Shown here: positions 1 through 64,000 of the stretch, one piece after another
How positions within the stretch are numbered: position 1 is the first letter of the stretch
How the letters are laid out: each line of letters opens with the position of its first letter
Origin: Candidatus Kaiserbacteria bacterium
GTDB lineage: Bacteria; Patescibacteriota; Minisyncoccia; Phycocordibacterales; UBA2100
Assembly (NCBI GenBank): GCA_016214605.1
Contig: JACROD010000023.1
Coordinates: 32,428-96,427 of the forward strand
Direction: 5' to 3'
DNA: 64,000 nucleotides
The notes under the pieces: generated by a model
Told to the model about the DNA's origin: nothing
Seen by the model: the letters and a program-made list of their open reading frames with translations, nothing else
Databases searched by the model: none
Program-made: the position numbers and the translations under genes

Positions 1-1797
1 CTTGGACATGGCCTCGCCGATCGTACTCATTGCGGTCGAGAGTGCATCTGATGCTGATTTGATAGCCGCATCATCCGTGCCGGTGCGGGCGGTCTTCAAG
101 GCGTCGATCTTCTCCTGGACATTTTTGCGGATATCTTCGCTGACCTTGTCGCCGTGCTCCTTGAGGGCCTTTTCGGCGGCGTAGACCATCTGGTCGGCGT
201 TGTTTTGAGCTTCGACGAGGTCTTTCTTTTTCTTGTCGGAGTCTGCATTGACCTCGGCGTCTTTACGCATCTTTTCTACATCGGCATCGGAGAGGCCCGA
301 TGAACCCTCGATGCGGATCGACTGTTCTTTGTTGGTTGTCTTGTCCTTGGCCTTGACCGTGAGGATGCCATTGGCATCGATATCAAACGTAACCTCAATT
401 TTTGGCATACCACGAGGAGCTGGCGGGATACCATCGAGATTAAATTCTCCAATGAACTTATTGTCCGCAGCCATGGAGCGCTCGCCCTGCACGACCTTAA
501 TAGTTACCTCGGGCTGATTGTCCGAATAAGTCGAAAAGGTTTGGGAGCGTGATGTGGGAATTGTTGTATTTCGATCAACTAGCCTGGTCGCTATGCCACC
601 AGACGTTTCTATGCCCAGCGAAAGCGGGATCACGTCGAGCAAGAGCACGTCTTTGACATCTCCCTGCAAGATACCGCCCTGGATCGCGGCACCGAGCGCC
701 ACAACCTCGTCGGGATTGACCGACATGTTGGGCTTTTTGCCGAAGAAGGTCTCGACGACCTTTTGGAGTGCGGGCATACGGGTCTGGCCGCCGACCAAGA
801 TGACTTCATTGATATCGGCCACCTTAAAAGGCGAGGCTTCCATCGCGCGCTTGGTGATGGTCATGGCGCGGTCGATGAATTCTGCCGTGAGATCTTCGAG
901 CTTGCTGCGTGAGAGCTTGAGGAGGAGGTGACGGGGGCCGGAAGCATCTGAAGTGATGAACGGGATGTTGATCTCGGATTCGATCGCGCTGGAGAGCTCG
1001 ATCTTGGCGCGTTCGGCGGCCTCGTCGAGGCGCTGGCGCGCGAGCGGATCAGTGCGCACATCGATGCCAGATTCTTTTTTGAATTCGTCGGCGATCCAGC
1101 CGATGATCTTTTGGTCGATGTCTTTGCCGCCGAGATGTGCGTCGCCGTCGGTACTGCGGACCTCGATCACGTCGTCGCCCACTTCGAGCACAGAGATATC
1201 GAAAGTGCCGCCGCCGAAGTCGAAGACAACGATCTTTTCATTCTTCTTTTTATTAAAACCATACGCGAGCGCGGCCGCGGTCGGTTCGTTGATGATGCGC
1301 TTCACGTCGAGTCCGGCGATCTTGCCCGCGTCGCGAGTAGCTTGGCGCTGACTGTCGTTGAAATACGCCGGGACGGTGATGACGGCTTCGGTGATCTTCT
1401 CGCCCAAGCGTGCTTCGGCGTCTGCCTTGAGCTTTTGCAAGATCATCGCCGAGATCTCTTCGGGGCGGAGCCACTTATCTTGCATCAGTACCTCGACGCC
1501 GCCGTTGTCGGATTTGCGGACCTCGAAAGGCACCGTCGCACGGTCTTTGGTGACACCCTCTTCATCAAATGAATGGCCGATGAAGCGCTTGATCTGATAG
1601 ACGGTATTCTTGGGATTGGTGACACCCTGACGGCGTGCAAGGACGCCGACGAGGCGCTCGCCGGTCTTGGAAGTAGCGACGACCGACGGTGTGGTGCGCG
1701 CACCCTCGGCATTCTCGATGATCTCCGGCTCGCCCCCATGGATGTAGGCAAAAGCTGAATTTGTCGTCCCCAAGTCGATTCCAAGAATTTTTGACAT
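1..1797 (-). CDS. dnaK: Molecular chaperone DnaK (Hsp70). The start ATG is at 1795-1797 on the minus strand and the C-terminus runs off the window edge at position 1
   Basis: Translating the minus strand from 1797 gives [41 protein letters not shown]...[13 protein letters not shown]...[26 protein letters not shown]. These are canonical Hsp70 motifs. The overlapping plus-strand ORFs (2..1758) are antisense artefacts. Confidence 0.9.
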
Positions 1798-1907
1798 AAA
1801 TGAGTGGATTGATTACGTAACAATAATAATCTAAATAAGAGAACTAAGCGAATACTTATACTTTAGTGGACTCTAGTAATTTCTAAAAATAATTATGTTT
1901 TGATTAT

Positions 1908-1945
1908 GCTCCTGTAATTCTCGCAATTGCGAGAATTACAGGAGC
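1908..1945. repeat. 38-bp perfect palindrome gctcctgtaattctcgcaa|ttgcgagaattacaggagc (copy 1 of the CTCCTGTAATT family)
   Basis: The self-complementarity was read directly. It lies between the dnaK start and the stop of the 1970..2554 gene. Confidence 0.8.
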
Positions 1946-1969
1946 ATCTCATTACAGTATATTCATTGT

Positions 1970-2554
1970 TCATAACAAGTCAAATAATTTTGCGAATTGT
2001 CGCATGTCATGCACTTCGGTAGCGACGATGTAGCGGATGCATTCGTCTATGCCGTACCATTGTGCGATCGTATGAACTTCCTCGTGGCACTCGTAGGGAT
2101 ATATAAAGACTGAGCGTTGGTACAGACGAAACCCCAAGTCTTCAAGTTTGAGCCGGAAGGGGTCGCGTGCTTTGTTGTGTCGCGCAGGTAGATCAAACAT
2201 CACGAGACGCCATTTCCGATCCCAACGATAAGGCTTTTTGATCGTGATATCATAAATGGCATCCTCGTTAAGTTTTATGTGCCCTTCACTCGTCAGATAC
2301 ACATAGAGGTTGTTGCCGCGCTCTTCAATGCGTATGCGATTCTTCTGCTCGAGGTATTTTATGGTCTTCCAAATACGATTGCGTTCAGTGCGTCCCTTGG
2401 GATTGAGATAGTCGATGAGTTGGAGGGTATTGGGAGCGGCTATCGCCATGCTACCGACTACGATACCAGCGCCTACAAGCCGCAATATATCCTTCGTGAG
2501 CTCACCTCGTCGATACTCTGAGGCGGTCTTTATGCCCTTAAATTTCGTCGCCAT
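1970..2554 (-). CDS. PaaX-like C-terminal domain protein with a Cas2/VapD-like core (WRLVMFDLP...FRLYQRSVF). Paralog of 61645..62238
   Basis: The 194-aa ORF carries ...AAPN..., WDRKWRLVMFDLPARHNKARDPFRLKLEDLGFRLYQRSVFIYPYE. This matches the PaaX_C / Cas2-fold pattern of a beta-strand, FD(I/L)P, an R-rich helix and (R)LQNSV. Confidence 0.5.
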   Translation of the reverse strand: MATKFKGIKTASEYRRGELTKDILRLVGAGIVVGSMAIAAPNTLQLIDYLNPKGRTERNRIWKTIKYLEQKNRIRIEERGNNLYVYLTSEGHIKLNEDAIYDITIKKPYRWDRKWRLVMFDLPARHNKARDPFRLKLEDLGFRLYQRSVFIYPYECHEEVHTIAQWYGIDECIRYIVATEVHDMRQFAKLFDLL

Positions 2555-2578
2555 GAAAAAAGGTTAGCACAACAGACA

Positions 2579-2617
2579 GCTCCTGTAAAACTCGCAATTG
2601 CGAGAATTACAGGAGCA
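2579..2617. repeat. Imperfect palindrome gctcctgtaaaactcgcaattgcgagaattacaggagc (copy 2)
   Basis: It shares both arms with copy 1, with 3 mismatches in the left arm. It sits immediately upstream of the start of the 1970..2554 gene. Confidence 0.75.
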
Positions 2618-2784
2618 GATACTTGACAGAGTGTGGCAATGTATGATAAAGTATATCCGGTAAAAATTGGCTAAATTGCACGGTTCGGAGGGGTCTTCGA
2701 GACTGTGCTTATCGGAGGATAAAACGATGGTGCGTAAAATCCTGAATCAACATTGGTCCGGTTGTCTTCGCTCTGACGGCTATC

Positions 2785-3162
2785 GTGATAGCTACGGCTG
2801 TCATCGGTAGCTTCAATAAGTACACTGAGATGAAGGCACAGCAAATCGCCGCACTTTCCGTCGAACAACGAGCGTTGGCGGAGAAAAACTTCGACGATCT
2901 CGCGACGGCGTTGCCCAAAACCATCGTCGTCATGGAGATCCTATACGATGGGCACAAGGAAGAGCTTGTGCTGTTGTGCAGGACCTATGTCGACGAGAAA
3001 AATGTCATTTGGATTGTCCGTGGTTGCGGACATCCGAGAAACGATAGTTTTCGGTGGGGTCGGGATAGTGATATCTTCGAGCTCCTCACGATGAAAATTG
3101 TGGCACCGGATGCTCCCGAGTACGACAAATTCAAGGACGAATGTCTCGAAAGATTCTTCTGA
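2785..3162 (+). CDS. Hypothetical protein (GTG start). A 27-aa upstream ORF with a GGAGGA RBS starts at 2727
   Basis: 125-aa ORF with no recognisable motif. It is the only plus-strand ORF in the grpE-dnaK gap. Confidence 0.25.
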   Translation: MIATAVIGSFNKYTEMKAQQIAALSVEQRALAEKNFDDLATALPKTIVVMEILYDGHKEELVLLCRTYVDEKNVIWIVRGCGHPRNDSFRWGRDSDIFELLTMKIVAPDAPEYDKFKDECLERFF

Positions 3163-3211
3163 CAAGATTCGCCTGGCCGAACTGAGAGCGCTCGTTTATG
3201 AGCGCTCTCTT

Positions 3212-3790
3212 CTATTTTTTGACGATCACTTGGGCGGGGCGGAGGATTCTTTCGCTTGTCTTATAACCATAGCGGAGAATGCGGACTATTTCGCCCGACT
3301 CCCCTGCCACATCTTCCATCTCTTGGACTATTTCGTGCAGATTGTGATCGGACATGTCGCCGACCTTGGTATAGCGTGTGACGCCGTTGCGCGAGAGTGC
3401 GTCGAGGAGCTGGTTGCGGATTTGCTCGATCCCTGATCGCCAGGATTCGTCGACATTGGCCCAGGCTTCGCCGGTCGCGGCCATGTCGAAGCTATCGAGG
3501 ACGGGGATGATGTCTTCGATGATGGAGTCTTTGGCGCGAGATGCAGCACGATCCGCCGCGGCGAAGGCTTCCTTGCGGACATTGACACTCTCGGCCTTGC
3601 ATCGCTGCCAGCCGTCGAGGTATTCGTCGCGTTTGGCCTGCGCCTCTTTGAGCTGATCGCGGAGCTTTTTGATCTTGGTCTGCGCGCCGGCGAGATCGCC
3701 CATCTCCTCATCAGCCTCAAAATCAAGCTCCGGTTCGTCATGTGAATGGGCACCATTCACGTCGCCAGTGTCATCTTCGTGCTTAAACAT
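3212..3790 (-). CDS. grpE: Nucleotide exchange factor GrpE
   Basis: It has an acidic N-terminus, a coiled-coil region (KKLRDQLKEAQAKRDEYLDGWQRCKAE), and a C-terminal GrpE signature ...HEIVQEMEDVAGESGEIVRILRYGYKTSERILRPAQVIV. Confidence 0.8.
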   Translation of the reverse strand: MFKHEDDTGDVNGAHSHDEPELDFEADEEMGDLAGAQTKIKKLRDQLKEAQAKRDEYLDGWQRCKAESVNVRKEAFAAADRAASRAKDSIIEDIIPVLDSFDMAATGEAWANVDESWRSGIEQIRNQLLDALSRNGVTRYTKVGDMSDHNLHEIVQEMEDVAGESGEIVRILRYGYKTSERILRPAQVIVKK

Positions 3791-3882
3791 GTGGAAAATG
3801 ATAACATAGGGCTTGTTTTATGAGGTATTGACAAATATACACAGTTCTAGTTCTATAAGGAACTAGCTAGTAGGAGGGTCAC

Positions 3883-4074
3883 GTGTCACTGACACACAAG
3901 GACAAACTGAATCCACGATACGCCATGAAGCTTTTGGGGATAGCGGCTATCCTCGCGGCAATCTACCGGGGGCTTTATATGGCGGCTCACTACCGGCATG
4001 CGTTTCCTGTAGGCATCTTACAGATGTTGAATACGGTGATGAGTATCTTGGCGGCAGTTTTTTCGTCTATATAG
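3883..4074 (+). CDS. Small membrane protein (GTG start, RBS AGGAGGG at 3872-3878)
   Basis: The 63-aa ORF has a hydrophobic segment LLGIAAILAAIY. A TTGACA box lies at about 3829. Confidence 0.3.
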   Translation: MSLTHKDKLNPRYAMKLLGIAAILAAIYRGLYMAAHYRHAFPVGILQMLNTVMSILAAVFSSI

Positions 4075-4349
4075 GTTTCTCATACTTTCGCAAGTTGGGA
4101 GACTTTTGTGGCGAAGAGACGCGGGTCGAGGATATGCCGTATTTGTCCATCTTCTTCAGGAGACTGGGACACTGGGCGGGATGGATCATTTTGGTAGGAA
4201 GCTTACTATTCGCTCCCTACTTTATGCAACGCTAACCAAGGAGGATATGTCGATGGTCATCAGTTCTGTGTGGAAACAGAAATTGCTCGAAGTCGCGATG
4301 TTCGCAATCCTCGCCATGGGCATCATATTCGAATGTTGATCCGAGGATC

Positions 4350-4577
4350 GTGATAGCGCTTTGGGTCTTGGAGGCACAAGCAGTCATTCTGTTCATCGCC
4401 TTCAAATACTGGAGACTGGAAGATCTGGCCAGACACATAAATCGAACGTATGTCGCCAAGCGCTTCGGCGAAAAGGTCGGCAAACGCTTCGAGTGGTGGT
4501 GCGGCAGTCTCGTCGGGTGGATCGTGGTGATATTCCTCACTACTTTCTGGTGGGAGAATTTTTACCGCTGTCTCTGA
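4350..4577 (+). CDS. Hypothetical small membrane protein
   Basis: 75 aa with two hydrophobic segments, followed by a terminator at 4617-4650. A 30-aa peptide with RBS AAGGAGG at 4246..4338 precedes it. Confidence 0.3.
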   Translation: MIALWVLEAQAVILFIAFKYWRLEDLARHINRTYVAKRFGEKVGKRFEWWCGSLVGWIVVIFLTTFWWENFYRCL

Positions 4578-4616
4578 CTACCCTGTTCGTGCAATATGTG
4601 CACGAATCACAAACAA

Positions 4617-4650
4617 GCCCCCGGATCTTCGGATCCGGGGGCTCTTTTTA
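4617..4650 (+). terminator. Rho-independent terminator
   Basis: The sequence gcccccggatcttcggatccgggggc is followed by tcttttta. Confidence 0.6.
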
Positions 4651-4711
4651 TGCACAGATATGCTTTGACAAATCTATTTTGTACGTTATTATTGTGCCGG
4701 ACCACAAAGGC

Positions 4712-5104
4712 ATGGGAGAAGCCCACATGGACGACCTGATGTTTCGCTGCCGAGTTTACGGATATTTGTCCGGCGAAAACAACAAAAATTCGATGGAGCC
4801 GATGACGGTGGATGGTATACAAAAGGAGATCCAGAAGGACTGGGACACGGCCGGAAAGGCACCCCCATCTCCGTCGATCTTCTCCGAGCACTTTTCTTTT
4901 TTGCGACCCGATACTTCAAAGATCGGTTTGCCAGAGCCTGACGCGAAAAGGATCAAAAAAGCTCTTGAGACGCTCAAAGAAGAAAAGATGGTCGTTCATC
5001 CTATATTAGGGATGAACGAAAAAGGCGAGCCGGTCTATGATGAAAATCTCTGGATCAGGATCTATAGGGAGCCTGTACAGGAAACCGAACAGGAAGCAGC
5101 CTAG
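4712..5104 (+). CDS. Hypothetical protein
   Basis: This is the ATG-initiated portion of ORF 4361..5104 (MGEAHMDDLMFRCRVYGY...). No motif was recognised. Confidence 0.3.
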   Translation: MGEAHMDDLMFRCRVYGYLSGENNKNSMEPMTVDGIQKEIQKDWDTAGKAPPSPSIFSEHFSFLRPDTSKIGLPEPDAKRIKKALETLKEEKMVVHPILGMNEKGEPVYDENLWIRIYREPVQETEQEAA

Positions 5105-5184
5105 TCATCTAACTAAACAGTTCTTTTTACCGCTTCGAGTCCGATAAGGATCGGGGCGGTATTTTTTTATGCATACTCGATACG

Positions 5185-5220
5185 AAAAAACCCGGCTGGT
5201 GCCGGGTCCTTTCTTTTTTG
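5185..5220. terminator. Bidirectional terminator hairpin (aaaaaacccggctggtgccgggtcctttcttttttg)
   Basis: The stem cccggc/gccggg is flanked by an A-run and a T-run. It lies downstream of rpsI on the minus strand and of the 4712 gene on the plus strand. Confidence 0.5.
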
Positions 5221-5233
5221 TCTTTGGGAGAAA

Positions 5234-5632
5234 TTAGCGCTTACTCCACTGTGGGGCGCGGCGGGCACCCTTGAGACCAAACTTCTTGCGTTCGCGTGAT
5301 CTAGGGTCGCGCTTGAGGTAGCCGCGGACCTTCAGGTCCTTACGCTGTTCGGGGACGATCTCGATCATGGCGCGGGCGACACCGAGACGGATCGATTCGG
5401 CCTGAGCCTTCAATCCCCCACCCTGGACCTTGGCGGAGACGGCGTAGCTGGCACCCACAGCCTGCATAGAGGCGTAGGCGGTCTTGATCATGACCTGAAG
5501 CGGAAAGTACTCCTCTGCGGTCTTGCCATTGACCATCATCGAGGCGCTCTTGGCCGGGACGATGCGGACGCGAGCCGATGCGGTCTTGCGGCGGCCGATG
5601 CCTTCTGTGTATGTCTGTGCTTTGGTAGCCAT
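5234..5632 (-). CDS. rpsI: 30S ribosomal protein S9
   Basis: GRRKTASARVRIVPAKS...GGGLKAQAESIRLGVARA...YLKRDPRSRERKKFGLKGARRAPQWSKR. Confidence 0.9.
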   Translation of the reverse strand: MATKAQTYTEGIGRRKTASARVRIVPAKSASMMVNGKTAEEYFPLQVMIKTAYASMQAVGASYAVSAKVQGGGLKAQAESIRLGVARAMIEIVPEQRKDLKVRGYLKRDPRSRERKKFGLKGARRAPQWSKR

Positions 5633-5751
5633 AGGGATAGTGAATAGGGTTTAGCCACTAGCGACTAGTGATAAGGTTCCCCGATTGTATTTTATTTATA
5701 ATGTAATTCATAGGCGTTTTTTGATTTTTACTAATGGCTATACCCTAGTGG

Positions 5752-6114
5752 CTAGTCGCTAATAATAAGATTTTTCATGCGAGCGACGCGCATAGTGTTG
5801 TCGGGGAGCATACTGTGGATCGCACGGCGCACTGCCTCGCCATGGCCTTTGCGTGTGTTGAGCTTGCCGAGAGTCTCTTTCTTGAAGCCGCCCGGGTAGC
5901 CCGTATAGCGGGTATAGGTCTTTTGGATAAGCTTGCGCTCGCGGACGGTGAGCTTGGAGGTGTTGGTGATGTTGACGCGGACATTTGAACGGATATTGGC
6001 CGTGTACGAAGGCAGAGTCTTGCCCATAAGCATCTTGGCCGCCTCTGAGGCGACACGACCGAGGGACTTGCCTGCGGCGTCGATGGTGTATTCAGCTGTA
6101 GTGTGTGTGGTCAT
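5752..6114 (-). CDS. rplM: 50S ribosomal protein L13
   Basis: The 120-aa ORF shows the L13 pattern (...KLTVRERKLIQKTYTRYTGYPGGFKKETLGKL...). It lies upstream of rpsI in the conserved rplM-rpsI order. Confidence 0.85.
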   Translation of the reverse strand: MTTHTTAEYTIDAAGKSLGRVASEAAKMLMGKTLPSYTANIRSNVRVNITNTSKLTVRERKLIQKTYTRYTGYPGGFKKETLGKLNTRKGHGEAVRRAIHSMLPDNTMRVARMKNLIISD

Positions 6115-6118
6115 ACTA

Positions 6119-6475
6119 TTATTTTACAAATTCGATACGTGCGGATTCGGTGTGCTGCTTGCCAATCTGGCCCATGCGGACGATACGGGTATAACCACCT
6201 TGGCGGTCAGCATACCGCACTGCAAGCGTTTCGTGAAGCTTCTTGACGGCATCCGGGGCGCCTCCAAGGCGGCTGGATACAGTGCGCTGTGAGGCGACGG
6301 TGTTCTTCTTGGCCTGTGTCACCAATCGCTCCACGAAGGGGCGCAGCTCCTTGGCCTTGGCGATCGTGGTCACGATCCCCTCTTCAAGGACGAGTGAGCG
6401 GGCAAGGCCGCGCATAAGGCCGTTGCGCACGTGCTTCACGCGGCCAAATGTTCGTTTACGGTGAAAGTGACGCAT
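6119..6475 (-). CDS. rplQ: 50S ribosomal protein L17
   Basis: MRHFHRKRTFGRVKHVRNGLMRGLARSLVLEEGIVTTIAKAKELRPFVERLVTQAKK... This is L17 and sits downstream of rpoA as in the alpha operon. Confidence 0.9.
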   Translation of the reverse strand: MRHFHRKRTFGRVKHVRNGLMRGLARSLVLEEGIVTTIAKAKELRPFVERLVTQAKKNTVASQRTVSSRLGGAPDAVKKLHETLAVRYADRQGGYTRIVRMGQIGKQHTESARIEFVK

Positions 6476-6483
6476 AAATTTAG

Positions 6484-6567
6484 TTGACAGTTGACAGTTG
6501 ACAGTTGACAGAAAAACCGCGAACGACGTTGGTCGCCACTGTAAACTGTAAACTGTAAACTGTAAAC
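6484..6567. repeat. 84-nt composite element: (TTGACAG)x4, a 26-nt spacer, (ACTGTAA)x4 (copy A)
   Basis: The tandem heptamers were read directly. The two blocks are near-complementary (6/7 per unit), so they could form a long imperfect hairpin. It sits in the rpoA-rplQ intergenic gap. Confidence 0.85.
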
Positions 6568-6581
6568 TTGTTCATAATTAA

Positions 6582-7553
6582 TTACTGTATACGCAGGGTA
6601 AGGCCAAGGTTGGATAGAGCCCTTTTAATGTCTTGCAAGCCCTTCTGACCCATGCCCTCGATCGCGAGAAGATCATCTTCGCGCTTGCGCACGAGGCCGC
6701 CGACCGTACGGATCGATGCGTTGTCGAGCGCCGCTTCGACGCGCTGAGGGAGATTGAGCTCGGTGATGCGGGTCTTCAGGACCTCGGCATCCATCGGGAT
6801 GGATTTGTCTTCGTTCTTCGTGGCGTTTTCTGCAGCCATGACAGGCGCCTCAACAACTTCTTCCTCCTTGAATCCAATGACCGCCTTGAGCTGATGGATC
6901 ATGGTCTCGATTGAAGTCTCGAGGGCCTCGCGCGGAGAGATGGTGCCGTCGGTCTCAATGATCATGCGGAGGCGGTTGAAATCGGTGCGATCGCCGACGC
7001 GCATGTTTTCTACTTCGTAATTGACGCGGCGAATAGGGCTGAAGATCGCATCGAGTGCGATGGTGCCGATGTCCACACGCTCTTTCTGGTGGATTTCCTT
7101 GGGGATATAGCCGAGACCGCGTTCTGCGCGGATCTCGATCTCGAGATTGGTCTTGGATGTGATACTCGCTATGGGAGTCTCCGGATTGAGGATCTCTACC
7201 TGGCCAGGAAGCTTCAAATCGGCGGCAGTGACATCCTTCGGACCTTTGACCGAGAGATGGATGGTCTGCGGTTCATCGGTGAGAAGACGGAAGCGGATCT
7301 TGCGAAGATTGAGCAAGATAGTGACCACGTCTTCTTTGACGCCTTCGATCGCGGAGAATTCGTGGGCTACACCAGGGATCTTGACGTGTGTGACCGCAGC
7401 GCCCGGAAGAGAAGAAAGAATGATGCGGCGAAGACTGTTGCCCAAGGTAAAGCCGTATCCCGGGTAAAGACCGTCGATTTCATAGATACCGCTGCGCTCG
7501 GATTCGCTTACGATACGTGGCTTTCCAGGAAGTGCGATGTGATAGTCAGACAT
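6582..7553 (-). CDS. rpoA: DNA-directed RNA polymerase alpha subunit
   Basis: 323 aa with NSLRRIILSSLPGAAVTHVKIPGVAHEFSAIEGVKEDV... (alpha NTD) and a C-terminal ...VGGLVRKREDDLLAIEGMGQKGLQDIKRAL (alpha CTD HhH). Confidence 0.9.
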   Translation of the reverse strand: MSDYHIALPGKPRIVSESERSGIYEIDGLYPGYGFTLGNSLRRIILSSLPGAAVTHVKIPGVAHEFSAIEGVKEDVVTILLNLRKIRFRLLTDEPQTIHLSVKGPKDVTAADLKLPGQVEILNPETPIASITSKTNLEIEIRAERGLGYIPKEIHQKERVDIGTIALDAIFSPIRRVNYEVENMRVGDRTDFNRLRMIIETDGTISPREALETSIETMIHQLKAVIGFKEEEVVEAPVMAAENATKNEDKSIPMDAEVLKTRITELNLPQRVEAALDNASIRTVGGLVRKREDDLLAIEGMGQKGLQDIKRALSNLGLTLRIQ

Positions 7554-7629
7554 AAATGACGTTTTTGGCCGCTAAAATAATAAATTTCGATAATAAAAAT
7601 TTGAACACCAAAAGTTGGACTATTATACC

Positions 7630-8250
7630 CTATCTACTGTAAAACTCAAACACTGTTGCATAATCAAGTCCGGTCTCGGCGGGGCTGTAGGTGGGCTCAG
7701 TTTGGACCTCGACGCGCAGGGCGGAAAGGTCGACGGCGAGCCATGCTGGGATTCCGCGGACCTGCTCTTCCTTGGCCTCGGCGAGTCCGGCAAAGAGCGG
7801 GCTGATGCGGCTCCCTTCGCGCACAGCGAGAACATCGCCCTTGCGGACGCGATATGAAGGGACGGTGACACGGGTGCCGTTTACCGTGATGTGGCCATGG
7901 CTCACGACTTGGCGTGCAGCGCGGCGAGTAGCAGCGAGACCAGCGCGATACACGGCGCTGTCGAGGCGTGACTCGAGCTCTATGTGAAGCGATTGCGACG
8001 GATCGGCCTGTGTGAAGGCCTTCTCGGCATAATTAGAGAGTTGGCGCTCGGAAAGGCCGTATGTATAGCGTACGCGCTGCTTTTCGATCAGCTGCTTGCC
8101 GTAGTCTGATCCACCACCGCGTCCACCGCGGGTCTTTTTGCTGGCCTTTGAGCGAGCCTCAGAAAGCGCAAACTTCTGGGTCTGGGTCTTTTCGAAGACG
8201 CCAGCACCGAGACGCTTTGCTACTTTGTATTTTGATTTGACCTGCAACAT
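7630..8250 (-). CDS. rpsD: 30S ribosomal protein S4
   Basis: The ATG at 8248-8250 gives MLQVKSKYKVAKRLG... and ...SERQLSNYAEKAFTQ..., RLDSAVYRAGLAATRRAARQVVSHGHITVNGTRVTVPSYRVRKGDV (the S4 domain). The listed 296-aa ORF over-extends upstream into rpsK. Confidence 0.9.
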   Translation of the reverse strand: MLQVKSKYKVAKRLGAGVFEKTQTQKFALSEARSKASKKTRGGRGGGSDYGKQLIEKQRVRYTYGLSERQLSNYAEKAFTQADPSQSLHIELESRLDSAVYRAGLAATRRAARQVVSHGHITVNGTRVTVPSYRVRKGDVLAVREGSRISPLFAGLAEAKEEQVRGIPAWLAVDLSALRVEVQTEPTYSPAETGLDYATVFEFYSR

Positions 8251-8278
8251 AAAAGAAAATAAATAGATGATGAGAGGA

Positions 8279-8713
8279 TTATACGCGACGTGCCTTGCGC
8301 TTGCGCGGGCCATTGTGCGGGACCGGTGTGTCGTCGGCGATGCGAGACACTTCGATTCCCTTTCCTGCAAAAGCGCGAAGGGCTGACTCGCGGCCTGATC
8401 CGACGCCGCGGATGACCACATCCACCTCCTTGATGCCGATAATATTGGCCTTGTCGCCCACAATCTCCCCGACCTTGGCGGCGGCAAAAGGAGTGCCCTT
8501 CTTGGCGCCGGAGAAGCCAAGGGAGCCAGATGACGACCATGCGACGGCGTTGCCGTTCTTGTCCGAGAGAAGGACTTTTGTATTATTAAAAGTCGCCTCG
8601 ATGTGGAGGGTACCCGCGACGATGTTTTTCTTGGCTACACGTGCCAAAGAGCGCGACTTGAGTCCCGCGTCTACGCCGCCGCCTGATTTTCGTATGATTC
8701 GTTTTTTGCCCAT
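8279..8713 (-). CDS. rpsK: 30S ribosomal protein S11
   Basis: ...GTLHIEATFNNTKVLLSDKNGNAVAWSSSGSLGFSGAKKGTPFAAAKVGE... Confidence 0.9.
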   Translation of the reverse strand: MGKKRIIRKSGGGVDAGLKSRSLARVAKKNIVAGTLHIEATFNNTKVLLSDKNGNAVAWSSSGSLGFSGAKKGTPFAAAKVGEIVGDKANIIGIKEVDVVIRGVGSGRESALRAFAGKGIEVSRIADDTPVPHNGPRKRKARRV

Positions 8714-8726
8714 GGTATTTTATTAG

Positions 8727-8810
8727 TTGACAGTTGACAGTTGACAGTTGACAGAAAAAGCATTGAGCGCGTCGAGGCCCACTGTAAACTGTAAACTGTT
8801 GACTGTAAAC
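8727..8810. repeat. Copy B of the 84-nt heptamer element: (TTGACAG)x4, a 26-nt spacer, ACTGTAA ACTGTAA ACTGTTG ACTGTAA
   Basis: Same architecture and flanks as copy A (...cttgttcataa then the TAA stop). It sits in the rpsM-rpsK intergenic gap. Confidence 0.85.
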
Positions 8811-8821
8811 TTGTTCATAAA

Positions 8822-9205
8822 TTATGTTTTCTCCAGCTTACGACGGCCGGATGTCATGGTCTTGCGGACGTTGCCGCGGACGGTGCGAGAATTGGTCTTG
8901 GTGCGTTGGCCGCGAGCGGGCAAACGGCGCAAGTGGCGGATGCCGCGGTGAGCTTTGATGTCGCGCAGGCGTCGGATATTGGCTGCAATTTCACGCTTGA
9001 GCTCGCCTTCTACCGGGCGCTTCTCGATAGCATCGCGCAAGGCTGCTTCTTGGGAATCGGTAAGATCCTTTGGTTTGGAGCCTGGATCAATACCAAGATC
9101 GATAAGAGTAGACTGCGCAAGGGGGCGTCCTACGCCATAGACCGCCGTGAGGCCAATCTCAAGGCGTTTATTGTCGGGGATGGTGATTCCTGAAATTCTC
9201 AACAT
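8822..9205 (-). CDS. rpsM: 30S ribosomal protein S13
   Basis: MLRISGITIPDNKRLEIGLTAVYGVGRPLAQ...IKAHRGIRHLRRLPARGQRTKTNSRT. Confidence 0.9.
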   Translation of the reverse strand: MLRISGITIPDNKRLEIGLTAVYGVGRPLAQSTLIDLGIDPGSKPKDLTDSQEAALRDAIEKRPVEGELKREIAANIRRLRDIKAHRGIRHLRRLPARGQRTKTNSRTVRGNVRKTMTSGRRKLEKT

Positions 9206-9217
9206 AAATATATAAAA

Positions 9218-9331
9218 TTATCCCTGGCGTTGCTTGTGGCGGGGATTGGTGCAGATGACCCAGAGCCGTCCGCGGCGACGCACGTGTCGGCAATGCATGC
9301 AGATTTTCTTGACAGAAGCTTTAACTTTCAT
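9218..9331 (-). CDS. rpmJ: 50S ribosomal protein L36 (37 aa; below the ORF-track length cutoff)
   Basis: Manual translation of the minus strand gives [37 protein letters not shown], which is the L36 zinc-ribbon. Confidence 0.85.
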
Positions 9332-9386
9332 GATGAGAATATGATGAAGATATTGAAATAGTATTGGAGACTCTTTATCACTCTAC

Positions 9387-9593
9387 CTACCCTCTTCGAG
9401 TGATTCGCGACCGGCCGCCATAAGGATCGAGCTGTACTTGGACACGATCGCCTACAAGGACCTTGATGCGATGCAGGCGCATTTTTCCGGCAAGGTACGC
9501 GAGAGTTACCTGCCCGGATGCAAGCTGTACACGAAAAAGTGTATTTGGAAGCGCCTCTTCGACGATTCCTTCGACAACTTCTGGTTCAGCCAT
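9387..9593 (-). CDS. infA: Translation initiation factor IF-1
   Basis: ...EGIVEEALPNTLFRVQLASGQVTLAYLAGKMRLHRIKVLVGDRVQVQLDPYGG... This is the S1-like OB fold, in the expected infA-rpmJ-rpsM order. Confidence 0.8.
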   Translation of the reverse strand: MAEPEVVEGIVEEALPNTLFRVQLASGQVTLAYLAGKMRLHRIKVLVGDRVQVQLDPYGGRSRITRRG

Positions 9594-9630
9594 ATCTGCG
9601 CAAGGAATGATAGCAAAGTGGGGCTGTATG

Positions 9631-11202
9631 TCAAGCTCCGGCCGTGCCGGAAGCCGGTTGAGGGGCTTTGATATCGATCTTTATATCGTTTTGATTGGTC
9701 GGGAAGCTGCCTTTCCAGAAGGGTTCTATACGAGCGCGGGCACTCTCAATACCTGGGAAATTGGCTATAATGCTCTTAAAGGAGGCTTGATCGCGACCTG
9801 CGAGGGCCTTAGAAAGCTCGTCTTTGTCCACATTCCAGATCAATACGGCATCGCCTGTTGGTTTGAAGTGGAAAGGTGCTGTCCCTAGGGTACCTGATGC
9901 GATATCTGATGAGGTCGCGCCAAAGGTGTCTTTGTTGCCCATAAGCGTGAGCTTTGCGGTTTCTGCGTCGGCTGTTACGAGAGACCCGACCATCTGAGCA
10001 AAGATATCAGCAGATAAGATCGGTACGACAGAATGGATCCGCACGTGGATCCCGACACCATTGGATTCGTTGGTATCGGGAAGGTCTTGGTACGTGGTCT
10101 GGGCGAGACTATAGAATATGGTTGCGTTTGGGCCGGCGTTATCAGTGGCTTTTTGTATGGATGCTTGAAGGAGTCGGGTGCGAATATTTGCCGTTGCGGT
10201 TGCACGCGCTGCCGGGTCAGTGGCCGTTTTGTCTCCTGAGAATCCACCTGCCAATGGCGCAGGAGATTGGGCATGTACCCCTTTGTACATGGCATCGTTT
10301 GATTTGAGTCCGGGCAGGGTGAATTCGGTCCCTGAATTAACATTGTATTGTTGTCCTGTCTGGTCGGCGATGACCGTCACATTGACCTGGCCCGGAGTCG
10401 AACCCTTTTTACCGGGGACCACGATATCGTTGGGGGTGCGGAAGATCAGATGATCTGGGGTCTCAAAGCGTGTGGTAGCGATGAGTTTGACCGGAGCGGA
10501 TGAGTATGTGTTGTATACGGTGATCGATCCGGAGGCCTTGGTCTCTACATGGGTAGTGCCTCCCTGTGCGGGGATCACCTCTGAGTCATCGAGATCGATC
10601 GTTTGTACCGAATAAGGGAGTGTTCCCGAAGCTGCGGAAGTCTCCGGATACGCGGTGAACTCGGTAGTCTGGTCAAAAGTGACCTGATGGGAACGCGGGG
10701 TCACGGTGACGACTGTCGGGCGCGTCGCCAAGATCCCAAAGAGTGCGACGACAAGGACGAGTGCTCCGGCGATAAGCCAAATCCAAAGACGAGAACGAGA
10801 TGAGCGGGGCGAATGCGACATCGAGACTCCGGCCCCCGTCAGCGAAGAACCTTTTCTCGGATCAGGTGGTATAGGGCGCGGGCGTCCGCGCGATGGCAGA
10901 TTGATATTACGAATACCTCGAAGTCCGACTTCTTCTCGCAAGACATCTTGCTCCTCCTCAACTGATTCGTCTTCAAGGTCGGAATCGTCACCGGCATCAT
11001 CTTCGGACGCATGATGCGGGTGTGTGCCCTTTATTGGACGTTTAAGTACGATCTCATCGTCATCCTCGATAGTGTCGTCGATATCTTCATCTTGAGGCTT
11101 GATGCGCCGTGCGGGGCTGCCAGTGCGTGCTGGAGTCGGCTTGATCTTGCGAGCACTGCCCGCAGCTGGTGGAATAATGTCTTGAAAATAATCTTTTGCC
11201 AT
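9631..11202 (-). CDS. Hypothetical membrane-anchored protein (acidic low-complexity N-terminus, one TM helix, large extracytoplasmic domain)
   Basis: 523 aa. It has a D/E-rich N-terminus, a TM segment LWIWLIAGALVLVVALFGILA, and a T/S/G-rich ectodomain. No catalytic motif was seen. Confidence 0.4.
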   Translation of the reverse strand: MAKDYFQDIIPPAAGSARKIKPTPARTGSPARRIKPQDEDIDDTIEDDDEIVLKRPIKGTHPHHASEDDAGDDSDLEDESVEEEQDVLREEVGLRGIRNINLPSRGRPRPIPPDPRKGSSLTGAGVSMSHSPRSSRSRLWIWLIAGALVLVVALFGILATRPTVVTVTPRSHQVTFDQTTEFTAYPETSAASGTLPYSVQTIDLDDSEVIPAQGGTTHVETKASGSITVYNTYSSAPVKLIATTRFETPDHLIFRTPNDIVVPGKKGSTPGQVNVTVIADQTGQQYNVNSGTEFTLPGLKSNDAMYKGVHAQSPAPLAGGFSGDKTATDPAARATATANIRTRLLQASIQKATDNAGPNATIFYSLAQTTYQDLPDTNESNGVGIHVRIHSVVPILSADIFAQMVGSLVTADAETAKLTLMGNKDTFGATSSDIASGTLGTAPFHFKPTGDAVLIWNVDKDELSKALAGRDQASFKSIIANFPGIESARARIEPFWKGSFPTNQNDIKIDIKAPQPASGTAGA

Positions 11203-11302
11203 AGTTAAAAAATTATACCTCGTCTAAAGTTTACATCAAAGATACGAGGAGTGTATAAGTGGATCGGATGTCTTAAGAATACCCCCTCCTAATAATAAAA
11301 CA

Positions 11303-12481
11303 CTATCTTTGTTCGATACTCACGAACGCTGCCGACAGCAAGAGGCGTTGATTGATCGTAAGGCGCGAGGGTACGACAAATCGACGCAGGGATTCGGAGC
11401 TGAGAACGATAACCTCAAAGGGGTGCGTGGTGGTGGTGAACTGGGTGAAATCAATGCGTGAAAATATGGTCGTGAGCCACGGAGCGAGCGCGTCTTCACA
11501 AAGAAGTACGAGCAGTGGCGGCAGATAACGGGTCGAGGCAAGTTCGACCATCGCATCGGCAAAGACACGCACCAGGTCCGGTTCGACACGCGTGGTCGCT
11601 TCTGTGATCTCGGTGCATGCGTCGGTACTGCATGTCTCGTCGGTGACCATGCGCATAAGCGAAAGTGTTTCCTCGGGCATTCTTTTTCCGGCGATCCGTT
11701 TGATGATCGATAAGAGACCTTCGTCGACCGTCTTGTGGGCCATCGAGAGCCCTGTATGGATATTGGCAATAATGGTCGTGTCGCGCGTGAGGTCGACCAG
11801 GCAAAAATCTTTCTGGAGACCGGGGATCGCTTCTACGACGGAGAGGATCGTACGGAACTGTGAACGGAAGACGACCGGTGCAGGGAAGAGTCGATGCAGA
11901 GCGTCTTGCACGATAGACCGGATCTGGGGTTCGCACCCACTTATAAGCGCGTAGACGGATACTTTGTGTGCCTGTTTGCCGATCGGCTCGCTCGTAGCAT
12001 AACCATTGAGTTCTATGCGAACGACATTGGCTTCCAAAAGATTGGCCGCATTGATCTCGGTGCTTTCGTCGAGGGCTTGTTTGGCGAGGTCGGCGATCAT
12101 GTGCTCAGTGATCGCCACCTCGGTATCGAATTTTGCGACGGTGCGGATGGTCTGCGAACGGACCCAGGGCGTATTCATGATACAGAAGACATTCGTGATA
12201 GATCCGTGGGATTTTTGCAGGCTGGTATATGTATCAAGTGCCTTTTTCCCAGCCTCATTGATCTGGTCCGGAAGGGCCGCCAAGACCGCCTCAGGGGTCC
12301 GATCTTCAAAAGAAAGGTCGCTGCGCCCTGCGGCGAGGATTTCCAGCGGTTTGTCCTGGTGCAAGAGTGCGATCGCGATCGATACACAGCCGCTCTGGAT
12401 GTCGACGATGGCGACCGGTCGGGTTTTTGAGGACGAGAGAGAAAGCGCGCTCATGTACAAGACAGTATACCGCGAGAACAC
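11303..12481 (-). CDS. Actin-like ATPase (FtsA/PilM/Hsp70 superfamily)
   Basis: The N-terminal RPVAIVDIQSGCVSIAIAL (phosphate-1-like motif) and the later VDLTRDTTIIANIHTG (phosphate-2-like motif) resemble FtsA/PilM. The family assignment is tentative. Confidence 0.35.
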   Translation of the reverse strand: MFSRYTVLYMSALSLSSSKTRPVAIVDIQSGCVSIAIALLHQDKPLEILAAGRSDLSFEDRTPEAVLAALPDQINEAGKKALDTYTSLQKSHGSITNVFCIMNTPWVRSQTIRTVAKFDTEVAITEHMIADLAKQALDESTEINAANLLEANVVRIELNGYATSEPIGKQAHKVSVYALISGCEPQIRSIVQDALHRLFPAPVVFRSQFRTILSVVEAIPGLQKDFCLVDLTRDTTIIANIHTGLSMAHKTVDEGLLSIIKRIAGKRMPEETLSLMRMVTDETCSTDACTEITEATTRVEPDLVRVFADAMVELASTRYLPPLLVLLCEDALAPWLTTIFSRIDFTQFTTTTHPFEVIVLSSESLRRFVVPSRLTINQRLLLSAAFVSIEQR

Positions 12482-12523
12482 ATGCAGTGGGTCTTGACGA
12501 TGTGTATATGTGCGACGATTTCT

Positions 12524-12838
12524 TTACGAAGGTAAATTCACGCCTGTTTTCTGGGCGATTAGGCGGATCCATTCTTCGTGGCGGGAGAGTTGTACTGATA
12601 CGGCGGCATATTCCAGTGAAAGATCGCTTACCACCTTGGCCAAACGATCAATCGCGGTTAATATCTCACCGACCCTCTTGTCTATTTTCTGATCCAAACG
12701 CTCTTCAAGTCGTTTGAGATCATCATGAGTTACCATCGCATCAATCATACGATCGAGCTTGTCGTTCAAATCGTTAAACCCGATCACCTTCTTTTTAGCC
12801 GCTTGTTTTTTGGCCATAGTTAAATGATAACACGGCAC
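12524..12838 (-). CDS. Hypothetical coiled-coil protein (the likely true start is MAKKQAAKKK at 12817)
   Basis: It has a lysine-rich N-terminus followed by a heptad-like pattern (LKRLEERLDQKIDKRVGEILTAIDRLAK). Confidence 0.3.
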   Translation of the reverse strand: MPCYHLTMAKKQAAKKKVIGFNDLNDKLDRMIDAMVTHDDLKRLEERLDQKIDKRVGEILTAIDRLAKVVSDLSLEYAAVSVQLSRHEEWIRLIAQKTGVNLPS

Positions 12839-12844
12839 TTAATA

Positions 12845-14905
12845 CTACAACAGCACCGCTTTGATCCGGCGAATACCTGATGCCACTGCTTCTTCTTTGG
12901 TGATCTTGAAGGTGCCTGCTTGGGCGATCTCGCTGGTGTTTTGCACATGGGGGCCGCCACAGAATTCTATGGAGAAGGCTTTATCGAATTGTGGGTCTTC
13001 CAGGGTCGCTTCGAGCGGCCCGAGCGAGTAGACGGATACGATGTCTGGATATTTGGCGCCGAATTCGTGTTGTGCGCCGAGATGTTCGGCCTCGTCGCGC
13101 GGCATGGTGGAGCGGGTCATCGGCAGGTGCTGTTGGATCGCTTCATTCACGATGCGCTCGACTTCCCTCTTTTGTTCATCGGTCATCTTGGCGTCGTGAG
13201 AAAAGTCGATACGGAGGCGCTCGCCGGTGATGTTGGACCCGCGCTGCTTCACATGCTCGCCGAGTACCATCTGGAGCGCCTTGAGAAGGATGTGGTGCGT
13301 CGTGTGCAGGCGCACGGTCGCCTCGGAATGGTCGGCGAGGCCGCCTTTGAATTTTTGTTCACTGCCGGCGCGGGAGAGGTCCTGGTGTTTTTTCATTAAC
13401 TCTTGAAATTCGGTTAATATACGTTCCCTTCTTTTATTAGGAAGTACATCTAAGCCGTGTTGTTGTCTCATACTGTCGAAAACTTCTAGAGACATTTCTG
13501 CAGGAAAGCCAAATGTAGTGAATAATTCAAAAAGTGTTTTCCCGGAGATAGGCTCAAGTTTAGGTATCGGTTGTCCATCCTCATATTGACGCACTATGGG
13601 TAGATTTTTTTTGAGACTCTCCCGTACACTCCCTATGCCTTCACCGATACGAATTTCATCCGCGACCCGCACTTCCAAGACTTTTAGTCCACGTTCAAGC
13701 GCATGCCCGAACTGCACCTCTTCCTTCCAAATCTCTTTGGTGATCTCTTGGTAGGCTTCTTCGGTGGCGAGCTCGCTGTAGGCGGCTTTGTATTTCTCGA
13801 TGATAATCACTGCACAGCGATTGAGCATACTCTCCTCTCGCCTGTCATTTTGGACGCCGATCTTTTGGGCGTGCTGGCTCGCGCGGCGGATGAGACGACG
13901 TAAGACATAGCCGCGTTCGGTATTGGACGGCCGCACGCCATCGGCGAGCATGAATACCGCGGCGCGCATGTGATCGGCGACGATGCGAAATGAGCGCTGA
14001 TAGAGTGGATCTGCGTATTGTTTGCCCGAAAAGGTCTCGAGGAGGTCGATGATCTCGGTGAATACGTCGATCTTGAAGACATCAGGGTCGTGGTTGGTGG
14101 CCGCGGTGATGCGCTCGAGGCCGCCGCCAAAGTCGACATTGCGTTTGGGAAGGTCAGCAAAGGTCTCACCCTCCCTCTTGATGTATTGCATAAAGACGTT
14201 GTTGCCGATCTCCATGAAGCGGCCGCAATCGCAATTGGGGTGGCAGTGTGCGCCAAATGTCTCGTCGTGCGGCGTGCCGAAGTCATAAAACATCTCCGAG
14301 TCGGGTCCCCCCGGCTCTCCAGCAGGCATTTTGTCGGGTACGCCCGCGCGGCTCCACCAATTCTTCCTGACGCCGTAATAAAAGATGCGGCCGCCTTGCA
14401 TGCCGACCTTGGCGGCATTCTCCTCGGTATCGAGCACTACATCAGCCGCATCGATGTCTTTTGAGGCAAAAAGCGCCTTCCAAGTGAGGGTGGACTCTTC
14501 GTCGCGTGGCATGTCGTACTTTTCGTCGCCCGCAAACACGGTCACGTAGAGATTTTGCGGGTCGAGACCGATCTCGTCGGTCAGGAATTCAAACATCCAG
14601 GTGAGCTGGTCTTTTTTGAAATAATCGCCCAGGGACCAGTTGCCGAGCATCTCGAAGAAGGTGGTGTGGCGATTGTCGCCGACCTCTTCGATGTCTTCGG
14701 CGCGGAAGCTCTTTTGACTGTCGGTGATGCGGGTGCCCTCCGGATGCGGCTCACCCAGGAAATACGGTAGCATTGGCTGCATGCCGGAGCCGGTAAAGAG
14801 TGTCGTGGGGTCATTGAGCGGGACGAGCGAGGCGGAGGGAATTACACGATGCCCGCGGGCTTTGAAGAATTCGAGGTATTTGGTGCGTACGTCGCGGACA
14901 TTCAT
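12845..14905 (-). CDS. alaS: Alanine--tRNA ligase, short form (~687 aa)
   Basis: From the ATG at 14905 the translation reads MNVRDVRTKYLEFFKARGHRVIPSASLVPLNDPTTLFTGSGMQPMLPYFLG...FFEMLGNWSLGDYFK...WWSRAG...HCHPNCDCGRFMEIGNNVFMQY, followed by the editing domain (HTTHHILLKALQ...FCGGPHV). The ORF-track start at 15004 is an upstream over-extension. Confidence 0.9.
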   Translation of the reverse strand: MNVRDVRTKYLEFFKARGHRVIPSASLVPLNDPTTLFTGSGMQPMLPYFLGEPHPEGTRITDSQKSFRAEDIEEVGDNRHTTFFEMLGNWSLGDYFKKDQLTWMFEFLTDEIGLDPQNLYVTVFAGDEKYDMPRDEESTLTWKALFASKDIDAADVVLDTEENAAKVGMQGGRIFYYGVRKNWWSRAGVPDKMPAGEPGGPDSEMFYDFGTPHDETFGAHCHPNCDCGRFMEIGNNVFMQYIKREGETFADLPKRNVDFGGGLERITAATNHDPDVFKIDVFTEIIDLLETFSGKQYADPLYQRSFRIVADHMRAAVFMLADGVRPSNTERGYVLRRLIRRASQHAQKIGVQNDRREESMLNRCAVIIIEKYKAAYSELATEEAYQEITKEIWKEEVQFGHALERGLKVLEVRVADEIRIGEGIGSVRESLKKNLPIVRQYEDGQPIPKLEPISGKTLFELFTTFGFPAEMSLEVFDSMRQQHGLDVLPNKRRERILTEFQELMKKHQDLSRAGSEQKFKGGLADHSEATVRLHTTHHILLKALQMVLGEHVKQRGSNITGERLRIDFSHDAKMTDEQKREVERIVNEAIQQHLPMTRSTMPRDEAEHLGAQHEFGAKYPDIVSVYSLGPLEATLEDPQFDKAFSIEFCGGPHVQNTSEIAQAGTFKITKEEAVASGIRRIKAVLL

Positions 14906-14984
14906 GTGCCAAGGGTAGCGTGTTTTGCACAAAATGGCAAAAAGAATAGGGATCGTCAATGGACGACCCCTATTTGTGTACTTG

Positions 14985-15875
14985 CTATGCGACAGACATC
15001 TCAAGCGCGTGGAGTACAGGCTTGCTTAGTTTGTCGAATTTATTGCGCACTGCAGCAGCCAGCTTCTTGTAGGCGCGGACCTCGATCTGCCTGATGCGCT
15101 CTCTTGACACGCCGAATTCGTTGCCTAATTGTTCAAGCGTAAGCGGCTCTTCGTGCAGGCGGCGTGCCTCAAGGATGCGTCTTTCGCGCGGACCAAGAAT
15201 CCCGAGAGACCCGCGCAATGCCTTAAGGCGATTATCGTCTGTTTGCCGCTGCTCCAAAACTTCTTCGATGCTTGGCGACGGCTCCACCAGTATATCGATG
15301 AATGTCGCTGCCGAATCATCGTCTATAGACGCCGGTGCATTAAGCGAGAGATCGGCCATCAATCGCTGATTCATTTGGATGATGTCGCTTTTTGAGACAC
15401 CCATCATCCGTGAGATCTTCTCGACCTGCTCGACGCTCATATCGCCTTCTCCATAGGCGCGGATCCGGCTCTTGGCTTTGCGCAAGCCGAAGAAGAGCTT
15501 CTTTTGAGTCTGGGTGGTCCCTATCTTTACGACCGATGCAGTCCGTAGAATATAGTCGGTCATGGAGGCGCGGATCCACCATTGCGCATAGGTAGAGAAA
15601 CGGAATTTCAGTTCGGGCTTAAAGCGCGCAGCAGCGTTCATAAGTCCGACATTGCCTTCCTGGACCAGGTCCGACAATGGCGTTCCGTACCCGGAATACT
15701 TTGCGGCCATCGCGATTACCAGCTTGAGATGGCACTGGACGATCTCCTGGAGCGCCTTGAGGTCCTCGTGGTCGCGCCACTGGATGGCGAGCTGTAGCTC
15801 TCTTTCGCGAGAGAGTATCGGGAATTGGTATGCCTGGGTCACAAATGACCCGGCAAGTTCAATGGGCCTTTTCAT
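14985..15875 (-). CDS. rpoH: RNA polymerase sigma-70 family factor, RpoH (sigma-32)-like
   Basis: Regions 2 through 4 are recognisable (LVQEGNVGLMNAAARFKPELKFRFSTYAQWWIRASM, and a region-4 HTH LTLEQLGNEFGVSRERIRQIEVRAYKKL). It also has an RpoH-box-like QKKLFFGLRKAK. The likely start is MKRPIELAG at 15875. Confidence 0.65.
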   Translation of the reverse strand: MKRPIELAGSFVTQAYQFPILSRERELQLAIQWRDHEDLKALQEIVQCHLKLVIAMAAKYSGYGTPLSDLVQEGNVGLMNAAARFKPELKFRFSTYAQWWIRASMTDYILRTASVVKIGTTQTQKKLFFGLRKAKSRIRAYGEGDMSVEQVEKISRMMGVSKSDIIQMNQRLMADLSLNAPASIDDDSAATFIDILVEPSPSIEEVLEQRQTDDNRLKALRGSLGILGPRERRILEARRLHEEPLTLEQLGNEFGVSRERIRQIEVRAYKKLAAAVRNKFDKLSKPVLHALEMSVA

Positions 15876-16006
15876 GACGATGATCCTTTCTGTGAATGAC
15901 CACGTAGCCTGACAAATTTGTACGCTTCTTTCTGGTATTGTCAATGACTTTCGTATGGGCGGGAAGGCATATAAAAAAGGCCGCACTTGCGCGCGGCCTT
16001 TCAATC

Positions 16007-16660
16007 TTATGCAGTACTCGACATAGAGAGCCCGAAAGAGTGGCAGAGAGTATCTACCGTGTCCCTAAAAACGGGGTCTGTGCGTCTGCGACCGCGGGCA
16101 TGCCCCACGATCCGCATTACGGAGATCCTTGAATAGACGCTAAAGATCACATAGAGGTCTTCAGCCTTCCCCTTCATGGCGTCCATAGTCAAGAGAGCAA
16201 TCGCTTGACGTCCCGTTGCGACCCGCCTGTTTTTTTCGGCTCGCGCAGGGCTTGCGATCTGATCAAGGTCCACACCCAATGTTTCCGAAACCTTTTGAGC
16301 GATTTCCCGAGGCGTGAGTTTTGGCTCATGCACAGGGGCGGACCGCTTCTCGAATGCCGCACATATCGCAATCGCGACAGCCGAGAGTTCGGGAGATATG
16401 TCGACGCTATGGATCGCCTGACGAATTTCGTTTTGGGAGCATTCCAGGATGTCCTGGATCTGCCCATCCAAGATCTCCGGAGTCCGATGTGCGGCTGCTA
16501 TAAGAAGTAGTCGAGCCTCGAGCTCCGCCTTGGATCGTTTGTTTTTCGGAAGCATGATCGCCTGCAAATCGACTCGCTTCTTATCGCAAATCAATTCCGC
16601 CAAGGCGTTTATCTTCGTTCCGACGCTTAAAAAAACCATATTCTCACCCTCCATGATCAA
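16007..16660 (-). CDS. Hypothetical protein whose C-terminus resembles DnaA domain IV (HTH)
   Basis: The C-terminal ...RVATGRQAIALLTMDAMKGKAEDLYVIFSVYSRISVMRIVGHARG...DPVFRDTVDTL parallels the DnaA_C pattern (ARQ.AMyL..e.t..S...IG..FggRDHTTV.HA..KI). The call is weak. Confidence 0.3.
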   Translation of the reverse strand: MIMEGENMVFLSVGTKINALAELICDKKRVDLQAIMLPKNKRSKAELEARLLLIAAAHRTPEILDGQIQDILECSQNEIRQAIHSVDISPELSAVAIAICAAFEKRSAPVHEPKLTPREIAQKVSETLGVDLDQIASPARAEKNRRVATGRQAIALLTMDAMKGKAEDLYVIFSVYSRISVMRIVGHARGRRRTDPVFRDTVDTLCHSFGLSMSSTA

Positions 16661-16709
16661 TGCTCACGAAAAAGCGTTTCCACTAGAAATGTGTATAAAC
16701 CCGAATTAC

Positions 16710-18041
16710 CTACTTGTCAATGGATGTCGCCTTATCGTTTGATACCGGTCCAGCGACTGATTCTGAGAGATTTTCGATCACGAGATACTTCTTGAGCGCT
16801 TTGTGGACCTGTGCCTTAGTGAGTTTGAGCACTTGCTTCGGAAATTCGTCGAGATAGGAAGGTTTCTTTCCTTCGACAGCGCAATCATGGGCGACGCGCG
16901 CAAGATCCATAGAATTGGTGGCGCACAAGACGCGCGATCGAGCCTCGTACATTTCGCGGTGTTGCTTGACCTCGCTTGCAGTCGGACCTTCTTCGACGAT
17001 ACGCTTGATCTCGCGCAGGATGGAAGCGCGGCCGCGCTCGAAGAGTTCGGGTGCAAAGGTCCCCCAGATCGCGACGTAGCCGTCGGTGCCGTACATAAAG
17101 CCTCCCGGATACGAATAGACGCCGTATGTGAGACCTTCCACTTCGCGTACGATCTTCATAAGGCGTCCGGTGAAGCCGCTGCGGCTGCCGAGCACCTGAA
17201 GGCCGAGGAGGAGCGCGGGATAATCCGTGTGCGTGTTGGTGATACCGGTCACGCTGCCCAATATATAGTCGATACTCGCTTTGTCGGGGATGGGTGTGAC
17301 GACTTTGCGGGCTTTTTGCGGAAGGGCCCTATCGTATGGCGGAATCGTCACGGTGCGCTGCGGCAAGGTGGAAAAATATTTCTCGACGAGTGTAAATGCT
17401 TTCTCCTTTTTCATATCGCCTGCGATCGAGACGATCAGGAGCGATCGATCGATCGCGTATGTGTGATATTCGCACAGCTCTTTGCGGTTCATTTGTTCGA
17501 CCGCAGCCTTCGAATGAGCCGTGTCTTCTTGGCGATTAGGATGCCGGATGCCAAAGAGTGTCCGAGAAAGATTGATCGAAGCTTGTTCGTGGGGATTCTG
17601 CGCTTCGAGCGAAAGCTCGGCGATCATGCGGGATTTCAAGTGGGCCAATTCTTCCTGTGGGAAGATCGGTTCACGCAAGCATTCGGCGATGAGCGAGAGG
17701 AGCTTGTCCGCATAGACGGCGCGTACCCGCGCATGGAAAACGAGCCGGTCTTTTTCTGCGGCAAAAGAGAGCGAGGCGCCGATCGTATCAAGCATGATCT
17801 GGATCTCTGTCTTGGTATGTGCGGTCGTACCGTCGAGGAGCATCGCGGCATGCATGTCGGCAAGCACATCGCCCGAGAGCGTGCACTCGTCTATGCCTTC
17901 GCATACGAATCCTTGGGCAAGGTGGACGCCACCCTTGAGACTTCCGACGATCGATATTTCCCCATGCGCGGGAAAGGCCGAAAAGAGGGCGCGCGCGCCG
18001 GTCTTGAATCTCTTTTCTTTTATTTTGGAAGCGTAAGACAT
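16710..18041 (-). CDS. M16 family peptidase, non-catalytic partner (no HxxEH motif)
   Basis: 443 aa showing pitrilysin-like domain architecture. It is adjacent to a catalytic M16 gene and lacks the inverted zinc motif. Confidence 0.55.
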   Translation of the reverse strand: MSYASKIKEKRFKTGARALFSAFPAHGEISIVGSLKGGVHLAQGFVCEGIDECTLSGDVLADMHAAMLLDGTTAHTKTEIQIMLDTIGASLSFAAEKDRLVFHARVRAVYADKLLSLIAECLREPIFPQEELAHLKSRMIAELSLEAQNPHEQASINLSRTLFGIRHPNRQEDTAHSKAAVEQMNRKELCEYHTYAIDRSLLIVSIAGDMKKEKAFTLVEKYFSTLPQRTVTIPPYDRALPQKARKVVTPIPDKASIDYILGSVTGITNTHTDYPALLLGLQVLGSRSGFTGRLMKIVREVEGLTYGVYSYPGGFMYGTDGYVAIWGTFAPELFERGRASILREIKRIVEEGPTASEVKQHREMYEARSRVLCATNSMDLARVAHDCAVEGKKPSYLDEFPKQVLKLTKAQVHKALKKYLVIENLSESVAGPVSNDKATSIDK

Positions 18042-18044
18042 AGG

Positions 18045-19457
18045 CTAAAATTCGAAATCATCATCGATATAATGGGTCGGCTGGGTTGCATACGTCGCGG
18101 TCGCGGTATCCGATATCGGCGATTCGACGGTATCAAGGAGGATGCCGGTCGTTTCGCCCTGTCGGACGAGGTATTTCTTCGCTACGCGATTGACGTCGGT
18201 GCGCGTGATCTTTTTTACCGTGCGTTCAAAAGCGTAGGCGAGCGTCCAGTCTCCGGCCGCGATTGATTCCGAGACAGTGCGAATCTCGTTGAAGATGCCG
18301 TCGCGCTCTTCGGCCATCGACGAGAGGATGCGTTCTCGCGCACGGTCGACTTCGGCTGCATCCACTCCTTTTTCTACGAGGTCGGATATTTCTTTGCGCA
18401 TGAGACGCACCAGCTTGTCCGGAGCGACGTGCTCCGCGGATGTCGCGGTAAACGTGAGAATGCCGGGGTCAAAAGTAGGCAACGTCATATGCGAAAGATC
18501 GGAGGCGAGTCCGCGGTCGACGAGCTTCTTTTGGAGCCTGCTTGAAAAGCCGCCGGCGAGTATGGTCGCAAGCACATAGATCGGCGCAAAATCCGGATGG
18601 AGTGCTTGCGGTGTCTTGTATGCGAGTATGGCGATCGAGACGCCGGCGGCCTTTTTGATCTCGCAGGATCGGGGCGTTTTTTGCACCGGTTCGACTATAT
18701 CCATCGTCGGGATCGGCGAGGGCGATGTCGGGATCTTGGCAAAATGCTTTATGACGAGCCGCTCCAATTCCGCGCGCGACACATCGCCAAAGACGGAAAG
18801 TGTCGCGTTGTTGGGCCAGTAGAACGTATCGTAAAACTCGCGCAGTTTTGCGGCGGTCGATGCCTCGATATCCTCCTTCGTGCCGATGGTGGGGATACGA
18901 TATGGGTGCACGCTGAAGGCGGTCGCGGTGACCTCCTCATCGAGCAATTCGTAGGGATTGTTGCGTCCGCGTTCGTATTCATTGCGCACAACGGTCATTT
19001 CCGATGCGAGATCGGCGTCGTTGAAAAGCGAATTACGCATACGATCCGCTTCGAGCGCAAGGGCATCTTCGAGGCGTTCCTTCGGCAAGAGCTCGAAATA
19101 ATTGGTCCGGTCGAGCCAGGTCGTGGCATTGACAAGGGCGCCCATCCATTCCAAATGCCCAGTGATCGCCTTGCCGTTCTTCTGATTAAAAAGCTTGGAA
19201 TCCTTGAAAAGGAGGTGTTCGAGGATGTGTGTCGACCCGGTGTGACCGGGGGCTTCGTTGCGGGACCCTACGTGGAAGGTAACGCAGACAGCGACCACGG
19301 GAGCAGACCTTTCTGGCTTGTAGAGGACGCGTAATCCATTGGAGAGACGGTATTCGGTAACACCGAAAATAGTACGTATTTTAGGCATTTTTTGGGTTTT
19401 TCGTCTTGGGGTGCGAGCCATGGAGGCAACAATAGCGCACCTTTTTCGTTCACACAA
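18045..19457 (-). CDS. M16 family zinc peptidase (pitrilysin/insulinase-like, catalytic)
   Basis: It has the inverted zinc-binding motif HILEH within ...HFHVGSRNEAPGHTGSTHILEHLLFK and the downstream NA(T/Y)T...E region. Confidence 0.65.
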   Translation of the reverse strand: MCERKRCAIVASMARTPRRKTQKMPKIRTIFGVTEYRLSNGLRVLYKPERSAPVVAVCVTFHVGSRNEAPGHTGSTHILEHLLFKDSKLFNQKNGKAITGHLEWMGALVNATTWLDRTNYFELLPKERLEDALALEADRMRNSLFNDADLASEMTVVRNEYERGRNNPYELLDEEVTATAFSVHPYRIPTIGTKEDIEASTAAKLREFYDTFYWPNNATLSVFGDVSRAELERLVIKHFAKIPTSPSPIPTMDIVEPVQKTPRSCEIKKAAGVSIAILAYKTPQALHPDFAPIYVLATILAGGFSSRLQKKLVDRGLASDLSHMTLPTFDPGILTFTATSAEHVAPDKLVRLMRKEISDLVEKGVDAAEVDRARERILSSMAEERDGIFNEIRTVSESIAAGDWTLAYAFERTVKKITRTDVNRVAKKYLVRQGETTGILLDTVESPISDTATATYATQPTHYIDDDFEF

Positions 19458-19458
19458 A

Positions 19459-20130
19459 TCACACCCAGTCTATCGCTTTTTTACCGTGTTTCGTCAAATA
19501 TTCGTTCGCCTTACTGAAATGTTTGCATCCGAAAAAGCCGCTGTATGCGGAAAAGGGCGACGGATGAGCAGATTCAAGGACGAGATGTTTGGTGCGATCG
19601 ATGTGCGCACCTTTTGTCTTTGCATAGTTGCCCCAAAGAATAAAAACCAAATGTTCGCGCTCATCGGAGAGTGCTTTGATCGCGGCGTCGGTGAATTCTT
19701 CCCACCCCTTTCCTTGATGTGATCCTGCGGAATGTGCGCGTACGGTGAGTGTCGCATTGAGAAGAAGCACTCCTTGTCGAGCCCAGCGTTCCAGATCGCC
19801 GGTCTTGTGGACGAGTGGTGTCCCGAGGTCGCTCTCGATCTCTTTGAAAATATTTTGTAGCGACGGCGGCAGGCGGATCCCCTCTCCTACCGCAAAACAC
19901 AGGCCGTTGGCCTGATCGGGACCGTGATACGGATCTTGGCCGAGGATCACGACCTCGACATCGTCGAAAGGACAGAGGTCAAAGGCGCGAAAGATATTTT
20001 TGGGCGGTGGAAACACGATCGCATGTTTGTATTCATCATGCACGAACGCGGAGAGATCTTTGAAATACGGTTTTTCAAACTCATTCACCAGATGACGTTG
20101 CCAAGAGGGGTCAATTTTAACTTCACTCAT
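19459..20130 (-). CDS. ung: Uracil-DNA glycosylase (family 1)
   Basis: ...VVILGQDPYHGPDQANGLCFAV... (the water-activating loop) and the C-terminal HPSPFSAYSGFFG. The start MSEVKIDPSW is at 20130. Confidence 0.8.
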   Translation of the reverse strand: MSEVKIDPSWQRHLVNEFEKPYFKDLSAFVHDEYKHAIVFPPPKNIFRAFDLCPFDDVEVVILGQDPYHGPDQANGLCFAVGEGIRLPPSLQNIFKEIESDLGTPLVHKTGDLERWARQGVLLLNATLTVRAHSAGSHQGKGWEEFTDAAIKALSDEREHLVFILWGNYAKTKGAHIDRTKHLVLESAHPSPFSAYSGFFGCKHFSKANEYLTKHGKKAIDWV

Positions 20131-20213
20131 GTGCTCATTGTATACGTTGTTTCCCAAGAAAACGATCCTGTATGCGTTTTATGCATACAGGATCGCGAGT
20201 GAGTCAAGCGCAT

Positions 20214-20720
20214 TTATCCCGAGGCAGGTGCGCGCGCATGTCGCCATCGCGGCGGTGGCTGCGAACAGACCGCGAAATATGCTGCGAGCGGTCCTGTAAG
20301 ATACAGGCTCGCGAACAGCATTAGCTGATGCCACTGGAACGTCACCCAGAACTCATGGATGAATGGTCCCGTGCTCCATATAAGAACACACACCAGAACT
20401 ACGCGAGCGACCTTCGAGAACATCGATATTCTTATAGGATTTGCGATTCCTCCAAAATGCGACAAGCGTTCGATGACCGGAATGCCTGTCGCATAAAGTA
20501 GAGCCATGAACGCAAAGAAGAGGATCTGCAGGGTGGGGAAAGATGTTTCTTGCGCCCACCATACGATCATCCACGCACTGCTTCCACCGCCGAGGTAGCA
20601 GCAAAACTGTGCCCATCGAATAGGCGATACTCTTGTCCAGTCGACCAACCTCTGGAAGAGGTTGATCAGTGATTCATCGAGGCGCCATATCATGCCCCAC
20701 ATGACCAACCTCCCTTCCAT
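20214..20720 (-). CDS. Hypothetical polytopic membrane protein
   Basis: 168 aa with about 5 hydrophobic helices. A 12-bp-stem hairpin at 20165-20195 downstream is a probable terminator. Confidence 0.3.
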   Translation of the reverse strand: MEGRLVMWGMIWRLDESLINLFQRLVDWTRVSPIRWAQFCCYLGGGSSAWMIVWWAQETSFPTLQILFFAFMALLYATGIPVIERLSHFGGIANPIRISMFSKVARVVLVCVLIWSTGPFIHEFWVTFQWHQLMLFASLYLTGPLAAYFAVCSQPPPRWRHARAPASG

Positions 20721-20751
20721 ATTTTTTGATGGGTATTATTGCCTAATCAAA

Positions 20752-21033
20752 CTATACCACAGTTTGTTCTTTTATTAATATGCGCTCTTTTACCACGGCA
20801 CCGCCGCGATTGTAGCCGCCCATTGATCCGTCGCTCTTGATCACACGATGGCAGGGTATCGCAGGGTCATAATTTTTTCGCATGATGGCGCCGACCGCGC
20901 GAGCGGCACGCGGATTCCCCGCCCTCGTCGCAACCTCTTTGTAAGTCATCGTCTTTCCTCTAGGGATTTTGCCGACGATTGTGCGGACCTTGTCGGCAAA
21001 TGTCTTCATACCTGGAGTATACTTGCAAATCAC
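20752..21033 (-). CDS. MGMT-family (O6-alkylguanine-DNA alkyltransferase C-terminal domain-like) protein
   Basis: TYKEVATRAGNPRAARAVGAIMRKNYDPAIPCHRVIKSDGSMGGY... This is the PCHRV active-site motif. Only the ~90-aa DNA-binding/active-site domain is present. Confidence 0.6.
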   Translation of the reverse strand: MICKYTPGMKTFADKVRTIVGKIPRGKTMTYKEVATRAGNPRAARAVGAIMRKNYDPAIPCHRVIKSDGSMGGYNRGGAVVKERILIKEQTVV

Positions 21034-21058
21034 CCGTCCGGCAGTAGTTCAGGCCCAA

Positions 21059-21096
21059 CCTCCTGTAATTTCACCAATTGGTGAAATTACAGGAGT
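21059..21096. repeat. 36-bp perfect palindrome cctcctgtaatttcaccaa|ttggtgaaattacaggag (copy 3 of the CTCCTGTAATT family)
   Basis: It has the same outer half-sites as copies 1 and 2, with compensatory changes in the centre that preserve the palindrome. Confidence 0.8.
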
Positions 21097-21139
21097 AGTT
21101 AATGATTAAATCAAACGGATCGAGGCTCGAAATCCCCCC

Positions 21140-21913
21140 TTACTTCTTACTCTTTGAGATTTGTGCGTGGAGTGCCTTGCCTGCCGCTTCGCGATAGAGA
21201 CAATAATCGCAATCGGAGTTTGCGGGCGGAATTTGCTCGCTGTCGAGGCATTTTTTGATAGCGAGGAGTGTGTCATCGATCCAATCGGCATCGCCCTTAT
21301 ATGGTATGAGTGTGACATCAAAGACAAGCTTGCGGTCGAAAGCTTTTTCGTCCTTACTTGCGTTGGCATACACAAAATATCCCGTGTCGGAGACGTCGAA
21401 TCCGCGTTGCCGGAGGAGCCACTGATATACCTCCATTTGCCGCTTGTATCCGATGTGCCAGTCTTCGTCGAGGGATTCGATCTTGGTGTCTTTGCTTGTC
21501 GATTTGTAATCCACGACGATCAGTTCGCCGGCAGGATTCACCCAAATATCGTCGACCGCGCCGGAAACGGTGAATCCGGTCGGTTGGTGTACGTATTCGA
21601 TGCCTTTAAAATTTTCGCGCCAGATATCGAGGTCTTCGTGGGTATAGGGCACTGCATCGACGCCGTATTGTTCCATGAGTGGGTGTGCGGCGCCGTGGGC
21701 GCGATGGATATCGAATTCTTTTTTGAGGAGCGCATCGACAGCGCTATTGAGATTGAAAGGAAAACCTGGCGGGCGTGCCACGCCGAGCTTGTTGTCGAGA
21801 TAGAAACAACGCTTGCACTGCATGAAGAGATCGATCTTGGAGCGCGACAACCGCCACCGAGAACCGCCATAATTCCAGTCCGGCTTGCGGTTGGGTTTGT
21901 AGAATCCGCTCAT
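21140..21913 (-). CDS. PD-(D/E)xK nuclease with an N- and C-terminal cysteine cluster (Cas4/RecB-like fold), standalone
   Basis: The N-terminus has QCKRCFY and the core has ...ELIVVDYKS... (the D-x-K motif). The C-terminus has ...PPANSDCDYCLY, a Cas4-like 4-Cys arrangement. The ATG at 21913 gives MSGFYKPNRKPDW. Confidence 0.45.
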   Translation of the reverse strand: MSGFYKPNRKPDWNYGGSRWRLSRSKIDLFMQCKRCFYLDNKLGVARPPGFPFNLNSAVDALLKKEFDIHRAHGAAHPLMEQYGVDAVPYTHEDLDIWRENFKGIEYVHQPTGFTVSGAVDDIWVNPAGELIVVDYKSTSKDTKIESLDEDWHIGYKRQMEVYQWLLRQRGFDVSDTGYFVYANASKDEKAFDRKLVFDVTLIPYKGDADWIDDTLLAIKKCLDSEQIPPANSDCDYCLYREAAGKALHAQISKSKK

Positions 21914-21983
21914 GTGTTGAGTATAACAGACACAGCTTCGTCGAAGAGTCGGCGAAGCTCTGTGAATAGTACCGATTATGTGC

Positions 21984-22493
21984 CTAGTGCTGAGGAGGCG
22001 TTTGGTGCAGGGTGTCGCCGTGCTCGTGATAGTCCTTAAACCAATGTTTGAAGCGGTCTTCCACGTACCACATGCCAGTAAACAGGATGAGTACGAGCAT
22101 GGTCGCAAATATAGACAGTGCATAGAGGCCAAAACCGATCGACATGCCGACCGCGGTCGCTACCCATATGCCAGCGGCGGTCGTCGCGCCATGAAGGGCG
22201 TCTCTTCGGAATATAATGAGTCCGCCGCCCAGGAATCCGATACCCATGATGACACCGGCGGCGATACGTAGAGGATCAAAATTGAGAATACCGATAAAAG
22301 CGGTGTCGACGTAAGTGCCGACAAGGATGAAAAGACATGCGCCGAGTGAGACAAGACCGAATGTGCGCGTTCCGACCGGCTGATGTGCAATGACCGAACG
22401 TTCCGTGCCGATGATCCCACCGAGGACCATGGCGAGCAGGAGCTTCATAAACATGACTGTGTTCGTGTCGACGAATTGTTCGGTGCCGTGCAT
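21984..22493 (-). CDS. MgtC/SapB family membrane protein
   Basis: LLLAMVLGGIIGTERSVIAHQPVGTRTFGLVSLGACLFILVG...GGGLIIFRRD... matches the MgtC family pattern. Confidence 0.7.
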   Translation of the reverse strand: MHGTEQFVDTNTVMFMKLLLAMVLGGIIGTERSVIAHQPVGTRTFGLVSLGACLFILVGTYVDTAFIGILNFDPLRIAAGVIMGIGFLGGGLIIFRRDALHGATTAAGIWVATAVGMSIGFGLYALSIFATMLVLILFTGMWYVEDRFKHWFKDYHEHGDTLHQTPPQH

Positions 22494-22543
22494 AGAGAAA
22501 GTATAAACTAGAACTAATAAATAATGAAACGCGGACTGGATTA

Positions 22544-23434
22544 TCAGTGGATTACAGGTGACCCGGCGTTATTGATCGTCATATCGGGTGCATTCGTGAT
22601 AATGCCCGGGTCTCCACATAGCTGGCGCGCTTCTTCGAGCACTTTCGGAATATGGGACGGCTTTACGCCATATTCTTGAAGCAAATGCGGTGTTTGGATG
22701 TGCCTGCACAGTACAATGCGCTTATCCAAGAGGCGTCGCTTTTCGCCTTCTGAAAGTGTGGTGAGAGCAGTGAGCGGATGCACGCGGCCAGCTTCGATCA
22801 TCGCAAAGAGCCCGCGTCCACGCGGGAACTCCCATCCGAGGAGTTTGAGATTCGAGCACTGAGCATACCGTATCGCATTGCGCGTAAAACGTGTATTTGT
22901 CACGAGCCAGCCCTCGTCGACGCGAGAAGATCTTTCCGGCGCATTCCTGAGGTCCTCGTAACGCGCATGGATATAAAGTGCATCTTTGACGTCGGTCTTG
23001 CCGCCGGGATCGTTGTGGAATTTTGCCTCGATTCCGATCCTTCGATGGTCCTTCTCGGCCAAGACATCCACTTCATGCGGGGCGCAGCGGCCGTTGAGGT
23101 TGATACCGGTACGTACCTGATATCCTTGGGAACGCAGGACCTCGGCGAGGAACTGCTCGAAGGGAAATCCGGACGGCCCGAGCGAGAAGACAGCGCGTTT
23201 GATCGAATATCGCGCTGCGACCGGCACCGTTTCCTCTTCCCGCAAATGATCGAAGGCATGGCGATAGATCTCCTCGGTCATCATGCCAGGGCGAAGCTCA
23301 CGGATAATCCGTGCAAGGATCTTGGCGCGCGCCGTTGAGGAAGCGCCGGCGAGTGCCAGCGAATGCTCCAGCTTTTCTGGGCTGAAACGCTCTTGGTCGC
23401 CGTCTGCTTTTGTTATGAGAATATGATCTGGCAT
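22544..23434 (-). CDS. ATP-cone domain fused to an Mrr/NERD-like restriction endonuclease fold
   Basis: The N-terminal ILITKADGDQERFSPEKLEHSL is ATP-cone-like. The central ...HEVDVLAEKDHRRIGIEAKFH... is a D...E-x-K nuclease core. Confidence 0.45.
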   Translation of the reverse strand: MPDHILITKADGDQERFSPEKLEHSLALAGASSTARAKILARIIRELRPGMMTEEIYRHAFDHLREEETVPVAARYSIKRAVFSLGPSGFPFEQFLAEVLRSQGYQVRTGINLNGRCAPHEVDVLAEKDHRRIGIEAKFHNDPGGKTDVKDALYIHARYEDLRNAPERSSRVDEGWLVTNTRFTRNAIRYAQCSNLKLLGWEFPRGRGLFAMIEAGRVHPLTALTTLSEGEKRRLLDKRIVLCRHIQTPHLLQEYGVKPSHIPKVLEEARQLCGDPGIITNAPDMTINNAGSPVIH

Positions 23435-23443
23435 AGAAGATAT

Positions 23444-23863
23444 TTAGTGTATTCCCCGCAAAGGTATTTCTGGTATGACAGCTATGGGAATCGATTCTCC
23501 ATTGAGAGTGGCCGTAAAAGATACACCGATCGAGGCGGCAAAAATAATCGCACGAAAATCTCGTGTCGAGTTTTGGGTCACGCAAGAAGTAATATAAGGC
23601 TCTCGCCAGGTATTGAATATGATGAGATATGACGAATCCGATATGCGCTGGGTATAGACGACGACCTCGTCGCACGAGGATGTGATCGGAACCGTCCCCG
23701 ACAACGTATGCGAGCCGACGCCGATCATGTCTCGGATCAAGATGGGTGTGACCGACTTGAGGTTTGCGCGTACGATCTCATTGGCGACCATCAGCGTGGT
23801 GCCGAGCCCGATGATCAGAATAAGCACGAACCATACAATAGATCGAAAAAATCCCATCGTCAT
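23444..23863 (-). CDS. Hypothetical N-terminally anchored protein
   Basis: It has an N-terminal TM segment (IVWFVLILIIGLGTTLMVA) with no prepilin motif. Confidence 0.3.
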   Translation of the reverse strand: MTMGFFRSIVWFVLILIIGLGTTLMVANEIVRANLKSVTPILIRDMIGVGSHTLSGTVPITSSCDEVVVYTQRISDSSYLIIFNTWREPYITSCVTQNSTRDFRAIIFAASIGVSFTATLNGESIPIAVIPEIPLRGIH

Positions 23864-23944
23864 GGGTGTATTATATCCTGCCCACTACAGGCCACTGATC
23901 GCTATTCACACAAAGGCATGTGGTCGCCGGGAGCGAATATCGCG

Positions 23945-25009
23945 TCAGTGAGACATCTCGATCACGCCGCCTCCCAGGACACGTTCTCCATCGTACAAAA
24001 CGAGCGATTGGCCCGGAGAAATAAGATGCGGCTCGTCGAATACCGCTGTGAAGCGGTCATCCGAGGAATGTACAGTGATCGCAAAAGGCTTTTCCCGATA
24101 GCGTGACTGCGCATGAGTATGTAAAGAAGGTCGCGGCACCTCACTGATCCAGTGGAGATCGCTCAGGTCTGCCTTGCCGACCGCCGCGGCTCCACGATCC
24201 AATGACACCATGATCGTGTTGTCCTCTATAGAGAGTTTCACGACATAATGGATCCCCTTGCGTGCTTCTGCGCCGTTGACCGTGAATCCATGTCGCTGTC
24301 CTATTGTGTAGAGCACCGCACCGTCGTGCGTCCCGATCTTGTTACCCTTCGTGTCAAGCACCGTACCCTCTTTCAAAGTGATGTAGCGAGCGAGAAAATC
24401 GCGCATGCTCACATCGCCGACGAAACAAAGCCCTTGGCTGTCCGGCTTTTGTGCGACCGGCAGACCGAAGGTCCGTGCCCTCTCACGGACTTGTGATTTG
24501 CACAGATCGCCGATCGGAAAGAGCGTCCGTGCCAATTCTCTCTCGCCGATGCGGTATAAGAAGTACGATTGATCTTTTTCGGTGTCTGCTCCGCGCAGGA
24601 GTGCTGTCTTGCCGTCGATCGTGGCAGTGCGCGCATAGTGGCCGGTCGCGATTAGATCGGCACCATGATCAAATGCCCATTGTGCGAACACGCCGAATTT
24701 GATCTTTTCGTTGCAGAGGATATCGGGATTGGGTGTGATGCCACGCTCATAGTCGCTAACCATCGAATCGACTACTTCTTTTTTGTACTCGTGCGAAAGA
24801 TCAATCTCGCGAAAAGGGATGTCAAGGCTCGCGGCGATGCGTATCGCGTCGAGACGGTCCTCCCGCCAGGTGCATTCGATGAATTCTGGCTGCCAGATCT
24901 TGATGAACACGCCGACGACACCATAGCCGCGTTCTTTAAGTATCGCGGCCGAAGTGCCGCTATCTACCCCACCGGAAAGCCCGACGAATACTATCTTCTT
25001 ATTATTCAT
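23945..25009 (-). CDS. mnmA: tRNA-specific 2-thiouridylase MnmA
   Basis: KIVFVGLSGGVDSGTSAAIL (the PP-loop), the later CF... and the catalytic cysteines. The start MNNKKIVFV is at 25009. Confidence 0.85.
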   Translation of the reverse strand: MNNKKIVFVGLSGGVDSGTSAAILKERGYGVVGVFIKIWQPEFIECTWREDRLDAIRIAASLDIPFREIDLSHEYKKEVVDSMVSDYERGITPNPDILCNEKIKFGVFAQWAFDHGADLIATGHYARTATIDGKTALLRGADTEKDQSYFLYRIGERELARTLFPIGDLCKSQVRERARTFGLPVAQKPDSQGLCFVGDVSMRDFLARYITLKEGTVLDTKGNKIGTHDGAVLYTIGQRHGFTVNGAEARKGIHYVVKLSIEDNTIMVSLDRGAAAVGKADLSDLHWISEVPRPSLHTHAQSRYREKPFAITVHSSDDRFTAVFDEPHLISPGQSLVLYDGERVLGGGVIEMSH

Positions 25010-25094
25010 AAGGGATATTGACTTGTCGATCGTTTTTGATAACATATTGGTACATTCGGGATTTTCCCACGGCCCCACCGCAAGGTGGGGAATA

Positions 25095-25499
25095 TTATTT
25101 ATACAGTGAGTTGAAGCCGTCGCGCACCCGTTTAAAATCAGTATCGTCAAGCTCTCCCAATTGCGAGGATAGGCGGCGATAATCGATTACGCGTATCTGA
25201 TGCAGACAAGCAACCATAGCAGTACCCTTCTGGCGGAACAACACATACCATGTTCCTGTATGTTCTTTGGTGGTGGTCGGGATGACAAGGTAAAATCCAT
25301 GCGCCAGTTTCTTAAATATGATGACCGGACGAGAAAACTGAAAATTTTTACCATTGATCTCGGAGCCGATATTTTCACCGAGGCTTGCCCACCAGATTTG
25401 ATGTTCCGCAACTCGCGGTGGTTTGGCGGTTAGCGCGTGCAGTTTTTCTTTTAGTCCAACCCACTCAAGAAAACGCTTCAGTTGTTGCATGGGCGCCAT
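25095..25499 (-). CDS. MazF/PemK-like endoribonuclease-fold protein (orphan toxin candidate) with a ~30-aa N-terminal extension
   Basis: ...IWWASLGENIGSEINGKNFQFSRPVIIFKKL...VIPTTTKEH...VACLHQIRVIDYRRL parallels the PemK pattern (...iw.vdf.p..GsEq.g.RPvlVls..........capiTs......vAlcdQIRtiDk.RL). Confidence 0.5.
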   Translation of the reverse strand: MAPMQQLKRFLEWVGLKEKLHALTAKPPRVAEHQIWWASLGENIGSEINGKNFQFSRPVIIFKKLAHGFYLVIPTTTKEHTGTWYVLFRQKGTAMVACLHQIRVIDYRRLSSQLGELDDTDFKRVRDGFNSLYK

Positions 25500-25592
25500 G
25501 GTAGCACATATTTCCTTTTACGCTCTTTTTCACGAATCCATTGAAGTGATGTTGTCCGTGATTCTCGAATACCATGGTGTTTTAGCGGTACA

Positions 25593-25620
25593 CAAAAAGG
25601 GCCGACACAGAGATCGGCCC
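25593..25620 (-). terminator. Rho-independent terminator (minus strand: ggccgatctctgtgtcggcc + ctttttgtg)
   Basis: Stem-loop plus U-run when read in the minus-strand direction. It follows the 25656..25940 gene. Confidence 0.55.
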
Positions 25621-25655
25621 ATCATGAGGATATCCAGGCGTGCAAGGACCGTCGT

Positions 25656-25940
25656 TCAGTGGATGTCTGACACAGAACGCAGGATTCTATCCGTGAGGGC
25701 CTCTCCGGCTGATTCTGAATCGCAAGACACGGCTATTCCGGAGCCAGAGACCACAACCTTCCCGGATACTGTCTGACCACTCAGAAGGAAACTGAACGTT
25801 ACAGTCCCATCCTTCCATTCCTCCTGTAGGTTACTGATTGCTGAGGTGAACATGGCGGGCATGTTAGCGAACATGCCCTTCATGGTCATAAACGCTTCCC
25901 TATAGGGAAGATTGTGAGTCACAAATCTCTCCAGTTGCAT
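25656..25940 (-). CDS. Hypothetical protein
   Basis: 94-aa ORF with its own terminator. It is lower in GC than the neighbouring genes. Confidence 0.3.
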   Translation of the reverse strand: MQLERFVTHNLPYREAFMTMKGMFANMPAMFTSAISNLQEEWKDGTVTFSFLLSGQTVSGKVVVSGSGIAVSCDSESAGEALTDRILRSVSDIH

Positions 25941-26014
25941 CGTTCCGCCCTTCCTATGCGCTTGATGTCCGTCGGAAAGTTACCGTGTTTTCATTAATGT
26001 GTCAATACAACTCT

Positions 26015-27064
26015 CTAATTATCTATATAGGCGTCTTTTTTGATCAGGTGCTGCTGATAGGTCTTGCTGTAGTGGGTCACGCCGTTTTCGTCGGCGAGAT
26101 AGAAAAGGTAGTCGCTCTTGATCGGATCGACCGCTGCCTCGATCGCGTTCATCGAAGGGCTGCCGATCGGAGTCGGCGGAAGCCCTTTGTGGGTGTAGGT
26201 GTTGTACGGCGAATCGCTCTTGAGATCTTGTCGCGTGAGATCAAAGGTCCCCTTGCCCACGGTGTAGAGGAACGTGACATCCACTTGAAGCGGCATATTT
26301 TTTGAGAGGCGATTCCATAGCACTCCGGCGATTTTTTGGCGGTCGTCCCCCTTGCCGGTCGCCTCGCGCTCCAGGATCGAAGCCATGATGATGATATCGC
26401 TGAGAGAGTGCCCAGAAGCTTCAATTTGGTCTTGGATCTCAGTTATGTGTGCGTCAAAATTTTGCCGCATGGTCTTTATCACGGTCTCTTCGGTCGCGTT
26501 GGGCAGGAAGAAATACGTATCGGGAAAGAGATATCCTTCCATTGGCTGTGCTTGCACGAGGAAATTTGCCTGGTCGAAACGCTCGAGCTGAGATCTGAAG
26601 ATGACCGCCATTTGCCGTGTGGTCGCACCTTCGGGTATGCGAATATGGATCGGTTCGAGGCCGTATGCACCTATCGAGATCGTCCGCGCCACCGAAAAAA
26701 GTTCTTGGGGTTCCTTGAAAAGATAATCGCCCGCCCGCATGTGGCGACCCTTGCCGAGAATAGTTGCCATGACGCGGAATGCCAGAGAGGAACGGACAAC
26801 CCCTTGCTTTTGGAGGGTGTCACCGATCTGTTTGAGGGACTGTCCATCAGGCACGGAGACGAGGTGATCAAGCGGGAAGTTATCTGGCGGCCGGATCAAG
26901 AAAAGGTACGAGAAAGTGGCAATAATACCGATGACGATAATGATCACGAGGGTGCGCCGGTTCGTGTGTTCGACCCAGCGCTCGGAAAGACGCAGCTGCA
27001 GACGATCCATATCATCAAAAAATTGACGCAAGGTATAGAATATTGATCTCATAGGTGGCATACG
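26015..27064 (-). CDS. mltG: Endolytic murein transglycosylase MltG (YceG family)
   Basis: It has an N-terminal TM segment (LVIIIVIGIIATFSYLF) and the YceG core ...PDTYFF...ASILEREA...KIAGVLWNRL...LQVDVTFLY...YNTYTHKGLPPTPIGSP. The start is uncertain (27064 or 27160). Confidence 0.7.
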   Translation of the reverse strand, partial: RMPPMRSIFYTLRQFFDDMDRLQLRLSERWVEHTNRRTLVIIIVIGIIATFSYLFLIRPPDNFPLDHLVSVPDGQSLKQIGDTLQKQGVVRSSLAFRVMATILGKGRHMRAGDYLFKEPQELFSVARTISIGAYGLEPIHIRIPEGATTRQMAVIFRSQLERFDQANFLVQAQPMEGYLFPDTYFFLPNATEETVIKTMRQNFDAHITEIQDQIEASGHSLSDIIIMASILEREATGKGDDRQKIAGVLWNRLSKNMPLQVDVTFLYTVGKGTFDLTRQDLKSDSPYNTYTHKGLPPTPIGSPSMNAIEAAVDPIKSDYLFYLADENGVTHYSKTYQQHLIKKDAYIDN

Positions 27065-27069
27065 CGGCG

Positions 27070-28473
27070 TTACATGGGGAGGTTCGGGGGCGGAGCGGCT
27101 TTCTTGGCGGGAATGCGACTGATACCGGGAGAAGCGATCCCGCTGCTCGGGAAATGCCAAAGGGTTGCGATGGCCTCGACACTCATGACGTTGATCTCAG
27201 CGGTCCATGGCGGATAGAACGATGATCGTCGGCGATAAGCATCAAGGAATCGGCGAAGAAGGAATTTTTTGTACATACCCTGAAAATCTTGCCATGGATA
27301 ATTGAAGATATTGTGGCCGCCGGTGTTATCCGGTGCGAGTTCGTTGAGATACCCGGTGCCAAGCGGTTTCCAGAGGAAGCGAAGCGTGCCGATGTTGGAG
27401 CCGTGGACATGGCCCTTGGTCGTATCCACAAGATAAATACCTCGCGCACATACATCAAAAGTGTTTTTGCCCGAATGCCGTTCGATGGCTTCCATCTGCT
27501 GTTTTTGTTTCCAGGTAGGATTTGGAATACGGACCGTGCTTTCGCGTTCGTCCTCGGGGATGCCTTGTTTGCGAATATTCTCGATCTCTTTTTCGACCCT
27601 AGCCTGCCATTCTTTTGCGGTGTCATTCGGAAAAAAGATACCACCGGATGCCTTGGAAGAGCGGAGTGTGATCTGCACCCATACTTGTTCGTGTGGTTTG
27701 AGACCGCTCAAATACTCAAACATGTATGCGAGCGGATCCACCTTAAACTCCTCCTTCGGATCCTTGTCGAGCTCTGCGTCGATATAGCTTGAAATCGGGT
27801 ATACGTCATCTGCTACGAGCTTATAATCATTGACGAAGCCATCATATCGTGCAGGATCGTATTGGAGCTTGGAAGCATAGTCTTCGACCGCGTGGATCTC
27901 GGCATCCGGAAATTGCGAGTAGATCGCGGCCTCGGCGACATTACGATACAGACCCCATGTCCATATATAGAAATGGATCTCTCCACCAAAACTGGCGATC
28001 TCAAGAGAGAACCATGGGCGGACGCGTCCGACCCAGACGCGCTTGATAAAATCAGTTTCTCCCGAGGTCTGCCATAGGGCGCCGAGTGCCGTCTCTATGG
28101 CGCGCGGCGATTTGAAAACTTCGCGTGGCACATGTATCTCGAGCAATACAGGATCGCGACCCGATATCCAGTCAGAACGAATATAACGCACCCACGTCTG
28201 GTACGACGCGATCAGGAGGACGAACGGAAGCCAGACCGGTGCGGTCCCGAAGATCCATCCGAGTGCGAAAACGAAGAGGTGCGGGATCTCGGTAGAGAGA
28301 ATACTGAGCAGGCCCAGGAAAAGTACCGTGAGAAATAAAGGGCGCGGAATACCCCATCCCCAAAACCATTGGACCCAGGCATCAAAATCAAGCCATGACG
28401 TCGATCCGAATCCTAGTTTTTTCTGTAACGCCGTTTTCTCCGGTTTTTTTGGTTTCTTTTCCGCCATGTACAC
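27070..28473 (-). CDS. Hypothetical integral membrane protein (W-rich N-terminal TM bundle plus a large soluble domain)
   Basis: 467 aa with several TM helices at the N-terminus. No motif was recognised. Confidence 0.35.
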   Translation of the reverse strand: MYMAEKKPKKPEKTALQKKLGFGSTSWLDFDAWVQWFWGWGIPRPLFLTVLFLGLLSILSTEIPHLFVFALGWIFGTAPVWLPFVLLIASYQTWVRYIRSDWISGRDPVLLEIHVPREVFKSPRAIETALGALWQTSGETDFIKRVWVGRVRPWFSLEIASFGGEIHFYIWTWGLYRNVAEAAIYSQFPDAEIHAVEDYASKLQYDPARYDGFVNDYKLVADDVYPISSYIDAELDKDPKEEFKVDPLAYMFEYLSGLKPHEQVWVQITLRSSKASGGIFFPNDTAKEWQARVEKEIENIRKQGIPEDERESTVRIPNPTWKQKQQMEAIERHSGKNTFDVCARGIYLVDTTKGHVHGSNIGTLRFLWKPLGTGYLNELAPDNTGGHNIFNYPWQDFQGMYKKFLLRRFLDAYRRRSSFYPPWTAEINVMSVEAIATLWHFPSSGIASPGISRIPAKKAAPPPNLPM

Positions 28474-28560
28474 ACAATACTACCACTTTTGTCGCTCGTT
28501 CTGACTACTTATTAACAAAGAAAGAGGTTATGAAATCGTTGATTCTCAGACACCAAAAAA

Positions 28561-28596
28561 CCGGATCATGATCCGGTTTTTTGGTGTCTGAAAAGT
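28561..28596. terminator. Bidirectional terminator caccaaaaaaccggatcatgatccggttttttggtg
   Basis: A perfect hairpin flanked by A and T runs. Confidence 0.6.
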
Positions 28597-28607
28597 ATAC
28601 CTCCAGA

Positions 28608-29648
28608 CTATTTATTCTGCTGCTTTTCTACAGTGTAGCGTCCGTCAGGAAGGCGTTTGAAAATGCCGCTCTGGAGATTGACCGCGATGGTCGCATCCTT
28701 GACGTAGCGCTCACGCTTGACACGTTCGATGATCTCTTCGCGTGTGAGCGGTCCTTCACGCTCGATGACCCCGCGGATCACATCGCGCACGACGCCCGGC
28801 TGATAGCCCCACTCCTTGAGCGCATAGAGTCCCCGACCGACAAGTACGAAACGCTTATCCTTGATGAGTTCGTTATGGGTTGTCGCGGGGTGTGTCTTGC
28901 GCTTGAAGAGTTTCTCGATACCCTTGGCGACTTCAGTGAAGTGCATCGGGGAGCCGTTGCGCTTGATGGTGAGATAAGCAAAATCGCGCGTGTTCTTGAT
29001 GCGGACATGAGGACTGTCCATGCGACCCCATTCACCGAGCGGATTCTTGCCGACACGCTTAGACATCGAGAGCCAGCGGCTCATGACCTCGTCGGGCTTA
29101 CCTTTGACCCCAGCAGCCTTGAGATTTTTGGCGAACATCTGCAAGAAATCCTCTTCGGCAGTGAGCATGTTGGGTTCGAGGGATTCATAGAGATTCTTCA
29201 GAGCGGTCTCGACCTGTTCGGCGATCTGCTCGTCGATGAGCCAGCGTGTGTGAAAATCGGTGTTCTCGCGGCGTTCGTCGAAATGATGTCCGAGCGTGAG
29301 AAGGAAAATGAGGTGGTTGCGCTCGGCGGTGGTCTGCGCGAGCTCGTTGAGAACGGCATCCTCTGAGACGACGCCTCCGAGCGCGTGGACCTGCTTCTTC
29401 AGATCTTCGAGGATGGCCATTTGTTCACGGTAAATGCTCGACTCGCGGACCGCGGCCAAGGCGTGATTCTCGATCTGGCGAACGCGTTCACGGGTGATGC
29501 CGTATTCTTGGCCGATGGCATCGAGCGTGCGCTTCTCACCCTTGGGAGAGAGGCCGAAACGATCGGTGAGTACGCGTCGCGAACGATCCGGAAGGCCGGT
29601 GAGCAGATCCTTACTGATCGACTTGGGTGAAAATGAAAGCGCTGACAT
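28608..29648 (-). CDS. Sigma-70 region-4-like HTH protein with a C-terminal HARE-HTH/winged-helix-like domain
   Basis: The N-terminus has RTLDAIGQEYGITRERVRQIENHAL (a sigma region-4 HTH). The C-terminus has ...MHFTEVAKGIEKLF...VGRGLYALKEWGY. Confidence 0.4.
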   Translation of the reverse strand: MSALSFSPKSISKDLLTGLPDRSRRVLTDRFGLSPKGEKRTLDAIGQEYGITRERVRQIENHALAAVRESSIYREQMAILEDLKKQVHALGGVVSEDAVLNELAQTTAERNHLIFLLTLGHHFDERRENTDFHTRWLIDEQIAEQVETALKNLYESLEPNMLTAEEDFLQMFAKNLKAAGVKGKPDEVMSRWLSMSKRVGKNPLGEWGRMDSPHVRIKNTRDFAYLTIKRNGSPMHFTEVAKGIEKLFKRKTHPATTHNELIKDKRFVLVGRGLYALKEWGYQPGVVRDVIRGVIEREGPLTREEIIERVKRERYVKDATIAVNLQSGIFKRLPDGRYTVEKQQNK

Positions 29649-30081
29649 AGACTCGTTTTATAATTATTGACTAAATTTTAATAATTTTTTCTAATACTGT
29701 TTAACTGAAAATACAGCTCAAAACATGACCTTTTTGATACTTGCCAGGCCGAGATTCGCATCCTACTCCCCTGCTATGTCTTGTTTGTAGCAAAAATACT
29801 GATAATGGTCAAGTGCCTGCACTTAAGACGACAAACGGAGTTTTTGTTGTGATCGGCAAGGTGCGGACGGGTGGTCGAATAGAAACAGGAGGTCAAAACC
29901 GGTACGGACTCGGTGAACCAAACTTGCCCCACTATGCCAGTTTTCTACATGAGAGCAAGCTCTATCGATCGATGTTCATTTGATACTCACGTGATACTCA
30001 CGCGAAAAGAAACATTGTAGTATAATGTCCGTACAGAAGACCTCGGTTTTTTTGTTCTTTTTATCAGTATTTACCTTCGAT

Positions 30082-30492
30082 ATTCCTATGCTTAAGGGAT
30101 TTAGAGATTTTATCTTACGCGGCAATGTCGTCGACCTGGCGGTCGGCGTTATGATCGGTGCGTCGTTTGGTGCAGTGGTCACGACCCTGGTCAAAGGTAT
30201 TCTCACTCCGCTGATCTCCGCACTGTTCAGTCAGCCGGATTTTTCCAAACTCTCTTTTACGATACATGGCTCACAGATTCTGTACGGGGACTTTCTCAAT
30301 GCCACCGCATCCTTCCTTATTACTGCCACCGTGATCTATTTCATCGTCGTGACGCCCCTTAATGAGCTCATGCTTGCATTCAAAGGCCCGGTCGTCCCCG
30401 AAGATCCAACCACCAAAGAGTGCCCCGAATGCCTCAGTAAGATCCCAAAGAAAGCCAAGCGTTGCGCCTTTTGCACTGCGCAACTCACGTAA
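30082..30492 (+). CDS. mscL: Large-conductance mechanosensitive channel MscL with a C-terminal CxxC...CxxC zinc-ribbon tail
   Basis: MLKGFRDFILRGNVVDLAVGVMIGASFGAVVTTLVKGILTPLISALF... is the MscL TM1. The C-terminus has KECPECLSKIPKKAKRCAFCTAQLT. The ORF-track start at 30025 is upstream of the Met at 30082. Confidence 0.8.
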   Translation: MPMLKGFRDFILRGNVVDLAVGVMIGASFGAVVTTLVKGILTPLISALFSQPDFSKLSFTIHGSQILYGDFLNATASFLITATVIYFIVVTPLNELMLAFKGPVVPEDPTTKECPECLSKIPKKAKRCAFCTAQLT

Positions 30493-30599
30493 TTAAGATG
30501 CCCTTGACTTCCTATGCGAATATAGTATATTAGCCACGGTTTGAGATAGTAGTGAACTAGTAGTGAACTACTCAAACAGACCAAAAGGAGGGCCTAAAA

Positions 30600-30827
30600 A
30601 TGAAAATTGAAATTACCTCGGAAGACCAGAAGAAGTTGCAATCCTCACTGAAAGGGGCGGGAAAGACACTGATCCTTCTCTTCCATATTGCCCTGCTGGT
30701 GATTGCCTTCATACTCATCCTTGGGGGTCCGGCATTGGGAAACTGGACTTTAGCGCTTGCCGGCGTTGTTCTGGGAGCACTGACGATATTTGCCGGCGAG
30801 GTTTTGAGCGAATATGGTCTGATGTAG
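30600..30827 (+). CDS. Small two-helix membrane protein
   Basis: 75 aa with two hydrophobic helices. It has the RBS AAAAGGAGGG and a terminator at 30840-30876. Confidence 0.35.
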   Translation: MKIEITSEDQKKLQSSLKGAGKTLILLFHIALLVIAFILILGGPALGNWTLALAGVVLGALTIFAGEVLSEYGLM

Positions 30828-30839
30828 GTTTCTATTTAT

Positions 30840-30876
30840 GGGCCGCCGGATAAGACCGGCGGCCCATCTTTTTTAT
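30840..30876 (+). terminator. Rho-independent terminator (gggccgccggataagaccggcggccc + atctttttt)
   Basis: Hairpin followed by a T-run. Confidence 0.6.
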
Positions 30877-30935
30877 GCAGTCAAAATCGGAAAACGTACC
30901 TATTTTTATATGTTACCATCACCATTACTACGCTG

Positions 30936-31829
30936 ATGAAAAATAAACTCACGTTCATCTTTGTGATCGCGATTATCATTGCTCTCTGGGCGGTTCTTTT
31001 CATACTCTCGCAGGGTGTTGATGTCTCCGTCTTGAATCCGAAAGGTTGGGTCGCGCTCCAGGAGAAAAATCTCATCATCACGGCAGTTCTCCTGATGTCT
31101 ATCGTGGTCGTGCCGGTGTACATCCTCACCTTCTTGATCGCTTGGAAATACCGCGCCAGCAACGCTTCCGCTGTATATGATCCCGACCATGACCATGATC
31201 TGCGCGTAGAGATCTTTTGGTGGGCCGTCCCGATCACGATCATTCTTATTCTCGGTACCATAACCTGGAAGACCACGCACGAGCTCGATCCTTTCAGACA
31301 TTTGGATTCCAATGCACGGCCGCTCACGGTCTATGTCGTCGCGCTCAATTGGAAATGGTTGTTCATTTATCCTGAGCAAGGGATCGCCACGGTGAATTTC
31401 GTCGAATTCCCCGAAAATAGGCCGATCGACTTTTGGATCACCGCCGATACGCCGATGAACTCCTTTTGGATACCGAGCTTGGGCAGCCAGATCTACGCGA
31501 TGGCTGGTATGACGACACAACTGCATCTGATCGCCGATCAAGTCGGCACATTCAACGGCCTTTCGGCGAATTTTAGCGGAGAGGGATTTTCGGGGATGAA
31601 ATTCGTCGCGCAATCAGTCTCGCAAAGCGATTTTGACCAATGGGTGCATTCGGTCCAGGAGCTTCCTACCATACTCGACGCGGACGAATACGTCCGATTG
31701 GCCGCACCTAGCTCAAACGTGCCCACGATGTATTTCGGTTCCGCCGATATGGGGCTGTATAATACAGTAGTCTTGAAATACATGACGCCCAACGTCTCGA
31801 TCCCCGCGATGGATCACGACGCGCATTAA
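30936..31829 (+). CDS. cyoA: Quinol oxidase subunit II (CyoA/QoxA-type; no CuA ligands)
   Basis: It has two N-terminal TM helices and a cupredoxin-like domain lacking the CuA Cys/His motif (..[18 protein letters not shown]..). It is immediately followed by subunits I, III and IV. Confidence 0.8.
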
Positions 31830-31837
31830 GATCAATT

Positions 31838-33814
31838 ATGTTCGGCAAACTCACACTCGATGCATTTCCGCAAAATCCGATCGTCATGTCGGCGTTAATC
31901 TTCATGATCGTGATCGGTGTCGCCATAGCGGGTGCCTTGTTCTATTTCAAGCGTTGGCGATGGTTCTGGGATGAATGGCTCACCTCGCTCGACGCCAAGC
32001 GTATCGGCGTGATGTATATCGCCGTCGGTTTCGTCATGCTGCTGCGCGGTGCCATAGACGCCGCGATGATGCGCGGGCAGCAGGCGATATCGGTCGGCGA
32101 TTCGTATGGTTATCTCACCCCCGACCACTTCGATCAGGTTTTCACCGCGCACGGCGTGATCATGATCTTCTTCGTCGCCATGCCGTTGATGTTTGGTCTC
32201 TTCAATCTCGTGGTGCCGCTTCAGATCGGCGCGCGCGATGTGGCATTTCCCTTCCTCAATTCAGTCAGCTTCTGGCTTTTTGCCGCCGGAGCGATACTCA
32301 TCAATATCTCGCTCGTCTACGGCGAATTCGCCAAGATCGGCTGGCTCGGCTACCCTCCGCTCTCTGAGCTCCAATACAGTCCCGGGGTCGGTGTCGATTA
32401 TTATATATGGCTGCTGCAGATCGCAGGCTTAGGCAGCCTCTTTGGCGCGATCAATTTTTTCGTGACGATCATCAAGATGCGCGCGCCAGGGATGACCTTG
32501 ATGCGCATGCCGATGTTTGAATGGACAACGCTCGCGAGTGTGGTGCTTATGATCGTTATATTCCCCATACTCACCGCGACCTTGGCGATGCTCTCCCTCG
32601 ATCGCTTGCTCGGGATGCATTTCTTTACTTCCGACTCCGGCGGCAACGCGATGATGTACGTCAATCTTATTTGGGCGTGGGGGCATCCGGAAGTATACGT
32701 GCTGATCTTGCCAGCCTTCGGCGCATTCTCGGAGATCGTACCGACCTTTGCGCGCAAGCCACTCTTTGGATATGCATCAATGGTCGCTGCATCAATCGTC
32801 ATTTGTTTTTTCTCGTTCATCGTATGGCTCCACCACTTCTTCACGATGGGTGCGGGAGCAAACGTAAACGCATTCTTTGGTATCGCGACGATGGTCATCG
32901 CCATCCCGACCGGTGTCAAAGTCTTCAACTGGCTCGCCACGATGTATCGCGGGCGCATCACTTTTACTTCGCCGATGTATTGGTTCCTCGGTTTTGTCGC
33001 AACCTTCACCCTCGGTGGCATGACCGGTGTGATGCTCGCAGTGCCGGGGATTGACTTCCAGGTCCACAACAGCCTCTTCTTGGTCGCGCACTTCCATAAT
33101 ATGGTGATCGGCGGTGTCGTGTTTGGTTATCTCGCGGCACTTTCTTTCTGGTTCCCCAAGATATTTGGTTTCCGGCTCAACGAAAAGTGGGGCATACGCG
33201 CCTTTTGGTGCTGGATCGTTGGATTCTTCGTGGCATTTATGCCGCTCTACGTACTCGGCTTCATGGGTGCGACGCGCCGCCTTGATCACTACGACGCTTC
33301 GACGGGTTGGCAGCCGCTTTTTATCGTGGCGGGCATCGGCGTCGCGATCATTGCGCTCGGTATCGTGTGTCAGGCGATACAGCTGATCGTGAGTATCAAG
33401 GAACGCAAACAAAATGCAGACACGACCGGCGATGCTTGGAATGATGGGCGCACGCTCGAATGGTCCACCTCCTCGCCGGCACCATTCTATAACTATGCCG
33501 TCATTCCGACCGTGCACGGACGCGATGCCTTTTGGGCGATGAAGCAGTCCGGCAACATTGGGCAAGCCAGGCTTGCCCAAGAGTACACAGACATTGAACT
33601 GCCGCGCAATACTCCTATGGGAGTGTATATCGGCGCATTCGCGCTCGTATTCGGATTCTCTCTCGTGTGGCACATCTGGTGGCTCGCCCTCATCGGAGCC
33701 CTGGGGATCGTCGCGTGCATTATCGCGCGCTCGTTTGATGAGCACACCGAATACATCCTCCCGGCCGCAGAGGTCGCTCGCATGGAAGCCGCTCGCGGCG
33801 CACAAACGATATGA
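31838..33814 (+). CDS. cyoB: Quinol oxidase subunit I (heme-copper oxidase catalytic subunit)
   Basis: 658 aa with ...[17 protein letters not shown]..., ...HHFFTMG... and [15 protein letters not shown], the classic HCO subunit I signatures. Confidence 0.9.
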
Positions 33815-34383
33815 CGCAGGACCTTTCTGAAAATAAGACAGTGTTCGGATTTTGGATCTATATCCTGAGCGATTGTTTTCTTTTTGCGACGCTTTTTGCC
33901 ACGTATGCGGTCTTGCACGGAAGCACATTTGGAGGGCCGGGAGCGGATACGCTCTTTAGTTTGCCGTTTGTCCTTGCCGAGACTCTCATCCTGCTCACCA
34001 GCAGCTTCACCGCAGGCCTCGCCATGCTTGCCGGGCATCAGGGCAAGCGCATACATGTGCTCGTATGGATTGGTATTACACTTCTCCTTGGACTCACCTT
34101 CGTTGGATTGGAGCTCAGGGAATTTGCCGCATTCATCGCTGAGGGCAATAGCTGGACCCGTAGCGGATTCTTGTCGGGATTCTTCACATTAGTGGGCACG
34201 CATGGCGCACACGTGGCCGCCGGATCGCTCTGGATGATCGTACTCATGGTCCAGATCACAAAGAAAGGCCTCACGGACACTCTGATGAACCGACTCATGC
34301 GCTGGAACCTTTTCTGGCATTTCCTGGATGTTGTGTGGATCTTTATCTTTACGTTCGTCTACCTTTTGGGCATAGCCCTCTAA
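33811..34383 (+). CDS. cyoC: Quinol oxidase subunit III
   Basis: 190 aa with five TM helices. Its position and length match CyoC. Confidence 0.8.
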
Positions 34384-34387
34384 CACT

Positions 34388-34786
34388 ATGGAAGACTCTA
34401 CGCATCACATGATCGATCATTCCCACTCATCTCGGCACGGTTCGCTCGTCTCATACATCATCGGCTTTGTGATCTCGATCGTCCTCACGCTTGCTGCATA
34501 TTTCATCGTGCAGCAGCATGTCTCTTCGCTCCACGAGACCTTCAGTCATTCATTTATCACCTTTGCCGTGGTCGGCTTCGCACTGCTGCAGCTTCTGGTC
34601 CAGCTCATTTTCTTTTTGCACCTGGGCCGCGACGCCAAACCCCATTGGAATCTTATCGTCTTTGTGTACGCATTTCTCCTGCTCCTTATCATCGTCGTAG
34701 GCTCTCTCTGGGTCATGCATCACCTCAACTACAACATGATGCTCATGCCGCCAGCGGAGGTCGATGCCTACATGCTTGATAAATAG
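34388..34786 (+). CDS. cyoD: Quinol oxidase subunit IV
   Basis: 132 aa with three TM helices immediately after subunit III. Confidence 0.7.
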   Translation: MEDSTHHMIDHSHSSRHGSLVSYIIGFVISIVLTLAAYFIVQQHVSSLHETFSHSFITFAVVGFALLQLLVQLIFFLHLGRDAKPHWNLIVFVYAFLLLLIIVVGSLWVMHHLNYNMMLMPPAEVDAYMLDK

Positions 34787-34817
34787 CTCACGGTGAGCAA
34801 GCCAGGCTTGCTCAAAT

Positions 34818-34850
34818 GGCAGGGAACGATGCCCTGCCATTTTTCATTTT
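34818..34850 (+). terminator. Rho-independent terminator after cyoD (ggcagggaacgatgccctgcc + atttttcatttttg)
   Basis: Hairpin followed by a T-run. The 19-bp palindrome at 34795-34813 precedes it. Confidence 0.6.
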
Positions 34851-34855
34851 TGTAA

Positions 34856-34878
34856 AAATATGTAACGTATGGTATGAT
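34856..34878 (+). promoter_or_regulatory. Sigma-70-like promoter TTGTAA-N17-TATGAT, 8 nt upstream of the hicB ATG (near-leaderless)
   Basis: The hexamers and spacing were read directly. No RBS lies between the -10 and the ATG at 34887. Confidence 0.4.
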
Positions 34879-34886
34879 GATTTATC

Positions 34887-35129
34887 ATGAAAAGGAAATC
34901 AAAAACAGTTACGACCTATACGGCAGTTGTTGAGAAGGACGAAAAGTCGGGCTATTGGGCGTATGTGCCCGCACTCCCTGGATGCTATACGCAGGGAGAG
35001 ACGCTTGATGCGATATACAAAAATCTGCAAGAAGCGACCGTGTTGTATCTAGCGGCACTGAAAGACGATAAAAAACCAGTGCCGCACTCGCATTTTTTGA
35101 GCACAGTGCAAGTGCAAGTTCCTGTTTGA
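34887..35129 (+). CDS. hicB: HicB-family antitoxin (UPF0150)
   Basis: YTAVVEKDEKSGYWAYVPALPGCYTQGETLDAIYKNLQEATVLYL is the HicB RNase-H-like fold signature. Confidence 0.65.
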   Translation: MKRKSKTVTTYTAVVEKDEKSGYWAYVPALPGCYTQGETLDAIYKNLQEATVLYLAALKDDKKPVPHSHFLSTVQVQVPV

Positions 35130-35138
35130 GATTTCGAT

Positions 35139-35354
35139 ATGGCGAAAATTCCTCGCGGCAGAGAGATGGTGCGAAAACTGTTGCGAATCGGTTTCGTATT
35201 GAATCGTCAGCATGGAAGCCATTGCGTAATGAAAAATGCAACGGGAGAGACTATTGTAGTGCCCGTGCATGCCGGCAGAGAATTAAAGATTGGCCTCTTT
35301 CGAAGTATTTTCTCGCAAATCGGCGTGTCCGAAGAAGAATTCTGGGAGATATGA
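35139..35354 (+). CDS. hicA: HicA-family toxin (mRNA interferase)
   Basis: MVRKLLRIGFVLNRQHGSHCVMKNATGETIVVPVHAGRELKIGLFRSIFSQIG is the HicA dsRBD-like motif, including the catalytic-region GSH. Confidence 0.65.
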   Translation: MAKIPRGREMVRKLLRIGFVLNRQHGSHCVMKNATGETIVVPVHAGRELKIGLFRSIFSQIGVSEEEFWEI

Positions 35355-36211
35355 TCAAGCGATACATCTCGCTCACCAAGCCCGGGATCATCATGGGCAA
35401 TGCGATCACGGCCTCGGGAGGATTTTTCCTCGCTTCGCGAGGGGCTTTTGATCCGGTGCTTTATCTCGCGATGCTCGCCGGGCTCTCACTCATCATCGCC
35501 TCTGGCTGTGTGATCAACAATTACTTCGATCGCGACATCGACGGCCTCATGGAACGCACCAAAAACCGCGCGCTCGTAAGTGGTGCAATGGTGCCCATTG
35601 CACCATGGAAGGCCATTTTTTTTGCGGCAGCACTCGGGGTCTTGGGGGTATGGATACTCTATCGATATACGAATCTCCTCACACTCGAGGTCGCGCTCTT
35701 TGGCGCTTTCGTATATATCGTGCTCTATACGCTCTGGTCTAAGCGCCGATCGACCAAAAGCACCTTCATAGGAAGCCTTTCGGGCGCGGTGCCACCGGTC
35801 ATCGGCTACTGTGCCGTGACCAATACGATCGATGCTGCGGCGATCCTCCTCTTTCTCATCCTTGTGCTCTGGCAAATGCCGCATTTCTTCGCGATCGCGC
35901 TGTATCGCATCGAGGATTACACGGCCGCCGCGATCCCGGTCTTGCCGGTCAAGAAAGGGATCTTGGCAACCAAGATCCAGATGATCCTCTATATCAACGC
36001 TTTTATCGTCGCGACACTCGCGTTGACCGCACTGGACTACACGGGATATTTCTACGCGCTTGTCATGGCGGTACTCGGAATCGTGTGGCTCGTCCTCGCG
36101 ATCATGGGATTCAAGGCGCCGGACACCAAAAAATGGGCACGGAGGATGTTTATCCTCTCACTGGTGGTCATTGTGACGTTTCCTGTCATGCTCGCAATTG
36201 ACGTACGGTAA
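35351..36211 (+). CDS. cyoE: Protoheme IX farnesyltransferase (heme O synthase)
   Basis: The ATG at 35351 overlaps the hicA stop (ATGA). The translation MIKRYISLTKPGIIMGNAITASGGFFLA...NNYFDRDIDGLMERTKNRAL... is the UbiA-family CyoE/CtaB. ORF-track frame 35126..36211 is an upstream over-extension. Confidence 0.85.
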   Translation: MIKRYISLTKPGIIMGNAITASGGFFLASRGAFDPVLYLAMLAGLSLIIASGCVINNYFDRDIDGLMERTKNRALVSGAMVPIAPWKAIFFAAALGVLGVWILYRYTNLLTLEVALFGAFVYIVLYTLWSKRRSTKSTFIGSLSGAVPPVIGYCAVTNTIDAAAILLFLILVLWQMPHFFAIALYRIEDYTAAAIPVLPVKKGILATKIQMILYINAFIVATLALTALDYTGYFYALVMAVLGIVWLVLAIMGFKAPDTKKWARRMFILSLVVIVTFPVMLAIDVR

Positions 36212-36212
36212 A

Positions 36213-39028
36213 TACTACAACAGTAGAAATTCCCTATAACGATTTGGCAACCGCTGTTGGAACGCCTTTATTACATCTACAACAGTAGAAATTCCCTATA
36301 ACGATTTGGCACGTCGGGCTTTTGGCATACGTTTAATCTACAACAGTAGAAATTCCCTATAACGATTTGGCGTACTTCGGGCACAGCCAACACCGGATCT
36401 ACAACAGTAGAAATTCCCTATAACGATTTGGCTTTTGTGACCTGATCGCTAGTAACTCATCTACAACAGTAGAAATTCCCTATAACGATTTGGCCCTACT
36501 CGCTCAACATCACACACGGCATCTACAACAGTAGAAATTCCCTATAACGATTTGGCGCAAAGCAATGGCATTGTGGACATTATCTACAACAGTAGAAATT
36601 CCCTATAACGATTTGGCCTGACATCAGGTTGGGTTTGGGGTTACATCTACAACAGTAGAAATTCCCTATAACGATTTGGCCGAATACATGGGTGGGGTGA
36701 ATCGAGAATCTACAACAGTAGAAATTCCCTATAACGATTTGGCGAATCCGACGTATACGATCGGCGTATTATCTACAACAGTAGAAATTCCCTATAACGA
36801 TTTGGCAAAACAATTTTGCCATGCAGAATAGATCTACAACAGTAGAAATTCCCTATAACGATTTGGCGGTGGAGGCAATGATTAGCGGGTTCTATCTACA
36901 ACAGTAGAAATTCCCTATAACGATTTGGCGTCATGCACAACCCACATCTCTTTGATCTACAACAGTAGAAATTCCCTATAACGATTTGGCGAATTATCAG
37001 TACGATGAGGTAGCAATCTACAACAGTAGAAATTCCCTATAACGATTTGGCGCGCTCGCCTTCGATAACAATTATATCTACAACAGTAGAAATTCCCTAT
37101 AACGATTTGGCCGTGAAACACCCCGAGCGTCGTGTATATCTACAACAGTAGAAATTCCCTATAACGATTTGGCGATAACGGGCGTATACTTGGAGTACCA
37201 TCTACAACAGTAGAAATTCCCTATAACGATTTGGCGAAAGAAGCCGCGAACAAAACAAAATATCTACAACAGTAGAAATTCCCTATAACGATTTGGCCCG
37301 CAGGGGTAATAAACACGTCTTTATCTACAACAGTAGAAATTCCCTATAACGATTTGGCGTCCGGAGCACCAGACCTTCTCTCCATCTACAACAGTAGAAA
37401 TTCCCTATAACGATTTGGCAGTGCCCGGAGCGGAGGTTTATGAGATCTACAACAGTAGAAATTCCCTATAACGATTTGGCACGTGTGCACGTTGCTACTA
37501 CTATCAAATCTACAACAGTAGAAATTCCCTATAACGATTTGGCATGGTGGCGGGGGTAAACTCGTTATAATCTACAACAGTAGAAATTCCCTATAACGAT
37601 TTGGCGGTTCTCGAAGTCGTTGAACCATATATCTACAACAGTAGAAATTCCCTATAACGATTTGGCGCCAACGACGCAACGAAAGCCGCCTAATCTACAA
37701 CAGTAGAAATTCCCTATAACGATTTGGCGTGATTTCAACATCACCCAGGAGGACATCTACAACAGTAGAAATTCCCTATAACGATTTGGCAAAAGCCGAA
37801 GAAACGGCGTTTCAAACATCTACAACAGTAGAAATTCCCTATAACGATTTGGCGAATCCAGCGAAGGAGTAATAAAAAAATCTACAACAGTAGAAATTCC
37901 CTATAACGATTTGGCGTGAGCGTGGTATGTGTGAGGGCCAAATCTACAACAGTAGAAATTCCCTATAACGATTTGGCAGTGAACGTGCGCACCTCCCAGT
38001 CCTATCTACAACAGTAGAAATTCCCTATAACGATTTGGCCCCGAATTGGTAGCAAAATATAATATATCTACAACAGTAGAAATTCCCTATAACGATTTGG
38101 CCAATCAATCTTGATCCGCAGATTATTTATCTACAACAGTAGAAATTCCCTATAACGATTTGGCATCACAGCTTAATATGCAACCTACAATCTACAACAG
38201 TAGAAATTCCCTATAACGATTTGGCAGGTGTACGCACGCGAGGAGGCACAAGATCTACAACAGTAGAAATTCCCTATAACGATTTGGCACGGGTCGTGAG
38301 GGACGAGGATACCTATCTACAACAGTAGAAATTCCCTATAACGATTTGGCACCGATATTCTATAACGATTAGTGAAATCTACAACAGTAGAAATTCCCTA
38401 TAACGATTTGGCCAACGAAAGCGCGACGAAGCAGCGCGATCTACAACAGTAGAAATTCCCTATAACGATTTGGCACCCCGAAATCGTCGCGCAATATCAG
38501 ATCTACAACAGTAGAAATTCCCTATAACGATTTGGCTCGATCTCGATATTGAGATGGTAGCATCTACAACAGTAGAAATTCCCTATAACGATTTGGCTTT
38601 TTGTGAATGCTGATTATTTTCAATCTACAACAGTAGAAATTCCCTATAACGATTTGGCTATTGCATTCTCATCAAGTGCCTCCAATCTACAACAGTAGAA
38701 ATTCCCTATAACGATTTGGCTTAAAGGCTCTGATATTCAGGGCATATCTACAACAGTAGAAATTCCCTATAACGATTTGGCAGGGTCAAGACCACGTATC
38801 TCTCTTTATCTACAACAGTAGAAATTCCCTATAACGATTTGGCTCGTGCTAAGAGGAAAAATAAAATATATCTACAACAGTAGAAATTCCCTATAACGAT
38901 TTGGCCGATCGTGTAGCGTGATCGGTTTTTGATCTACAACAGTAGAAATTCCCTATAACGATTTGGCCAGCGCTAAATAGACATCTATATGGATCTACAA
39001 CAGTAGAAATTCCCTATAACGATTTGGC
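36213..39028 (-). CRISPR. CRISPR array with 46 copies of a 36-nt repeat (minus-strand sense GCCAAATCGTTATAGGGAATTTCTACTGTTGTAGAT) and 45 spacers of ~25-27 nt. It is transcribed on the minus strand with the leader at the high-coordinate end
   Basis: Counted directly. Period is ~62 nt. The repeat's 3' 19 nt (AATTTCTACTGTTGTAGAT) forms the short UCUAC-UGUU-GUAGA hairpin typical of type V-A repeats. The leader-distal repeat at 36213 is degenerate (atactacaac) and starts 2 nt after the cyoE stop. Confidence 0.95.
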
Positions 39029-39223
39029 TGCGGGGATGGCTTGGTTGAGCCGCAGGATACAAATGAGGCACGAAGGCACTCACGACCTGGTTGGCTCAAC
39101 GAAGCCATTGTAAGGCCTCATCAAAAAATAAAGACTCCGGTTTTCACCGATCCCCGCAAGCGAAATCGAATCGTTACAATACAACTTCCACTCTTGTTGT
39201 TATGAAATTTTCAAAGGTCAGAG
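39029..39223 (-). promoter_or_regulatory. CRISPR leader (~195 bp) between cas2 and the first repeat, AT-rich with inverted repeats
   Basis: 16-nt inverted repeats atggcttggttgagcc (39036-39051) and ggctcaacgaagccat (39093-39108). A second pair atgaggc (39063-39069) and gcctcat (39115-39121) is interleaved with the first. An A/T-rich tract lies at 39120-39135. Confidence 0.5.
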
Positions 39224-39505
39224 TTAGTCGAAAACAACCACTTCTTTATCGTCGTTTTCTGCATAGCCGTACCGAACAATTTTCTTGCGGCACTGCTCGC
39301 AAAGAGGCACGATCATGACGCTATCCGCGCCCGTGAACTGCTTCTTATAATGCAATTCTATCTCCTTTTTAATGTTGCGCAAGATGCGATCACTATTACG
39401 TATCTCGTACACCGAGAATTGCAATTTGCGCCCAAACTTGCACAAAAACTTGGAAAATTTAGTCCGTACCTTATCGTTGGAGATGTCGTAAGATGTAACG
39501 AGCAT
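39224..39505 (-). CDS. cas2: CRISPR-associated endoribonuclease Cas2
   Basis: MLVTSYDISNDKVRTKFSKFLCKFGRKLQFSVYEI... is the Cas2 N-terminal beta-strand with Asp and the (R)LQxSV core. Its position next to cas1 and the array supports the call. Confidence 0.85.
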   Translation of the reverse strand: MLVTSYDISNDKVRTKFSKFLCKFGRKLQFSVYEIRNSDRILRNIKKEIELHYKKQFTGADSVMIVPLCEQCRKKIVRYGYAENDDKEVVVFD

Positions 39506-39510
39506 AATGT

Positions 39511-40467
39511 CTATATGTTAAATACGGGAAATTCCACTTCACCTTCGTTCATGACGTACCTATAATACCCATGTACGTATTTATACAAATCCTCCTTATG
39601 ACACATAATTGTTTCCATAAAGATCTCGGCATATTTACGACTCGCCTCGTATGAGAGTGTGTATCGTCCCTTCACCACTGTAAAATCCTTCGGGTCTATC
39701 TGCTTTAGATTCCACGCTTTGAGGAGTTGCTTGTCGATGATGCAGCGGAATGGCTCCATAATGTCACAGGCAAGCGACTTGCGCTGGAAGAAAAGCTTGT
39801 GATAAAAACCCTTATAGGTATCGAATCCATGTAGGCGGAGCAATGAATCGGTGCAATTGAATAGCATCGAATATCCGATGTCTAGCATAATATTGTGTAT
39901 GTCCCCCTTGGTGCGTGGGGCTCGTCGCACCCAACCTGTTTCGCCGTAATATTCTTCAAAAAACCTCCGCGAAGCATTACCCTCAAGTCCACGCAGAGTC
40001 TCATCACTACCCGCGCCCTGTATGGCGAGCAGTGTAGTATCCAGATCAGCTACCATACCATCTTTTTTCTTTCGTTCTTTGAGAAGTTTTGCTTGATTGG
40101 AAACTTTGTTTGCCATGAGCAATCGTGCCATGCTCATTTCCACATCCTCATTCCACGCATACTGGCGACTACGCAAGAGATAGTGCCCCTCTGCCACCGC
40201 ACCAAAGCTGGCATATGTCTCCAGATTGTCCTTGAGAAAGAAGAATGACACGCCGTGTTTGACCCCGTCACGCATGAGGCCGCTCGTGATGGTAATGTCC
40301 CCTATCACAAACGCGCCAAAGACCTTGTGACACGATGCCCTATTGATCACCTTGTCGTCCTTCATAAAGACCAAATTGTCATTAAAGAATTTGATCTTGT
40401 TGAAAACGCCACGCTCGGCCCGTATGAAGAGAAGTTGTTTTTCTTTGAAGTCAGGTAGTGAAATCAT
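39511..40467 (-). CDS. cas1: CRISPR-associated integrase Cas1
   Basis: 318 aa with ...GFDTYKGFYHKLFFQRKSLACDIMEPFRCIIDKQL... This corresponds to the Cas1 GxH...R.SL..DLMEPFRP.VD catalytic region. Confidence 0.9.
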   Translation of the reverse strand: MISLPDFKEKQLLFIRAERGVFNKIKFFNDNLVFMKDDKVINRASCHKVFGAFVIGDITITSGLMRDGVKHGVSFFFLKDNLETYASFGAVAEGHYLLRSRQYAWNEDVEMSMARLLMANKVSNQAKLLKERKKKDGMVADLDTTLLAIQGAGSDETLRGLEGNASRRFFEEYYGETGWVRRAPRTKGDIHNIMLDIGYSMLFNCTDSLLRLHGFDTYKGFYHKLFFQRKSLACDIMEPFRCIIDKQLLKAWNLKQIDPKDFTVVKGRYTLSYEASRKYAEIFMETIMCHKEDLYKYVHGYYRYVMNEGEVEFPVFNI

Positions 40468-40474
40468 ATGCGTA

Positions 40475-41014
40475 TTACCATGCTAGTGCTCCATAAATGC
40501 TTTCTTCGCAGCGTATACAGGAGTGTCCGTGGACGGCAGACATGTCGAAAGCGCGCATGTCTGCGAGCACTTGCTCAAAACGTGTTTTTTCAGCTTCGCC
40601 AGGGATGGGTATTTCATAGCGCTTGTTATCTTCGAGTGAGTGGAGAAATAGCTTGTCTATCTCGTATCCCATTTCGATCATGCAGTAGTATTGGGCGTAG
40701 AGCTGGTATCGGTAGCCGTCTCGGATCTCCTTGATGCGCGTTTTGCGTTCGATGAGGTGCTTTTTGTCGGCGTCGTATAGGTCAATCCGACCTGCCACCG
40801 CAAGCCTTTCGGAGTAGACTTCCATTCCCCCGATAAACCGACGTGCAGTGGAGTAGGTGTCGTCGTCGAGATGTGCATGGTTGGCCCGGCCGACGATCTG
40901 GGGCGTTTGATGGTAGGTCTTGGTGTTGAATCCTTCATAGAGATTATGGAGATAGATGGAGACCGGACAATACAAAAAGTCGTTGATATTGGAGATTTTG
41001 ATGTACGGTTCCAT
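40475..41014 (-). CDS. cas4: CRISPR-associated Cas4 (PD-(D/E)xK exonuclease with Fe-S cysteines)
   Basis: N-terminal FLYCPVSIYLHNLY, a core D...E.K (RIDLYDADKKHLIERKTR), and a C-terminal ...HGHSCIRCEESIY cysteine cluster. Confidence 0.8.
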   Translation of the reverse strand: MEPYIKISNINDFLYCPVSIYLHNLYEGFNTKTYHQTPQIVGRANHAHLDDDTYSTARRFIGGMEVYSERLAVAGRIDLYDADKKHLIERKTRIKEIRDGYRYQLYAQYYCMIEMGYEIDKLFLHSLEDNKRYEIPIPGEAEKTRFEQVLADMRAFDMSAVHGHSCIRCEESIYGALAW

Positions 41015-41203
41015 GGCTTGATAACAAAATAGCGACCCGCTAGGATCGCCACCTTGTTATCATGTGGTTGATCTTACGTCAAGTGTGTTGTATTTATGAT
41101 TAGGCCCTTTGTATCTCTTTTGTGGTTTCCTACTGTATGGACGATGCTGATTGTAAGCCACGATAAGCTATCCCAGTCTCTTGTAGAGACTCTAAAGGCC
41201 TAA
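41015..41203 (-). promoter_or_regulatory. Structured 189-bp spacer between the cas12a stop and the cas4 start. It has nested inverted repeats (a possible terminator or attenuator) plus a TTGACG box
   Basis: Outer arms gattaggccctttg (41097-41110) and ctaaaggcctaatc (41191-41204). Inner hairpin agtctcttgtagagact (41174-41190) lies 14 nt after the cas12a TGA. A second IR gataacaa...ttgttatc is at 41021-41062. Confidence 0.4.
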
Positions 41204-44200
41204 TCATAGTTGTATTCCGTGTTTAGTTGCCCATTCGTCCCACTGTTCTTTACTGATGTATAAATCCGGTTTTTCTGGATTATCATTTATACGGCCAATG
41301 GTGATAATACCCTTTCGAGCAATGTTGTAGGCGCCGAGAGAGTCGCCATTCGCCAGATTGATGTCACATGGATTTGGCTTTGGCGCATTGAGGGTTGTGA
41401 AGAATGGAGCAACGGGTGATGCAATGAAGTCGGTCTTATCAGACGAATTTCGGATATCGAGAATGATATTGAAGATATAGATGAATGCCTGGAAGAAGTT
41501 CCTTTCTCGCCCGTCAATCATCTTATAGCTGCTGAGTTCTCCATTTTTCATCTTTTCCTCGATCTTACTTTTTAGGTCGGTCGCTATTTTGTCCTCAAAA
41601 TTCCACGCCTCAAACAGAGACTTGAACATATCGTTCGGATTTACATTCCGAGCATTCCAAACACCTTGTTCGTTTCTCTCGCGACGAATACGTGGCACAT
41701 CTGCATATACCGTCCATAATTTCGATATCGTTTTAGTTTTCTCCTTCTTATCTACAAGTCTAACTGGATCGTAAGTGATAAAGTAGCTTTGCCTTTCTTC
41801 GTTCCAACCAATAGCATCGAAAGATTTAATTGCTTTTTCTAACTTCTCTTTGGTAGCTGAGTTACTGACATACACATTCTTACGGAATCCGGTGACAGGA
41901 TCTGTCGTCGACGTGTATGCTGCTTCAGTGTAGAAGACGATACCGGTCTGATTACCCATGTCTTTGAACGACTCAAACGGCGCGGCGAGTTGATAACCGT
42001 TTAGGACACCGCCTATTTCAAGCTCCGGCCTGTCTTTGAACACCATGTGACCGAGCTTGTCTACGAGTTGCTTTTCGAGCTGTTGGTATACACTCTTTTC
42101 AATACCACTACGAATTTGTTTGAAACGCATGTTGAGATTTTCGAGCACGATAATCGCGTTGTGTTCTATGGCGAGGTCGCAAATCTTTTTGACAGCATGC
42201 GATACATATCCACGCTTGAGGTCTTTGATCTGGCGCACCGGTAACCATGCTTGGCGATTGGCAGTACGTTCTTTCTCCTTGCCATCAAGAAGCTTGTGAT
42301 AGTCGGTGCCGCTAATCTCATTTAGACTCCCTTCGTCGACAATCACACCTTTTTGATTGATCACTGAATAGTATGCGAGATGCTTTTCCCCGCGATCAAT
42401 GCCGATGATGCAAAAGTCTTTTGCGCGCTTCGCGATAAGCTCGGCATTGAGTATCTTATTGAATTGATATTGGCTACGCATTGCATCCGTCCCCGCGTTG
42501 ATCTTGATTGGCACATGGAAGAATACCTTGTCTTCGGTAAAACGTTTGTATTTGGTGATGTCTCGCGGGAAGTTGCGTTTTTCTTTTTCCGGCTCCACCG
42601 ATGCCTCGCGGTAAAAAATCTCCGCATTTCCGGCGAGTTGTACCACAGTCGGTGTCTGTGCGAGATTTGCTTCGGAAAAGAGTTGTGAGAAGTAGAGTGA
42701 ATGCACATTTTTAGTACCCGTTGATCCGCTCGCAAAGTCTTTGCTTTTAATTTTGAACAAATACATCTCTCCTTTTGCAACATGCTCATCAATGTAGTCC
42801 GCATCTACTGGAACAAACTTTATCTTGTAATTTTGCTGTGCAATGTGGTCATTAAATTCACCGATACCCACATATTCCTCTGGTTTCTTCCATGTGAGTC
42901 CAAACGTCTCTTGGTAACCACCTTTGGCGAGACAGTTTTGATAGTACGCAATTAGTCTGGCAGTTTTATTCGCATCAAACTGATTTTTCCACGCACTCTG
43001 ATCTTCCTTTTTTGACTCTTGGAACTTGGCATACTCATCTTTAATCGCCTGCACTTCTGGTGTCCATCCAAACGTTTTTTTGTTGGTTTCCGCGAAAGCC
43101 ACCTTGGGAATCATGCGCTTTGGATCTGGAAACAGTTTGTATTCCATTTTTGAATATCCATTATCACCTGCTCGATACGCTTCGGGGTGTTTCTTCTCCT
43201 CCAGTATGTCACTAAACTGTTTACGCATTATCGCAAGATAATAAGCGCCGTCTTTTCGCAGAATAATGCCCAGCTTCTCTTGCTCTTTGTTTTTGTCCCA
43301 CCCGGAAAGAAGGGTGCCACATTCGAAGTTGAGTTTGACTTTGTTTTCATCGGATGGTTTTTGAGTGAGAAAATTGCGCGCTACATTGTAGAGCGGAAAG
43401 AAAATGTCTTTCGCATATTCTTCGCGATAGGCATCGTAGAATTTTGGGTCGTAACCCTCTTCTGGCTCAACCCAATCTCTCCTGTTTTCCGTCGCAAAGT
43501 ATTTGATCATACGATGCGCATCGCGACAGCTATTAAGGTACGCGCTGATACGATTGATCTGAATTGTCCCCTCATCTTCTTTTTCCTTACGCCTCTGCGA
43601 AAGTGCGCCCGTTGTCCAAAAGGAATCTTTTTTGAGGTCCGCCAAATCAACTGCACTTTCGGCAACACGCGCATCAAGTTCACTCAAGAGTATTGTAATG
43701 AGGTTTGTAAAGTGCCCGACACTCTCGACAAATGCTGCATGTTTCAATATCTCTGACCTGAACAACTCACTCGGTTTCTTCCCTTTATTTATTTCGTTCA
43801 CATCGAGAGCATTCTGTACGTGTTGAAGGGACACAAAATCAGGTAACTCCCCACCTCCACCCTTCGCCGTGCCAACCGCATCGAGAAGTGCGCCCTTGAG
43901 TACACTCCAGTTTGTGAAGTACTTACTCGAAATCGTATTGATCGCACCACTGGAGAAATATATTTTTGACCACTCATACCCACTTTTTTCTGGCATAGTA
44001 AGTGCGTCACGAATGAGCGCCAACATCTTCGTGCAGTAGGCGACATTTTCTTCAGAAAATACCTTTAGTTTCTCCCAGAGTTGGGCATCACCTTTTATCA
44101 CGAGCATCTCAAACACGTCTTTTTCACTCAAAATTTGATTGTGTAATTTTGCCAAAAAACTGATTTTGTTTCCAGTTTTCTGACGGTATTCGTTTACTTT

Positions 44201-45079
44201 TTTATTCACACTTTGCTCAAGCTCGGTACTGCCTCCAAGAACAGTATTGTAAACATCGATTCCGGCTTGCAAAAAACAACGATGATAGGCCTCAACATCG
44301 GTCAGCGCAAGAATCTCGGAATCAGTGAGTCCGATAGCGGTTTTTACTTTCTTATACTCGGATTCAACGATGTGTTTATTGCGCAAAAACTTTTCGAGAT
44401 TTTCGACTACACGTGTAGCCACCGCCGTGCTCGTACCGTCACTCTTGTAGAAATTCTCTCGCGTCTCGTTAAACTTTCCAAAATATGTGAAGAATCCAAA
44501 GAATGTCGAAAACACTTGTGTATCTTCAGCAAACTTATCCATTAGGATATTCAACACCGCTTCGTCAGTGAGAATTTTACAGCCTGTAGATGAGAACTTG
44601 ATTTTCTTTTGCTTGCCTGTGCGCCCAACGGATTCTATTTCTTCATATTGTGCCTTCCACTCATCGCCCATCTCATCAAAGAGACCTGCGACCTCGTACA
44701 AAAGAGCTTTTCTTTCTTTCTCATATGCGCTCTTCTGTTCTTTCGTTTGTGTCTTTTTGGCAACACCGATAAGGGCGTTATATGCACGTACAAAACTTGC
44801 AAGTTTTAACGCACTGACTTTTGATTCTGTAAAAGACGCTTGCACAAACAAACGATGTAATTGGTCCAATCGCACCTTGGTCTTTTGATAGTTTTCCTCG
44901 ACTTTTTTATCTTCTTCAAAAACAGCTTTTAAGGATTCGGAAGTTTTGCCTTGCGGCACCAACTCAAACCGCAATGTCTTCGACAATGCGTATTTGTGAG
45001 TAAAGCTGTCAAACACGGACTTTTGTCCTTCGGGATTCTTTCCACCGGACACAGGCGATCTCTGGGTCATGGTATTCAT
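41204..45079 (-). CDS. cas12a: Type V-A CRISPR effector Cas12a (Cpf1), 1291 aa. It is a single RuvC-like nuclease with no HNH domain
   Basis: The N-terminus FDSFTHKYALSKTLRFELVPQGKTSESLKA (the WED strand conserved in the Cas12a family). RuvC-I CIIGIDRGEKHLAYYSVI. RuvC-II AIIVLENLNMRFKQIRSGIEKSVYQQLEKQLVDKL. Then GIVFYTEAAYTSTTDPVTGF. RuvC-III INLANGDSLGAYNIARKG near the C-terminus. The family Lys-rich helical REC region is present. It lies immediately upstream of cas4-cas1-cas2 and the array. Confidence 0.9.
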   Translation of the reverse strand: MNTMTQRSPVSGGKNPEGQKSVFDSFTHKYALSKTLRFELVPQGKTSESLKAVFEEDKKVEENYQKTKVRLDQLHRLFVQASFTESKVSALKLASFVRAYNALIGVAKKTQTKEQKSAYEKERKALLYEVAGLFDEMGDEWKAQYEEIESVGRTGKQKKIKFSSTGCKILTDEAVLNILMDKFAEDTQVFSTFFGFFTYFGKFNETRENFYKSDGTSTAVATRVVENLEKFLRNKHIVESEYKKVKTAIGLTDSEILALTDVEAYHRCFLQAGIDVYNTVLGGSTELEQSVNKKVNEYRQKTGNKISFLAKLHNQILSEKDVFEMLVIKGDAQLWEKLKVFSEENVAYCTKMLALIRDALTMPEKSGYEWSKIYFSSGAINTISSKYFTNWSVLKGALLDAVGTAKGGGGELPDFVSLQHVQNALDVNEINKGKKPSELFRSEILKHAAFVESVGHFTNLITILLSELDARVAESAVDLADLKKDSFWTTGALSQRRKEKEDEGTIQINRISAYLNSCRDAHRMIKYFATENRRDWVEPEEGYDPKFYDAYREEYAKDIFFPLYNVARNFLTQKPSDENKVKLNFECGTLLSGWDKNKEQEKLGIILRKDGAYYLAIMRKQFSDILEEKKHPEAYRAGDNGYSKMEYKLFPDPKRMIPKVAFAETNKKTFGWTPEVQAIKDEYAKFQESKKEDQSAWKNQFDANKTARLIAYYQNCLAKGGYQETFGLTWKKPEEYVGIGEFNDHIAQQNYKIKFVPVDADYIDEHVAKGEMYLFKIKSKDFASGSTGTKNVHSLYFSQLFSEANLAQTPTVVQLAGNAEIFYREASVEPEKEKRNFPRDITKYKRFTEDKVFFHVPIKINAGTDAMRSQYQFNKILNAELIAKRAKDFCIIGIDRGEKHLAYYSVINQKGVIVDEGSLNEISGTDYHKLLDGKEKERTANRQAWLPVRQIKDLKRGYVSHAVKKICDLAIEHNAIIVLENLNMRFKQIRSGIEKSVYQQLEKQLVDKLGHMVFKDRPELEIGGVLNGYQLAAPFESFKDMGNQTGIVFYTEAAYTSTTDPVTGFRKNVYVSNSATKEKLEKAIKSFDAIGWNEERQSYFITYDPVRLVDKKEKTKTISKLWTVYADVPRIRRERNEQGVWNARNVNPNDMFKSLFEAWNFEDKIATDLKSKIEEKMKNGELSSYKMIDGRERNFFQAFIYIFNIILDIRNSSDKTDFIASPVAPFFTTLNAPKPNPCDINLANGDSLGAYNIARKGIITIGRINDNPEKPDLYISKEQWDEWATKHGIQL

Positions 45080-45357
45080 TTAAACTATTGGGCTTTGTAT
45101 AAAACCTCCGCCACTCCAAGCCACCGAGGGACGACGGTGATCGCCCGATAGAATGCGTGCCAAACGGCTATGCGAATACCGGAACCGTCGCCCCTCGATG
45201 ATTTCGAGAGGGGCATATATCTACAGGCGATCATGGTAACTATAGACTTTGATCATCAGCCATGCAAACATGCCGCCCTTACGGCAGTTATCAACATTGT
45301 ATGTGTACGGACTTGGTTTATACTTATGCAAAATCATTAATATAAAGATACACGCAT

Positions 45358-45900
45358 ATGCAAGAAACAAATCTGTACACCATTACCATCCCGCCGATGA
45401 AGAAGACGCTCCAGGCGTTTTCGCACATACTCGATAAGGCCGCCGCGCATTCGGAATCCAAGAAGCTCTCTTGGATGGATTTTGAATCCGCGCTTCTGGT
45501 CGACAAGATTATCTTTGATCAGTTCAACTTCACGAGACAGGTCCAAATAGCATCCGACAACGCCAAGGGCATTGCCGCGCGTTTGGCCGAGATCGAGATC
45601 CCGGTCTTTGAGGACAACGAGACCACGATCGTACAGCTCAAGGAGCGTTTGGAAAAAACCATCGCCTTCCTGGAGACCATCAAACCCGAACAGGTCATCG
45701 GCAAAGAAGCCGTGAAGGTCACGCTTTCGTATTTCCCCGGCAAGCATATGACAGGATTCGACTATGTGACCCAGTATGCGATGCCCAATTTTTACTTCCA
45801 TATCACGACCGCATACGACATCTTGCGCAAGAACGGCGTGAATATCGGCAAGGGCGATTATACAGGCACTTTGCCGTTTCGCGACGAGGAAAAGGCCTAA
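45358..45900 (+). CDS. DUF1993-like hypothetical protein
   Basis: MQETNLYTITIPPMKKTLQAFSHILDKAAAHSE... This N-terminal pattern resembles the DUF1993 family, recalled from memory. Confidence 0.35.
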   Translation: MQETNLYTITIPPMKKTLQAFSHILDKAAAHSESKKLSWMDFESALLVDKIIFDQFNFTRQVQIASDNAKGIAARLAEIEIPVFEDNETTIVQLKERLEKTIAFLETIKPEQVIGKEAVKVTLSYFPGKHMTGFDYVTQYAMPNFYFHITTAYDILRKNGVNIGKGDYTGTLPFRDEEKA

Positions 45901-45909
45901 TATGCTAAA

Positions 45910-46683
45910 ATGGGCATCTCTATGGCATCAGCACTCAAAATAGAGGGTCTCAAAAAGGTCTACGGCAACGGTGTGGAGGCATTGAAAGGCGTTTCGCTCG
46001 AAATACCCGAGGGTGATTTCTTCGCGCTCTTGGGCTCAAATGGCGCTGGCAAGACGACCATGATCGGTGTCGCGTGCGGTCTGGTCAACAAGACAGGTGG
46101 CTCGGTGAAAGTATTCGGCTACGATATCGACAAACAGCCTGAAATGGCACGTGCGCAGCTCGGCCTCGTCGGGCAAGAGATCAACTTCAACCCTTTCGAA
46201 AGGCCCCTTGATATCGTTGTCAATCAAGCTGGCTACTACGGCGTGCCGCGCTCGGTCGCCATACCGCGCGCCAAGCAACTCCTGACCGATCTTGGATTGG
46301 GTGACAAAATGACCGGCAAGGCGATGCAACTCTCGGGTGGCATGAAGCGCCGACTCATGATCGCGCGCGCCCTCATTCACAAGCCACGCTTCCTCATCCT
46401 CGACGAACCAACAGCTGGTGTCGATGTCGAACTGCGCCATGGCATGTGGAAGTATCTACAGGCGCTTACGAAAGAGGGCTTGACCGTGCTTTTGACCACT
46501 CACTATCTCGAAGAAGCCGAACAGCTCGCCAAGCATGTCGCGATCATTCGCAAGGGAGAAATCGTTGCCAACGGCACCATGGACGATATCTTGGCGCTCC
46601 ACGACGAAGCGAAGGCCGCAAAGAGCGGCTTCCGCGGTGGCAAGCTTGAGGAAGTATTCATTCAGCTTACGAGCGAAACATAG
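45910..46683 (+). CDS. ABC transporter ATP-binding protein (ABC-2 exporter type)
   Basis: Walker A GSNGAGKTT, the signature LSGGMKRRL, and Walker B FLILDEPTAGVD. Confidence 0.85.
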   Translation: MGISMASALKIEGLKKVYGNGVEALKGVSLEIPEGDFFALLGSNGAGKTTMIGVACGLVNKTGGSVKVFGYDIDKQPEMARAQLGLVGQEINFNPFERPLDIVVNQAGYYGVPRSVAIPRAKQLLTDLGLGDKMTGKAMQLSGGMKRRLMIARALIHKPRFLILDEPTAGVDVELRHGMWKYLQALTKEGLTVLLTTHYLEEAEQLAKHVAIIRKGEIVANGTMDDILALHDEAKAAKSGFRGGKLEEVFIQLTSET

Positions 46684-46685
46684 TT

Positions 46686-47156
46686 ATGGAAAACCTCAGT
46701 CGCAGAAATTTTCTAAAGAATGCCGGTGCAACTCTCGCGGCAACGGCAGTCGGCATACCCAGTTTAGAGGCACACGCTTCTGGAGTTATAGGCGAGACCT
46801 ATTCGCATGCCGAACGTGATCAAGCGCTTGCGGCTGGCCTAGATCTTTATACTCAATTACTCGAGAACAATCCGAACACCAAGGAAAAATTGAAAGATTA
46901 TATGTTCTCCATGTCGGACGTTCGCGGAGGTTCGCGCAATCATATAGAAACGTATGAAGCATATGTCATTCATCGCAAAGAGGTATCTGTCGATGAGGGC
47001 TTCATGACCATCGGCGGGGCAACCCTCATCAGTCCCGGAGACCTGGATAAGCAACATCCTGGTGTTCATGCCGTAATACCAGCTGAAATAGGAATGAAAT
47101 ACGAACGCTTCCTCGATCTCTTTAATAGATTTGTGAAGTCGTATAAGGCAAAATAA
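46686..47156 (+). CDS. Tat-signal (SRRNFLKNAGATLAATAVG) secreted hypothetical protein, encoded between the ABC ATPase and the permease
   Basis: A twin-arginine motif followed by a hydrophobic h-region and then AHA. There is no other recognisable domain. Confidence 0.4.
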   Translation: MENLSRRNFLKNAGATLAATAVGIPSLEAHASGVIGETYSHAERDQALAAGLDLYTQLLENNPNTKEKLKDYMFSMSDVRGGSRNHIETYEAYVIHRKEVSVDEGFMTIGGATLISPGDLDKQHPGVHAVIPAEIGMKYERFLDLFNRFVKSYKAK

Positions 47157-47160
47157 CTCT

Positions 47161-47943
47161 ATGAATACTTACCAACAATGGATCTCATTCTACACCATGC
47201 TGCGCAAAGACGTGGTACGTATCGTGCGCATCTGGCCGCAGACGCTCCTGCCGTCGATTGTCACGTCTTCGCTCTACTTCGCCATCTTTGGCGCGGTGCT
47301 CGGATCGCGCATCGGCCCCATGCAAGGTGTCGATTATATGTCGTTCGTTGTGCCGGGTCTCGTGATGCAAGCAGTCATCACCTCGGCGTACGCCAACACA
47401 TCATTCACCTTCTTTTCATCAAAATTCTTCGCGCGCTCCATCGACGAGATATTGGTCTCCCCGACGCCGCCGTGGCTCTTGATCGCCGGATTCATCTCTG
47501 GCGGCATCGTACGCGCGCTTTTGGTCGGGGTCCTCGTCATCATCGTGTCGCTTCTCTTCACACACCTGTCGCTTACGATCACCAATCTCGCGGTCATTCT
47601 CGCATTCGGTTTGCTCACGGCGCTCCTCTTCTCACTCGCTGGCCTCGTCAATGGTATCTATGCCAAATCCATCGACGGAATCAACATCGTACCGACCTTT
47701 GTACTGACGCCCATGGTGTATCTCGGCGGCGTTTTCTATTCGATCAAGACGCTACCGCCACTCGTCCAGACACTCTCACACTTTAATCCCATTTTTTACC
47801 TCATCAACGGTTTCCGCTACGGCTTTTTGGGTATTTCCGACGTGGCACTCGGTACGGCCGCAGGGGTTTTGATCGCACTGGTCGTGATCCTTATTGGCAT
47901 CAATTGGTACCTCATCCGCACCGGCTTGGGTCTGAGACAGTAG
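47161..47943 (+). CDS. ABC-2 family transporter permease
   Basis: 260 aa with 6 TM helices. It sits in an operon with the ABC ATPase. Confidence 0.7.
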   Translation: MNTYQQWISFYTMLRKDVVRIVRIWPQTLLPSIVTSSLYFAIFGAVLGSRIGPMQGVDYMSFVVPGLVMQAVITSAYANTSFTFFSSKFFARSIDEILVSPTPPWLLIAGFISGGIVRALLVGVLVIIVSLLFTHLSLTITNLAVILAFGLLTALLFSLAGLVNGIYAKSIDGINIVPTFVLTPMVYLGGVFYSIKTLPPLVQTLSHFNPIFYLINGFRYGFLGISDVALGTAAGVLIALVVILIGINWYLIRTGLGLRQ

Positions 47944-48024
47944 AAAGTATCGGATTGACGACTTTGCCAAGAAGACCTATAGTCACGACTAGTATTTGGC
48001 AGACTCGAAAAGGAGCAGAAGAAT

Positions 48025-48174
48025 ATGAGCACTACAAAGGTAGTTATCCCTTGGCGTGCGGTGATCGTCAGCGTGATGCTTGCGATGGGTGTCGCGGCGC
48101 TTTCGGTCGGCTTCCTCGCGGGTTCTCCCGCGCTCCAGGAGGCCTATAATCCGGCCTTCCACAAAAAACACTGA
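48025..48174 (+). CDS. Small membrane protein (49 aa) with the strong RBS AAAGGAG
   Basis: A manually found ORF MSTTKVVIPWRAVIVSVMLAMGVAALSVGFLAGSPALQEAYNPAFHKKH. The RBS has perfect spacing. Confidence 0.35.
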   Translation: MSTTKVVIPWRAVIVSVMLAMGVAALSVGFLAGSPALQEAYNPAFHKKH

Positions 48175-48302
48175 TCGGACATCAGTAAAGGAGGAGATCT
48201 CACACTCGCAGGGTTCGCTCTTATCGGCCTTCCTCGTCTATTCTGGTGACCAAGATCCCCCATTCCTCATCTGGCGAGTCTTGTTTGGTGAGTGATCTTT
48301 CA

Positions 48303-48335
48303 GGATCCCGGATCAACTCCGGGATCTTTTTGCAT
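48303..48335 (+). terminator. Rho-independent terminator (gatcccggatcaactccgggatc + tttttg), followed by a second related hairpin at 48338-48366
   Basis: Hairpin followed by a T-run. Confidence 0.5.
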
Positions 48336-48633
48336 AAAAAGATCCCCGTTTTTGGACGGGGATCGAGATCTCGGGGAAAGGTTACGAAGATGTGACCTTC
48401 AGCCCTTCTTTTTTGTGCGTCTTGGGATAGGTCGGGTGGTTATCCCGCGCCCAACGAATTCCCGGGCGCGCGCCCGGGAAACCTCCTGAATTTTGTTTTC
48501 CTTCGCTACACTCGGAAGTGTATCCTCGTAGCGGAGATTCCTTGCGGAAAGTTCGCGGATGAAGCATCGAAACGACCATGACATGATACCTCTCTCCCTT
48601 GACCAGGCCTCCGTAGATACTATAACACTTATA

Positions 48634-49149
48634 TCATTCACGCGCAAGATCTACCCAGCGGTAGGTGATATCGCCCCATTTTTGCTCTTTTCCGGAGATC
48701 TTTTTGGTAAACTGATCTTCGTACGGAGGGAAATACGAATCCCCCTCCTTGTCGTCGTCGACAAGTGTCATATAGAGTTTGTCCACGTATGGAAGTGCGG
48801 CCTTGTATATCTCGCCGCCACCGCCGATGAATATCTCCTCCTGGTCGATCTCCTTTGCCCGATCAATCGCCTCTTCGAGCGAATGTGCAACGATCACGCC
48901 GTCGTAGCCCCACGAGACATCGCGCGTCACCACGATATTGGTACGCCTGGGCAAAGGCCTGCCCAGTAGTGCAACGATAGACTCGAAGGTCTTACGGCCC
49001 ATAATGATCGGGTGATCGAGAGTGAGCTCCTTGAACCGCTTGAGATCCTCGGGTATGTGCCAGAGGAGCTTGCCATCCTTGCCGAGGGCCCCGTTCCACT
49101 GGCGACCATTGCCTATCGCTGCCACGATGCTGATCTGAGGTTTTTTCAT
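48634..49149 (-). CDS. folA: Dihydrofolate reductase
   Basis: ISIVAAIGNGRQWNGALGKDGKLLWHIPEDLKRFKELTLDHPIIMGRKTFESI is the DHFR signature. Confidence 0.85.
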   Translation of the reverse strand: MKKPQISIVAAIGNGRQWNGALGKDGKLLWHIPEDLKRFKELTLDHPIIMGRKTFESIVALLGRPLPRRTNIVVTRDVSWGYDGVIVAHSLEEAIDRAKEIDQEEIFIGGGGEIYKAALPYVDKLYMTLVDDDKEGDSYFPPYEDQFTKKISGKEQKWGDITYRWVDLARE

Positions 49150-49305
49150 ATATCGTCTCTATCGAGTAAAAATACTCTTCTTCCCGAAAGAGAAGTTTAT
49201 CATATAAACATGCCCGACTATCAAGATTGACCCTACTCATCTAAGAACTACAATGCTTTTAGTCGCGACACAGAGTTGCGAATTACATAGTTAGCGGAGG
49301 CCATC

Positions 49306-50007
49306 ATGGACTGGCTGTCAGATCTATCTGACCCGGCTCCTATTGCAGAGCCGCTTAGAGTAGTCAAAACCCACTTGAATCACGAGGTGTTTTTGATTGA
49401 TCGATACGTTTGGGATGGCTGGAGTTCGGAGAATTATGGCCAATGCCGTGTCGACCTGTCGCAGGGGTATTTTACCTTCATTGATGCGACGGTCGTCGAC
49501 CTCGTGTCGGATCGCTCCTGGCACGCGAACATCCAGCGAGATCCGCACACAGGCAAAATACTCAAGGTGTACGCCGTAGCCACTATACAGGGCAAGAAGG
49601 TGACCTTGCATCGGCTTGTCACAGACGCAGGCAAAGGCGTGATCGTCGATCACTTCAACGGCTTGTCACTCGACAATCGGCGATGTAATCTCCGCGCCAC
49701 CACACAGGCCATCAATGTAGCGGGTGCGATCGGTCGAAAGCGTTCGCGCCACAGCGATCTGAATAGTTTTCGCGGGGTCGAAATACGCGGCAAGGGTAGG
49801 TTTGGATGGGAGCTCAAGTTTCATAAAAAGACCTACCGGTCGAAACAAACATGGGACACAGCCAAAGGGGCGCATGACGCGTATTTGGAGGAACATAAGA
49901 AGTTCTTCGGGCATTCTTGTGTCGATGTGGCGGTTGCTCATAAATCGTACCCTATCTTCCCGCCGACTTATCAAGAAGCAGAAGAAGGGACCTATATTCC
50001 CTTCTAA
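49306..50007 (+). CDS. HNH endonuclease with an AP2 DNA-binding domain (free-standing homing-endonuclease-like)
   Basis: HNH: HRLVTDAGKGVIVDHFNGLSLDNRRCNLR. AP2: SFRGVEIRGKGRFGWELKFHKKTYRSKQTWDTAKGAHDAYLEE. Confidence 0.6.
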   Translation: MDWLSDLSDPAPIAEPLRVVKTHLNHEVFLIDRYVWDGWSSENYGQCRVDLSQGYFTFIDATVVDLVSDRSWHANIQRDPHTGKILKVYAVATIQGKKVTLHRLVTDAGKGVIVDHFNGLSLDNRRCNLRATTQAINVAGAIGRKRSRHSDLNSFRGVEIRGKGRFGWELKFHKKTYRSKQTWDTAKGAHDAYLEEHKKFFGHSCVDVAVAHKSYPIFPPTYQEAEEGTYIPF

Positions 50008-50062
50008 TGAACGCCGTGACACTATTACGGCGTTCTTTTTTGCAAAAAAAGACCCCGATACG

Positions 50063-51253
50063 TCAGATATCGGGGTCGTCTATATCGAGAACAAGCTGGA
50101 TCTCTGCCGACGGCGTCATGAGATTTCCGGTTTTATAACGCCGAGGTGCCGTGTGAGGGTGGCGGCACGTATCGAGGGGAAAAAGCTCTTGCGGCACTTC
50201 CATCCGACGGCGCGGATGGATCATGAACATGCCGACCTCGTAGTACGGGCCCGACGGGACATTCCTCACACATGCGTCACTGATCGGACATCTCGCACAT
50301 GATCGCGCATACCACCTTTGGTGGTTGAGATCGTCAGGATCAACATTGAGGACCTGCGGCAAAGTCTTTTTGCCGTCACGATAGTTCTTTCTGGTACTGC
50401 GTCCGACCGAACGATTTCCCGGTGCAAGTGCACAAAGATTCGACGACAAGAGCCATAAGGCATCGGCCAGTTCCACACTTCGCGAGAAATCCCTTTTGAG
50501 ATAGCACTCCAAGAGATTGGCCCCGTATTTGTACGCTTCGTCGTAGCCGATCCTGCGTTCGTAGGTATCCGGCACGAGAATCTCTGTCTCAAACATCACC
50601 CGCAGGAGATGAAAATCGACCGCAGGAATGATCTCGATAGGCGACACCAGCTTCTCGGCAATGAGAAAATACGCAAGCATGCTGGTCATTTTCGCCTGGA
50701 ACCCCTCAAACCCCTGTTCGTGATTGAGAAGTTCATTTGATGGCCTCGTCCCTTGAGTGCGTTTATTCATCACTCTCCTGCGGAGGTCGGCTCCATCCTT
50801 CAGCTTGTGGAAGATGAGCCGGGGATCTCCGCGCCAATACTTGATGAGTCGAGCGGAGTTTTCCTGCCAGAAAACTCCGATCTCATCAATGTGGTAATTG
50901 AGGGCGCGAACGAGCTGACCTTTGATCTCTTCGAGCGGTATCGTCACGACCTTTTCGGGCATGAAGAGATCCGGCCTAAAAGACCACAACGTGACCAATT
51001 GACGTATCGCGGTCGTACTATCCAGTGCCCCGCGCATAAAATGACAGGCATACCATAAGAATTGCGCGTGTCTCAGTGGATCCTTTCGTAGCTCTGCAGG
51101 AACCATATCCTGCGGAAGGACGGCGACATTGTACGGATACCTTACCTCGCGAAACGCCTCCAAGAGAATCCCGAAGACGCGCGAGGCACGTTTGTGATTC
51201 GTCTTTATTCCCATCGGAAGAGTGCTCCTTTTAATCTTTTCCGCGCGCAACAT
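50063..51253 (-). CDS. Hypothetical protein with a C-terminal Cys cluster (CARCPISDAC), possibly a DNA-glycosylase-like Fe-S protein
   Basis: 396 aa. The only recognisable feature is the C-x2-C-x5-C motif near aa 320. The functional guess is weak. Confidence 0.25.
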   Translation of the reverse strand: MLRAEKIKRSTLPMGIKTNHKRASRVFGILLEAFREVRYPYNVAVLPQDMVPAELRKDPLRHAQFLWYACHFMRGALDSTTAIRQLVTLWSFRPDLFMPEKVVTIPLEEIKGQLVRALNYHIDEIGVFWQENSARLIKYWRGDPRLIFHKLKDGADLRRRVMNKRTQGTRPSNELLNHEQGFEGFQAKMTSMLAYFLIAEKLVSPIEIIPAVDFHLLRVMFETEILVPDTYERRIGYDEAYKYGANLLECYLKRDFSRSVELADALWLLSSNLCALAPGNRSVGRSTRKNYRDGKKTLPQVLNVDPDDLNHQRWYARSCARCPISDACVRNVPSGPYYEVGMFMIHPRRRMEVPQELFPLDTCRHPHTAPRRYKTGNLMTPSAEIQLVLDIDDPDI

Positions 51254-51312
51254 ACATTATTTTCGGTGCTTACGCAATCGTCGCGCACGCGCTCTCGCGC
51301 TATACTGATGCC

Positions 51313-51987
51313 ATGCAATCATACGAAGTGGAGGTGAAGGCGCTCCTTGGTGGACCCGAACGCGCCGATGAGATACGGCGAGCGCTGCGAGACACCGATC
51401 CCACATGCGATTTGCGCACCAAAGGGAAACAGCTCAATCACTATTTTATGGGCGGCACCTTACAAGCCCTCGCCCAAGCGATCGCTCCGCATCTCTCTCT
51501 GGGCGCGCGCGTCAAGCTCGCGGATTTTGCCCTTCACGCAAAGGACTTCTCAGTGCGTACACGTCAAAAGGACGATCAAGTGCTCTTTGTGATCAAGGCA
51601 TCCGTCGACGACACAACGAGTGCCAATGGCATCGCCCGCATGGAGATCGAAGAACCCGTCTCGCTTTCTCTGAATGATCTCGACGAAATCATTCTCGGCG
51701 CAGAATTTAATTATCAGGCGAAATGGTCCCGCGAACGCGAAGAATACCTTTGCAGCGGCGTGAATGTCACGCTCGACAAGAATGCGGGCTACGGATGGCT
51801 GGCCGAATTTGAGCGCGTCGTGGATGATCCGACCAAACTGACCGAAGCAGAAGCACACGTGCGCGCTCTCATGGACACGCTCAAGGTCGAAGAGCTCCCC
51901 CAAGACCGCCTCGCGCGCATGTTTGCCTTTTACAACGAACATTGGCCGGAGTATTACGGGACAGAAAATATTTTTGAGATACAATAG
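51313..51987 (+). CDS. CYTH-domain protein (triphosphate tunnel metalloenzyme)
   Basis: It has the N-terminal EVEVKALL (CYTH ExExK motif) and later acidic strands. Confidence 0.5.
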   Translation: MQSYEVEVKALLGGPERADEIRRALRDTDPTCDLRTKGKQLNHYFMGGTLQALAQAIAPHLSLGARVKLADFALHAKDFSVRTRQKDDQVLFVIKASVDDTTSANGIARMEIEEPVSLSLNDLDEIILGAEFNYQAKWSREREEYLCSGVNVTLDKNAGYGWLAEFERVVDDPTKLTEAEAHVRALMDTLKVEELPQDRLARMFAFYNEHWPEYYGTENIFEIQ

Positions 51988-51992
51988 GATGT

Positions 51993-52574
51993 ATGTTTCT
52001 CTCCGACATGGATATCGAGAAGGCGATCTTGGCGGGCGAAATCGTCCTCGACACGTTTGATAGCAAGCGCCTCCAACCAGTAAGCTATGATATCCGCCTC
52101 GGCAACAAATTCATCGTCAACGACGAAAGCTCCACTCACAAGATCGATCCGGTGAAGAAGATATATGCCCAGACACGAGAGATTATTATCGAGGACGGCA
52201 AAGAATTCGTCCTTCACCCTGGCATCTCCGTCCTTGGCTTATCAAAAGAGTATTTCGGTTCCGACCATTATCTGATCCAAGTCGGCGGCAAATCTTCGCT
52301 TGCGCGCGTGGGGCTCATGATCCACAACACGGCAGGCATCATTAATCCCGGGCATTTCCTCTGTGTGACCCTTGAATTGAGCAATCAAAACAACGTACCG
52401 ATCATCCTGAGGCCGGGCATGGAAATAGCGCAACTTACCTTTTCAAAGATTACCTCCCCGACCAAACAAACCTACAAAAAAACCGGCCGTTTCGCTGAAA
52501 ACAACTGGAACAACTTCGCTCCCGCAAAGAAAAAGGCCATTATCAAGAAGAAGAAAACGCCCGCAAAAAAATAA
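51993..52574 (+). CDS. dcd: dCTP deaminase
   Basis: MFLSDMDIEKAILAGEIVLDTFDSKRLQPVSYDIRLG... and ...GLMIHNTAGIINPGH are dUTPase-fold Dcd signatures. Confidence 0.8.
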   Translation: MFLSDMDIEKAILAGEIVLDTFDSKRLQPVSYDIRLGNKFIVNDESSTHKIDPVKKIYAQTREIIIEDGKEFVLHPGISVLGLSKEYFGSDHYLIQVGGKSSLARVGLMIHNTAGIINPGHFLCVTLELSNQNNVPIILRPGMEIAQLTFSKITSPTKQTYKKTGRFAENNWNNFAPAKKKAIIKKKKTPAKK

Positions 52575-52576
52575 AT

Positions 52577-53539
52577 ATGGAGAAAAAACACCTTGAATAT
52601 CAATACCTGGATCTATTGCGCGAGACGCTTGAGTCGGGTGAAGAACAAATAGACAAAGGCACTGGAGTCAAGACCTACAGTGTTTTCGGCCGACAGATCC
52701 GGTTTGATCTTTCTGAAGGACTGCCGATGCTCACCACGAAGCGCGTGTATTGGAAAGGTGTCCTTGAAGAGCTGTATTGGTTTATGTCGGGACAATCCAA
52801 TATCAAGTACCTCGTGGATCATGATGTGCATATTTGGGACGATTATCCGTACAGGATCTATGGAGAGCGGGCCGCGCGCTCGGAAGTGCCGCAACTAAGC
52901 AAGGAAGAATTCATCTCAAAAATAAAAGACGATAGCGATTTCGCAAAGATCCATGGTGAATTGCCGCATATCTACGGCGAGCTTTGGCGTCGCTGGCCAG
53001 CGCACGATGGCCGCGCAGTCGATCAGCTCCAGTGGACTATCGATGAGCTTAAGAAGGACCCTGATGCGCATAATACGATCGTCACCTCATGGAATCCCGA
53101 GTATCTCTACAGTATGGCGGCTCCCGGCAAAGGGGCGCGTTTTCCCATCTGTCACAATATGTATCAGATCAATATCAAACACGGTAAAGTCTGCCTCCAG
53201 CTTTATCAGCGCAGCGCAGATGTCTTTCTCGGTGTCCCGTTCAATATCGCCTCGTATTCCCTCCTGACGATCATTATCGCGAAGATACTCGGTCGCGAGC
53301 CAGGCGAATTCATTCACACCTTTGGTGATCTCCATATCTACGAAAATCACAAAGATCAGGCGCGTGAACAGCTCGCGCGCGAACCACGATCATTTCCGAC
53401 CGTCTCCTTTGCGCAAAATTTCGATTCGCTCGATTCGTTCAAGCCCGAATACGTGCGGCTCAAGGATTACAATCCCGAAGCGACCATAAAGGCCGAACTT
53501 ACCGTCGCCGGGGGTTATAACAAGGATCTCCACTCATAA
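52577..53539 (+). CDS. thyA: Thymidylate synthase (ThyA, long form 320 aa)
   Basis: QYLDLLRETLESG...TGVKTYSVFGRQIRFDLSEGLPMLTTKRVYWKGVLEELYWFMSGQSN... and ...FPICHNMYQ... (the catalytic Cys region). Confidence 0.9.
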   Translation: MEKKHLEYQYLDLLRETLESGEEQIDKGTGVKTYSVFGRQIRFDLSEGLPMLTTKRVYWKGVLEELYWFMSGQSNIKYLVDHDVHIWDDYPYRIYGERAARSEVPQLSKEEFISKIKDDSDFAKIHGELPHIYGELWRRWPAHDGRAVDQLQWTIDELKKDPDAHNTIVTSWNPEYLYSMAAPGKGARFPICHNMYQINIKHGKVCLQLYQRSADVFLGVPFNIASYSLLTIIIAKILGREPGEFIHTFGDLHIYENHKDQAREQLAREPRSFPTVSFAQNFDSLDSFKPEYVRLKDYNPEATIKAELTVAGGYNKDLHS

Positions 53540-53573
53540 GAAAAGGCACCGTATCGCGGTGCCTTCCTGGTGT

Positions 53574-54347
53574 TTACTTCGCGCGAATCGCATCGTAGAT
53601 GTCCTGTGCGGACATAAAGCGATGCGTACATTCTCCCGATGGCTTCTTCTCGAAATGCCTGCAATTGCACGGAAAGGACCGGCATACCGGACATTCGCTG
53701 CCATAGAGCGATATAACAGAATCCTCCAGCGAAATTTTCAACAGCGATGCGCAAGCAAATGTCCATGCGAGGACATCGGTGAATTCTTGAGCATATTTAC
53801 GCCTGACATCTTTGAGATTGTCGTTAAAGCCGTCTGCGCTATGCAAGATCAGCCCGACTTCCGCGACTTCTTCAAAAAGCCTGTTGAGAGCTCTTGGGAT
53901 ACCGCCTGTGCTGTTGTTCGGCCCATAGAGCTGTTCGAGATGTTCTTGCCACCGGTTGATTGACCACAGATACTGGCTTGTACTGGGGACCGAAACAACA
54001 TGTTCCGCTCGATGTGCTTCTTCACAAATGCATGGGAAGTGCCCGCAATAGCCACAGCCCATCGCTGGGAATTTGTCGCCCATTGCATTGGTCAAGAGTA
54101 ACCCTGCATCTGTGCGAAATAACTCCTCTGCAAGGCTCGCAAACCACGCGACAATCTGAGCGAGCGCAATCGGATATAGCCCCGTCTTTTCCTTGCGAAC
54201 GCAACGAGCCAGGTCCGCGCACGCAAGAACGAGAAAACTATATCGATCATTGCGATTCATAGTGAGTGCGTCCGAGCTCGAGAAGGTTGCTACCAGCCGC
54301 TCAATCGATGATCCTATGGTTAGCCGGTCATCTGACATTGCATACAC
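53574..54347 (-). CDS. Tandem MazG-like nucleotide pyrophosphohydrolase-fold protein, each half followed by a CxxC...CxC motif
   Basis: Two EExxE-type helices (LAEELF..., RLFEEVAEVGLILH) and two Cys motifs (CGYCGHFPCIC, CPVCRSFPCNC). The assignment is tentative. Confidence 0.35.
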   Translation of the reverse strand: MYAMSDDRLTIGSSIERLVATFSSSDALTMNRNDRYSFLVLACADLARCVRKEKTGLYPIALAQIVAWFASLAEELFRTDAGLLLTNAMGDKFPAMGCGYCGHFPCICEEAHRAEHVVSVPSTSQYLWSINRWQEHLEQLYGPNNSTGGIPRALNRLFEEVAEVGLILHSADGFNDNLKDVRRKYAQEFTDVLAWTFACASLLKISLEDSVISLYGSECPVCRSFPCNCRHFEKKPSGECTHRFMSAQDIYDAIRAK

Positions 54348-54416
54348 TCCTTATATTTCCTATGCGAGTGTAGCAGAATGGCCAAATTACTCAAATGATC
54401 CCCCTCCTATATACTG

Positions 54417-55094
54417 GTGACTATGATCAAAACATCTGCCAAGACGGCTAGACGTGGTACATTCATCGTTATCGATGGCATGGACGGTTCGGGCAAAGGC
54501 ACACAGATCAGGCTTTTGCAAGAAAAATTGACTGGACATCCGGTGATATTCACGCGCGAGCCGGGTGGTACGCCCAAGGCCGAGGAGATCCGTAAGCTCT
54601 TGCTCAATAAAGACGGACCCGCATCAGATCCGCTGAAGGACTTTTGGCTTTTTTGGGAAGCTCGCGAATCCCATGTGGAAGAATTGATAGGACCTTCATT
54701 GGAGCAAGGCACGCATGTGCTCTGCGACCGATACGATTCCTCGACACATGCCTTTCAGATCCATGGAGAGCAACAGAACTCGCTCCTCGATCTGTTCAAG
54801 GAGAAGCGCGAAACACTTCCTCCCAAATATCATCCGCACGCGTATATCATTCTCGACCTGCCTGCAGAAGTAGCGTACGGGCGCCGCCTCAAGGATTCTG
54901 TGCAGGAAAAGACTCGTTTCGACGTAAAACCGATCGAGTATCATGCGCGCGTGCGGGACGGTTTCTTGCAATTCGGAGAGTATCTAAAAGATTCAAAGTC
55001 CGACAGTATCTGTTATTTCATCGACGCCGATCGTCCGGTGGAAGCGATCCACGCTGACATTTGGAAGATCGTCTCTCGCGAATTGGGTATCTGA
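54417..55094 (+). CDS. tmk: Thymidylate kinase
   Basis: GTFIVIDGMDGSGKGTQIRLLQEKL (P-loop) and the ...DRY... LID region. Confidence 0.85.
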   Translation: MTMIKTSAKTARRGTFIVIDGMDGSGKGTQIRLLQEKLTGHPVIFTREPGGTPKAEEIRKLLLNKDGPASDPLKDFWLFWEARESHVEELIGPSLEQGTHVLCDRYDSSTHAFQIHGEQQNSLLDLFKEKRETLPPKYHPHAYIILDLPAEVAYGRRLKDSVQEKTRFDVKPIEYHARVRDGFLQFGEYLKDSKSDSICYFIDADRPVEAIHADIWKIVSRELGI

Positions 55095-55116
55095 TCTCTA
55101 TCATGAGCACGAGACC

Positions 55117-55177
55117 CCCCATACACGTATCTTATGCTATAGCATAGAATACGTGTATGGGGTTTTGTTCTCTTTTG
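55117..55177 (+). terminator. Strong rho-independent terminator after tmk (~20-bp stem ccccatacacgtat...atacgtgtatgggg + ttttgttctctttt)
   Basis: Long hairpin followed by a T-run. Confidence 0.65.
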
Positions 55178-55191
55178 TACATTTTGTACAA
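55175..55191. promoter_or_regulatory. Inverted repeat TTGTACA-TTT-TGTACAA upstream of glyA (candidate operator)
   Basis: 7-bp perfect arms with a 3-bp spacer, 85 bp upstream of the glyA ATG and overlapping the likely promoter region. Confidence 0.3.
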
Positions 55192-55275
55192 TCCTGTTTT
55201 TATGCGTTATCATTTCATGTATGATCTAGTTACGCGTACATGTCCCTTTTATCCCACTCATAATACCCATTTGAT

Positions 55276-56547
55276 ATGTACGAACACGTAAAAAAACAAG
55301 ACAAACAAGTGTATAAGGCGCTCATAGGGGAAGAGACGCGTGAAGCCGAGGGCCTCGAGCTCATCCCGAGCGAGAATTACGTCTCACTCGCCGTACGTGA
55401 AGCCAATGCATCAATCCTCACCAACAAATACTCCGAGGGCTATCCCGGCCGCCGCTACTACGGCGGGCAGGAATATACCGACATGGTCGAAAATCTCGCA
55501 CGTGATCGGGCCAAGAAACTTTTTGGCGCGAAATACGCCAACGTCCAGCCTTTGGGTGGCGCCAATGCCAATATCGCGATGTATATGGCGCTTCTTGAGC
55601 CAGGAGACACCGTACTCGGCATGGATCTCTCCCATGGTGGACACCTCACGCACGGACACCCAGTCACGTATCTGACCAAGATGTTCCGCTTCGTCCGCTA
55701 CAAGATGAAAAACGCCGAGACCGGTGAGATCGATTACGAAGAAATGCGCCAAGTCGCCGTCATCGAACGGCCCAAGATCATTCTCGCGGGGTTTTCGGCA
55801 TACCCACGCGAACTCGACTATGCCAAATTCGTCGAGATCGCGCGCGAAGTGGGCGCGACTGCCGTAATGGACATCGCGCACATCGCCGGACTCATCGCAG
55901 GCAAGGCTGTAAAGAATCCATTCGACTACGGGTTCGATATCATGACTACCACCACGCACAAGACCCTGCGCGGACCCCGTGGCGGTATGATCCTCGTGCG
56001 CGAGAGCGAAGAACTCGCCAAGAAAATAGATAAGGCGGTATTCCCGGGCCTCCAGGGTGGTCCGCACATGAACAACATTGCCGCCAAAGCGGTCGCATTC
56101 GGCGAAGCGCAGAAGCCATCGTTCAAAAAATACGCCAAACAGATTCTCAAAAACGCTCAGGCGATGGAAAAAGTGTTCAAGGATCGCGGTATCCGCCTGA
56201 TCACGGGCGGTACCGACAACCACCTGCTTTTGGCGGATGTATACGGCTCGCTCGGAGTCACCGGCAAAGAAGCACAAGAAATCCTCGACATGATCGGTAT
56301 CACCGTCAACAAGAATTCGATCGCGGACGATACACGCGGCCCCATGGATCCATCCGGCATCCGCTTTGGCACGCCGGCGATCACAACCCGTGGATTCAAA
56401 GAGCAGCAATGCACCCGGATCGCCGAACTCATGATCGACGCACTTGCACACAAAAACGAAACCAAAAAGCTCAAGATCATTCGCGCGGAAGTCCATTCCC
56501 TTTGTAAAAAGTTTCCGATCCCGAAATCATTCGCCGCACAGAAGTAG
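55276..56547 (+). CDS. glyA: Serine hydroxymethyltransferase
   Basis: LIPSENYVS...YSEGYPGRRYYGG...TTTHKTLRGPRGG (the PLP-lysine region). Confidence 0.9.
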   Translation: MYEHVKKQDKQVYKALIGEETREAEGLELIPSENYVSLAVREANASILTNKYSEGYPGRRYYGGQEYTDMVENLARDRAKKLFGAKYANVQPLGGANANIAMYMALLEPGDTVLGMDLSHGGHLTHGHPVTYLTKMFRFVRYKMKNAETGEIDYEEMRQVAVIERPKIILAGFSAYPRELDYAKFVEIAREVGATAVMDIAHIAGLIAGKAVKNPFDYGFDIMTTTTHKTLRGPRGGMILVRESEELAKKIDKAVFPGLQGGPHMNNIAAKAVAFGEAQKPSFKKYAKQILKNAQAMEKVFKDRGIRLITGGTDNHLLLADVYGSLGVTGKEAQEILDMIGITVNKNSIADDTRGPMDPSGIRFGTPAITTRGFKEQQCTRIAELMIDALAHKNETKKLKIIRAEVHSLCKKFPIPKSFAAQK

Positions 56548-56602
56548 ACATCGAATGTGTGCGGCATGATCGACAAAATATGCTACAATACAGCGACATT
56601 TT

Positions 56603-57226
56603 ATGATGTCTCTTCTTACGCATGTGAGCTTGCCTCACCTGATACAGATCGTCGGTTACCCCGGGCTTTTTGCTGCCGTATTCCTCGAATCCGGCGTTTT
56701 TTTCGGATTCTTCCTACCAGGCGCCTCGATGCTCTTTACTGCTGGCCTCCTTGCTTCGCAGGGATTTTTCAACGTATGGGCGCTGATCCCATTACTCACC
56801 CTGGCTGCTATCCTCGGAGACAACGCTGGGTACTGGTTTGGCAACAAGGTCGGCGTAACGCTTTTTTTCAGGAAAGACTCGCGTTTCTTCAAGCACGAAT
56901 ACCTCGAGCGTGCGAAGGATTTTTATGACAAACACGGCGCGCAGACGATCTTCTTGGCGCGCTTCATTCCGATCGTGCGCACCTTTGCGCCCATCCTCGC
57001 TGGGATTACCAAGATGCGCTATGTGACATTCATTACGTACAACGTCCTAGGCGCGGTCTCTTGGGGAGCTGGTGTGACATTTGCGGGATTTTATCTCGGA
57101 CGCCGCGTACCCAACATGGAACATTACCTCATGTATGTGGTCCTCGCGATCATTGTCGTGACGACACTGCCGATATTCTGGGAGCTGCGCAAGCCAAGGC
57201 CCGAGACCGCTAGAAAGCTTCAATAA
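56603..57226 (+). CDS. DedA/SNARE-associated family membrane protein
   Basis: ...FLESGVFFGFFLPG...ILGDNAGYWFGNKVG... is the DedA signature. Confidence 0.7.
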   Translation: MMSLLTHVSLPHLIQIVGYPGLFAAVFLESGVFFGFFLPGASMLFTAGLLASQGFFNVWALIPLLTLAAILGDNAGYWFGNKVGVTLFFRKDSRFFKHEYLERAKDFYDKHGAQTIFLARFIPIVRTFAPILAGITKMRYVTFITYNVLGAVSWGAGVTFAGFYLGRRVPNMEHYLMYVVLAIIVVTTLPIFWELRKPRPETARKLQ

Positions 57227-57229
57227 AAA

Positions 57230-57305
57230 AAACAGGTCGCCCGTCGCATCCTCGCAGCAAGCTGCGAGGTATTGCGCGGGCGACACCAGGCTGTTTTTTT
57301 GGAAG
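57230..57305. terminator. Bidirectional terminator (A-run, nested hairpins, T-run). A related hairpin ccccgcagcaagctgcgggg is at 57341-57360
   Basis: aaaaaaaacaggtcgcccg...ctcgcagcaagctgcgag...cgggcgacaccaggctgttttttt. Confidence 0.5.
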
Positions 57306-57405
57306 GTGTAGCGGCCGCCGCCGCTTCAAATCTATTAGCCTCTCAACCCCGCAGCAAGCTGCGGGGTATTCTCGGCTTCCAATAACACCCAAGTATCCTT
57401 CCGGC

Positions 57406-58227
57406 TCAATCCAACTGCCTGAGCCGAGCAAGCCCGCCATGAAGGCCGCCAAGATCGCCGAGCGATGAGTGAAGTATCTCGGGAAGTTCCGGAAGTACCT
57501 TGGTGATCCTCTCGAGATGGAATCGGACTCGCTCGACTGAAATACCTATTTCATTGAACATAGACCCTCCGAGGACGATCCTGTCGGGCGACCAAAACAA
57601 AATAGCATTGTGCAGGCCGAAAGCAGTGATGATAGCGAGATCCTCCCAAACGGATGAATCAGGTCCCAGATCGCGCGGATGCTTGCCGTACCTTTTCTCG
57701 ATCGAAGAACCCGAGAGAAGGTCTTCCCAGGTGATGTCATTTGATGATGGAGAGAGGTATTGGTGCCCGATCTCCGTCCCGAAGACGGCCGGATCGATCT
57801 TGTTATCGACGATACGTACACCATTGACTCCGGTAGAGACCGTAATATACATCATGATGCGCGCGCCTTGCCCTGCACCTGCAGTAGCCTCACCGAGTCC
57901 GATCTGCGCGACGTCGTTTTCAAAATAAATATTTGTAGACAAGGCGGTCTCGATATCGTCGGCGATGTGCTTCCCGATCCACTCGGGTATGTGCGGACCT
58001 GCACCTGCGATGACCCTGCGATCACGCGAAAGGAGCGCGGGTACGCCCGCAGCAATCTTGGTTATCTCCTCTCCCGCGGCGATCTCTTTTGCCGTCTCCA
58101 CAAAAGCAGCGATCCCTTCTTGGTATGATTGCGGAGTCTTTATGATGACCGGCTCGTCGAAATGCTCAAGGTCGCGGCTGCCCGCGATCCGCATTTTGGT
58201 CCCCCCAATGTCTGCGATGATGTACAT
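57406..58227 (-). CDS. ROK/BadF-type sugar kinase (glucokinase-like)
   Basis: MYIIADIGGTKMRIAGS (the actin-fold phosphate-1 motif) and later ...GGSMFNEIG... No ROK Cys-zinc motif was seen. Confidence 0.5.
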   Translation of the reverse strand: MYIIADIGGTKMRIAGSRDLEHFDEPVIIKTPQSYQEGIAAFVETAKEIAAGEEITKIAAGVPALLSRDRRVIAGAGPHIPEWIGKHIADDIETALSTNIYFENDVAQIGLGEATAGAGQGARIMMYITVSTGVNGVRIVDNKIDPAVFGTEIGHQYLSPSSNDITWEDLLSGSSIEKRYGKHPRDLGPDSSVWEDLAIITAFGLHNAILFWSPDRIVLGGSMFNEIGISVERVRFHLERITKVLPELPEILHSSLGDLGGLHGGLARLRQLD

Positions 58228-58244
58228 ATAGATTACAAGGTAGA

Positions 58245-58862
58245 TTACAAAGCGACGCTTTGTATTTTTAGGTTGTGGTCTAATGTTATTGGAATCCCGC
58301 CAAGATCTACCTTTCGGACTTCTTTATAAAGCTTGTTGGGTATCAATAGCGGGGCACCGTCGCGTTCGACGACATAATACGCGAAACCGCGCATCTGCTT
58401 GACCTGTTCATAATCGGCATGTCCCGGCATCGAAGCAGAATCATCCGGACCCGCCACAGGACTATCATCGGTCGTTACGAGCCACTGTGCGCCGGTATTG
58501 ACCAGAAGATGACCGAAGCCGGACGGCATGTGTACCGAATCCCCCGCCTTGACCGGGATCGCTCTAAACTCTTCGATGATGTTTGGATTATCCACGCCGT
58601 CGATGACCGCCATCTTTTGGAGGAGTGCGATGCCTTCCCCCTGCAGGATCCAATACATCTCTTGGAGATCGCCTTTGTGATAGTGGCCGTAGGTCTTGAT
58701 ATATTCGCCGCCGACGGTACCCGTCTCCCAGATGGTGATGTTATGCTTCTCTGATCCGCCGCGGATCATGTAATAGTGGATCGCAGGTCCCGCAGCCTCG
58801 GGATGCATCAGGACTTCCTGCATCTTTTCGTGTGTTCGTGCGGCAAAGGCTTCAAATGACAT
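58245..58862 (-). CDS. Cupin-type glucose-6-phosphate isomerase (archaeal cPGI-like)
   Basis: ...TYGHYHKGDLQEMYWILQGEG... and ...GDSVHMPSGFGHLLVNTG... match the cPGI metal-binding motifs TxGHxH...E and GxxxxxPxGxxHxxxN. Confidence 0.5.
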   Translation of the reverse strand: MSFEAFAARTHEKMQEVLMHPEAAGPAIHYYMIRGGSEKHNITIWETGTVGGEYIKTYGHYHKGDLQEMYWILQGEGIALLQKMAVIDGVDNPNIIEEFRAIPVKAGDSVHMPSGFGHLLVNTGAQWLVTTDDSPVAGPDDSASMPGHADYEQVKQMRGFAYYVVERDGAPLLIPNKLYKEVRKVDLGGIPITLDHNLKIQSVAL

Positions 58863-58995
58863 GGGGAAATTGTATCACAAAGAATAGCGCCTCACTTCAC
58901 CACCACCGTCCGTGTCGCGGTGGCCGTCTGGCCGAAGGTATCGGTGACGACGAAACGCTCTGCAAGAGGAAAATCAGCACCGGCTTTTTTAATTA

Positions 58996-60996
58996 TTATG
59001 GGACAGGATTGCAGACCTTATGGAAACAGATCCCAAGCTCCTCGAGACGGTCGAGATATTTGAGCACTGCCGATATATATGACGCATGGCTCCAGGCCAG
59101 GGGCGACGACGATGCCGGGGCGCCGGTCTTGGGATGCAGTTGTTCGGAAAGAATGCCCGACGGCCGCGCATACCGCACGACCCAGTTGAATATCTCGCGC
59201 ACACGGTCAAAGTCGGCATCGGTGTGCGCATTTGCAATGAGATACTCCGCATACCACAGCGTCGTGGTGATCCACGGATCTCCGACGACATCGCGCTCCG
59301 TACGAAAATATTCGTCATTCTCATACCGTGCGATCCCTCCTATCGTGATGCCGCGCGAAAGCGTACGCACACTCGTTTCAAAAGCCCTGCTCAATCGCGG
59401 GTCATCGGACGGAAGGACTCCGAACGAGAAGATGCCATAGACACTAGATATGTCGATCGTCTCGTCGTATACGAAACCCCCCTCTTCCTTCCGCACCAGC
59501 TTCACAAAAGTGCCCGTCTTTTCGTCGTAAAGATGCCTCATGATCGCTGCTTGCACCTCAACGGCAGCTTCGCGATACCGTGTCTCGTGTTTGCCTTTAC
59601 CGAGAATGTTGGAAAGATCGGCAGCCGCCATGAGTGCTCCGTAGACCGCAGCAGCCGTAAAGGTCGATGTCCCGCGCTTCTCTTCCCATAGATCATATGA
59701 AGCTTCCGGAAGATTTGTCTCACGATCGCGATAATGCACCATGAAATCCGCCGCCTTCTCGATGAGGGGGTTATACATGGTCTCTAAGAATTCGAGATCA
59801 TGACTATGCGAATAGTGTTCGCGTAGTGCAATGATGACCAGGGCCGTTTCGTCCTCTTGGATCGGGATCTGGAGCTGTCCGTTGAGTACCCAAGGGTGCC
59901 ATGAGGATCCGAGTGAGCCGTCGGGCAGATACTTGTGCATAAAATAACCGTTGTGTGCAATGACCGTCTGGCAAAACTCAAAGAATCGTTTGGCGACATT
60001 GGGATCGCCCGCTCGATCGAGTGCGAGTGCCGCATACGCCGCATCGCGCGGCCAGACATACGCATACGTATCGTAGCCATGTTGAAGCATATCGGAATCA
60101 ACCGAAGCGATGATCCCGCCATCGATATCCACATGAGCGCGGACGTAAAGCAGTGATTTATAAAACAGCACTACCTGTTCCGGAGTCATTCCATAAAACT
60201 GCCAATCATAGGCGGTCGCCCAGGCATGCCAATAATTACTCGCGGTGCGCAGGAGGTGTTCGGGGCGTTTTTTTTGCACATATTGATCCAACTCCAGCGC
60301 TCCCACGATGGATTGGGCCGCTACGAGCCAGTAGAAGATCGTGTGGGACTCTTGGGGTGCGTATTCGGCGTACAATCCGAGTACCGAATCCACCTGCCCA
60401 TGCTCAATAGGGTTTTTCGAGAGGAGGCCGTCTTCGGCATCACGATGCGTCCCTTCTTTGCCGCCCGATCCTGTGGTGCCAGTCGCATAATCAGTGAAGC
60501 GTTCGCCGTCGATCGTAGCCGCAACCAAAAATACGCGGCGACCCTTATAGTGAATAAGCGAGCGGGAAGAGGGATCGTAGTATGCGGTATCGCCGCCATG
60601 AGCTTTGTATATTTCGAATTGCTGACCGAAATAGACCTTGATCATGCGTTTGTGGTCGGCGAGATTAGTGACGGTCGCCTTGCGAACAAAAACCGGTTTT
60701 TCGTTGTAGACGATGTCTGCGAAGATGATCTCGACCTGAAGACGTTCGTGACGCGCGATGATATGGCTCGTCAATGTCTTATCCTCGCATTCAATCGTGA
60801 TCTGCCACGACGGATCTTCGGAGAACCAACTGATCTCGCCATCGACCCAGATGCCGATGCGATGTATGTAGTGTCCGCGTACGTGATTCTCGAGCCCCAC
60901 ATGCGGATAGTAGAGATCGCGTACGAGCCCATGATCGTCGAGTGCGACACAAAGCTCGCCATTGGAAAGGACGATAGATCGGGACATACCATTCAT
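58996..60996 (-). CDS. Glycoside hydrolase family 15 (glucoamylase/glucodextranase-like)
   Basis: ...YVWPRDAAYAALAL..., ...ASYDLWEEKRGTSTFTAAAVYGAL... and ...LAWSHASYI... are the GH15 (alpha/alpha)6-barrel signatures, preceded by an N-terminal beta-domain. The start is at 60996 or 60987. Confidence 0.7.
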   Translation of the reverse strand: MNGMSRSIVLSNGELCVALDDHGLVRDLYYPHVGLENHVRGHYIHRIGIWVDGEISWFSEDPSWQITIECEDKTLTSHIIARHERLQVEIIFADIVYNEKPVFVRKATVTNLADHKRMIKVYFGQQFEIYKAHGGDTAYYDPSSRSLIHYKGRRVFLVAATIDGERFTDYATGTTGSGGKEGTHRDAEDGLLSKNPIEHGQVDSVLGLYAEYAPQESHTIFYWLVAAQSIVGALELDQYVQKKRPEHLLRTASNYWHAWATAYDWQFYGMTPEQVVLFYKSLLYVRAHVDIDGGIIASVDSDMLQHGYDTYAYVWPRDAAYAALALDRAGDPNVAKRFFEFCQTVIAHNGYFMHKYLPDGSLGSSWHPWVLNGQLQIPIQEDETALVIIALREHYSHSHDLEFLETMYNPLIEKAADFMVHYRDRETNLPEASYDLWEEKRGTSTFTAAAVYGALMAAADLSNILGKGKHETRYREAAVEVQAAIMRHLYDEKTGTFVKLVRKEEGGFVYDETIDISSVYGIFSFGVLPSDDPRLSRAFETSVRTLSRGITIGGIARYENDEYFRTERDVVGDPWITTTLWYAEYLIANAHTDADFDRVREIFNWVVRYARPSGILSEQLHPKTGAPASSSPLAWSHASYISAVLKYLDRLEELGICFHKVCNPVP

Positions 60997-61106
60997 TATA
61001 CATCGCGTATAAGATCTACTCCTCGTTATTCCACAGCGCCCCGTAGATTCCCATGTCCTAGCTATAGCTAATTTTAGGGAATATTCGTAGAGTGCGGTGT
61101 GAGACA

Positions 61107-61142
61107 AAAAAAATCGGGACCCATCGTGCGATGAGTCCCTTG
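61107..61142 (-). terminator. Minus-strand terminator (gggactcatcgcacgatgggtccc + gatttttttt), nearly identical to the one at 62496-62535
   Basis: Hairpin followed by a U-run when read in the minus direction, downstream of the 61158..61523 gene. Confidence 0.55.
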
Positions 61143-61157
61143 CTATCTTTTTGACAA

Positions 61158-61523
61158 TCACCCTCCACCTGGAATACTGTTTCGCAAAATACGGCACTTG
61201 TTCTCGATGTTTTGTTTGATCTTCTCCAATACAGCCTTATGTTCTACTGGCGCATATTTCTTCAGCCACTCCAAGTCTTCCTTTTGATGGTCACTACCAT
61301 CAAAGTAATTGTAGATGCGCCATGCCAACAAAAACCTGCACTCTAGACTCAGTTTACCGCCGTCTAATATTAAGGCCATTCTACCGGCGGTATTCCTATC
61401 CATCCATCGCTCACATGCCTCATGGGTTATTAGCTGAATAAGTTCTTGAAGCTCAGCTTCCCGATCCTCCTTCACGGCATTGGCCCTATCAACCTCATCT
61501 GTCCAGTCTCGTATAAAGCCCAT
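61158..61523 (-). CDS. Hypothetical protein
   Basis: 121-aa ORF, lower in GC than its neighbours. It has its own terminator. Confidence 0.3.
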   Translation of the reverse strand: MGFIRDWTDEVDRANAVKEDREAELQELIQLITHEACERWMDRNTAGRMALILDGGKLSLECRFLLAWRIYNYFDGSDHQKEDLEWLKKYAPVEHKAVLEKIKQNIENKCRILRNSIPGGG

Positions 61524-61644
61524 GACACCCTCCTCCTTTGGTTATCAAATGCCCTACAGGGGCACCTTGTCTTTCTAGCTTATACCACCCCTGCAGATCG
61601 GTGGCAATATTCCTAAGATTAGGCGGTCGCTTATTATAAGGAAT

Positions 61645-62238
61645 ATGAGTACAGGTGGAAACAAGATGGAAATTGAATCAGGAAAGAGGAGGCGGAAAAA
61701 CGCAATCCAACAAACCGTGTTGGCGGCGGTCGGTATGGCAGGCTTGCTTACGGTCGCCGCCGTCGCCCCCAATATTTTCCAGGCGTTTCCGCGCATCATT
61801 GGCAAGCAACGCTACAAGCTCGCCTTTCAGGCCCGTACTGCTGTGCAACGCCTTGTGATAAAAGGGCATGTGCAGTGGGTCGAAACGAGCGGCAAAAAAT
61901 ATCTGGAGATCACTGAGAGCGGCCAGCGTGCCCTGGACCTATCCATTGCCCGCGCGAGCGCACCGGCCCGCAAGAAGCGCCGATGGGATCGCCGCTGGCG
62001 CATGGTTATCTTCGACATCCCCGAACGCCGCCGCGCCGTACGCGAACGACTGCGTATACTTATGCATGAGTTCGGCTTTCTCCGACTCCAAAACAGCGTC
62101 TGGATCTCACCGGATGACTGCGAGGAATTGATCGCACTCATCAAAGCCGATCTCAAGGTCGGCAAAGACATCCTTTATGTGATCGCCGACTCGATAGAAA
62201 ACGACACCTGGATCAAAAAACATTTCGAGCTTTCGTAG
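61645..62238 (+). CDS. PaaX-like C-terminal domain protein with a Cas2-like core (paralog of 1970..2554)
   Basis: ...AAVGMAGLLTVAAVAPN...KKRRWDRRWRMVIFDIPERRRAVRERLRILMHEFGFLRLQNSVWISPDD. It shares the AAPN and WRxVxFD(I/L)P...RLQNSV motifs with the first paralog. Confidence 0.5.
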   Translation: MSTGGNKMEIESGKRRRKNAIQQTVLAAVGMAGLLTVAAVAPNIFQAFPRIIGKQRYKLAFQARTAVQRLVIKGHVQWVETSGKKYLEITESGQRALDLSIARASAPARKKRRWDRRWRMVIFDIPERRRAVRERLRILMHEFGFLRLQNSVWISPDDCEELIALIKADLKVGKDILYVIADSIENDTWIKKHFELS

Positions 62239-62306
62239 GATCTCCTCAGACAGACTCTGCCTACATATTCTGCATATTGTTTTTTGCATTTCTGCTCTGT
62301 GCAAAA

Positions 62307-62474
62307 AATATTCCTATTTATTAGCTATAGCTAGTGGATAGGAATATTTCTTTGCTGATCGTTTACGGACATAAATCCCATATTCCTATTCATAGGCTAT
62401 AGCCACCTCTTAGGAATCTTTCTGGGGTTCGTAATATTCCCTATTATTAGCGACCGCCTAGACTTAGGAATATG
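62307..62474. repeat. Three tandem ~40-bp inverted-repeat elements with half-sites AATATTCC(C)TA / TAGGAATAT. Related copies are at 61046-61091 and 61591-61633
   Basis: 62307-62349 is aatattcctat-N20-ataggaatatt. 62381-62418 and 62434-62474 are analogous. 61591-61633 is nearly the reverse complement of 62434-62474. Confidence 0.7.
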
Positions 62475-62495
62475 TTGCGGAAAAGGCATGGTACG

Positions 62496-62535
62496 TAACA
62501 AAAATCGGGACCCACCTTGCGATGAGTCCCTACCG
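62496..62535 (-). terminator. Minus-strand terminator (gggactcatcgcaaggtgggtccc + gatttttgtt), a duplicate of 61107-61142
   Basis: The same hairpin with 3 substitutions, downstream of the 62546..62812 gene. Confidence 0.55.
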
Positions 62536-62545
62536 TATTTGATAT

Positions 62546-62812
62546 TCATGCGTCAAGGTGCTCATTCATGACTATTTCTGGGATATGATCCTGAACATAA
62601 TCACAATCGAGGCAAACAAGTACGACTTTTCCATCAAGCTCCCTGGGAACAAGAACTTGGTGTCGACTATCGTTACCACACGTAAGTGGGTGAACAAGAA
62701 CTGAATTTTGCCAGCGATTAACTTTGCCGATAATTTCCTGATTGGTCATTGAGACCCCTTGTCCGGAAACTTCCACTGGAGAACAGCATACTTGCGGCAG
62801 TTTGATTCCCAT
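62546..62812 (-). CDS. Hypothetical small Cys-containing (zinc-ribbon-like) protein
   Basis: 88 aa with ...HPLTCGNDSRHQVLVPRELDGKVVLVCLDCDY... Confidence 0.3.
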   Translation of the reverse strand: MGIKLPQVCCSPVEVSGQGVSMTNQEIIGKVNRWQNSVLVHPLTCGNDSRHQVLVPRELDGKVVLVCLDCDYVQDHIPEIVMNEHLDA

Positions 62813-63135
62813 TTCTTCTACTCCTTAATGTTAGGAACTAGACTTTTCGAGCCCAGGAAAAACAAAGGATACTCGCGGCGATGCCCATCAACACAGTGAA
62901 CATGGAGTACGCCACCAGCCACTACGACATCTTATCTTGATGTGTCGATAGTTGTGCCAAAAGCAAAATGACATCAATGGTAAAGAAGGTCGATGCTCCG
63001 TAATAACAGATCTCCTGGAAGGTTTTACTTGGTCCGGTCATCGTACATTACTCCCGCTTCACGACCTCTGAGATGCATGTTCTCCGGTCAATCTAATCGA
63101 AATATGGCACAAAAGAGACTCTCACACAAGAACAG

Positions 63136-64000
63136 TTACCGTGCTTTTTCTACCCGCAGACGCAGGTCGGAGAGGGCGTTCATGTAGGCTATGTAGGCGT
63201 CGTAGGGAGAATCATAGGGGGAGAAATAGGCGTGGACATCGCCATCGGCGAACCATTTGGTACACATATAGTAAAAATGGTCCGAGGTCTGCATCTTGCG
63301 CCAGTCTTCGAGGAGGCGGCCATCGTTGGCAAGCATCACATCCTCGCCCATCGCATAGATCGCATCGATCGCGGCTCTCTGCATGGGATTGCCTGTCCAG
63401 GCAGTGAGGTCGCGATCGGTGTCGGCCCAGGTGACCGTGTGTGGCATATCTACCTGATCACGCGGAGCGTAGCTCTGGATCACCTGTGTCGGCGTTTTAA
63501 AATCAATGCCCGGATTCTTGAAAAGCTCCTCGGGCAACTGCTCAAGAAAATGGAAGATGCCAGTGTCTTCCCATTGATGTTCACCGAAGGTCTCGTAGTC
63601 CATGAAGAGATTGATCGTGTCGCCCTCGGCCTCCCCTATCCACTGGCCAAATTTTTCGGTCGTGAGCGGCCACTCGGACCACTGCTTGGACGAAAAGCGG
63701 AATGCGATGTCGTCGGAAAAACGATAATTCTTGAGGAGGAGGCGGATATTGCTCGTGTCTTTGGGCTGATAGACATAATTGGGACTGCGCCAACCAAGTA
63801 TCGGATCCCACCCTTCGGCGAGAATGCCGACATAGCCACGGCTGTCGGCCCACTGCGCGAGGTCGTTGCGATATGAGAGTTCGGTATTGCGAAACACACG
63901 CGGCCATACGCCGAAGGTCTTACGGATGAGATCGCGATGTTTGTTGACCTGCATCTCGAATTCGAGCGGCGAATAGAAGAATGCGAGGGAATGATAGTAG
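63136..64000 (-). CDS. Glycoside hydrolase family 57-like alpha-glucan enzyme (C-terminal part; the N-terminus lies beyond the window end)
   Basis: The frame stays open to position 64000. The motif ...INLFMDYETFGEHQWEDTG... resembles the GH57 acid/base region (DGE(L/T)FGHxW). Confidence 0.45.
   Translation of the reverse strand, partial: YYHSLAFFYSPLEFEMQVNKHRDLIRKTFGVWPRVFRNTELSYRNDLAQWADSRGYVGILAEGWDPILGWRSPNYVYQPKDTSNIRLLLKNYRFSDDIAFRFSSKQWSEWPLTTEKFGQWIGEAEGDTINLFMDYETFGEHQWEDTGIFHFLEQLPEELFKNPGIDFKTPTQVIQSYAPRDQVDMPHTVTWADTDRDLTAWTGNPMQRAAIDAIYAMGEDVMLANDGRLLEDWRKMQTSDHFYYMCTKWFADGDVHAYFSPYDSPYDAYIAYMNALSDLRLRVEKAR

What the first reader, a model, noticed from the sequence alone, without database searches (positions are those of the whole stretch)
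36213..39223. Array architecture: orientation, degenerate terminal repeat fused to the cyoE stop, and a leader with long inverted repeats
The array is transcribed on the minus strand, so each spacer follows its handle. The leader-distal repeat (36213-36248) is mutated (ATACTACAAC) and begins 2 nt after the cyoE TAA. This suggests the whole CRISPR-cas island was inserted precisely downstream of cyoE, or that cyoE's terminator lies inside the array.

The leader carries 16-nt inverted repeats (39036-39051 and 39093-39108) interleaved with a second pair. These are candidate binding or bending sites for integration, or an attenuator for pre-crRNA.

Spacer lengths of 25-27 nt are at the short end for type V-A.
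Basis: seen in the sequence. Interest (0 to 1): 0.6.

Follow-up and report, generated by a model that had tools for sequence, protein, structure and literature searches.

The report
Cas12a CRISPR array with structured leader
This is an ordinary, apparently active type V-A (Cas12a) CRISPR array read on the minus strand. The inverted repeats in its leader are not chance: they belong to a conserved, base-paired leader module, with an inverted copy of the repeat, that recurs in dozens of related Cas12a loci and that I could not find described.

Summary
There are 46 repeats at 36213-39028: 45 identical 36-nt copies and one terminal copy that differs only in its two outermost bases. The 45 unique spacers are 24-27 nt. 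On the minus strand the repeat ends in the Cas12a handle AAUUUCUACUGUUGUAGAU, and cas12a-cas4-cas1-cas2 lie upstream on that strand.

The terminal repeat starts one base after the cyoE stop codon. About half of the related complete arrays carry the same kind of 3'-end-only mutation. That fits the published idea that V-A terminal repeats decay to prevent an extraneous crRNA. Spacer lengths are typical for this clade (mode 26).

The island has low GC (0.39-0.45 against about 0.52), and its relatives sit in different neighbourhoods, so horizontal acquisition is likely. No close genome was available for an empty-site test, and no cyoE terminator is predicted in the array.

The new part is the leader. 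The 16-nt inverted repeat is helix P1 of a roughly 125-nt module: P1, a nested hairpin P2, and fixed motifs including TTGYAT at -35. The module shows strong covariation. A covariance model finds it once per locus in 55 V-A loci and never in 1.3 Mb of control DNA. Further upstream lies an inverted, degenerate copy of each locus's own repeat. I favour an RNA fold; its function is unproven.

The parts
35351..36211 (+). cyoE (heme o synthase), convergent with the array; stop codon TAA at 36209-36211
   Evidence: Pfam UbiA. NCBIfam NF003348, 376.7 bits against a cut-off of 285. Homologues align to residue 284-286 of 286, so the C-terminus is intact.
36213..36248 (-). Terminal (leader-distal) repeat; the last two crRNA-sense bases are changed (GTAGAT to GTAGTA)
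   Evidence: The same 3'-end-only pattern occurs in about 14 of 27 related complete arrays.
36213..39028 (-). Type V-A CRISPR array: 46 repeats of 36 nt and 45 unique spacers of 24-27 nt
39029..39223 (-). Leader (from the cas2 stop codon to repeat 1)
   Evidence: RNA fold z = -4.6. Leader plus R1-S1-R2 gives z = -7.0.
39019..39152 (-). Match to covariance model R1, the conserved leader module
   Evidence: 79.3 bits, E = 1e-9, and the only hit in the 64-kb window.
39093..39108 (-). P1 5' arm (AUGGCUUCGUUGAGCC)
39036..39051 (-). P1 3' arm (GGCUCAACCAAGCCAU); it contains the junction-proximal motif AGCCA
39064..39082 (-). P2 hairpin (UGAGUGCC-UUCG-UGCCUCA)
   Evidence: Structure. Covariation of the 7 P2 pairs.
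39081..39087 (-). Conserved motif GGUCGUG (family consensus AAAGUCGU), about 60 nt before repeat 1
39057..39062 (-). TTGTAT, the invariant TTGYAT motif, at -34 (34-37 nt before repeat 1 in nearly all relatives)
39128..39143 (-). Upstream motif AAACCGGAGTCTTTAT (family pattern AAACCNNNRTCYTWAT)
   Evidence: Exact match in the window. Found once per locus on the array-sense strand in 42 V-A loci.
39150..39158 (-). 5' strand (UGCGGGGAU) of the outer helix; it pairs with 39029-39037, which abuts repeat 1
39160..39203 (-). Inverted, degenerate copy of the repeat ('anti-repeat'). The + strand GCGAAATCGAATCGTTACAATACAACTTCCACTCTTGTTGTTATG resembles the crRNA-sense repeat.
   Evidence: In the window the evidence is an 11-nt helix TTGTAACGATT/AATCGTTATAG (p = 0.03) plus GCGAAATCG against GCCAAATCG.
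39224..39505 (-). cas2
   Evidence: PF09827; TIGR01573.
39511..40467 (-). cas1 (type V)
   Evidence: TIGR04329, 324.5 bits against a cut-off of 300.
40475..41014 (-). cas4 (type V)
   Evidence: TIGR04328, 186 bits against a cut-off of 70. There is no Pfam hit.
41204..45079 (-). cas12a
   Evidence: Five Cas12a Pfam domains. TIGR04330, 753 bits against a cut-off of 300. 100% identical to an NCBI 'Candidatus Kaiserbacteria' Cas12a.

Best explanation
The region is a canonical type V-A CRISPR-Cas locus. The genes cas12a-cas4-cas1-cas2, the leader and the array are all on the minus strand. The locus was probably acquired horizontally and now ends one base from the convergent cyoE stop codon.

The terminal repeat has lost the last two bases of its handle. 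This is a recurrent V-A feature that is thought to stop the last repeat from yielding a useless 'extraneous' crRNA.

The leader inverted repeats are the two strands of helix P1 of a conserved leader module. Reading 5' to 3' on the array strand, the module consists of:
- an inverted degenerate copy of the repeat, covering repeat positions about 1-30;
- the motif AAACCnnnGTCTTTAT;
- the P1 5' arm;
- AAAGUCGU;
- hairpin P2;
- AUUUGYAUCUUU, with TTGYAT fixed about 35 nt before repeat 1;
- the P1 3' arm;
- AGCCAwwwnnGCT;
- repeat 1.

I infer, but have not shown, that P1 and P2 fold in the leader part of the pre-crRNA. This would form a compact 5' domain that ends at the first repeat and is cut off when Cas12a processes repeat 1. 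Where the inverted repeat copy is also transcribed, it can pair with the 5' two-thirds of a repeat.

The most likely roles are to insulate or present the first (newest) repeat-spacer unit, to stabilise the transcript's 5' end, or to act as a protein-binding platform. The 13 nt next to the junction (AGCCA...GCT) most likely act on DNA as the integrase's leader-anchoring sequence.
For: Identity and orientation.

Terminal repeat.

Inverted repeats are not chance: 38 of 44 non-redundant leaders have an inverted repeat ending 0-14 nt before repeat 1, each with p <= 0.01 against 100 dinucleotide shuffles (35 exceed every shuffle). The arm sequences are unrelated between loci.

Covariation on a plain MAFFT alignment:
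- 75.2% of cells are paired, against 54.2% in shuffles (0 of 500 shuffles reach the observed value).
- 201 cells show changes on both sides, against 74 in shuffles.
- Slid-partner controls give 31-47% paired.
- All 22 pairs show compensatory changes.
- RNAalifold independently predicts P1.

Specificity: model R1 gives exactly one hit per locus in 55 loci (54 fetched V-A loci plus this window), always on the array-sense strand. That includes L120, whose array is inverted relative to cas12a. It gives no hit at E <= 1 in 1.3 Mb of control loci.

Strand asymmetry:
- G:U 65 against A:C 35 in P1/P2 on the model-fitted alignment.
- 54 against 37 on the MAFFT alignment.
- 58 against 25 in the anti-repeat helix, detected with Watson-Crick-only scoring.

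Inverted copy tracks the locus's own repeat: own score 15.7 against 12.4 for other loci's repeats, and own repeat in the top 10% in 23 of 43 loci. In 30 of 39 loci the complementarity is significant, with ungapped helices of up to 25-32 nt.

Thermodynamics: z = -4.6 and -7.0.
Against: - There is no transcript evidence and the transcription start is unknown. No convincing sigma-70 promoter could be placed upstream of the module.
- TTGYAT and the junction motifs sit at fixed, gap-free distances from the integration site. That is what a DNA-level signal read by the integrase or RNA polymerase would look like.
- If the inverted repeat copy is transcribed, pairing with repeat 1 would mask the 5' strand and loop of the first handle. 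That seems counter-productive for the newest spacer.
- Many of the G:U cells are shared by descent, so the asymmetry p-values are inflated. One of the alignments was fitted to the structure.
- In F. novicida, V-A integration in vitro needs only about 3 nt of leader (PMC13034035). This shows that a long leader is not universally required. The Butyrivibrio Cas12a locus has no such module.
Confidence: 0.55

Rival explanations
1. DNA-level adaptation signal. The leader motifs, the inverted repeat arms and the inverted repeat copy are docking or folding sites on double-stranded (or transiently unpaired) DNA. They would direct Cas1-Cas2(-Cas4) to the first repeat. This would be analogous to the IHF sites and inverted-repeat motifs of I-E/I-F leaders, or to a cruciform next to the integration site.
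For: - The alignment is gap-free from -38 to -1, with TTGYAT at -35 +/- 1 and AGCCA at -13..-9 whether or not these bases lie in P1.
- The upstream motif sits in clusters near -96, -104 and -115, steps of about one helical turn.
- The inverted copy co-varies with the repeat, which the integrase recognises.
- I-F leaders use two inverted-repeat motifs bound by the Cas2 dimer.
- All 54 fetched loci with a model hit (the window is the 55th hit, and its own cas1 is confirmed) carry cas1. The one locus examined that lacks cas4/1/2 also lacks the module.
Against: - The arm sequences differ almost completely between loci while complementarity is kept. A small nested hairpin (P2) covaries too. This is unexpected for protein-read duplex sites.
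- Loops of 28-60 nt disfavour cruciform extrusion (general knowledge).
- A G:T excess over A:C points to one strand, not both.
- Integration by the F. novicida V-A system in vitro needs only about 3 nt of leader.
Confidence: 0.3
2. Promoter plus operator. TTGYAT would be the -35 box of the array promoter, with transcription starting at about repeat 1. The inverted repeat arms flanking it would be operators for a regulator.
For: TTGYAT occupies exactly -35..-30 relative to the first repeat base in 36 of 38 leaders, and G, A and T are invariant. Individual arms are often partly palindromic, of the form GGCTT-N4-AAGCC.
Against: - There is no TAnnnT at -12..-7. The consensus there is AGCCAww, and the best -10-like hexamer would need a 19-nt spacer.
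- The arms relate to each other as inverted complements, including their non-palindromic centres, and they are not conserved in sequence.
- The promoter scan finds nothing on the minus strand in the leader.
Confidence: 0.1
3. Chance palindromes, or a small mobile palindromic element (a MITE- or REP-like insertion) in this one leader.
For: None beyond the presence of inverted repeats.
Against: The inverted repeat beats all shuffles. The module is present at the same place in 55 loci and nowhere else in the window or the controls.
Confidence: 0.01

Closest known systems
Type V-A (Cas12a/Cpf1) CRISPR-Cas loci, e.g. Francisella novicida U112 and the Parcubacteria/Peregrinibacteria loci of Zetsche et al. 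2015 (from memory)
   Same: The gene order cas12a-cas4-cas1-cas2-leader-array. A 36-nt repeat ending in AAUUUCUAC-NNNN-GUAGAU. Spacers in the mid-20s. No separate tracrRNA gene detected.
   Different: This clade has a long (about 190-nt) leader with a conserved base-paired module and an inverted repeat copy. The F. novicida work reports that only about 3 leader nt matter in vitro. The Butyrivibrio locus has a leader of about 25 nt and no module.
Terminal-repeat decay that prevents extraneous crRNA in V-A arrays (Liao et al. 2019, as cited in PMC13187072)
   Same: The last repeat carries changes confined to the handle. The same pattern recurs in about half of the related complete arrays.
   Different: Here only two bases differ, and the repeat directly abuts a convergent gene's stop codon. 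Loss of Cas12a processing was not tested.
Leader-repeat hairpins of II-A (Cas9) and VI-B (Cas13b) systems (PMC13187072)
   Same: A transcribed leader is proposed to fold with or next to the first repeat and so shape crRNA production. Here the distal leader is complementary to the first repeat in 30 of 39 loci.
   Different: [quoted passage not shown] V-A has the repeat-guide configuration, so the first repeat is needed for the newest spacer. The main helices here (P1, P2) lie within the leader, not between leader and repeat.
Inverted-repeat and IHF motifs of type I-F/I-E leaders (bioRxiv 10.1101/2023.05.26.542337)
   Same: Conserved leader motifs at fixed distances from the integration site, including inverted repeats.
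   Different: In I-F leaders the inverted-repeat motifs are bound by Cas2 mainly through shape readout, and no base pairing between distant arms is proposed. Here the arms vary freely but stay complementary. IHF sites were not examined.
tracrRNA anti-repeats (types II, V-B) and standalone repeat-like units in V-A loci (Shmakov et al. 2023, PMC10120712)
   Same: A repeat-derived sequence outside the array that is complementary to, or resembles, the repeat.
   Different: Those V-A units are reported mostly upstream of cas12a and with no defined role. The copy here lies in the leader, in cis and inverted, and always lacks the GTAGAT end. Cas12a is known to process its own crRNA without tracrRNA (general knowledge).

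Membership tests
Type V-A CRISPR-Cas | Cas12a effector with a RuvC/Nuc architecture | tested here: met
   Pfam RuvC_1, REC1, NUC, PI and REC2. TIGR04330, 753 bits against a cut-off of 300.
Type V-A CRISPR-Cas | Adaptation module cas4-cas1-cas2 of the type V (PREFRAN) kind | tested here: met
   TIGR04328, TIGR04329 and TIGR01573 are all above their cut-offs.
Type V-A CRISPR-Cas | A repeat whose 3' end forms the handle stem-loop UCUAC-N4-GUAGA, directly 5' of the spacer | tested here: met
   45 exact copies of AATTTCTACTGTTGTAGAT on the minus strand. The same motif is present in 48 related arrays.
Type V-A CRISPR-Cas | T-rich 5' PAM on protospacers | tested here: inconclusive
   There is no phage BLAST hit. 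The single 20/26 viral match has a GTAT flank and is probably chance.
Type V-A CRISPR-Cas | Transcription of the array from the leader side and processing by Cas12a | not testable with these tools
   No RNA data. Orientation is inferred.
Terminal-repeat decay against extraneous crRNA | Mutations confined to the handle of the last repeat | tested here: met
   In the window, AT becomes TA at the last two positions. About 14 of 27 relatives are mutated only in the last 1-10 nt.
Terminal-repeat decay against extraneous crRNA | The mutated repeat is no longer bound or processed by Cas12a | not testable with these tools
   This needs a biochemical assay.
Leader-repeat hairpin (II-A / VI-B type) | Leader RNA pairs with the first repeat | tested here: inconclusive
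   Complementarity is significant in 30 of 39 loci, and an 18-bp closing helix is predicted in the window. Whether that part of the leader is transcribed is unknown.
Leader-repeat hairpin (II-A / VI-B type) | The first repeat is the source of an extraneous crRNA (guide-repeat configuration) | tested here: not met
   The handle precedes the spacer. In this configuration the extraneous crRNA arises at the last repeat.
I-E/I-F-type leader integration signals | Conserved motifs at fixed distance from the leader-repeat junction | tested here: met
   TTGYAT at -35, AGCCA at -13..-9 and GCT at -3..-1.
I-E/I-F-type leader integration signals | Motifs bound by IHF or Cas2 and required for integration | not testable with these tools
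   This needs binding and integration assays.
Any Rfam RNA family | A covariance-model match | tested here: not met
   No hit at the gathering threshold in the window. No hit at E <= 10 in 38850-39350.

The most novel reading that the evidence does not exclude
Many type V-A systems carry a previously undescribed leader RNA. It would be a structured domain (P1/P2 with conserved unpaired motifs) preceded by a cis-encoded anti-repeat that can pair with repeat positions 1-30. This RNA would actively gate use of the first repeat or processing of the pre-crRNA, or would tether adaptation or effector proteins to the leader end of the array. That would be a tracrRNA-like layer in a subtype thought to need none.
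Probability: 0.25. Interest if true: 0.75.

Novelty: new variant of a known kind. Interest (0 to 1): 0.55.

Why it matters
How type V-A arrays pick the leader-proximal repeat for new spacers is poorly understood, and so is how the newest crRNA is produced efficiently. A leader module that covaries like a structured RNA, sits at a fixed distance from the integration site, and is paired with an inverted copy of the locus's own repeat gives a concrete, testable element for both questions. It also provides a search model for finding and orienting V-A arrays in metagenomes. Cas12a is a major genome-editing enzyme, so a natural cis element that tunes first-repeat processing could inform the design of multiplex arrays. 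The rest of the finding (orientation, terminal repeat, spacer length) is ordinary.

Tried and rejected
- Exact-protein look-ups of cyoE, Cas2 and the NCBI Cas12a found no contigs. The P0004 locus had no DNA.
- Empty-site test. The genome scan with cyoE returned only relatives of 50-60% identity, mostly Chlamydiota. None has DUF1993 downstream of cyoE, so no empty site can be defined.
- cyoE terminator in the array. No terminator-like site was found on the + strand near the junction.
- Standalone repeats or flanking direct repeats of the island. None were found.
- A helix 'P0' around the AAACCnnnGTCTTTAT motif. Only 4 of 30 loci were significant, so I rejected it.
- CTTTGACAA as a -35 box. No -10 element lies at a fixed spacing.
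- A pseudoknot between ATGCAAA (-120) and TTTGCAT (-37). By eye it is seen only in a subgroup and is absent from the window. I dropped it.
- The window's second, interleaved pair (39063-69 / 39115-21). I found no counterpart in L085 or L157 by eye and treated it as lineage-specific or chance. It was not tested systematically.
- Rfam: no family matched.
- Spacer targets. There is no self-target within 5 mismatches in the window and no hit in 50,697 phage records. Three 20-mers were scanned against IMG/VR and gave one probably spurious hit.
- Papers I tried to read that are not held in the library: Santiago-Frangos 2021, Nunez 2015, Liao 2019 and Liao 2022. What I say about them is from memory or from papers that cite them.
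Full report
**What is there**

Between 36213 and 39028 the window holds 46 copies of a 36-nt repeat. Of these, 45 are identical. The copy at 36213-36248 differs only in its two outermost bases. The 45 spacers are all different and are 24-27 nt long: 1 of 24, 15 of 25, 22 of 26 and 7 of 27.

Read on the minus strand the repeat is GCCAAATCGTTATAGGGAATTTCTACTGTTGTAGAT. Its 3' end is the Cas12a handle: stem UCUAC/GUAGA with a 4-nt loop. The same TTCTAC-N4-GTAGAT ending is found in 48 other arrays that lie next to Cas12a genes.

Upstream on the same strand are four cas genes:
- cas2, 39224-39505;
- cas1, 39511-40467 (TIGR04329);
- cas4, 40475-41014 (TIGR04328);
- cas12a, 41204-45079 (TIGR04330, 753 bits).

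The Cas12a protein is 100% identical to an NCBI protein from 'Candidatus Kaiserbacteria bacterium'. This is a complete type V-A locus. Gene order, the handle, the leader position and the mutated far-end repeat all indicate minus-strand transcription. No RNA evidence is available.

**Terminal repeat and the cyoE junction**

cyoE is a heme o synthase (NF003348, 376.7 bits). It ends with TAA at 36209-36211. One base later the terminal repeat begins. Homologues align to the last residues of the protein, so its C-terminus is intact.

The terminal repeat reads GTAGTA where the others read GTAGAT. I compared the ends of related arrays that are complete on their contigs. About 14 of 27 have a last repeat that is unchanged over the first 26-35 nt and mutated only in the last 1-10 nt. 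L125 has the identical AT-to-TA change. This matches the published view that in repeat-guide systems such as V-A the oldest repeat accumulates handle mutations that prevent an extraneous crRNA (PMC13187072, citing Liao et al. 2019). It says nothing about how the island arrived.

No terminator-like site exists on the + strand after cyoE until 38903, and that one is a palindromic spacer. The idea that the cyoE terminator lies in the array therefore has no support. cyoE and the array are simply convergent and tightly packed.

**Was the island inserted?**

GC content is 0.39-0.45 across 36-45 kb, against about 0.50-0.55 on both sides. Close Cas12a relatives sit in unrelated neighbourhoods:
- L001 (78% identity) lies between a pyridine-nucleotide oxidoreductase and DsbA-like genes.
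- The P0004 locus (75%) lies after ftsW.
- L002 (64%) lies after an asparagine-synthase-like gene.

No standalone repeat or flanking direct repeat marks the borders. Horizontal acquisition as a unit is therefore likely. The decisive empty-site comparison could not be made. The best cyoE match among 185,579 species representatives is 57-60% identical and is mostly from Chlamydiota. None of those loci has the window's downstream genes.

**Spacers**

Lengths of 25-28 nt, with a mode of 26, are the rule in 40 related arrays. The window is typical for its clade, though slightly shorter than the 27-29 nt reported for F. novicida.

No spacer matches the rest of the window within 5 mismatches or any of 50,697 phage records. 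Of three leader-proximal 20-mers scanned against IMG/VR, one hit a viral contig. Only 20 of 26 bases match, the distal bases do not, and the flank is GTAT rather than TTTV. I regard this hit as chance.

**The leader**

The 16-nt inverted repeat at 39036-39051 / 39093-39108 is real: 15 of 16 bases pair. It is far beyond chance, scoring 13 against a shuffle maximum of 7.

The more important result came from relatives. I collected 84 further Cas12a loci and extracted 44 non-redundant leaders. In 38 of them an inverted repeat of 11-21 nt, with a loop of 28-60 nt, ends 0-14 nt before repeat 1 with p <= 0.01 against 100 shuffles (35 beat every shuffle). The arm sequences are essentially unrelated between loci.

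Anchored on repeat 1, the leaders align without gaps from -38 to -1. The features are:
- ATTTGYATCTTT, with TTGYAT at -35 +/- 1 in 36 of 38 leaders;
- the 3' arm;
- AGCCA at -13..-9;
- GCT at the junction.

About 60 nt upstream lies AAAGTCGT. Between it and TTGYAT is a small hairpin, P2. Further upstream, the motif AAACCNNNRTCYTWAT occurs once per locus, always on the array-sense strand, in 42 V-A loci.

**Covariation**

I used a plain MAFFT alignment of 39 leaders and wrote the structure by hand: P1 with 15 pairs and P2 with 7 pairs. The counts are:
- 75.2% of cells paired, against 54.2% in column shuffles (0 of 500 shuffles reach the observed value);
- 31-47% paired when the partners are slid by 1-3 columns;
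- 201 cells with changes on both sides, against 74 in shuffles;
- all 22 pairs with compensatory changes.

RNAalifold independently predicted the core of P1.

I built a covariance model from this alignment (R1). It finds exactly one match per locus in 55 loci (54 fetched V-A loci plus this window). Thirteen of these (14 counting L084, whose matched stretch duplicates L099) were not in the seed alignment. Every match lies between cas2 and the array on the array strand. In L120 the array is inverted relative to cas12a, and the module follows the array. The model finds nothing at E <= 1 in 1.3 Mb of unrelated control loci. Its only match in the window is 39019-39152 on the minus strand.

Among loci with a full leader, about 87% contain the module. 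The Butyrivibrio proteoclasticus Cas12a locus lacks cas4/1/2. It has a leader of about 25 nt and no module.

**An inverted copy of the repeat**

The distal leader, about -120 to -190, contains a sequence of the form AAAAGTAGAAATT...TTAGAC. This is the reverse complement of the locus's own repeat from about position 30 back to position 1.

- The best antisense match falls on the same part of the repeat in about 31 of 43 leaders.
- The match to the variable 5' half of the locus's own repeat is better than to other loci's repeats: 15.7 against 12.4, with the own repeat in the top 10% in 23 of 43 loci.
- Ungapped complementarity reaches 25-32 nt in many loci and is significant in 30 of 39.
- It never extends into the final GTAGAT.

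In the window the copy is more decayed (39160-39203). Together with 39150-39158 / 39029-39037 it still gives a predicted 18-bp helix that includes the first 9 nt of repeat 1.

**RNA or DNA?**

Three observations point to a folded single strand rather than duplex sites read by proteins. There are two nested helices. Their sequences drift freely while pairing is kept. One of them is a small hairpin.

Wobble pairs favour the array-sense strand:
- G:U 65 against A:C 35 in P1/P2 on the model-fitted alignment;
- 54 against 37 on the MAFFT alignment;
- 58 against 25 in the anti-repeat helix, found with Watson-Crick-only scoring.

These counts are inflated by shared ancestry and are suggestive only.

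Against a purely RNA role, the motif distances to the integration site are rigid. AGCCA...GCT is conserved whether or not it lies in P1. I could not place a promoter upstream:
- CTTTGACAA after cas2 has no -10 element at a fixed spacing.
- TTGYAT has no TAnnnT at -12..-7.

My best reading is a composite leader. A short junction-proximal DNA signal serves the integrase. That is comparable to the leader-anchoring site discussed for II-A and the about 3 nt found for F. novicida V-A. A structured RNA domain is transcribed ahead of the first repeat. I put about 0.55 on the RNA fold, 0.3 on a mainly DNA-level adaptation signal and 0.1 on a promoter-operator arrangement.

**Comparison with the literature**

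- Terminal-repeat decay in V-A is known.
[quoted passage not shown] V-A does not have that problem.
- I-F leaders have inverted-repeat motifs bound by Cas2 together with IHF.
- Repeat-like units have been reported in about half of V-A loci, mostly upstream of cas12a and with no assigned role.

Full-text searches found no description of a covarying leader module or a leader-borne inverted repeat copy in V-A. Rfam has no matching family. The key survey of leader motifs (Santiago-Frangos et al. 2021) is not in the library, so prior description cannot be excluded.

**Verdict**

The array architecture is ordinary and largely explained. The leader is a conserved, structured element that appears to be undescribed and is directly testable.

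Noticed in passing
window 34887-35354: A hicB/hicA toxin-antitoxin pair (Pfam) sits between cyoD and cyoE. In most of 80 related cyo operons cyoD is followed directly by cyoE, so the pair looks like an insertion into the operon.
   Followed up: partly
window 30936-36211: A complete cyoABCDE quinol-oxidase operon lies on a contig whose Cas12a is labelled Candidatus Kaiserbacteria. The closest cyo genes are 50-68% identical and come from Chlamydiota, Verrucomicrobiota and a few Saccharibacteria/Patescibacteria MAGs. This suggests horizontal transfer of the operon.
   Followed up: partly
window 38351-38376 (spacer 11): The spacer contains AATCGTTATAG, which is 11 nt identical to positions 5-15 of the repeat. 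This may be chance or an aberrant acquisition.
   Followed up: no
window 38903-38931 (spacer 2; the terminator-like site reaches into the adjacent repeat): The spacer is a near-palindrome and scores as a + strand terminator. Its first 20 nt match IMGVR_UViG_3300020045_002337 (L164 1994-2013), but there is no TTTV flank and the distal bases mismatch.
   Followed up: yes
L001 15808-15833 vs 16117-16142, and 16549-16574 vs 16610-16635: The array of the 78% identity relative carries pairs of near-identical spacers that differ by 1-3 bases. This would fit repeated acquisition from variants of one target.
   Followed up: no
L120 784-906 (minus strand): Here the array and the leader module lie on the strand opposite to cas12a. 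The module follows the array, not the cas genes.
   Followed up: partly
window 39205-39217 and about 25 related leaders: The motif CTTTGACAAYT (CCTTTGAAAAT in the window) lies a few bases after the cas2 stop codon. It resembles a -35 box but has no -10 element at a fixed spacing.
   Followed up: partly
window 35958-35978 (minus strand): A terminator-like hairpin (9 pairs, followed by CTTTCTTG) lies inside cyoE, about 235 nt past the array end. It is a possible stop for pre-crRNA read-through.
   Followed up: no
L165 (Butyrivibrio proteoclasticus pCY360) 10752-11370: This Cas12a locus has no cas4/1/2. Its array starts about 25 nt after cas12a, with no leader module, and several repeats are degenerate.
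   Followed up: partly
window 45080-45357: The divergent intergenic region between cas12a and a DUF1993 gene contains TTGCATAAGTATAAACC. This resembles the leader motifs TTGCAT and GTATAAA.
   Followed up: no

What the first reader, a model, noticed from the sequence alone, without database searches (positions are those of the whole stretch)
41204..45079. Cas12a ortholog with unusual local features: extended RuvC-III (NGDSLGAYN) and a GC-rich host context
The catalytic triad positions are recognisable as D in IGIDRGE, E in IVLENLN, and D in NGDSLGAYNIARKG. The RuvC-III motif carries a 3-residue insertion (DSL) relative to the usual DANGA(Y/F)(H/N)I pattern.

The gene is embedded in a comparatively GC-rich genome that also encodes a quinol oxidase. 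Many characterised Cas12a proteins come from low-GC hosts, so this ortholog may differ in PAM preference, temperature optimum or trans-cleavage behaviour.
Basis: partly seen in the sequence, partly recalled or inferred. Interest (0 to 1): 0.7.

Follow-up and report, generated by a model that had tools for sequence, protein, structure and literature searches.

The report
Ordinary Cas12a gene, no RuvC insertion
This is an intact, standard Cas12a (type V-A CRISPR) gene with its Cas4-Cas1-Cas2 partners and a 45-spacer array in a Kaiserbacteria-type (candidate phyla radiation) bacterium. The claimed three-residue insertion at the nuclease active site is a mis-registered motif reading, and the real difference is two substituted residues right after the catalytic aspartate.

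Summary
The ORF at 41204-45079 (minus strand, 1291 aa) is a real Cas12a. It passes the Pfam and NCBIfam Cas12a models and matches FnCas12a, AsCas12a and LbCas12a structures. A 100% identical protein is already in NCBI, annotated as Cas12a/Cpf1 of a Candidatus Kaiserbacteria bacterium.

It heads a complete type V-A locus: cas12a-cas4-cas1-cas2, a leader, and 46 repeats with 45 spacers. The last 19 nt of the repeat equal the FnCasCas12a crRNA handle as I recall it.

All four are invariant in 63 aligned homologs.

The "DSL insertion" is not real. D-S-L-G-A-Y aligns column for column with the family's D-A-N-G-A-Y, with no gap. The true feature is A->S and N->L at +1 and +2 of the catalytic Asp. 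It is fixed in a six-member clade of 64-100% identity. Non-Asn at +2 occurs in 13 of 241 relatives.

The host is about 52% GC, but the cas island is only 41-46% GC and sits in different neighbourhoods in three relatives. The PAM-reading lysines are canonical, so nothing suggests an unusual PAM.

This is an ordinary, already annotated ortholog of low interest. One side observation: the canonical RNase histidine (Fn H843) is missing here and in many relatives.

The parts
41204..45079 (-). cas12a (cpf1), 1291 aa from the first ATG. The NCBI record starts at the second ATG and gives 1288 aa.
   Evidence: ORF. Pfam RuvC_1, REC1, NUC, Cpf1_PI-like and cas_Cpf1_2nd are all above cut-off. NCBIfam TIGR04330 cas_Cpf1 scores 753 bits against a cut-off of 300. 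PDB FnCas12a E=5.5e-147. A 100% identical NCBI protein is named Cas12a/Cpf1.
42386..42406 (-). RuvC-I motif IGIDRGE, with catalytic D895 at 42395-42397
   Evidence: Aligned to AsCas12a IGIDRGE/D908. Invariant in 63 sequences. Coordinates.
42131..42151 (-). RuvC-II motif IVLENLN, with catalytic E980 at 42140-42142
   Evidence: Aligned to As VVLENLN. Invariant. Coordinates.
41450..41452 (-). Nuc-domain arginine R1210 (DIRNS)
   Evidence: Aligned to FnCas12a R1218 in QMRNS. Invariant.
41309..41350 (-). RuvC-III motif NGDSLGAYNIARKG. Catalytic D1246 is at 41342-41344. S1247 and L1248 replace the family's A/D/E and N. There is no insertion.
   Evidence: Gap-free alignment of gdslgay to Fn adangay/D1255. 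120 homologs are in the same register. N at +2 occurs in 228 of 241 aligned relatives. The AF2 model places D1246 at the N-terminus of helix 1245-1266.
41345..41419 (-). Variable loop SPVAPFFTTLNAPKPNPCDINLANG between the Nuc SPV motif and the catalytic Asp
   Evidence: Against FnCas12a, HMMER puts 5 extra residues here (INLAN) and 4 fewer just after SPVA, a net of +1. Loop length varies widely among homologs.
40475..41014 (-). cas4 (type V), 179 aa
   Evidence: NCBIfam TIGR04328 cas4_PREFRAN scores 186 bits against a cut-off of 70.
39511..40467 (-). cas1 (type V), 318 aa
   Evidence: Pfam Cas_Cas1. NCBIfam TIGR04329 cas1_PREFRAN scores 324.5 bits against a cut-off of 300.
39224..39505 (-). 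cas2, 93 aa
   Evidence: Pfam CRISPR_Cas2. NCBIfam TIGR01573.
39029..39223 (-). Putative leader between cas2 and the first repeat
   Evidence: Position, together with about 75% nucleotide conservation with the corresponding stretch of L001. The degenerate repeat lies at the far end of the array. Promoter scan was at chance level.
36213..39028 (-). CRISPR array of 46 repeats of 36 nt and 45 unique spacers of 24-27 nt. Repeat in crRNA sense: GCCAAATCGTTATAGGGAATTTCTACTGTTGTAGAT. 45 repeats are identical and the distal one at 36213-36248 has 2 mismatches.
   Evidence: The repeat folds into the 5-bp UCUAC/GUAGA stem with a UGUU loop.

Best explanation
This is a complete, canonical class 2 type V-A CRISPR-Cas locus of a Candidatus Kaiserbacteria (Patescibacteria/CPR) bacterium, and the flagged ORF is its effector, Cas12a.

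Inferred mechanism, from family knowledge:
- The array is transcribed from the cas2-proximal leader.
- Cas12a binds the repeat-derived 5' handle (AAUUUCUACUGUUGUAGAU pseudoknot).
- It reads a T-rich 5' PAM with the conserved WED and PI lysines K598 and K659.
- It forms an R-loop and cuts both DNA strands in the single RuvC site (D895, E980, D1246), assisted by Nuc R1210.
- Cas4-Cas1-Cas2 acquire new spacers.

Shown directly:
- Domain set, catalytic residues, repeat and handle, adaptation genes, array integrity, and purifying selection.
- The RuvC-III motif is not extended. It is the normal motif with two substitutions directly after the catalytic Asp (D-A-N to D-S-L), which sit in the first turn of the RuvC-III helix.
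- These substitutions are fixed in a small clade of otherwise intact loci.

From this I infer that the substitutions are tolerated.
For: Identity:
- Pfam and NCBIfam Cas12a models are above cut-off.
- FnCas12a, AsCas12a and LbCas12a structures match at E=1e-115 to 1e-147.
- An AF2 model of residues 835-1291 has pLDDT 89 and pTM 0.88. Its best Foldseek hits are all Cas12a, with TM 0.71-0.78.
- An identical NCBI protein is annotated Cas12a.

Catalytic residues:
- They align to As D908 and to Fn D1255 and R1218 and are invariant in 63 sequences. These are the residues named in the review PMC11127173.

No insertion:
-.

Functional state:
- 45 perfect repeats and 45 unique spacers.
- Type V cas4, cas1 and cas2 are intact.
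- The 75%-identical ortholog L001 has the same gene order, a repeat differing by 1 nt, and entirely different spacers.
- For cas12a, pN is 0.15 against a saturated pS of 0.85. For cas4 and cas2, dN/dS is about 0.05.
- DSL is conserved in all six clade members at 64-100% identity.

Host:
- The best named AlaRS hits are all Kaiserbacteria or Patescibacteria.
Against: - No biochemical data exist for this protein or its clade. Literature searches found nothing.
- Asn at +2 of the catalytic Asp is 95% conserved in the family, so its replacement by Leu could affect catalysis.
- The canonical RNase histidine (Fn H843) has no counterpart, so autonomous pre-crRNA processing is not assured.
- No protospacer was found. 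Neither targets nor PAM could be verified.
Confidence: 0.92

Rival explanations
1. This is a Cas12a lineage with altered nuclease chemistry. The N1248L and A1247S changes next to the catalytic Asp modify RuvC activity, for example slower cleavage, nicking, or changed trans-cleavage, while the protein otherwise works as Cas12a.
For: N at +2 occurs in 228 of 241 relatives. The query clade has L, and the change is among only 23 deviations at 222 well-conserved columns.
Against: - The substitution is fixed across six diverged orthologs under strong purifying selection, with large, perfect arrays.
- Hydrophobic or other non-Asn residues at +2 (L, V, I, T) occur in three other motif groups of full-length Cas12a.
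- From memory only: E. coli RuvC itself has Leu at +2 of its last catalytic Asp (D141-A-L).
- All metal-ligand residues are intact.
Confidence: 0.06
2. One reading: a genuine 3-residue insertion (DSL) extends RuvC-III relative to DANGA(Y/F).
For: Only the visual resemblance of the upstream 'LANG' to 'DANG'. HMMER does place 5 extra residues (INLAN) relative to FnCas12a, but upstream of the catalytic Asp.
Against: - The D...GAY spacing is identical to that of every homolog aligned.
- Under the insertion reading, the catalytic Asp would be replaced by Leu or Ala in 'LANG'.
- The invariant Asp column is D1246.
- The net length difference to Fn between SPV and GAY is +1, in a loop whose length varies widely in the family.
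Confidence: 0.01
3. The locus is a decaying or domesticated remnant, with an inactive effector or a fossil array.
For: None specific. No protospacers were found. The canonical RNase His is absent.
Against: - All ORFs are intact.
- 45 of 46 repeats are identical.
- The catalytic residues are invariant.
- pN is far below pS.
- The sister locus has a completely different spacer set, which implies ongoing acquisition.
Confidence: 0.01

Closest known systems
FnCas12a (Francisella novicida Cpf1; PDB 5NG6, 5NFV, 6I1K, 8Y0B)
   Same: - Same domain order and full-length alignment (query residues 20-1283, E=5.5e-147).
- D917/E1006/D1255/R1218 equivalents are present.
- 36-nt repeat whose last 19 nt match the Fn handle. 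The Fn repeat is recalled from memory.
- K613 and K671 PAM lysine equivalents are present.
   Different: - About 34-35% identity over the RuvC/Nuc half.
- DAN becomes DSL after the catalytic Asp.
- The pre-catalytic loop is net 1 residue longer.
- The WED segment carrying H843 and K852 is 17 residues shorter and has no His.
- About 18 extra N-terminal residues.
AsCas12a and LbCas12a (PDB 5B43, 8SFH; 5XUS, 5ID6)
   Same: RuvC-I/II region 207 bits, E=1.7e-60, to As. The same fold, with TM 0.71-0.78.
   Different: 30-35% identity. Both carry DANGAY.
Uncharacterised Cas12a of CPR/Patescibacteria metagenome bins (P0002-P0007; e.g. CAIJXH010000016 = L001, JBFOMO010001869 = L003)
   Same: 56-82% identity (P0002-P0007). 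L001 and L003 have the same cas12a-cas4-cas1-cas2-array order. P0002-P0006 share DSLGAY. L001 has a near-identical repeat.
   Different: - Different spacers and different flanking genes.
- L001's protein has lost both PAM lysines.
- L003's repeat differs upstream of the handle and has a UUUU loop.
- P0007 keeps DAN.
ReChb, a reconstructed ancestral Cas12a (PDB 8QWD-F)
   Same: Best-scoring PDB sequence (E=3.6e-165). 38% identity over the C-terminal half.
   Different: A synthetic consensus-like protein that carries the canonical His-containing WED segment.

Membership tests
Cas12a / type V-A CRISPR-Cas | Single large effector with REC1, REC2, WED/PI, RuvC and Nuc domains and no HNH | tested here: met
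   Pfam REC1, cas_Cpf1_2nd, Cpf1_PI-like, RuvC_1 and NUC hit, with no other family. NCBIfam cas_Cpf1 equivalog scores 753 bits against a cut-off of 300. Foldseek TM 0.71-0.78 to Cas12a structures.
Cas12a / type V-A CRISPR-Cas | Split RuvC catalytic triad D-E-D plus the Nuc arginine | tested here: met
   D895, E980, D1246 and R1210 align to As D908 and to Fn D1255 and R1218. They are invariant in 63 homologs.
Cas12a / type V-A CRISPR-Cas | RuvC-III motif D-x-N-G-A-Y-x-I in the normal register | tested here: inconclusive
   Register and spacing are normal with no insertion. The +2 Asn is Leu, a state seen in 9 of 241 relatives (non-Asn in 13 of 241).
Cas12a / type V-A CRISPR-Cas | Repeat ending in the crRNA handle stem-loop UCUACU-loop-GUAGAU, transcribed in the same direction as the cas genes | tested here: met
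   Repeat ...GGGAATTTCTACTGTTGTAGAT on the cas strand. 5-bp stem predicted.
Cas12a / type V-A CRISPR-Cas | Type V adaptation module cas4-cas1-cas2 adjacent to the effector | tested here: met
   cas4_PREFRAN, cas1_PREFRAN and cas2 are all above NCBIfam cut-offs.
Cas12a / type V-A CRISPR-Cas | WED-domain RNase site for pre-crRNA processing (Fn H843, K852, K869) | tested here: not met
   The K869 equivalent (K843 in ITKYKRF) is present, but the segment holding H843 and K852 is 17 residues shorter and has no His. The same holds for 51 of 120 homologs, so this is a subfamily trait and not an exclusion from Cas12a. Residue roles are from PMC11127173.
Cas12a / type V-A CRISPR-Cas | T-rich 5' PAM read by WED and PI lysines | tested here: inconclusive
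   Lysines K598 and K659 are conserved. The PAM itself could not be derived because no protospacers were found.
Cas12a / type V-A CRISPR-Cas | No tracrRNA, and crRNA-guided staggered dsDNA cleavage | not testable with these tools
   Needs RNA-seq and biochemistry. Rfam found nothing in the window.

The most novel reading that the evidence does not exclude
The DSL clade, and perhaps the large His-less branch of metagenomic Cas12a it belongs to, has rewired active sites. It has a RuvC-III helix start without the near-universal Asn, and a shortened WED RNase site without the catalytic histidine. Such enzymes might mature crRNA by different residues or by host RNases, and might show different cis- and trans-cleavage kinetics from the Fn, As and Lb enzymes.
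Probability: 0.12. Interest if true: 0.45.

Novelty: already known. Interest (0 to 1): 0.12.

Why it matters
It matters little as it stands. The protein is already deposited and correctly annotated as Cas12a, the locus is textbook type V-A, and Cas12a in candidate-phyla-radiation bacteria has been known since the first Cpf1 survey (from memory).

The useful outcomes are negative ones:
- The 'extended RuvC-III' should not be propagated.
- The 'GC-rich' argument for unusual properties is weak, because the cas island is AT-richer than its host and looks horizontally mobile.

The only points a specialist might follow up are two. One is the rare Asn-to-Leu change beside the catalytic Asp. The other is the absence of the canonical RNase histidine, which is shared with many uncultivated-lineage Cas12a. 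Both could bear on enzyme kinetics and on multiplex crRNA processing if such orthologs were developed as tools.

Tried and rejected
- **PAM inference from spacer targets.** No self-matches in the window at up to 5 mismatches. BLAST of the whole array against phage and plasmid collections gave only chance-level hits (E >= 0.8) or repeat hits. Eight IMG/VR scans with 21-nt PAM-proximal spacer segments gave zero hits.
- **The one metagenome scan.** It gave a single 21/25-nt match inside a 1.5-Mb contig with CGGA upstream. The last four bases mostly mismatch. I judged it a chance match.
- **RNA genes and signals.** The Rfam gathering scan and tRNA scan of the window found nothing. The sigma-70 promoter and terminator scan of the locus found no more than the shuffles.
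- **Literature.** No paper links Cas12a with Kaiserbacteria, mentions the +2 Asn by residue number, or contains the motif string. A paper on a patescibacterial Cas12a (PMC13059738) concerns a different, degraded Absconditicoccaceae system.
- **Compensatory partner of N1248L.** Positions 1099 (F to Y) and 1229 (S to T) track the non-Asn groups. Those groups are phylogenetically close, so this is not independent evidence. I rejected it as inconclusive.
- **Source contig.** The exact-sequence contig look-up for P0001 found nothing on record.
Full report
**1. What is at the coordinates**

A single uninterrupted ORF runs from 45079 down to 41204 on the minus strand and encodes 1291 aa. It hits all five Pfam Cas12a domain families: RuvC_1 (5.9e-75), REC1, NUC, Cpf1_PI-like and cas_Cpf1_2nd. 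It also hits the NCBIfam equivalog cas_Cpf1 at 753 bits against a cut-off of 300.

Against the PDB it aligns over nearly its full length to FnCas12a (residues 20-1283, E=5.5e-147). It also matches AsCas12a, LbCas12a, MbCas12a and Lb2Cas12a.

A 100% identical protein is already in NCBI nr as 'type V CRISPR-associated protein Cas12a/Cpf1 [Candidatus Kaiserbacteria bacterium]', on a 120-kb contig. That record is 1288 aa and starts at the second ATG.

**2. The locus**

The following lie downstream on the same strand:
- a type V cas4 at 41014-40475 (cas4_PREFRAN, 186 bits against 70);
- cas1 at 40467-39511 (cas1_PREFRAN, 324.5 bits against 300);
- cas2 at 39505-39224;
- a leader of about 195 nt;
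- a CRISPR array at 39028-36213.

The array has 46 repeats of 36 nt and 45 unique spacers of 24-27 nt. Forty-five repeats are identical. Only the cas-distal one is degenerate, with 2 mismatches, which fits a cas2-proximal leader.

In crRNA sense the repeat is GCCAAATCGTTATAGGGAATTTCTACTGTTGTAGAT. It folds into the 5-bp UCUAC/GUAGA stem. Its last 19 nt are the FnCas12a handle as I recall it from memory.

**3. The catalytic residues**

Counting along the native-length chains in the HMMER alignments gives these equivalences:
- D895 (IGIDRGE) pairs with AsCas12a D908.
- E980 lies in VLENLN, aligned to As VLENLN.
- R1210 (DIRNS) pairs with Fn R1218.
- D1246 pairs with Fn D1255.

D917/E1006/D1255 and R1218 are the residues listed for FnCas12a in PMC11127173. 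In a 63-sequence alignment spanning 34-84% identity over the fragment, D895, E980, R1210, D1246, G1249 and A1250 are invariant.

**4. The claimed insertion is an artefact**

HMMER aligns query 'g-d-s-l-g-a-y-n-i-a-r-k-g' to Fn 'a-d-a-n-g-a-y-h-i-g-l-k-g' without a gap.

All 108 homologs (of the 120 retrieved) in which my pattern search found the motif show it in the same register, mostly as NGD[A/D/E]NGAYNIARKG. The query clade reads NGDSLGAYNIARKG.

Relative to Fn, the only length differences lie upstream in the loop between the Nuc 'SPV' motif and the Asp. The query has 5 extra residues (INLAN) and 4 fewer just after SPVA, a net of +1. This loop varies widely in length in the family; P0007 and P0008 carry much longer versions.

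An AlphaFold2 model of residues 835-1291 has pLDDT 89 and pTM 0.88. It places D1246 at the N-terminal end of a long helix (1245-1266), preceded by a coil. Its best Foldseek matches are exclusively Cas12a structures, with TM 0.71-0.78.

**5. How unusual is D-S-L?**

- Of 222 alignment columns that are at least 80% conserved in the other homologs, the query deviates at 23. L1248 is one of these; the others have N in 96%.
- In a wider set of 241 C-terminal halves, the +2 residue is N in 228. This set includes 150 representatives of 50%-identity clusters from an exhaustive search of 1.84 billion proteins.
- The +2 residue is non-Asn in 13 of the 241. These form four motif groups: DSL (this clade), DAL, DG[V/I] and DAT.
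- In a neighbour-joining tree the six DSL proteins (64-100% identity) form one clade. Its sister, P0007, keeps DAN, and DAL (P0009) branches just outside.

The substitution is rare but recurrent, and it is fixed in a clade of intact proteins. From memory only, and not tested here: bacterial RuvC has Leu at the equivalent +2 position (D141-A-L). That would be consistent with tolerance of a hydrophobic residue there.

**6. Is the system alive?**

The 75%-identical ortholog in L001 (CAIJXH010000016) has the same cas12a-cas4-cas1-cas2-leader-array order. Its repeat differs by one base, and none of its spacers is shared. A third ortholog, L003 (78% identity), again has the full module and an array of about 30 repeats.

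Between the window and L001, non-synonymous divergence of cas12a is 0.15, while synonymous sites are saturated at pS 0.85. For cas4 and cas2, dN/dS is about 0.05. This is strong purifying selection together with spacer turnover, so I infer a functional system.

**7. Host and composition**

The window outside the locus is 52.2% GC. By contrast, cas12a is 43.4%, cas4-cas2 46.5% and the array 40.7%. The same dip is seen in L001 and L003. The three orthologous loci lie in three different gene neighbourhoods. The island therefore looks horizontally mobile and does not share the host's composition.

The best named relatives of the window's alanyl-tRNA synthetase are all Candidatus Kaiserbacteria, Patescibacteria or Paceibacterota. 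This supports the NCBI label. From memory: Cas12a from CPR bacteria were already in the original Cpf1 survey, and AsCas12a comes from a host of about 50% GC. If so, a 52% GC host is not exceptional among characterised orthologs.

**8. PAM and other speculated differences**

The PAM-reading lysines are conserved:
- K598 in GWDKNKE pairs with Fn K613.
- K659 in MIPKVAF pairs with Fn K671 (Fn K671 numbering from memory).

The handle is canonical, so the default expectation is a T-rich PAM. I could not verify this empirically, because no protospacer was found in the window, in phage or plasmid collections, or in eight IMG/VR scans. The one metagenome hit is best explained by chance.

**9. Side observation**

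In FnCas12a the WED RNase site uses H843, K852 and K869 (PMC11127173). In the query the corresponding segment is FYREASVEPEKEKRNFPRDITKYKRFTED (residues 822-850). It is 17 residues shorter and contains no histidine. The K869 equivalent (K843) and the F873 equivalent are kept.

This is not peculiar to this gene. Of the 120 sequences in that alignment (query included):
- 51 have no His in the segment;
- 46 have a His within three residues upstream of the R872 equivalent (in most, two residues before it);
- roughly 13 have the Fn-like arrangement.

Whether such enzymes self-process pre-crRNA is untested.

**10. Verdict**

This is an ordinary, intact and already annotated type V-A locus. The headline feature, an insertion in RuvC-III, is a reading artefact. 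The real local variant (DAN to DSL) is rare but evidently tolerated. Interest is low.

Noticed in passing
window 42530-42616 (-), Cas12a residues 822-850: The WED segment that carries the pre-crRNA-processing His and Lys in FnCas12a (H843, K852) is 17 residues shorter here and has no histidine. The K869 equivalent is kept. Of the 120 aligned sequences, 51 also lack any His there, and 46 have a His within three residues upstream of the R872 equivalent.
   Followed up: partly
L001 10001-13873 (P0004, 75% identical ortholog): The sister ortholog has replaced both PAM-reading lysines (GWDQNME instead of GWDKNKE, and DIPHTAW instead of MIPKVAF). It may therefore read a different PAM, while the window's protein keeps the canonical residues.
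   Followed up: no
window 30936-36211 (+): A heme-copper quinol-oxidase-like operon (COX2/COX_ARM, COX1 and COX3 subunits) plus a UbiA-family, heme O synthase-like gene lies directly next to the CRISPR array. The housekeeping AlaRS on the same contig is Kaiserbacteria-like. Oxygen reductases were reported in only 3 of 492 Patescibacteria single-cell genomes (PMC7507113).
   Followed up: partly
window 36213-45079; L001 10001-16409; L003 8001-15600: The whole cas island is 6-11 GC points below its flanks in all three genomes. It is embedded in three unrelated gene neighbourhoods, which suggests horizontal mobility of the locus within this lineage. No flanking repeats or integrase genes were looked for.
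   Followed up: partly
window 36211-36248: The degenerate terminal repeat of the array begins 2 nt after the stop codon of the convergently oriented UbiA-family gene. This leaves essentially no intergenic spacer or visible terminator between them.
   Followed up: no
window 45068-45079: Two in-frame ATGs give 1291 or 1288 aa, and NCBI uses the second. P0002 shares the MNTMTQRSPVS N-terminus, which mildly favours the first. The clade carries an N-terminal extension of about 18 residues relative to FnCas12a.
   Followed up: partly
L002 2895-2915 (Ga0209060_10000007, a 1.5-Mb contig): The first 21 nt of spacer 5 (window 38721-38745) match exactly inside a large metagenomic contig. The last 4 nt mostly mismatch and the upstream bases are CGGA, not T-rich. 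This is probably a chance hit.
   Followed up: partly
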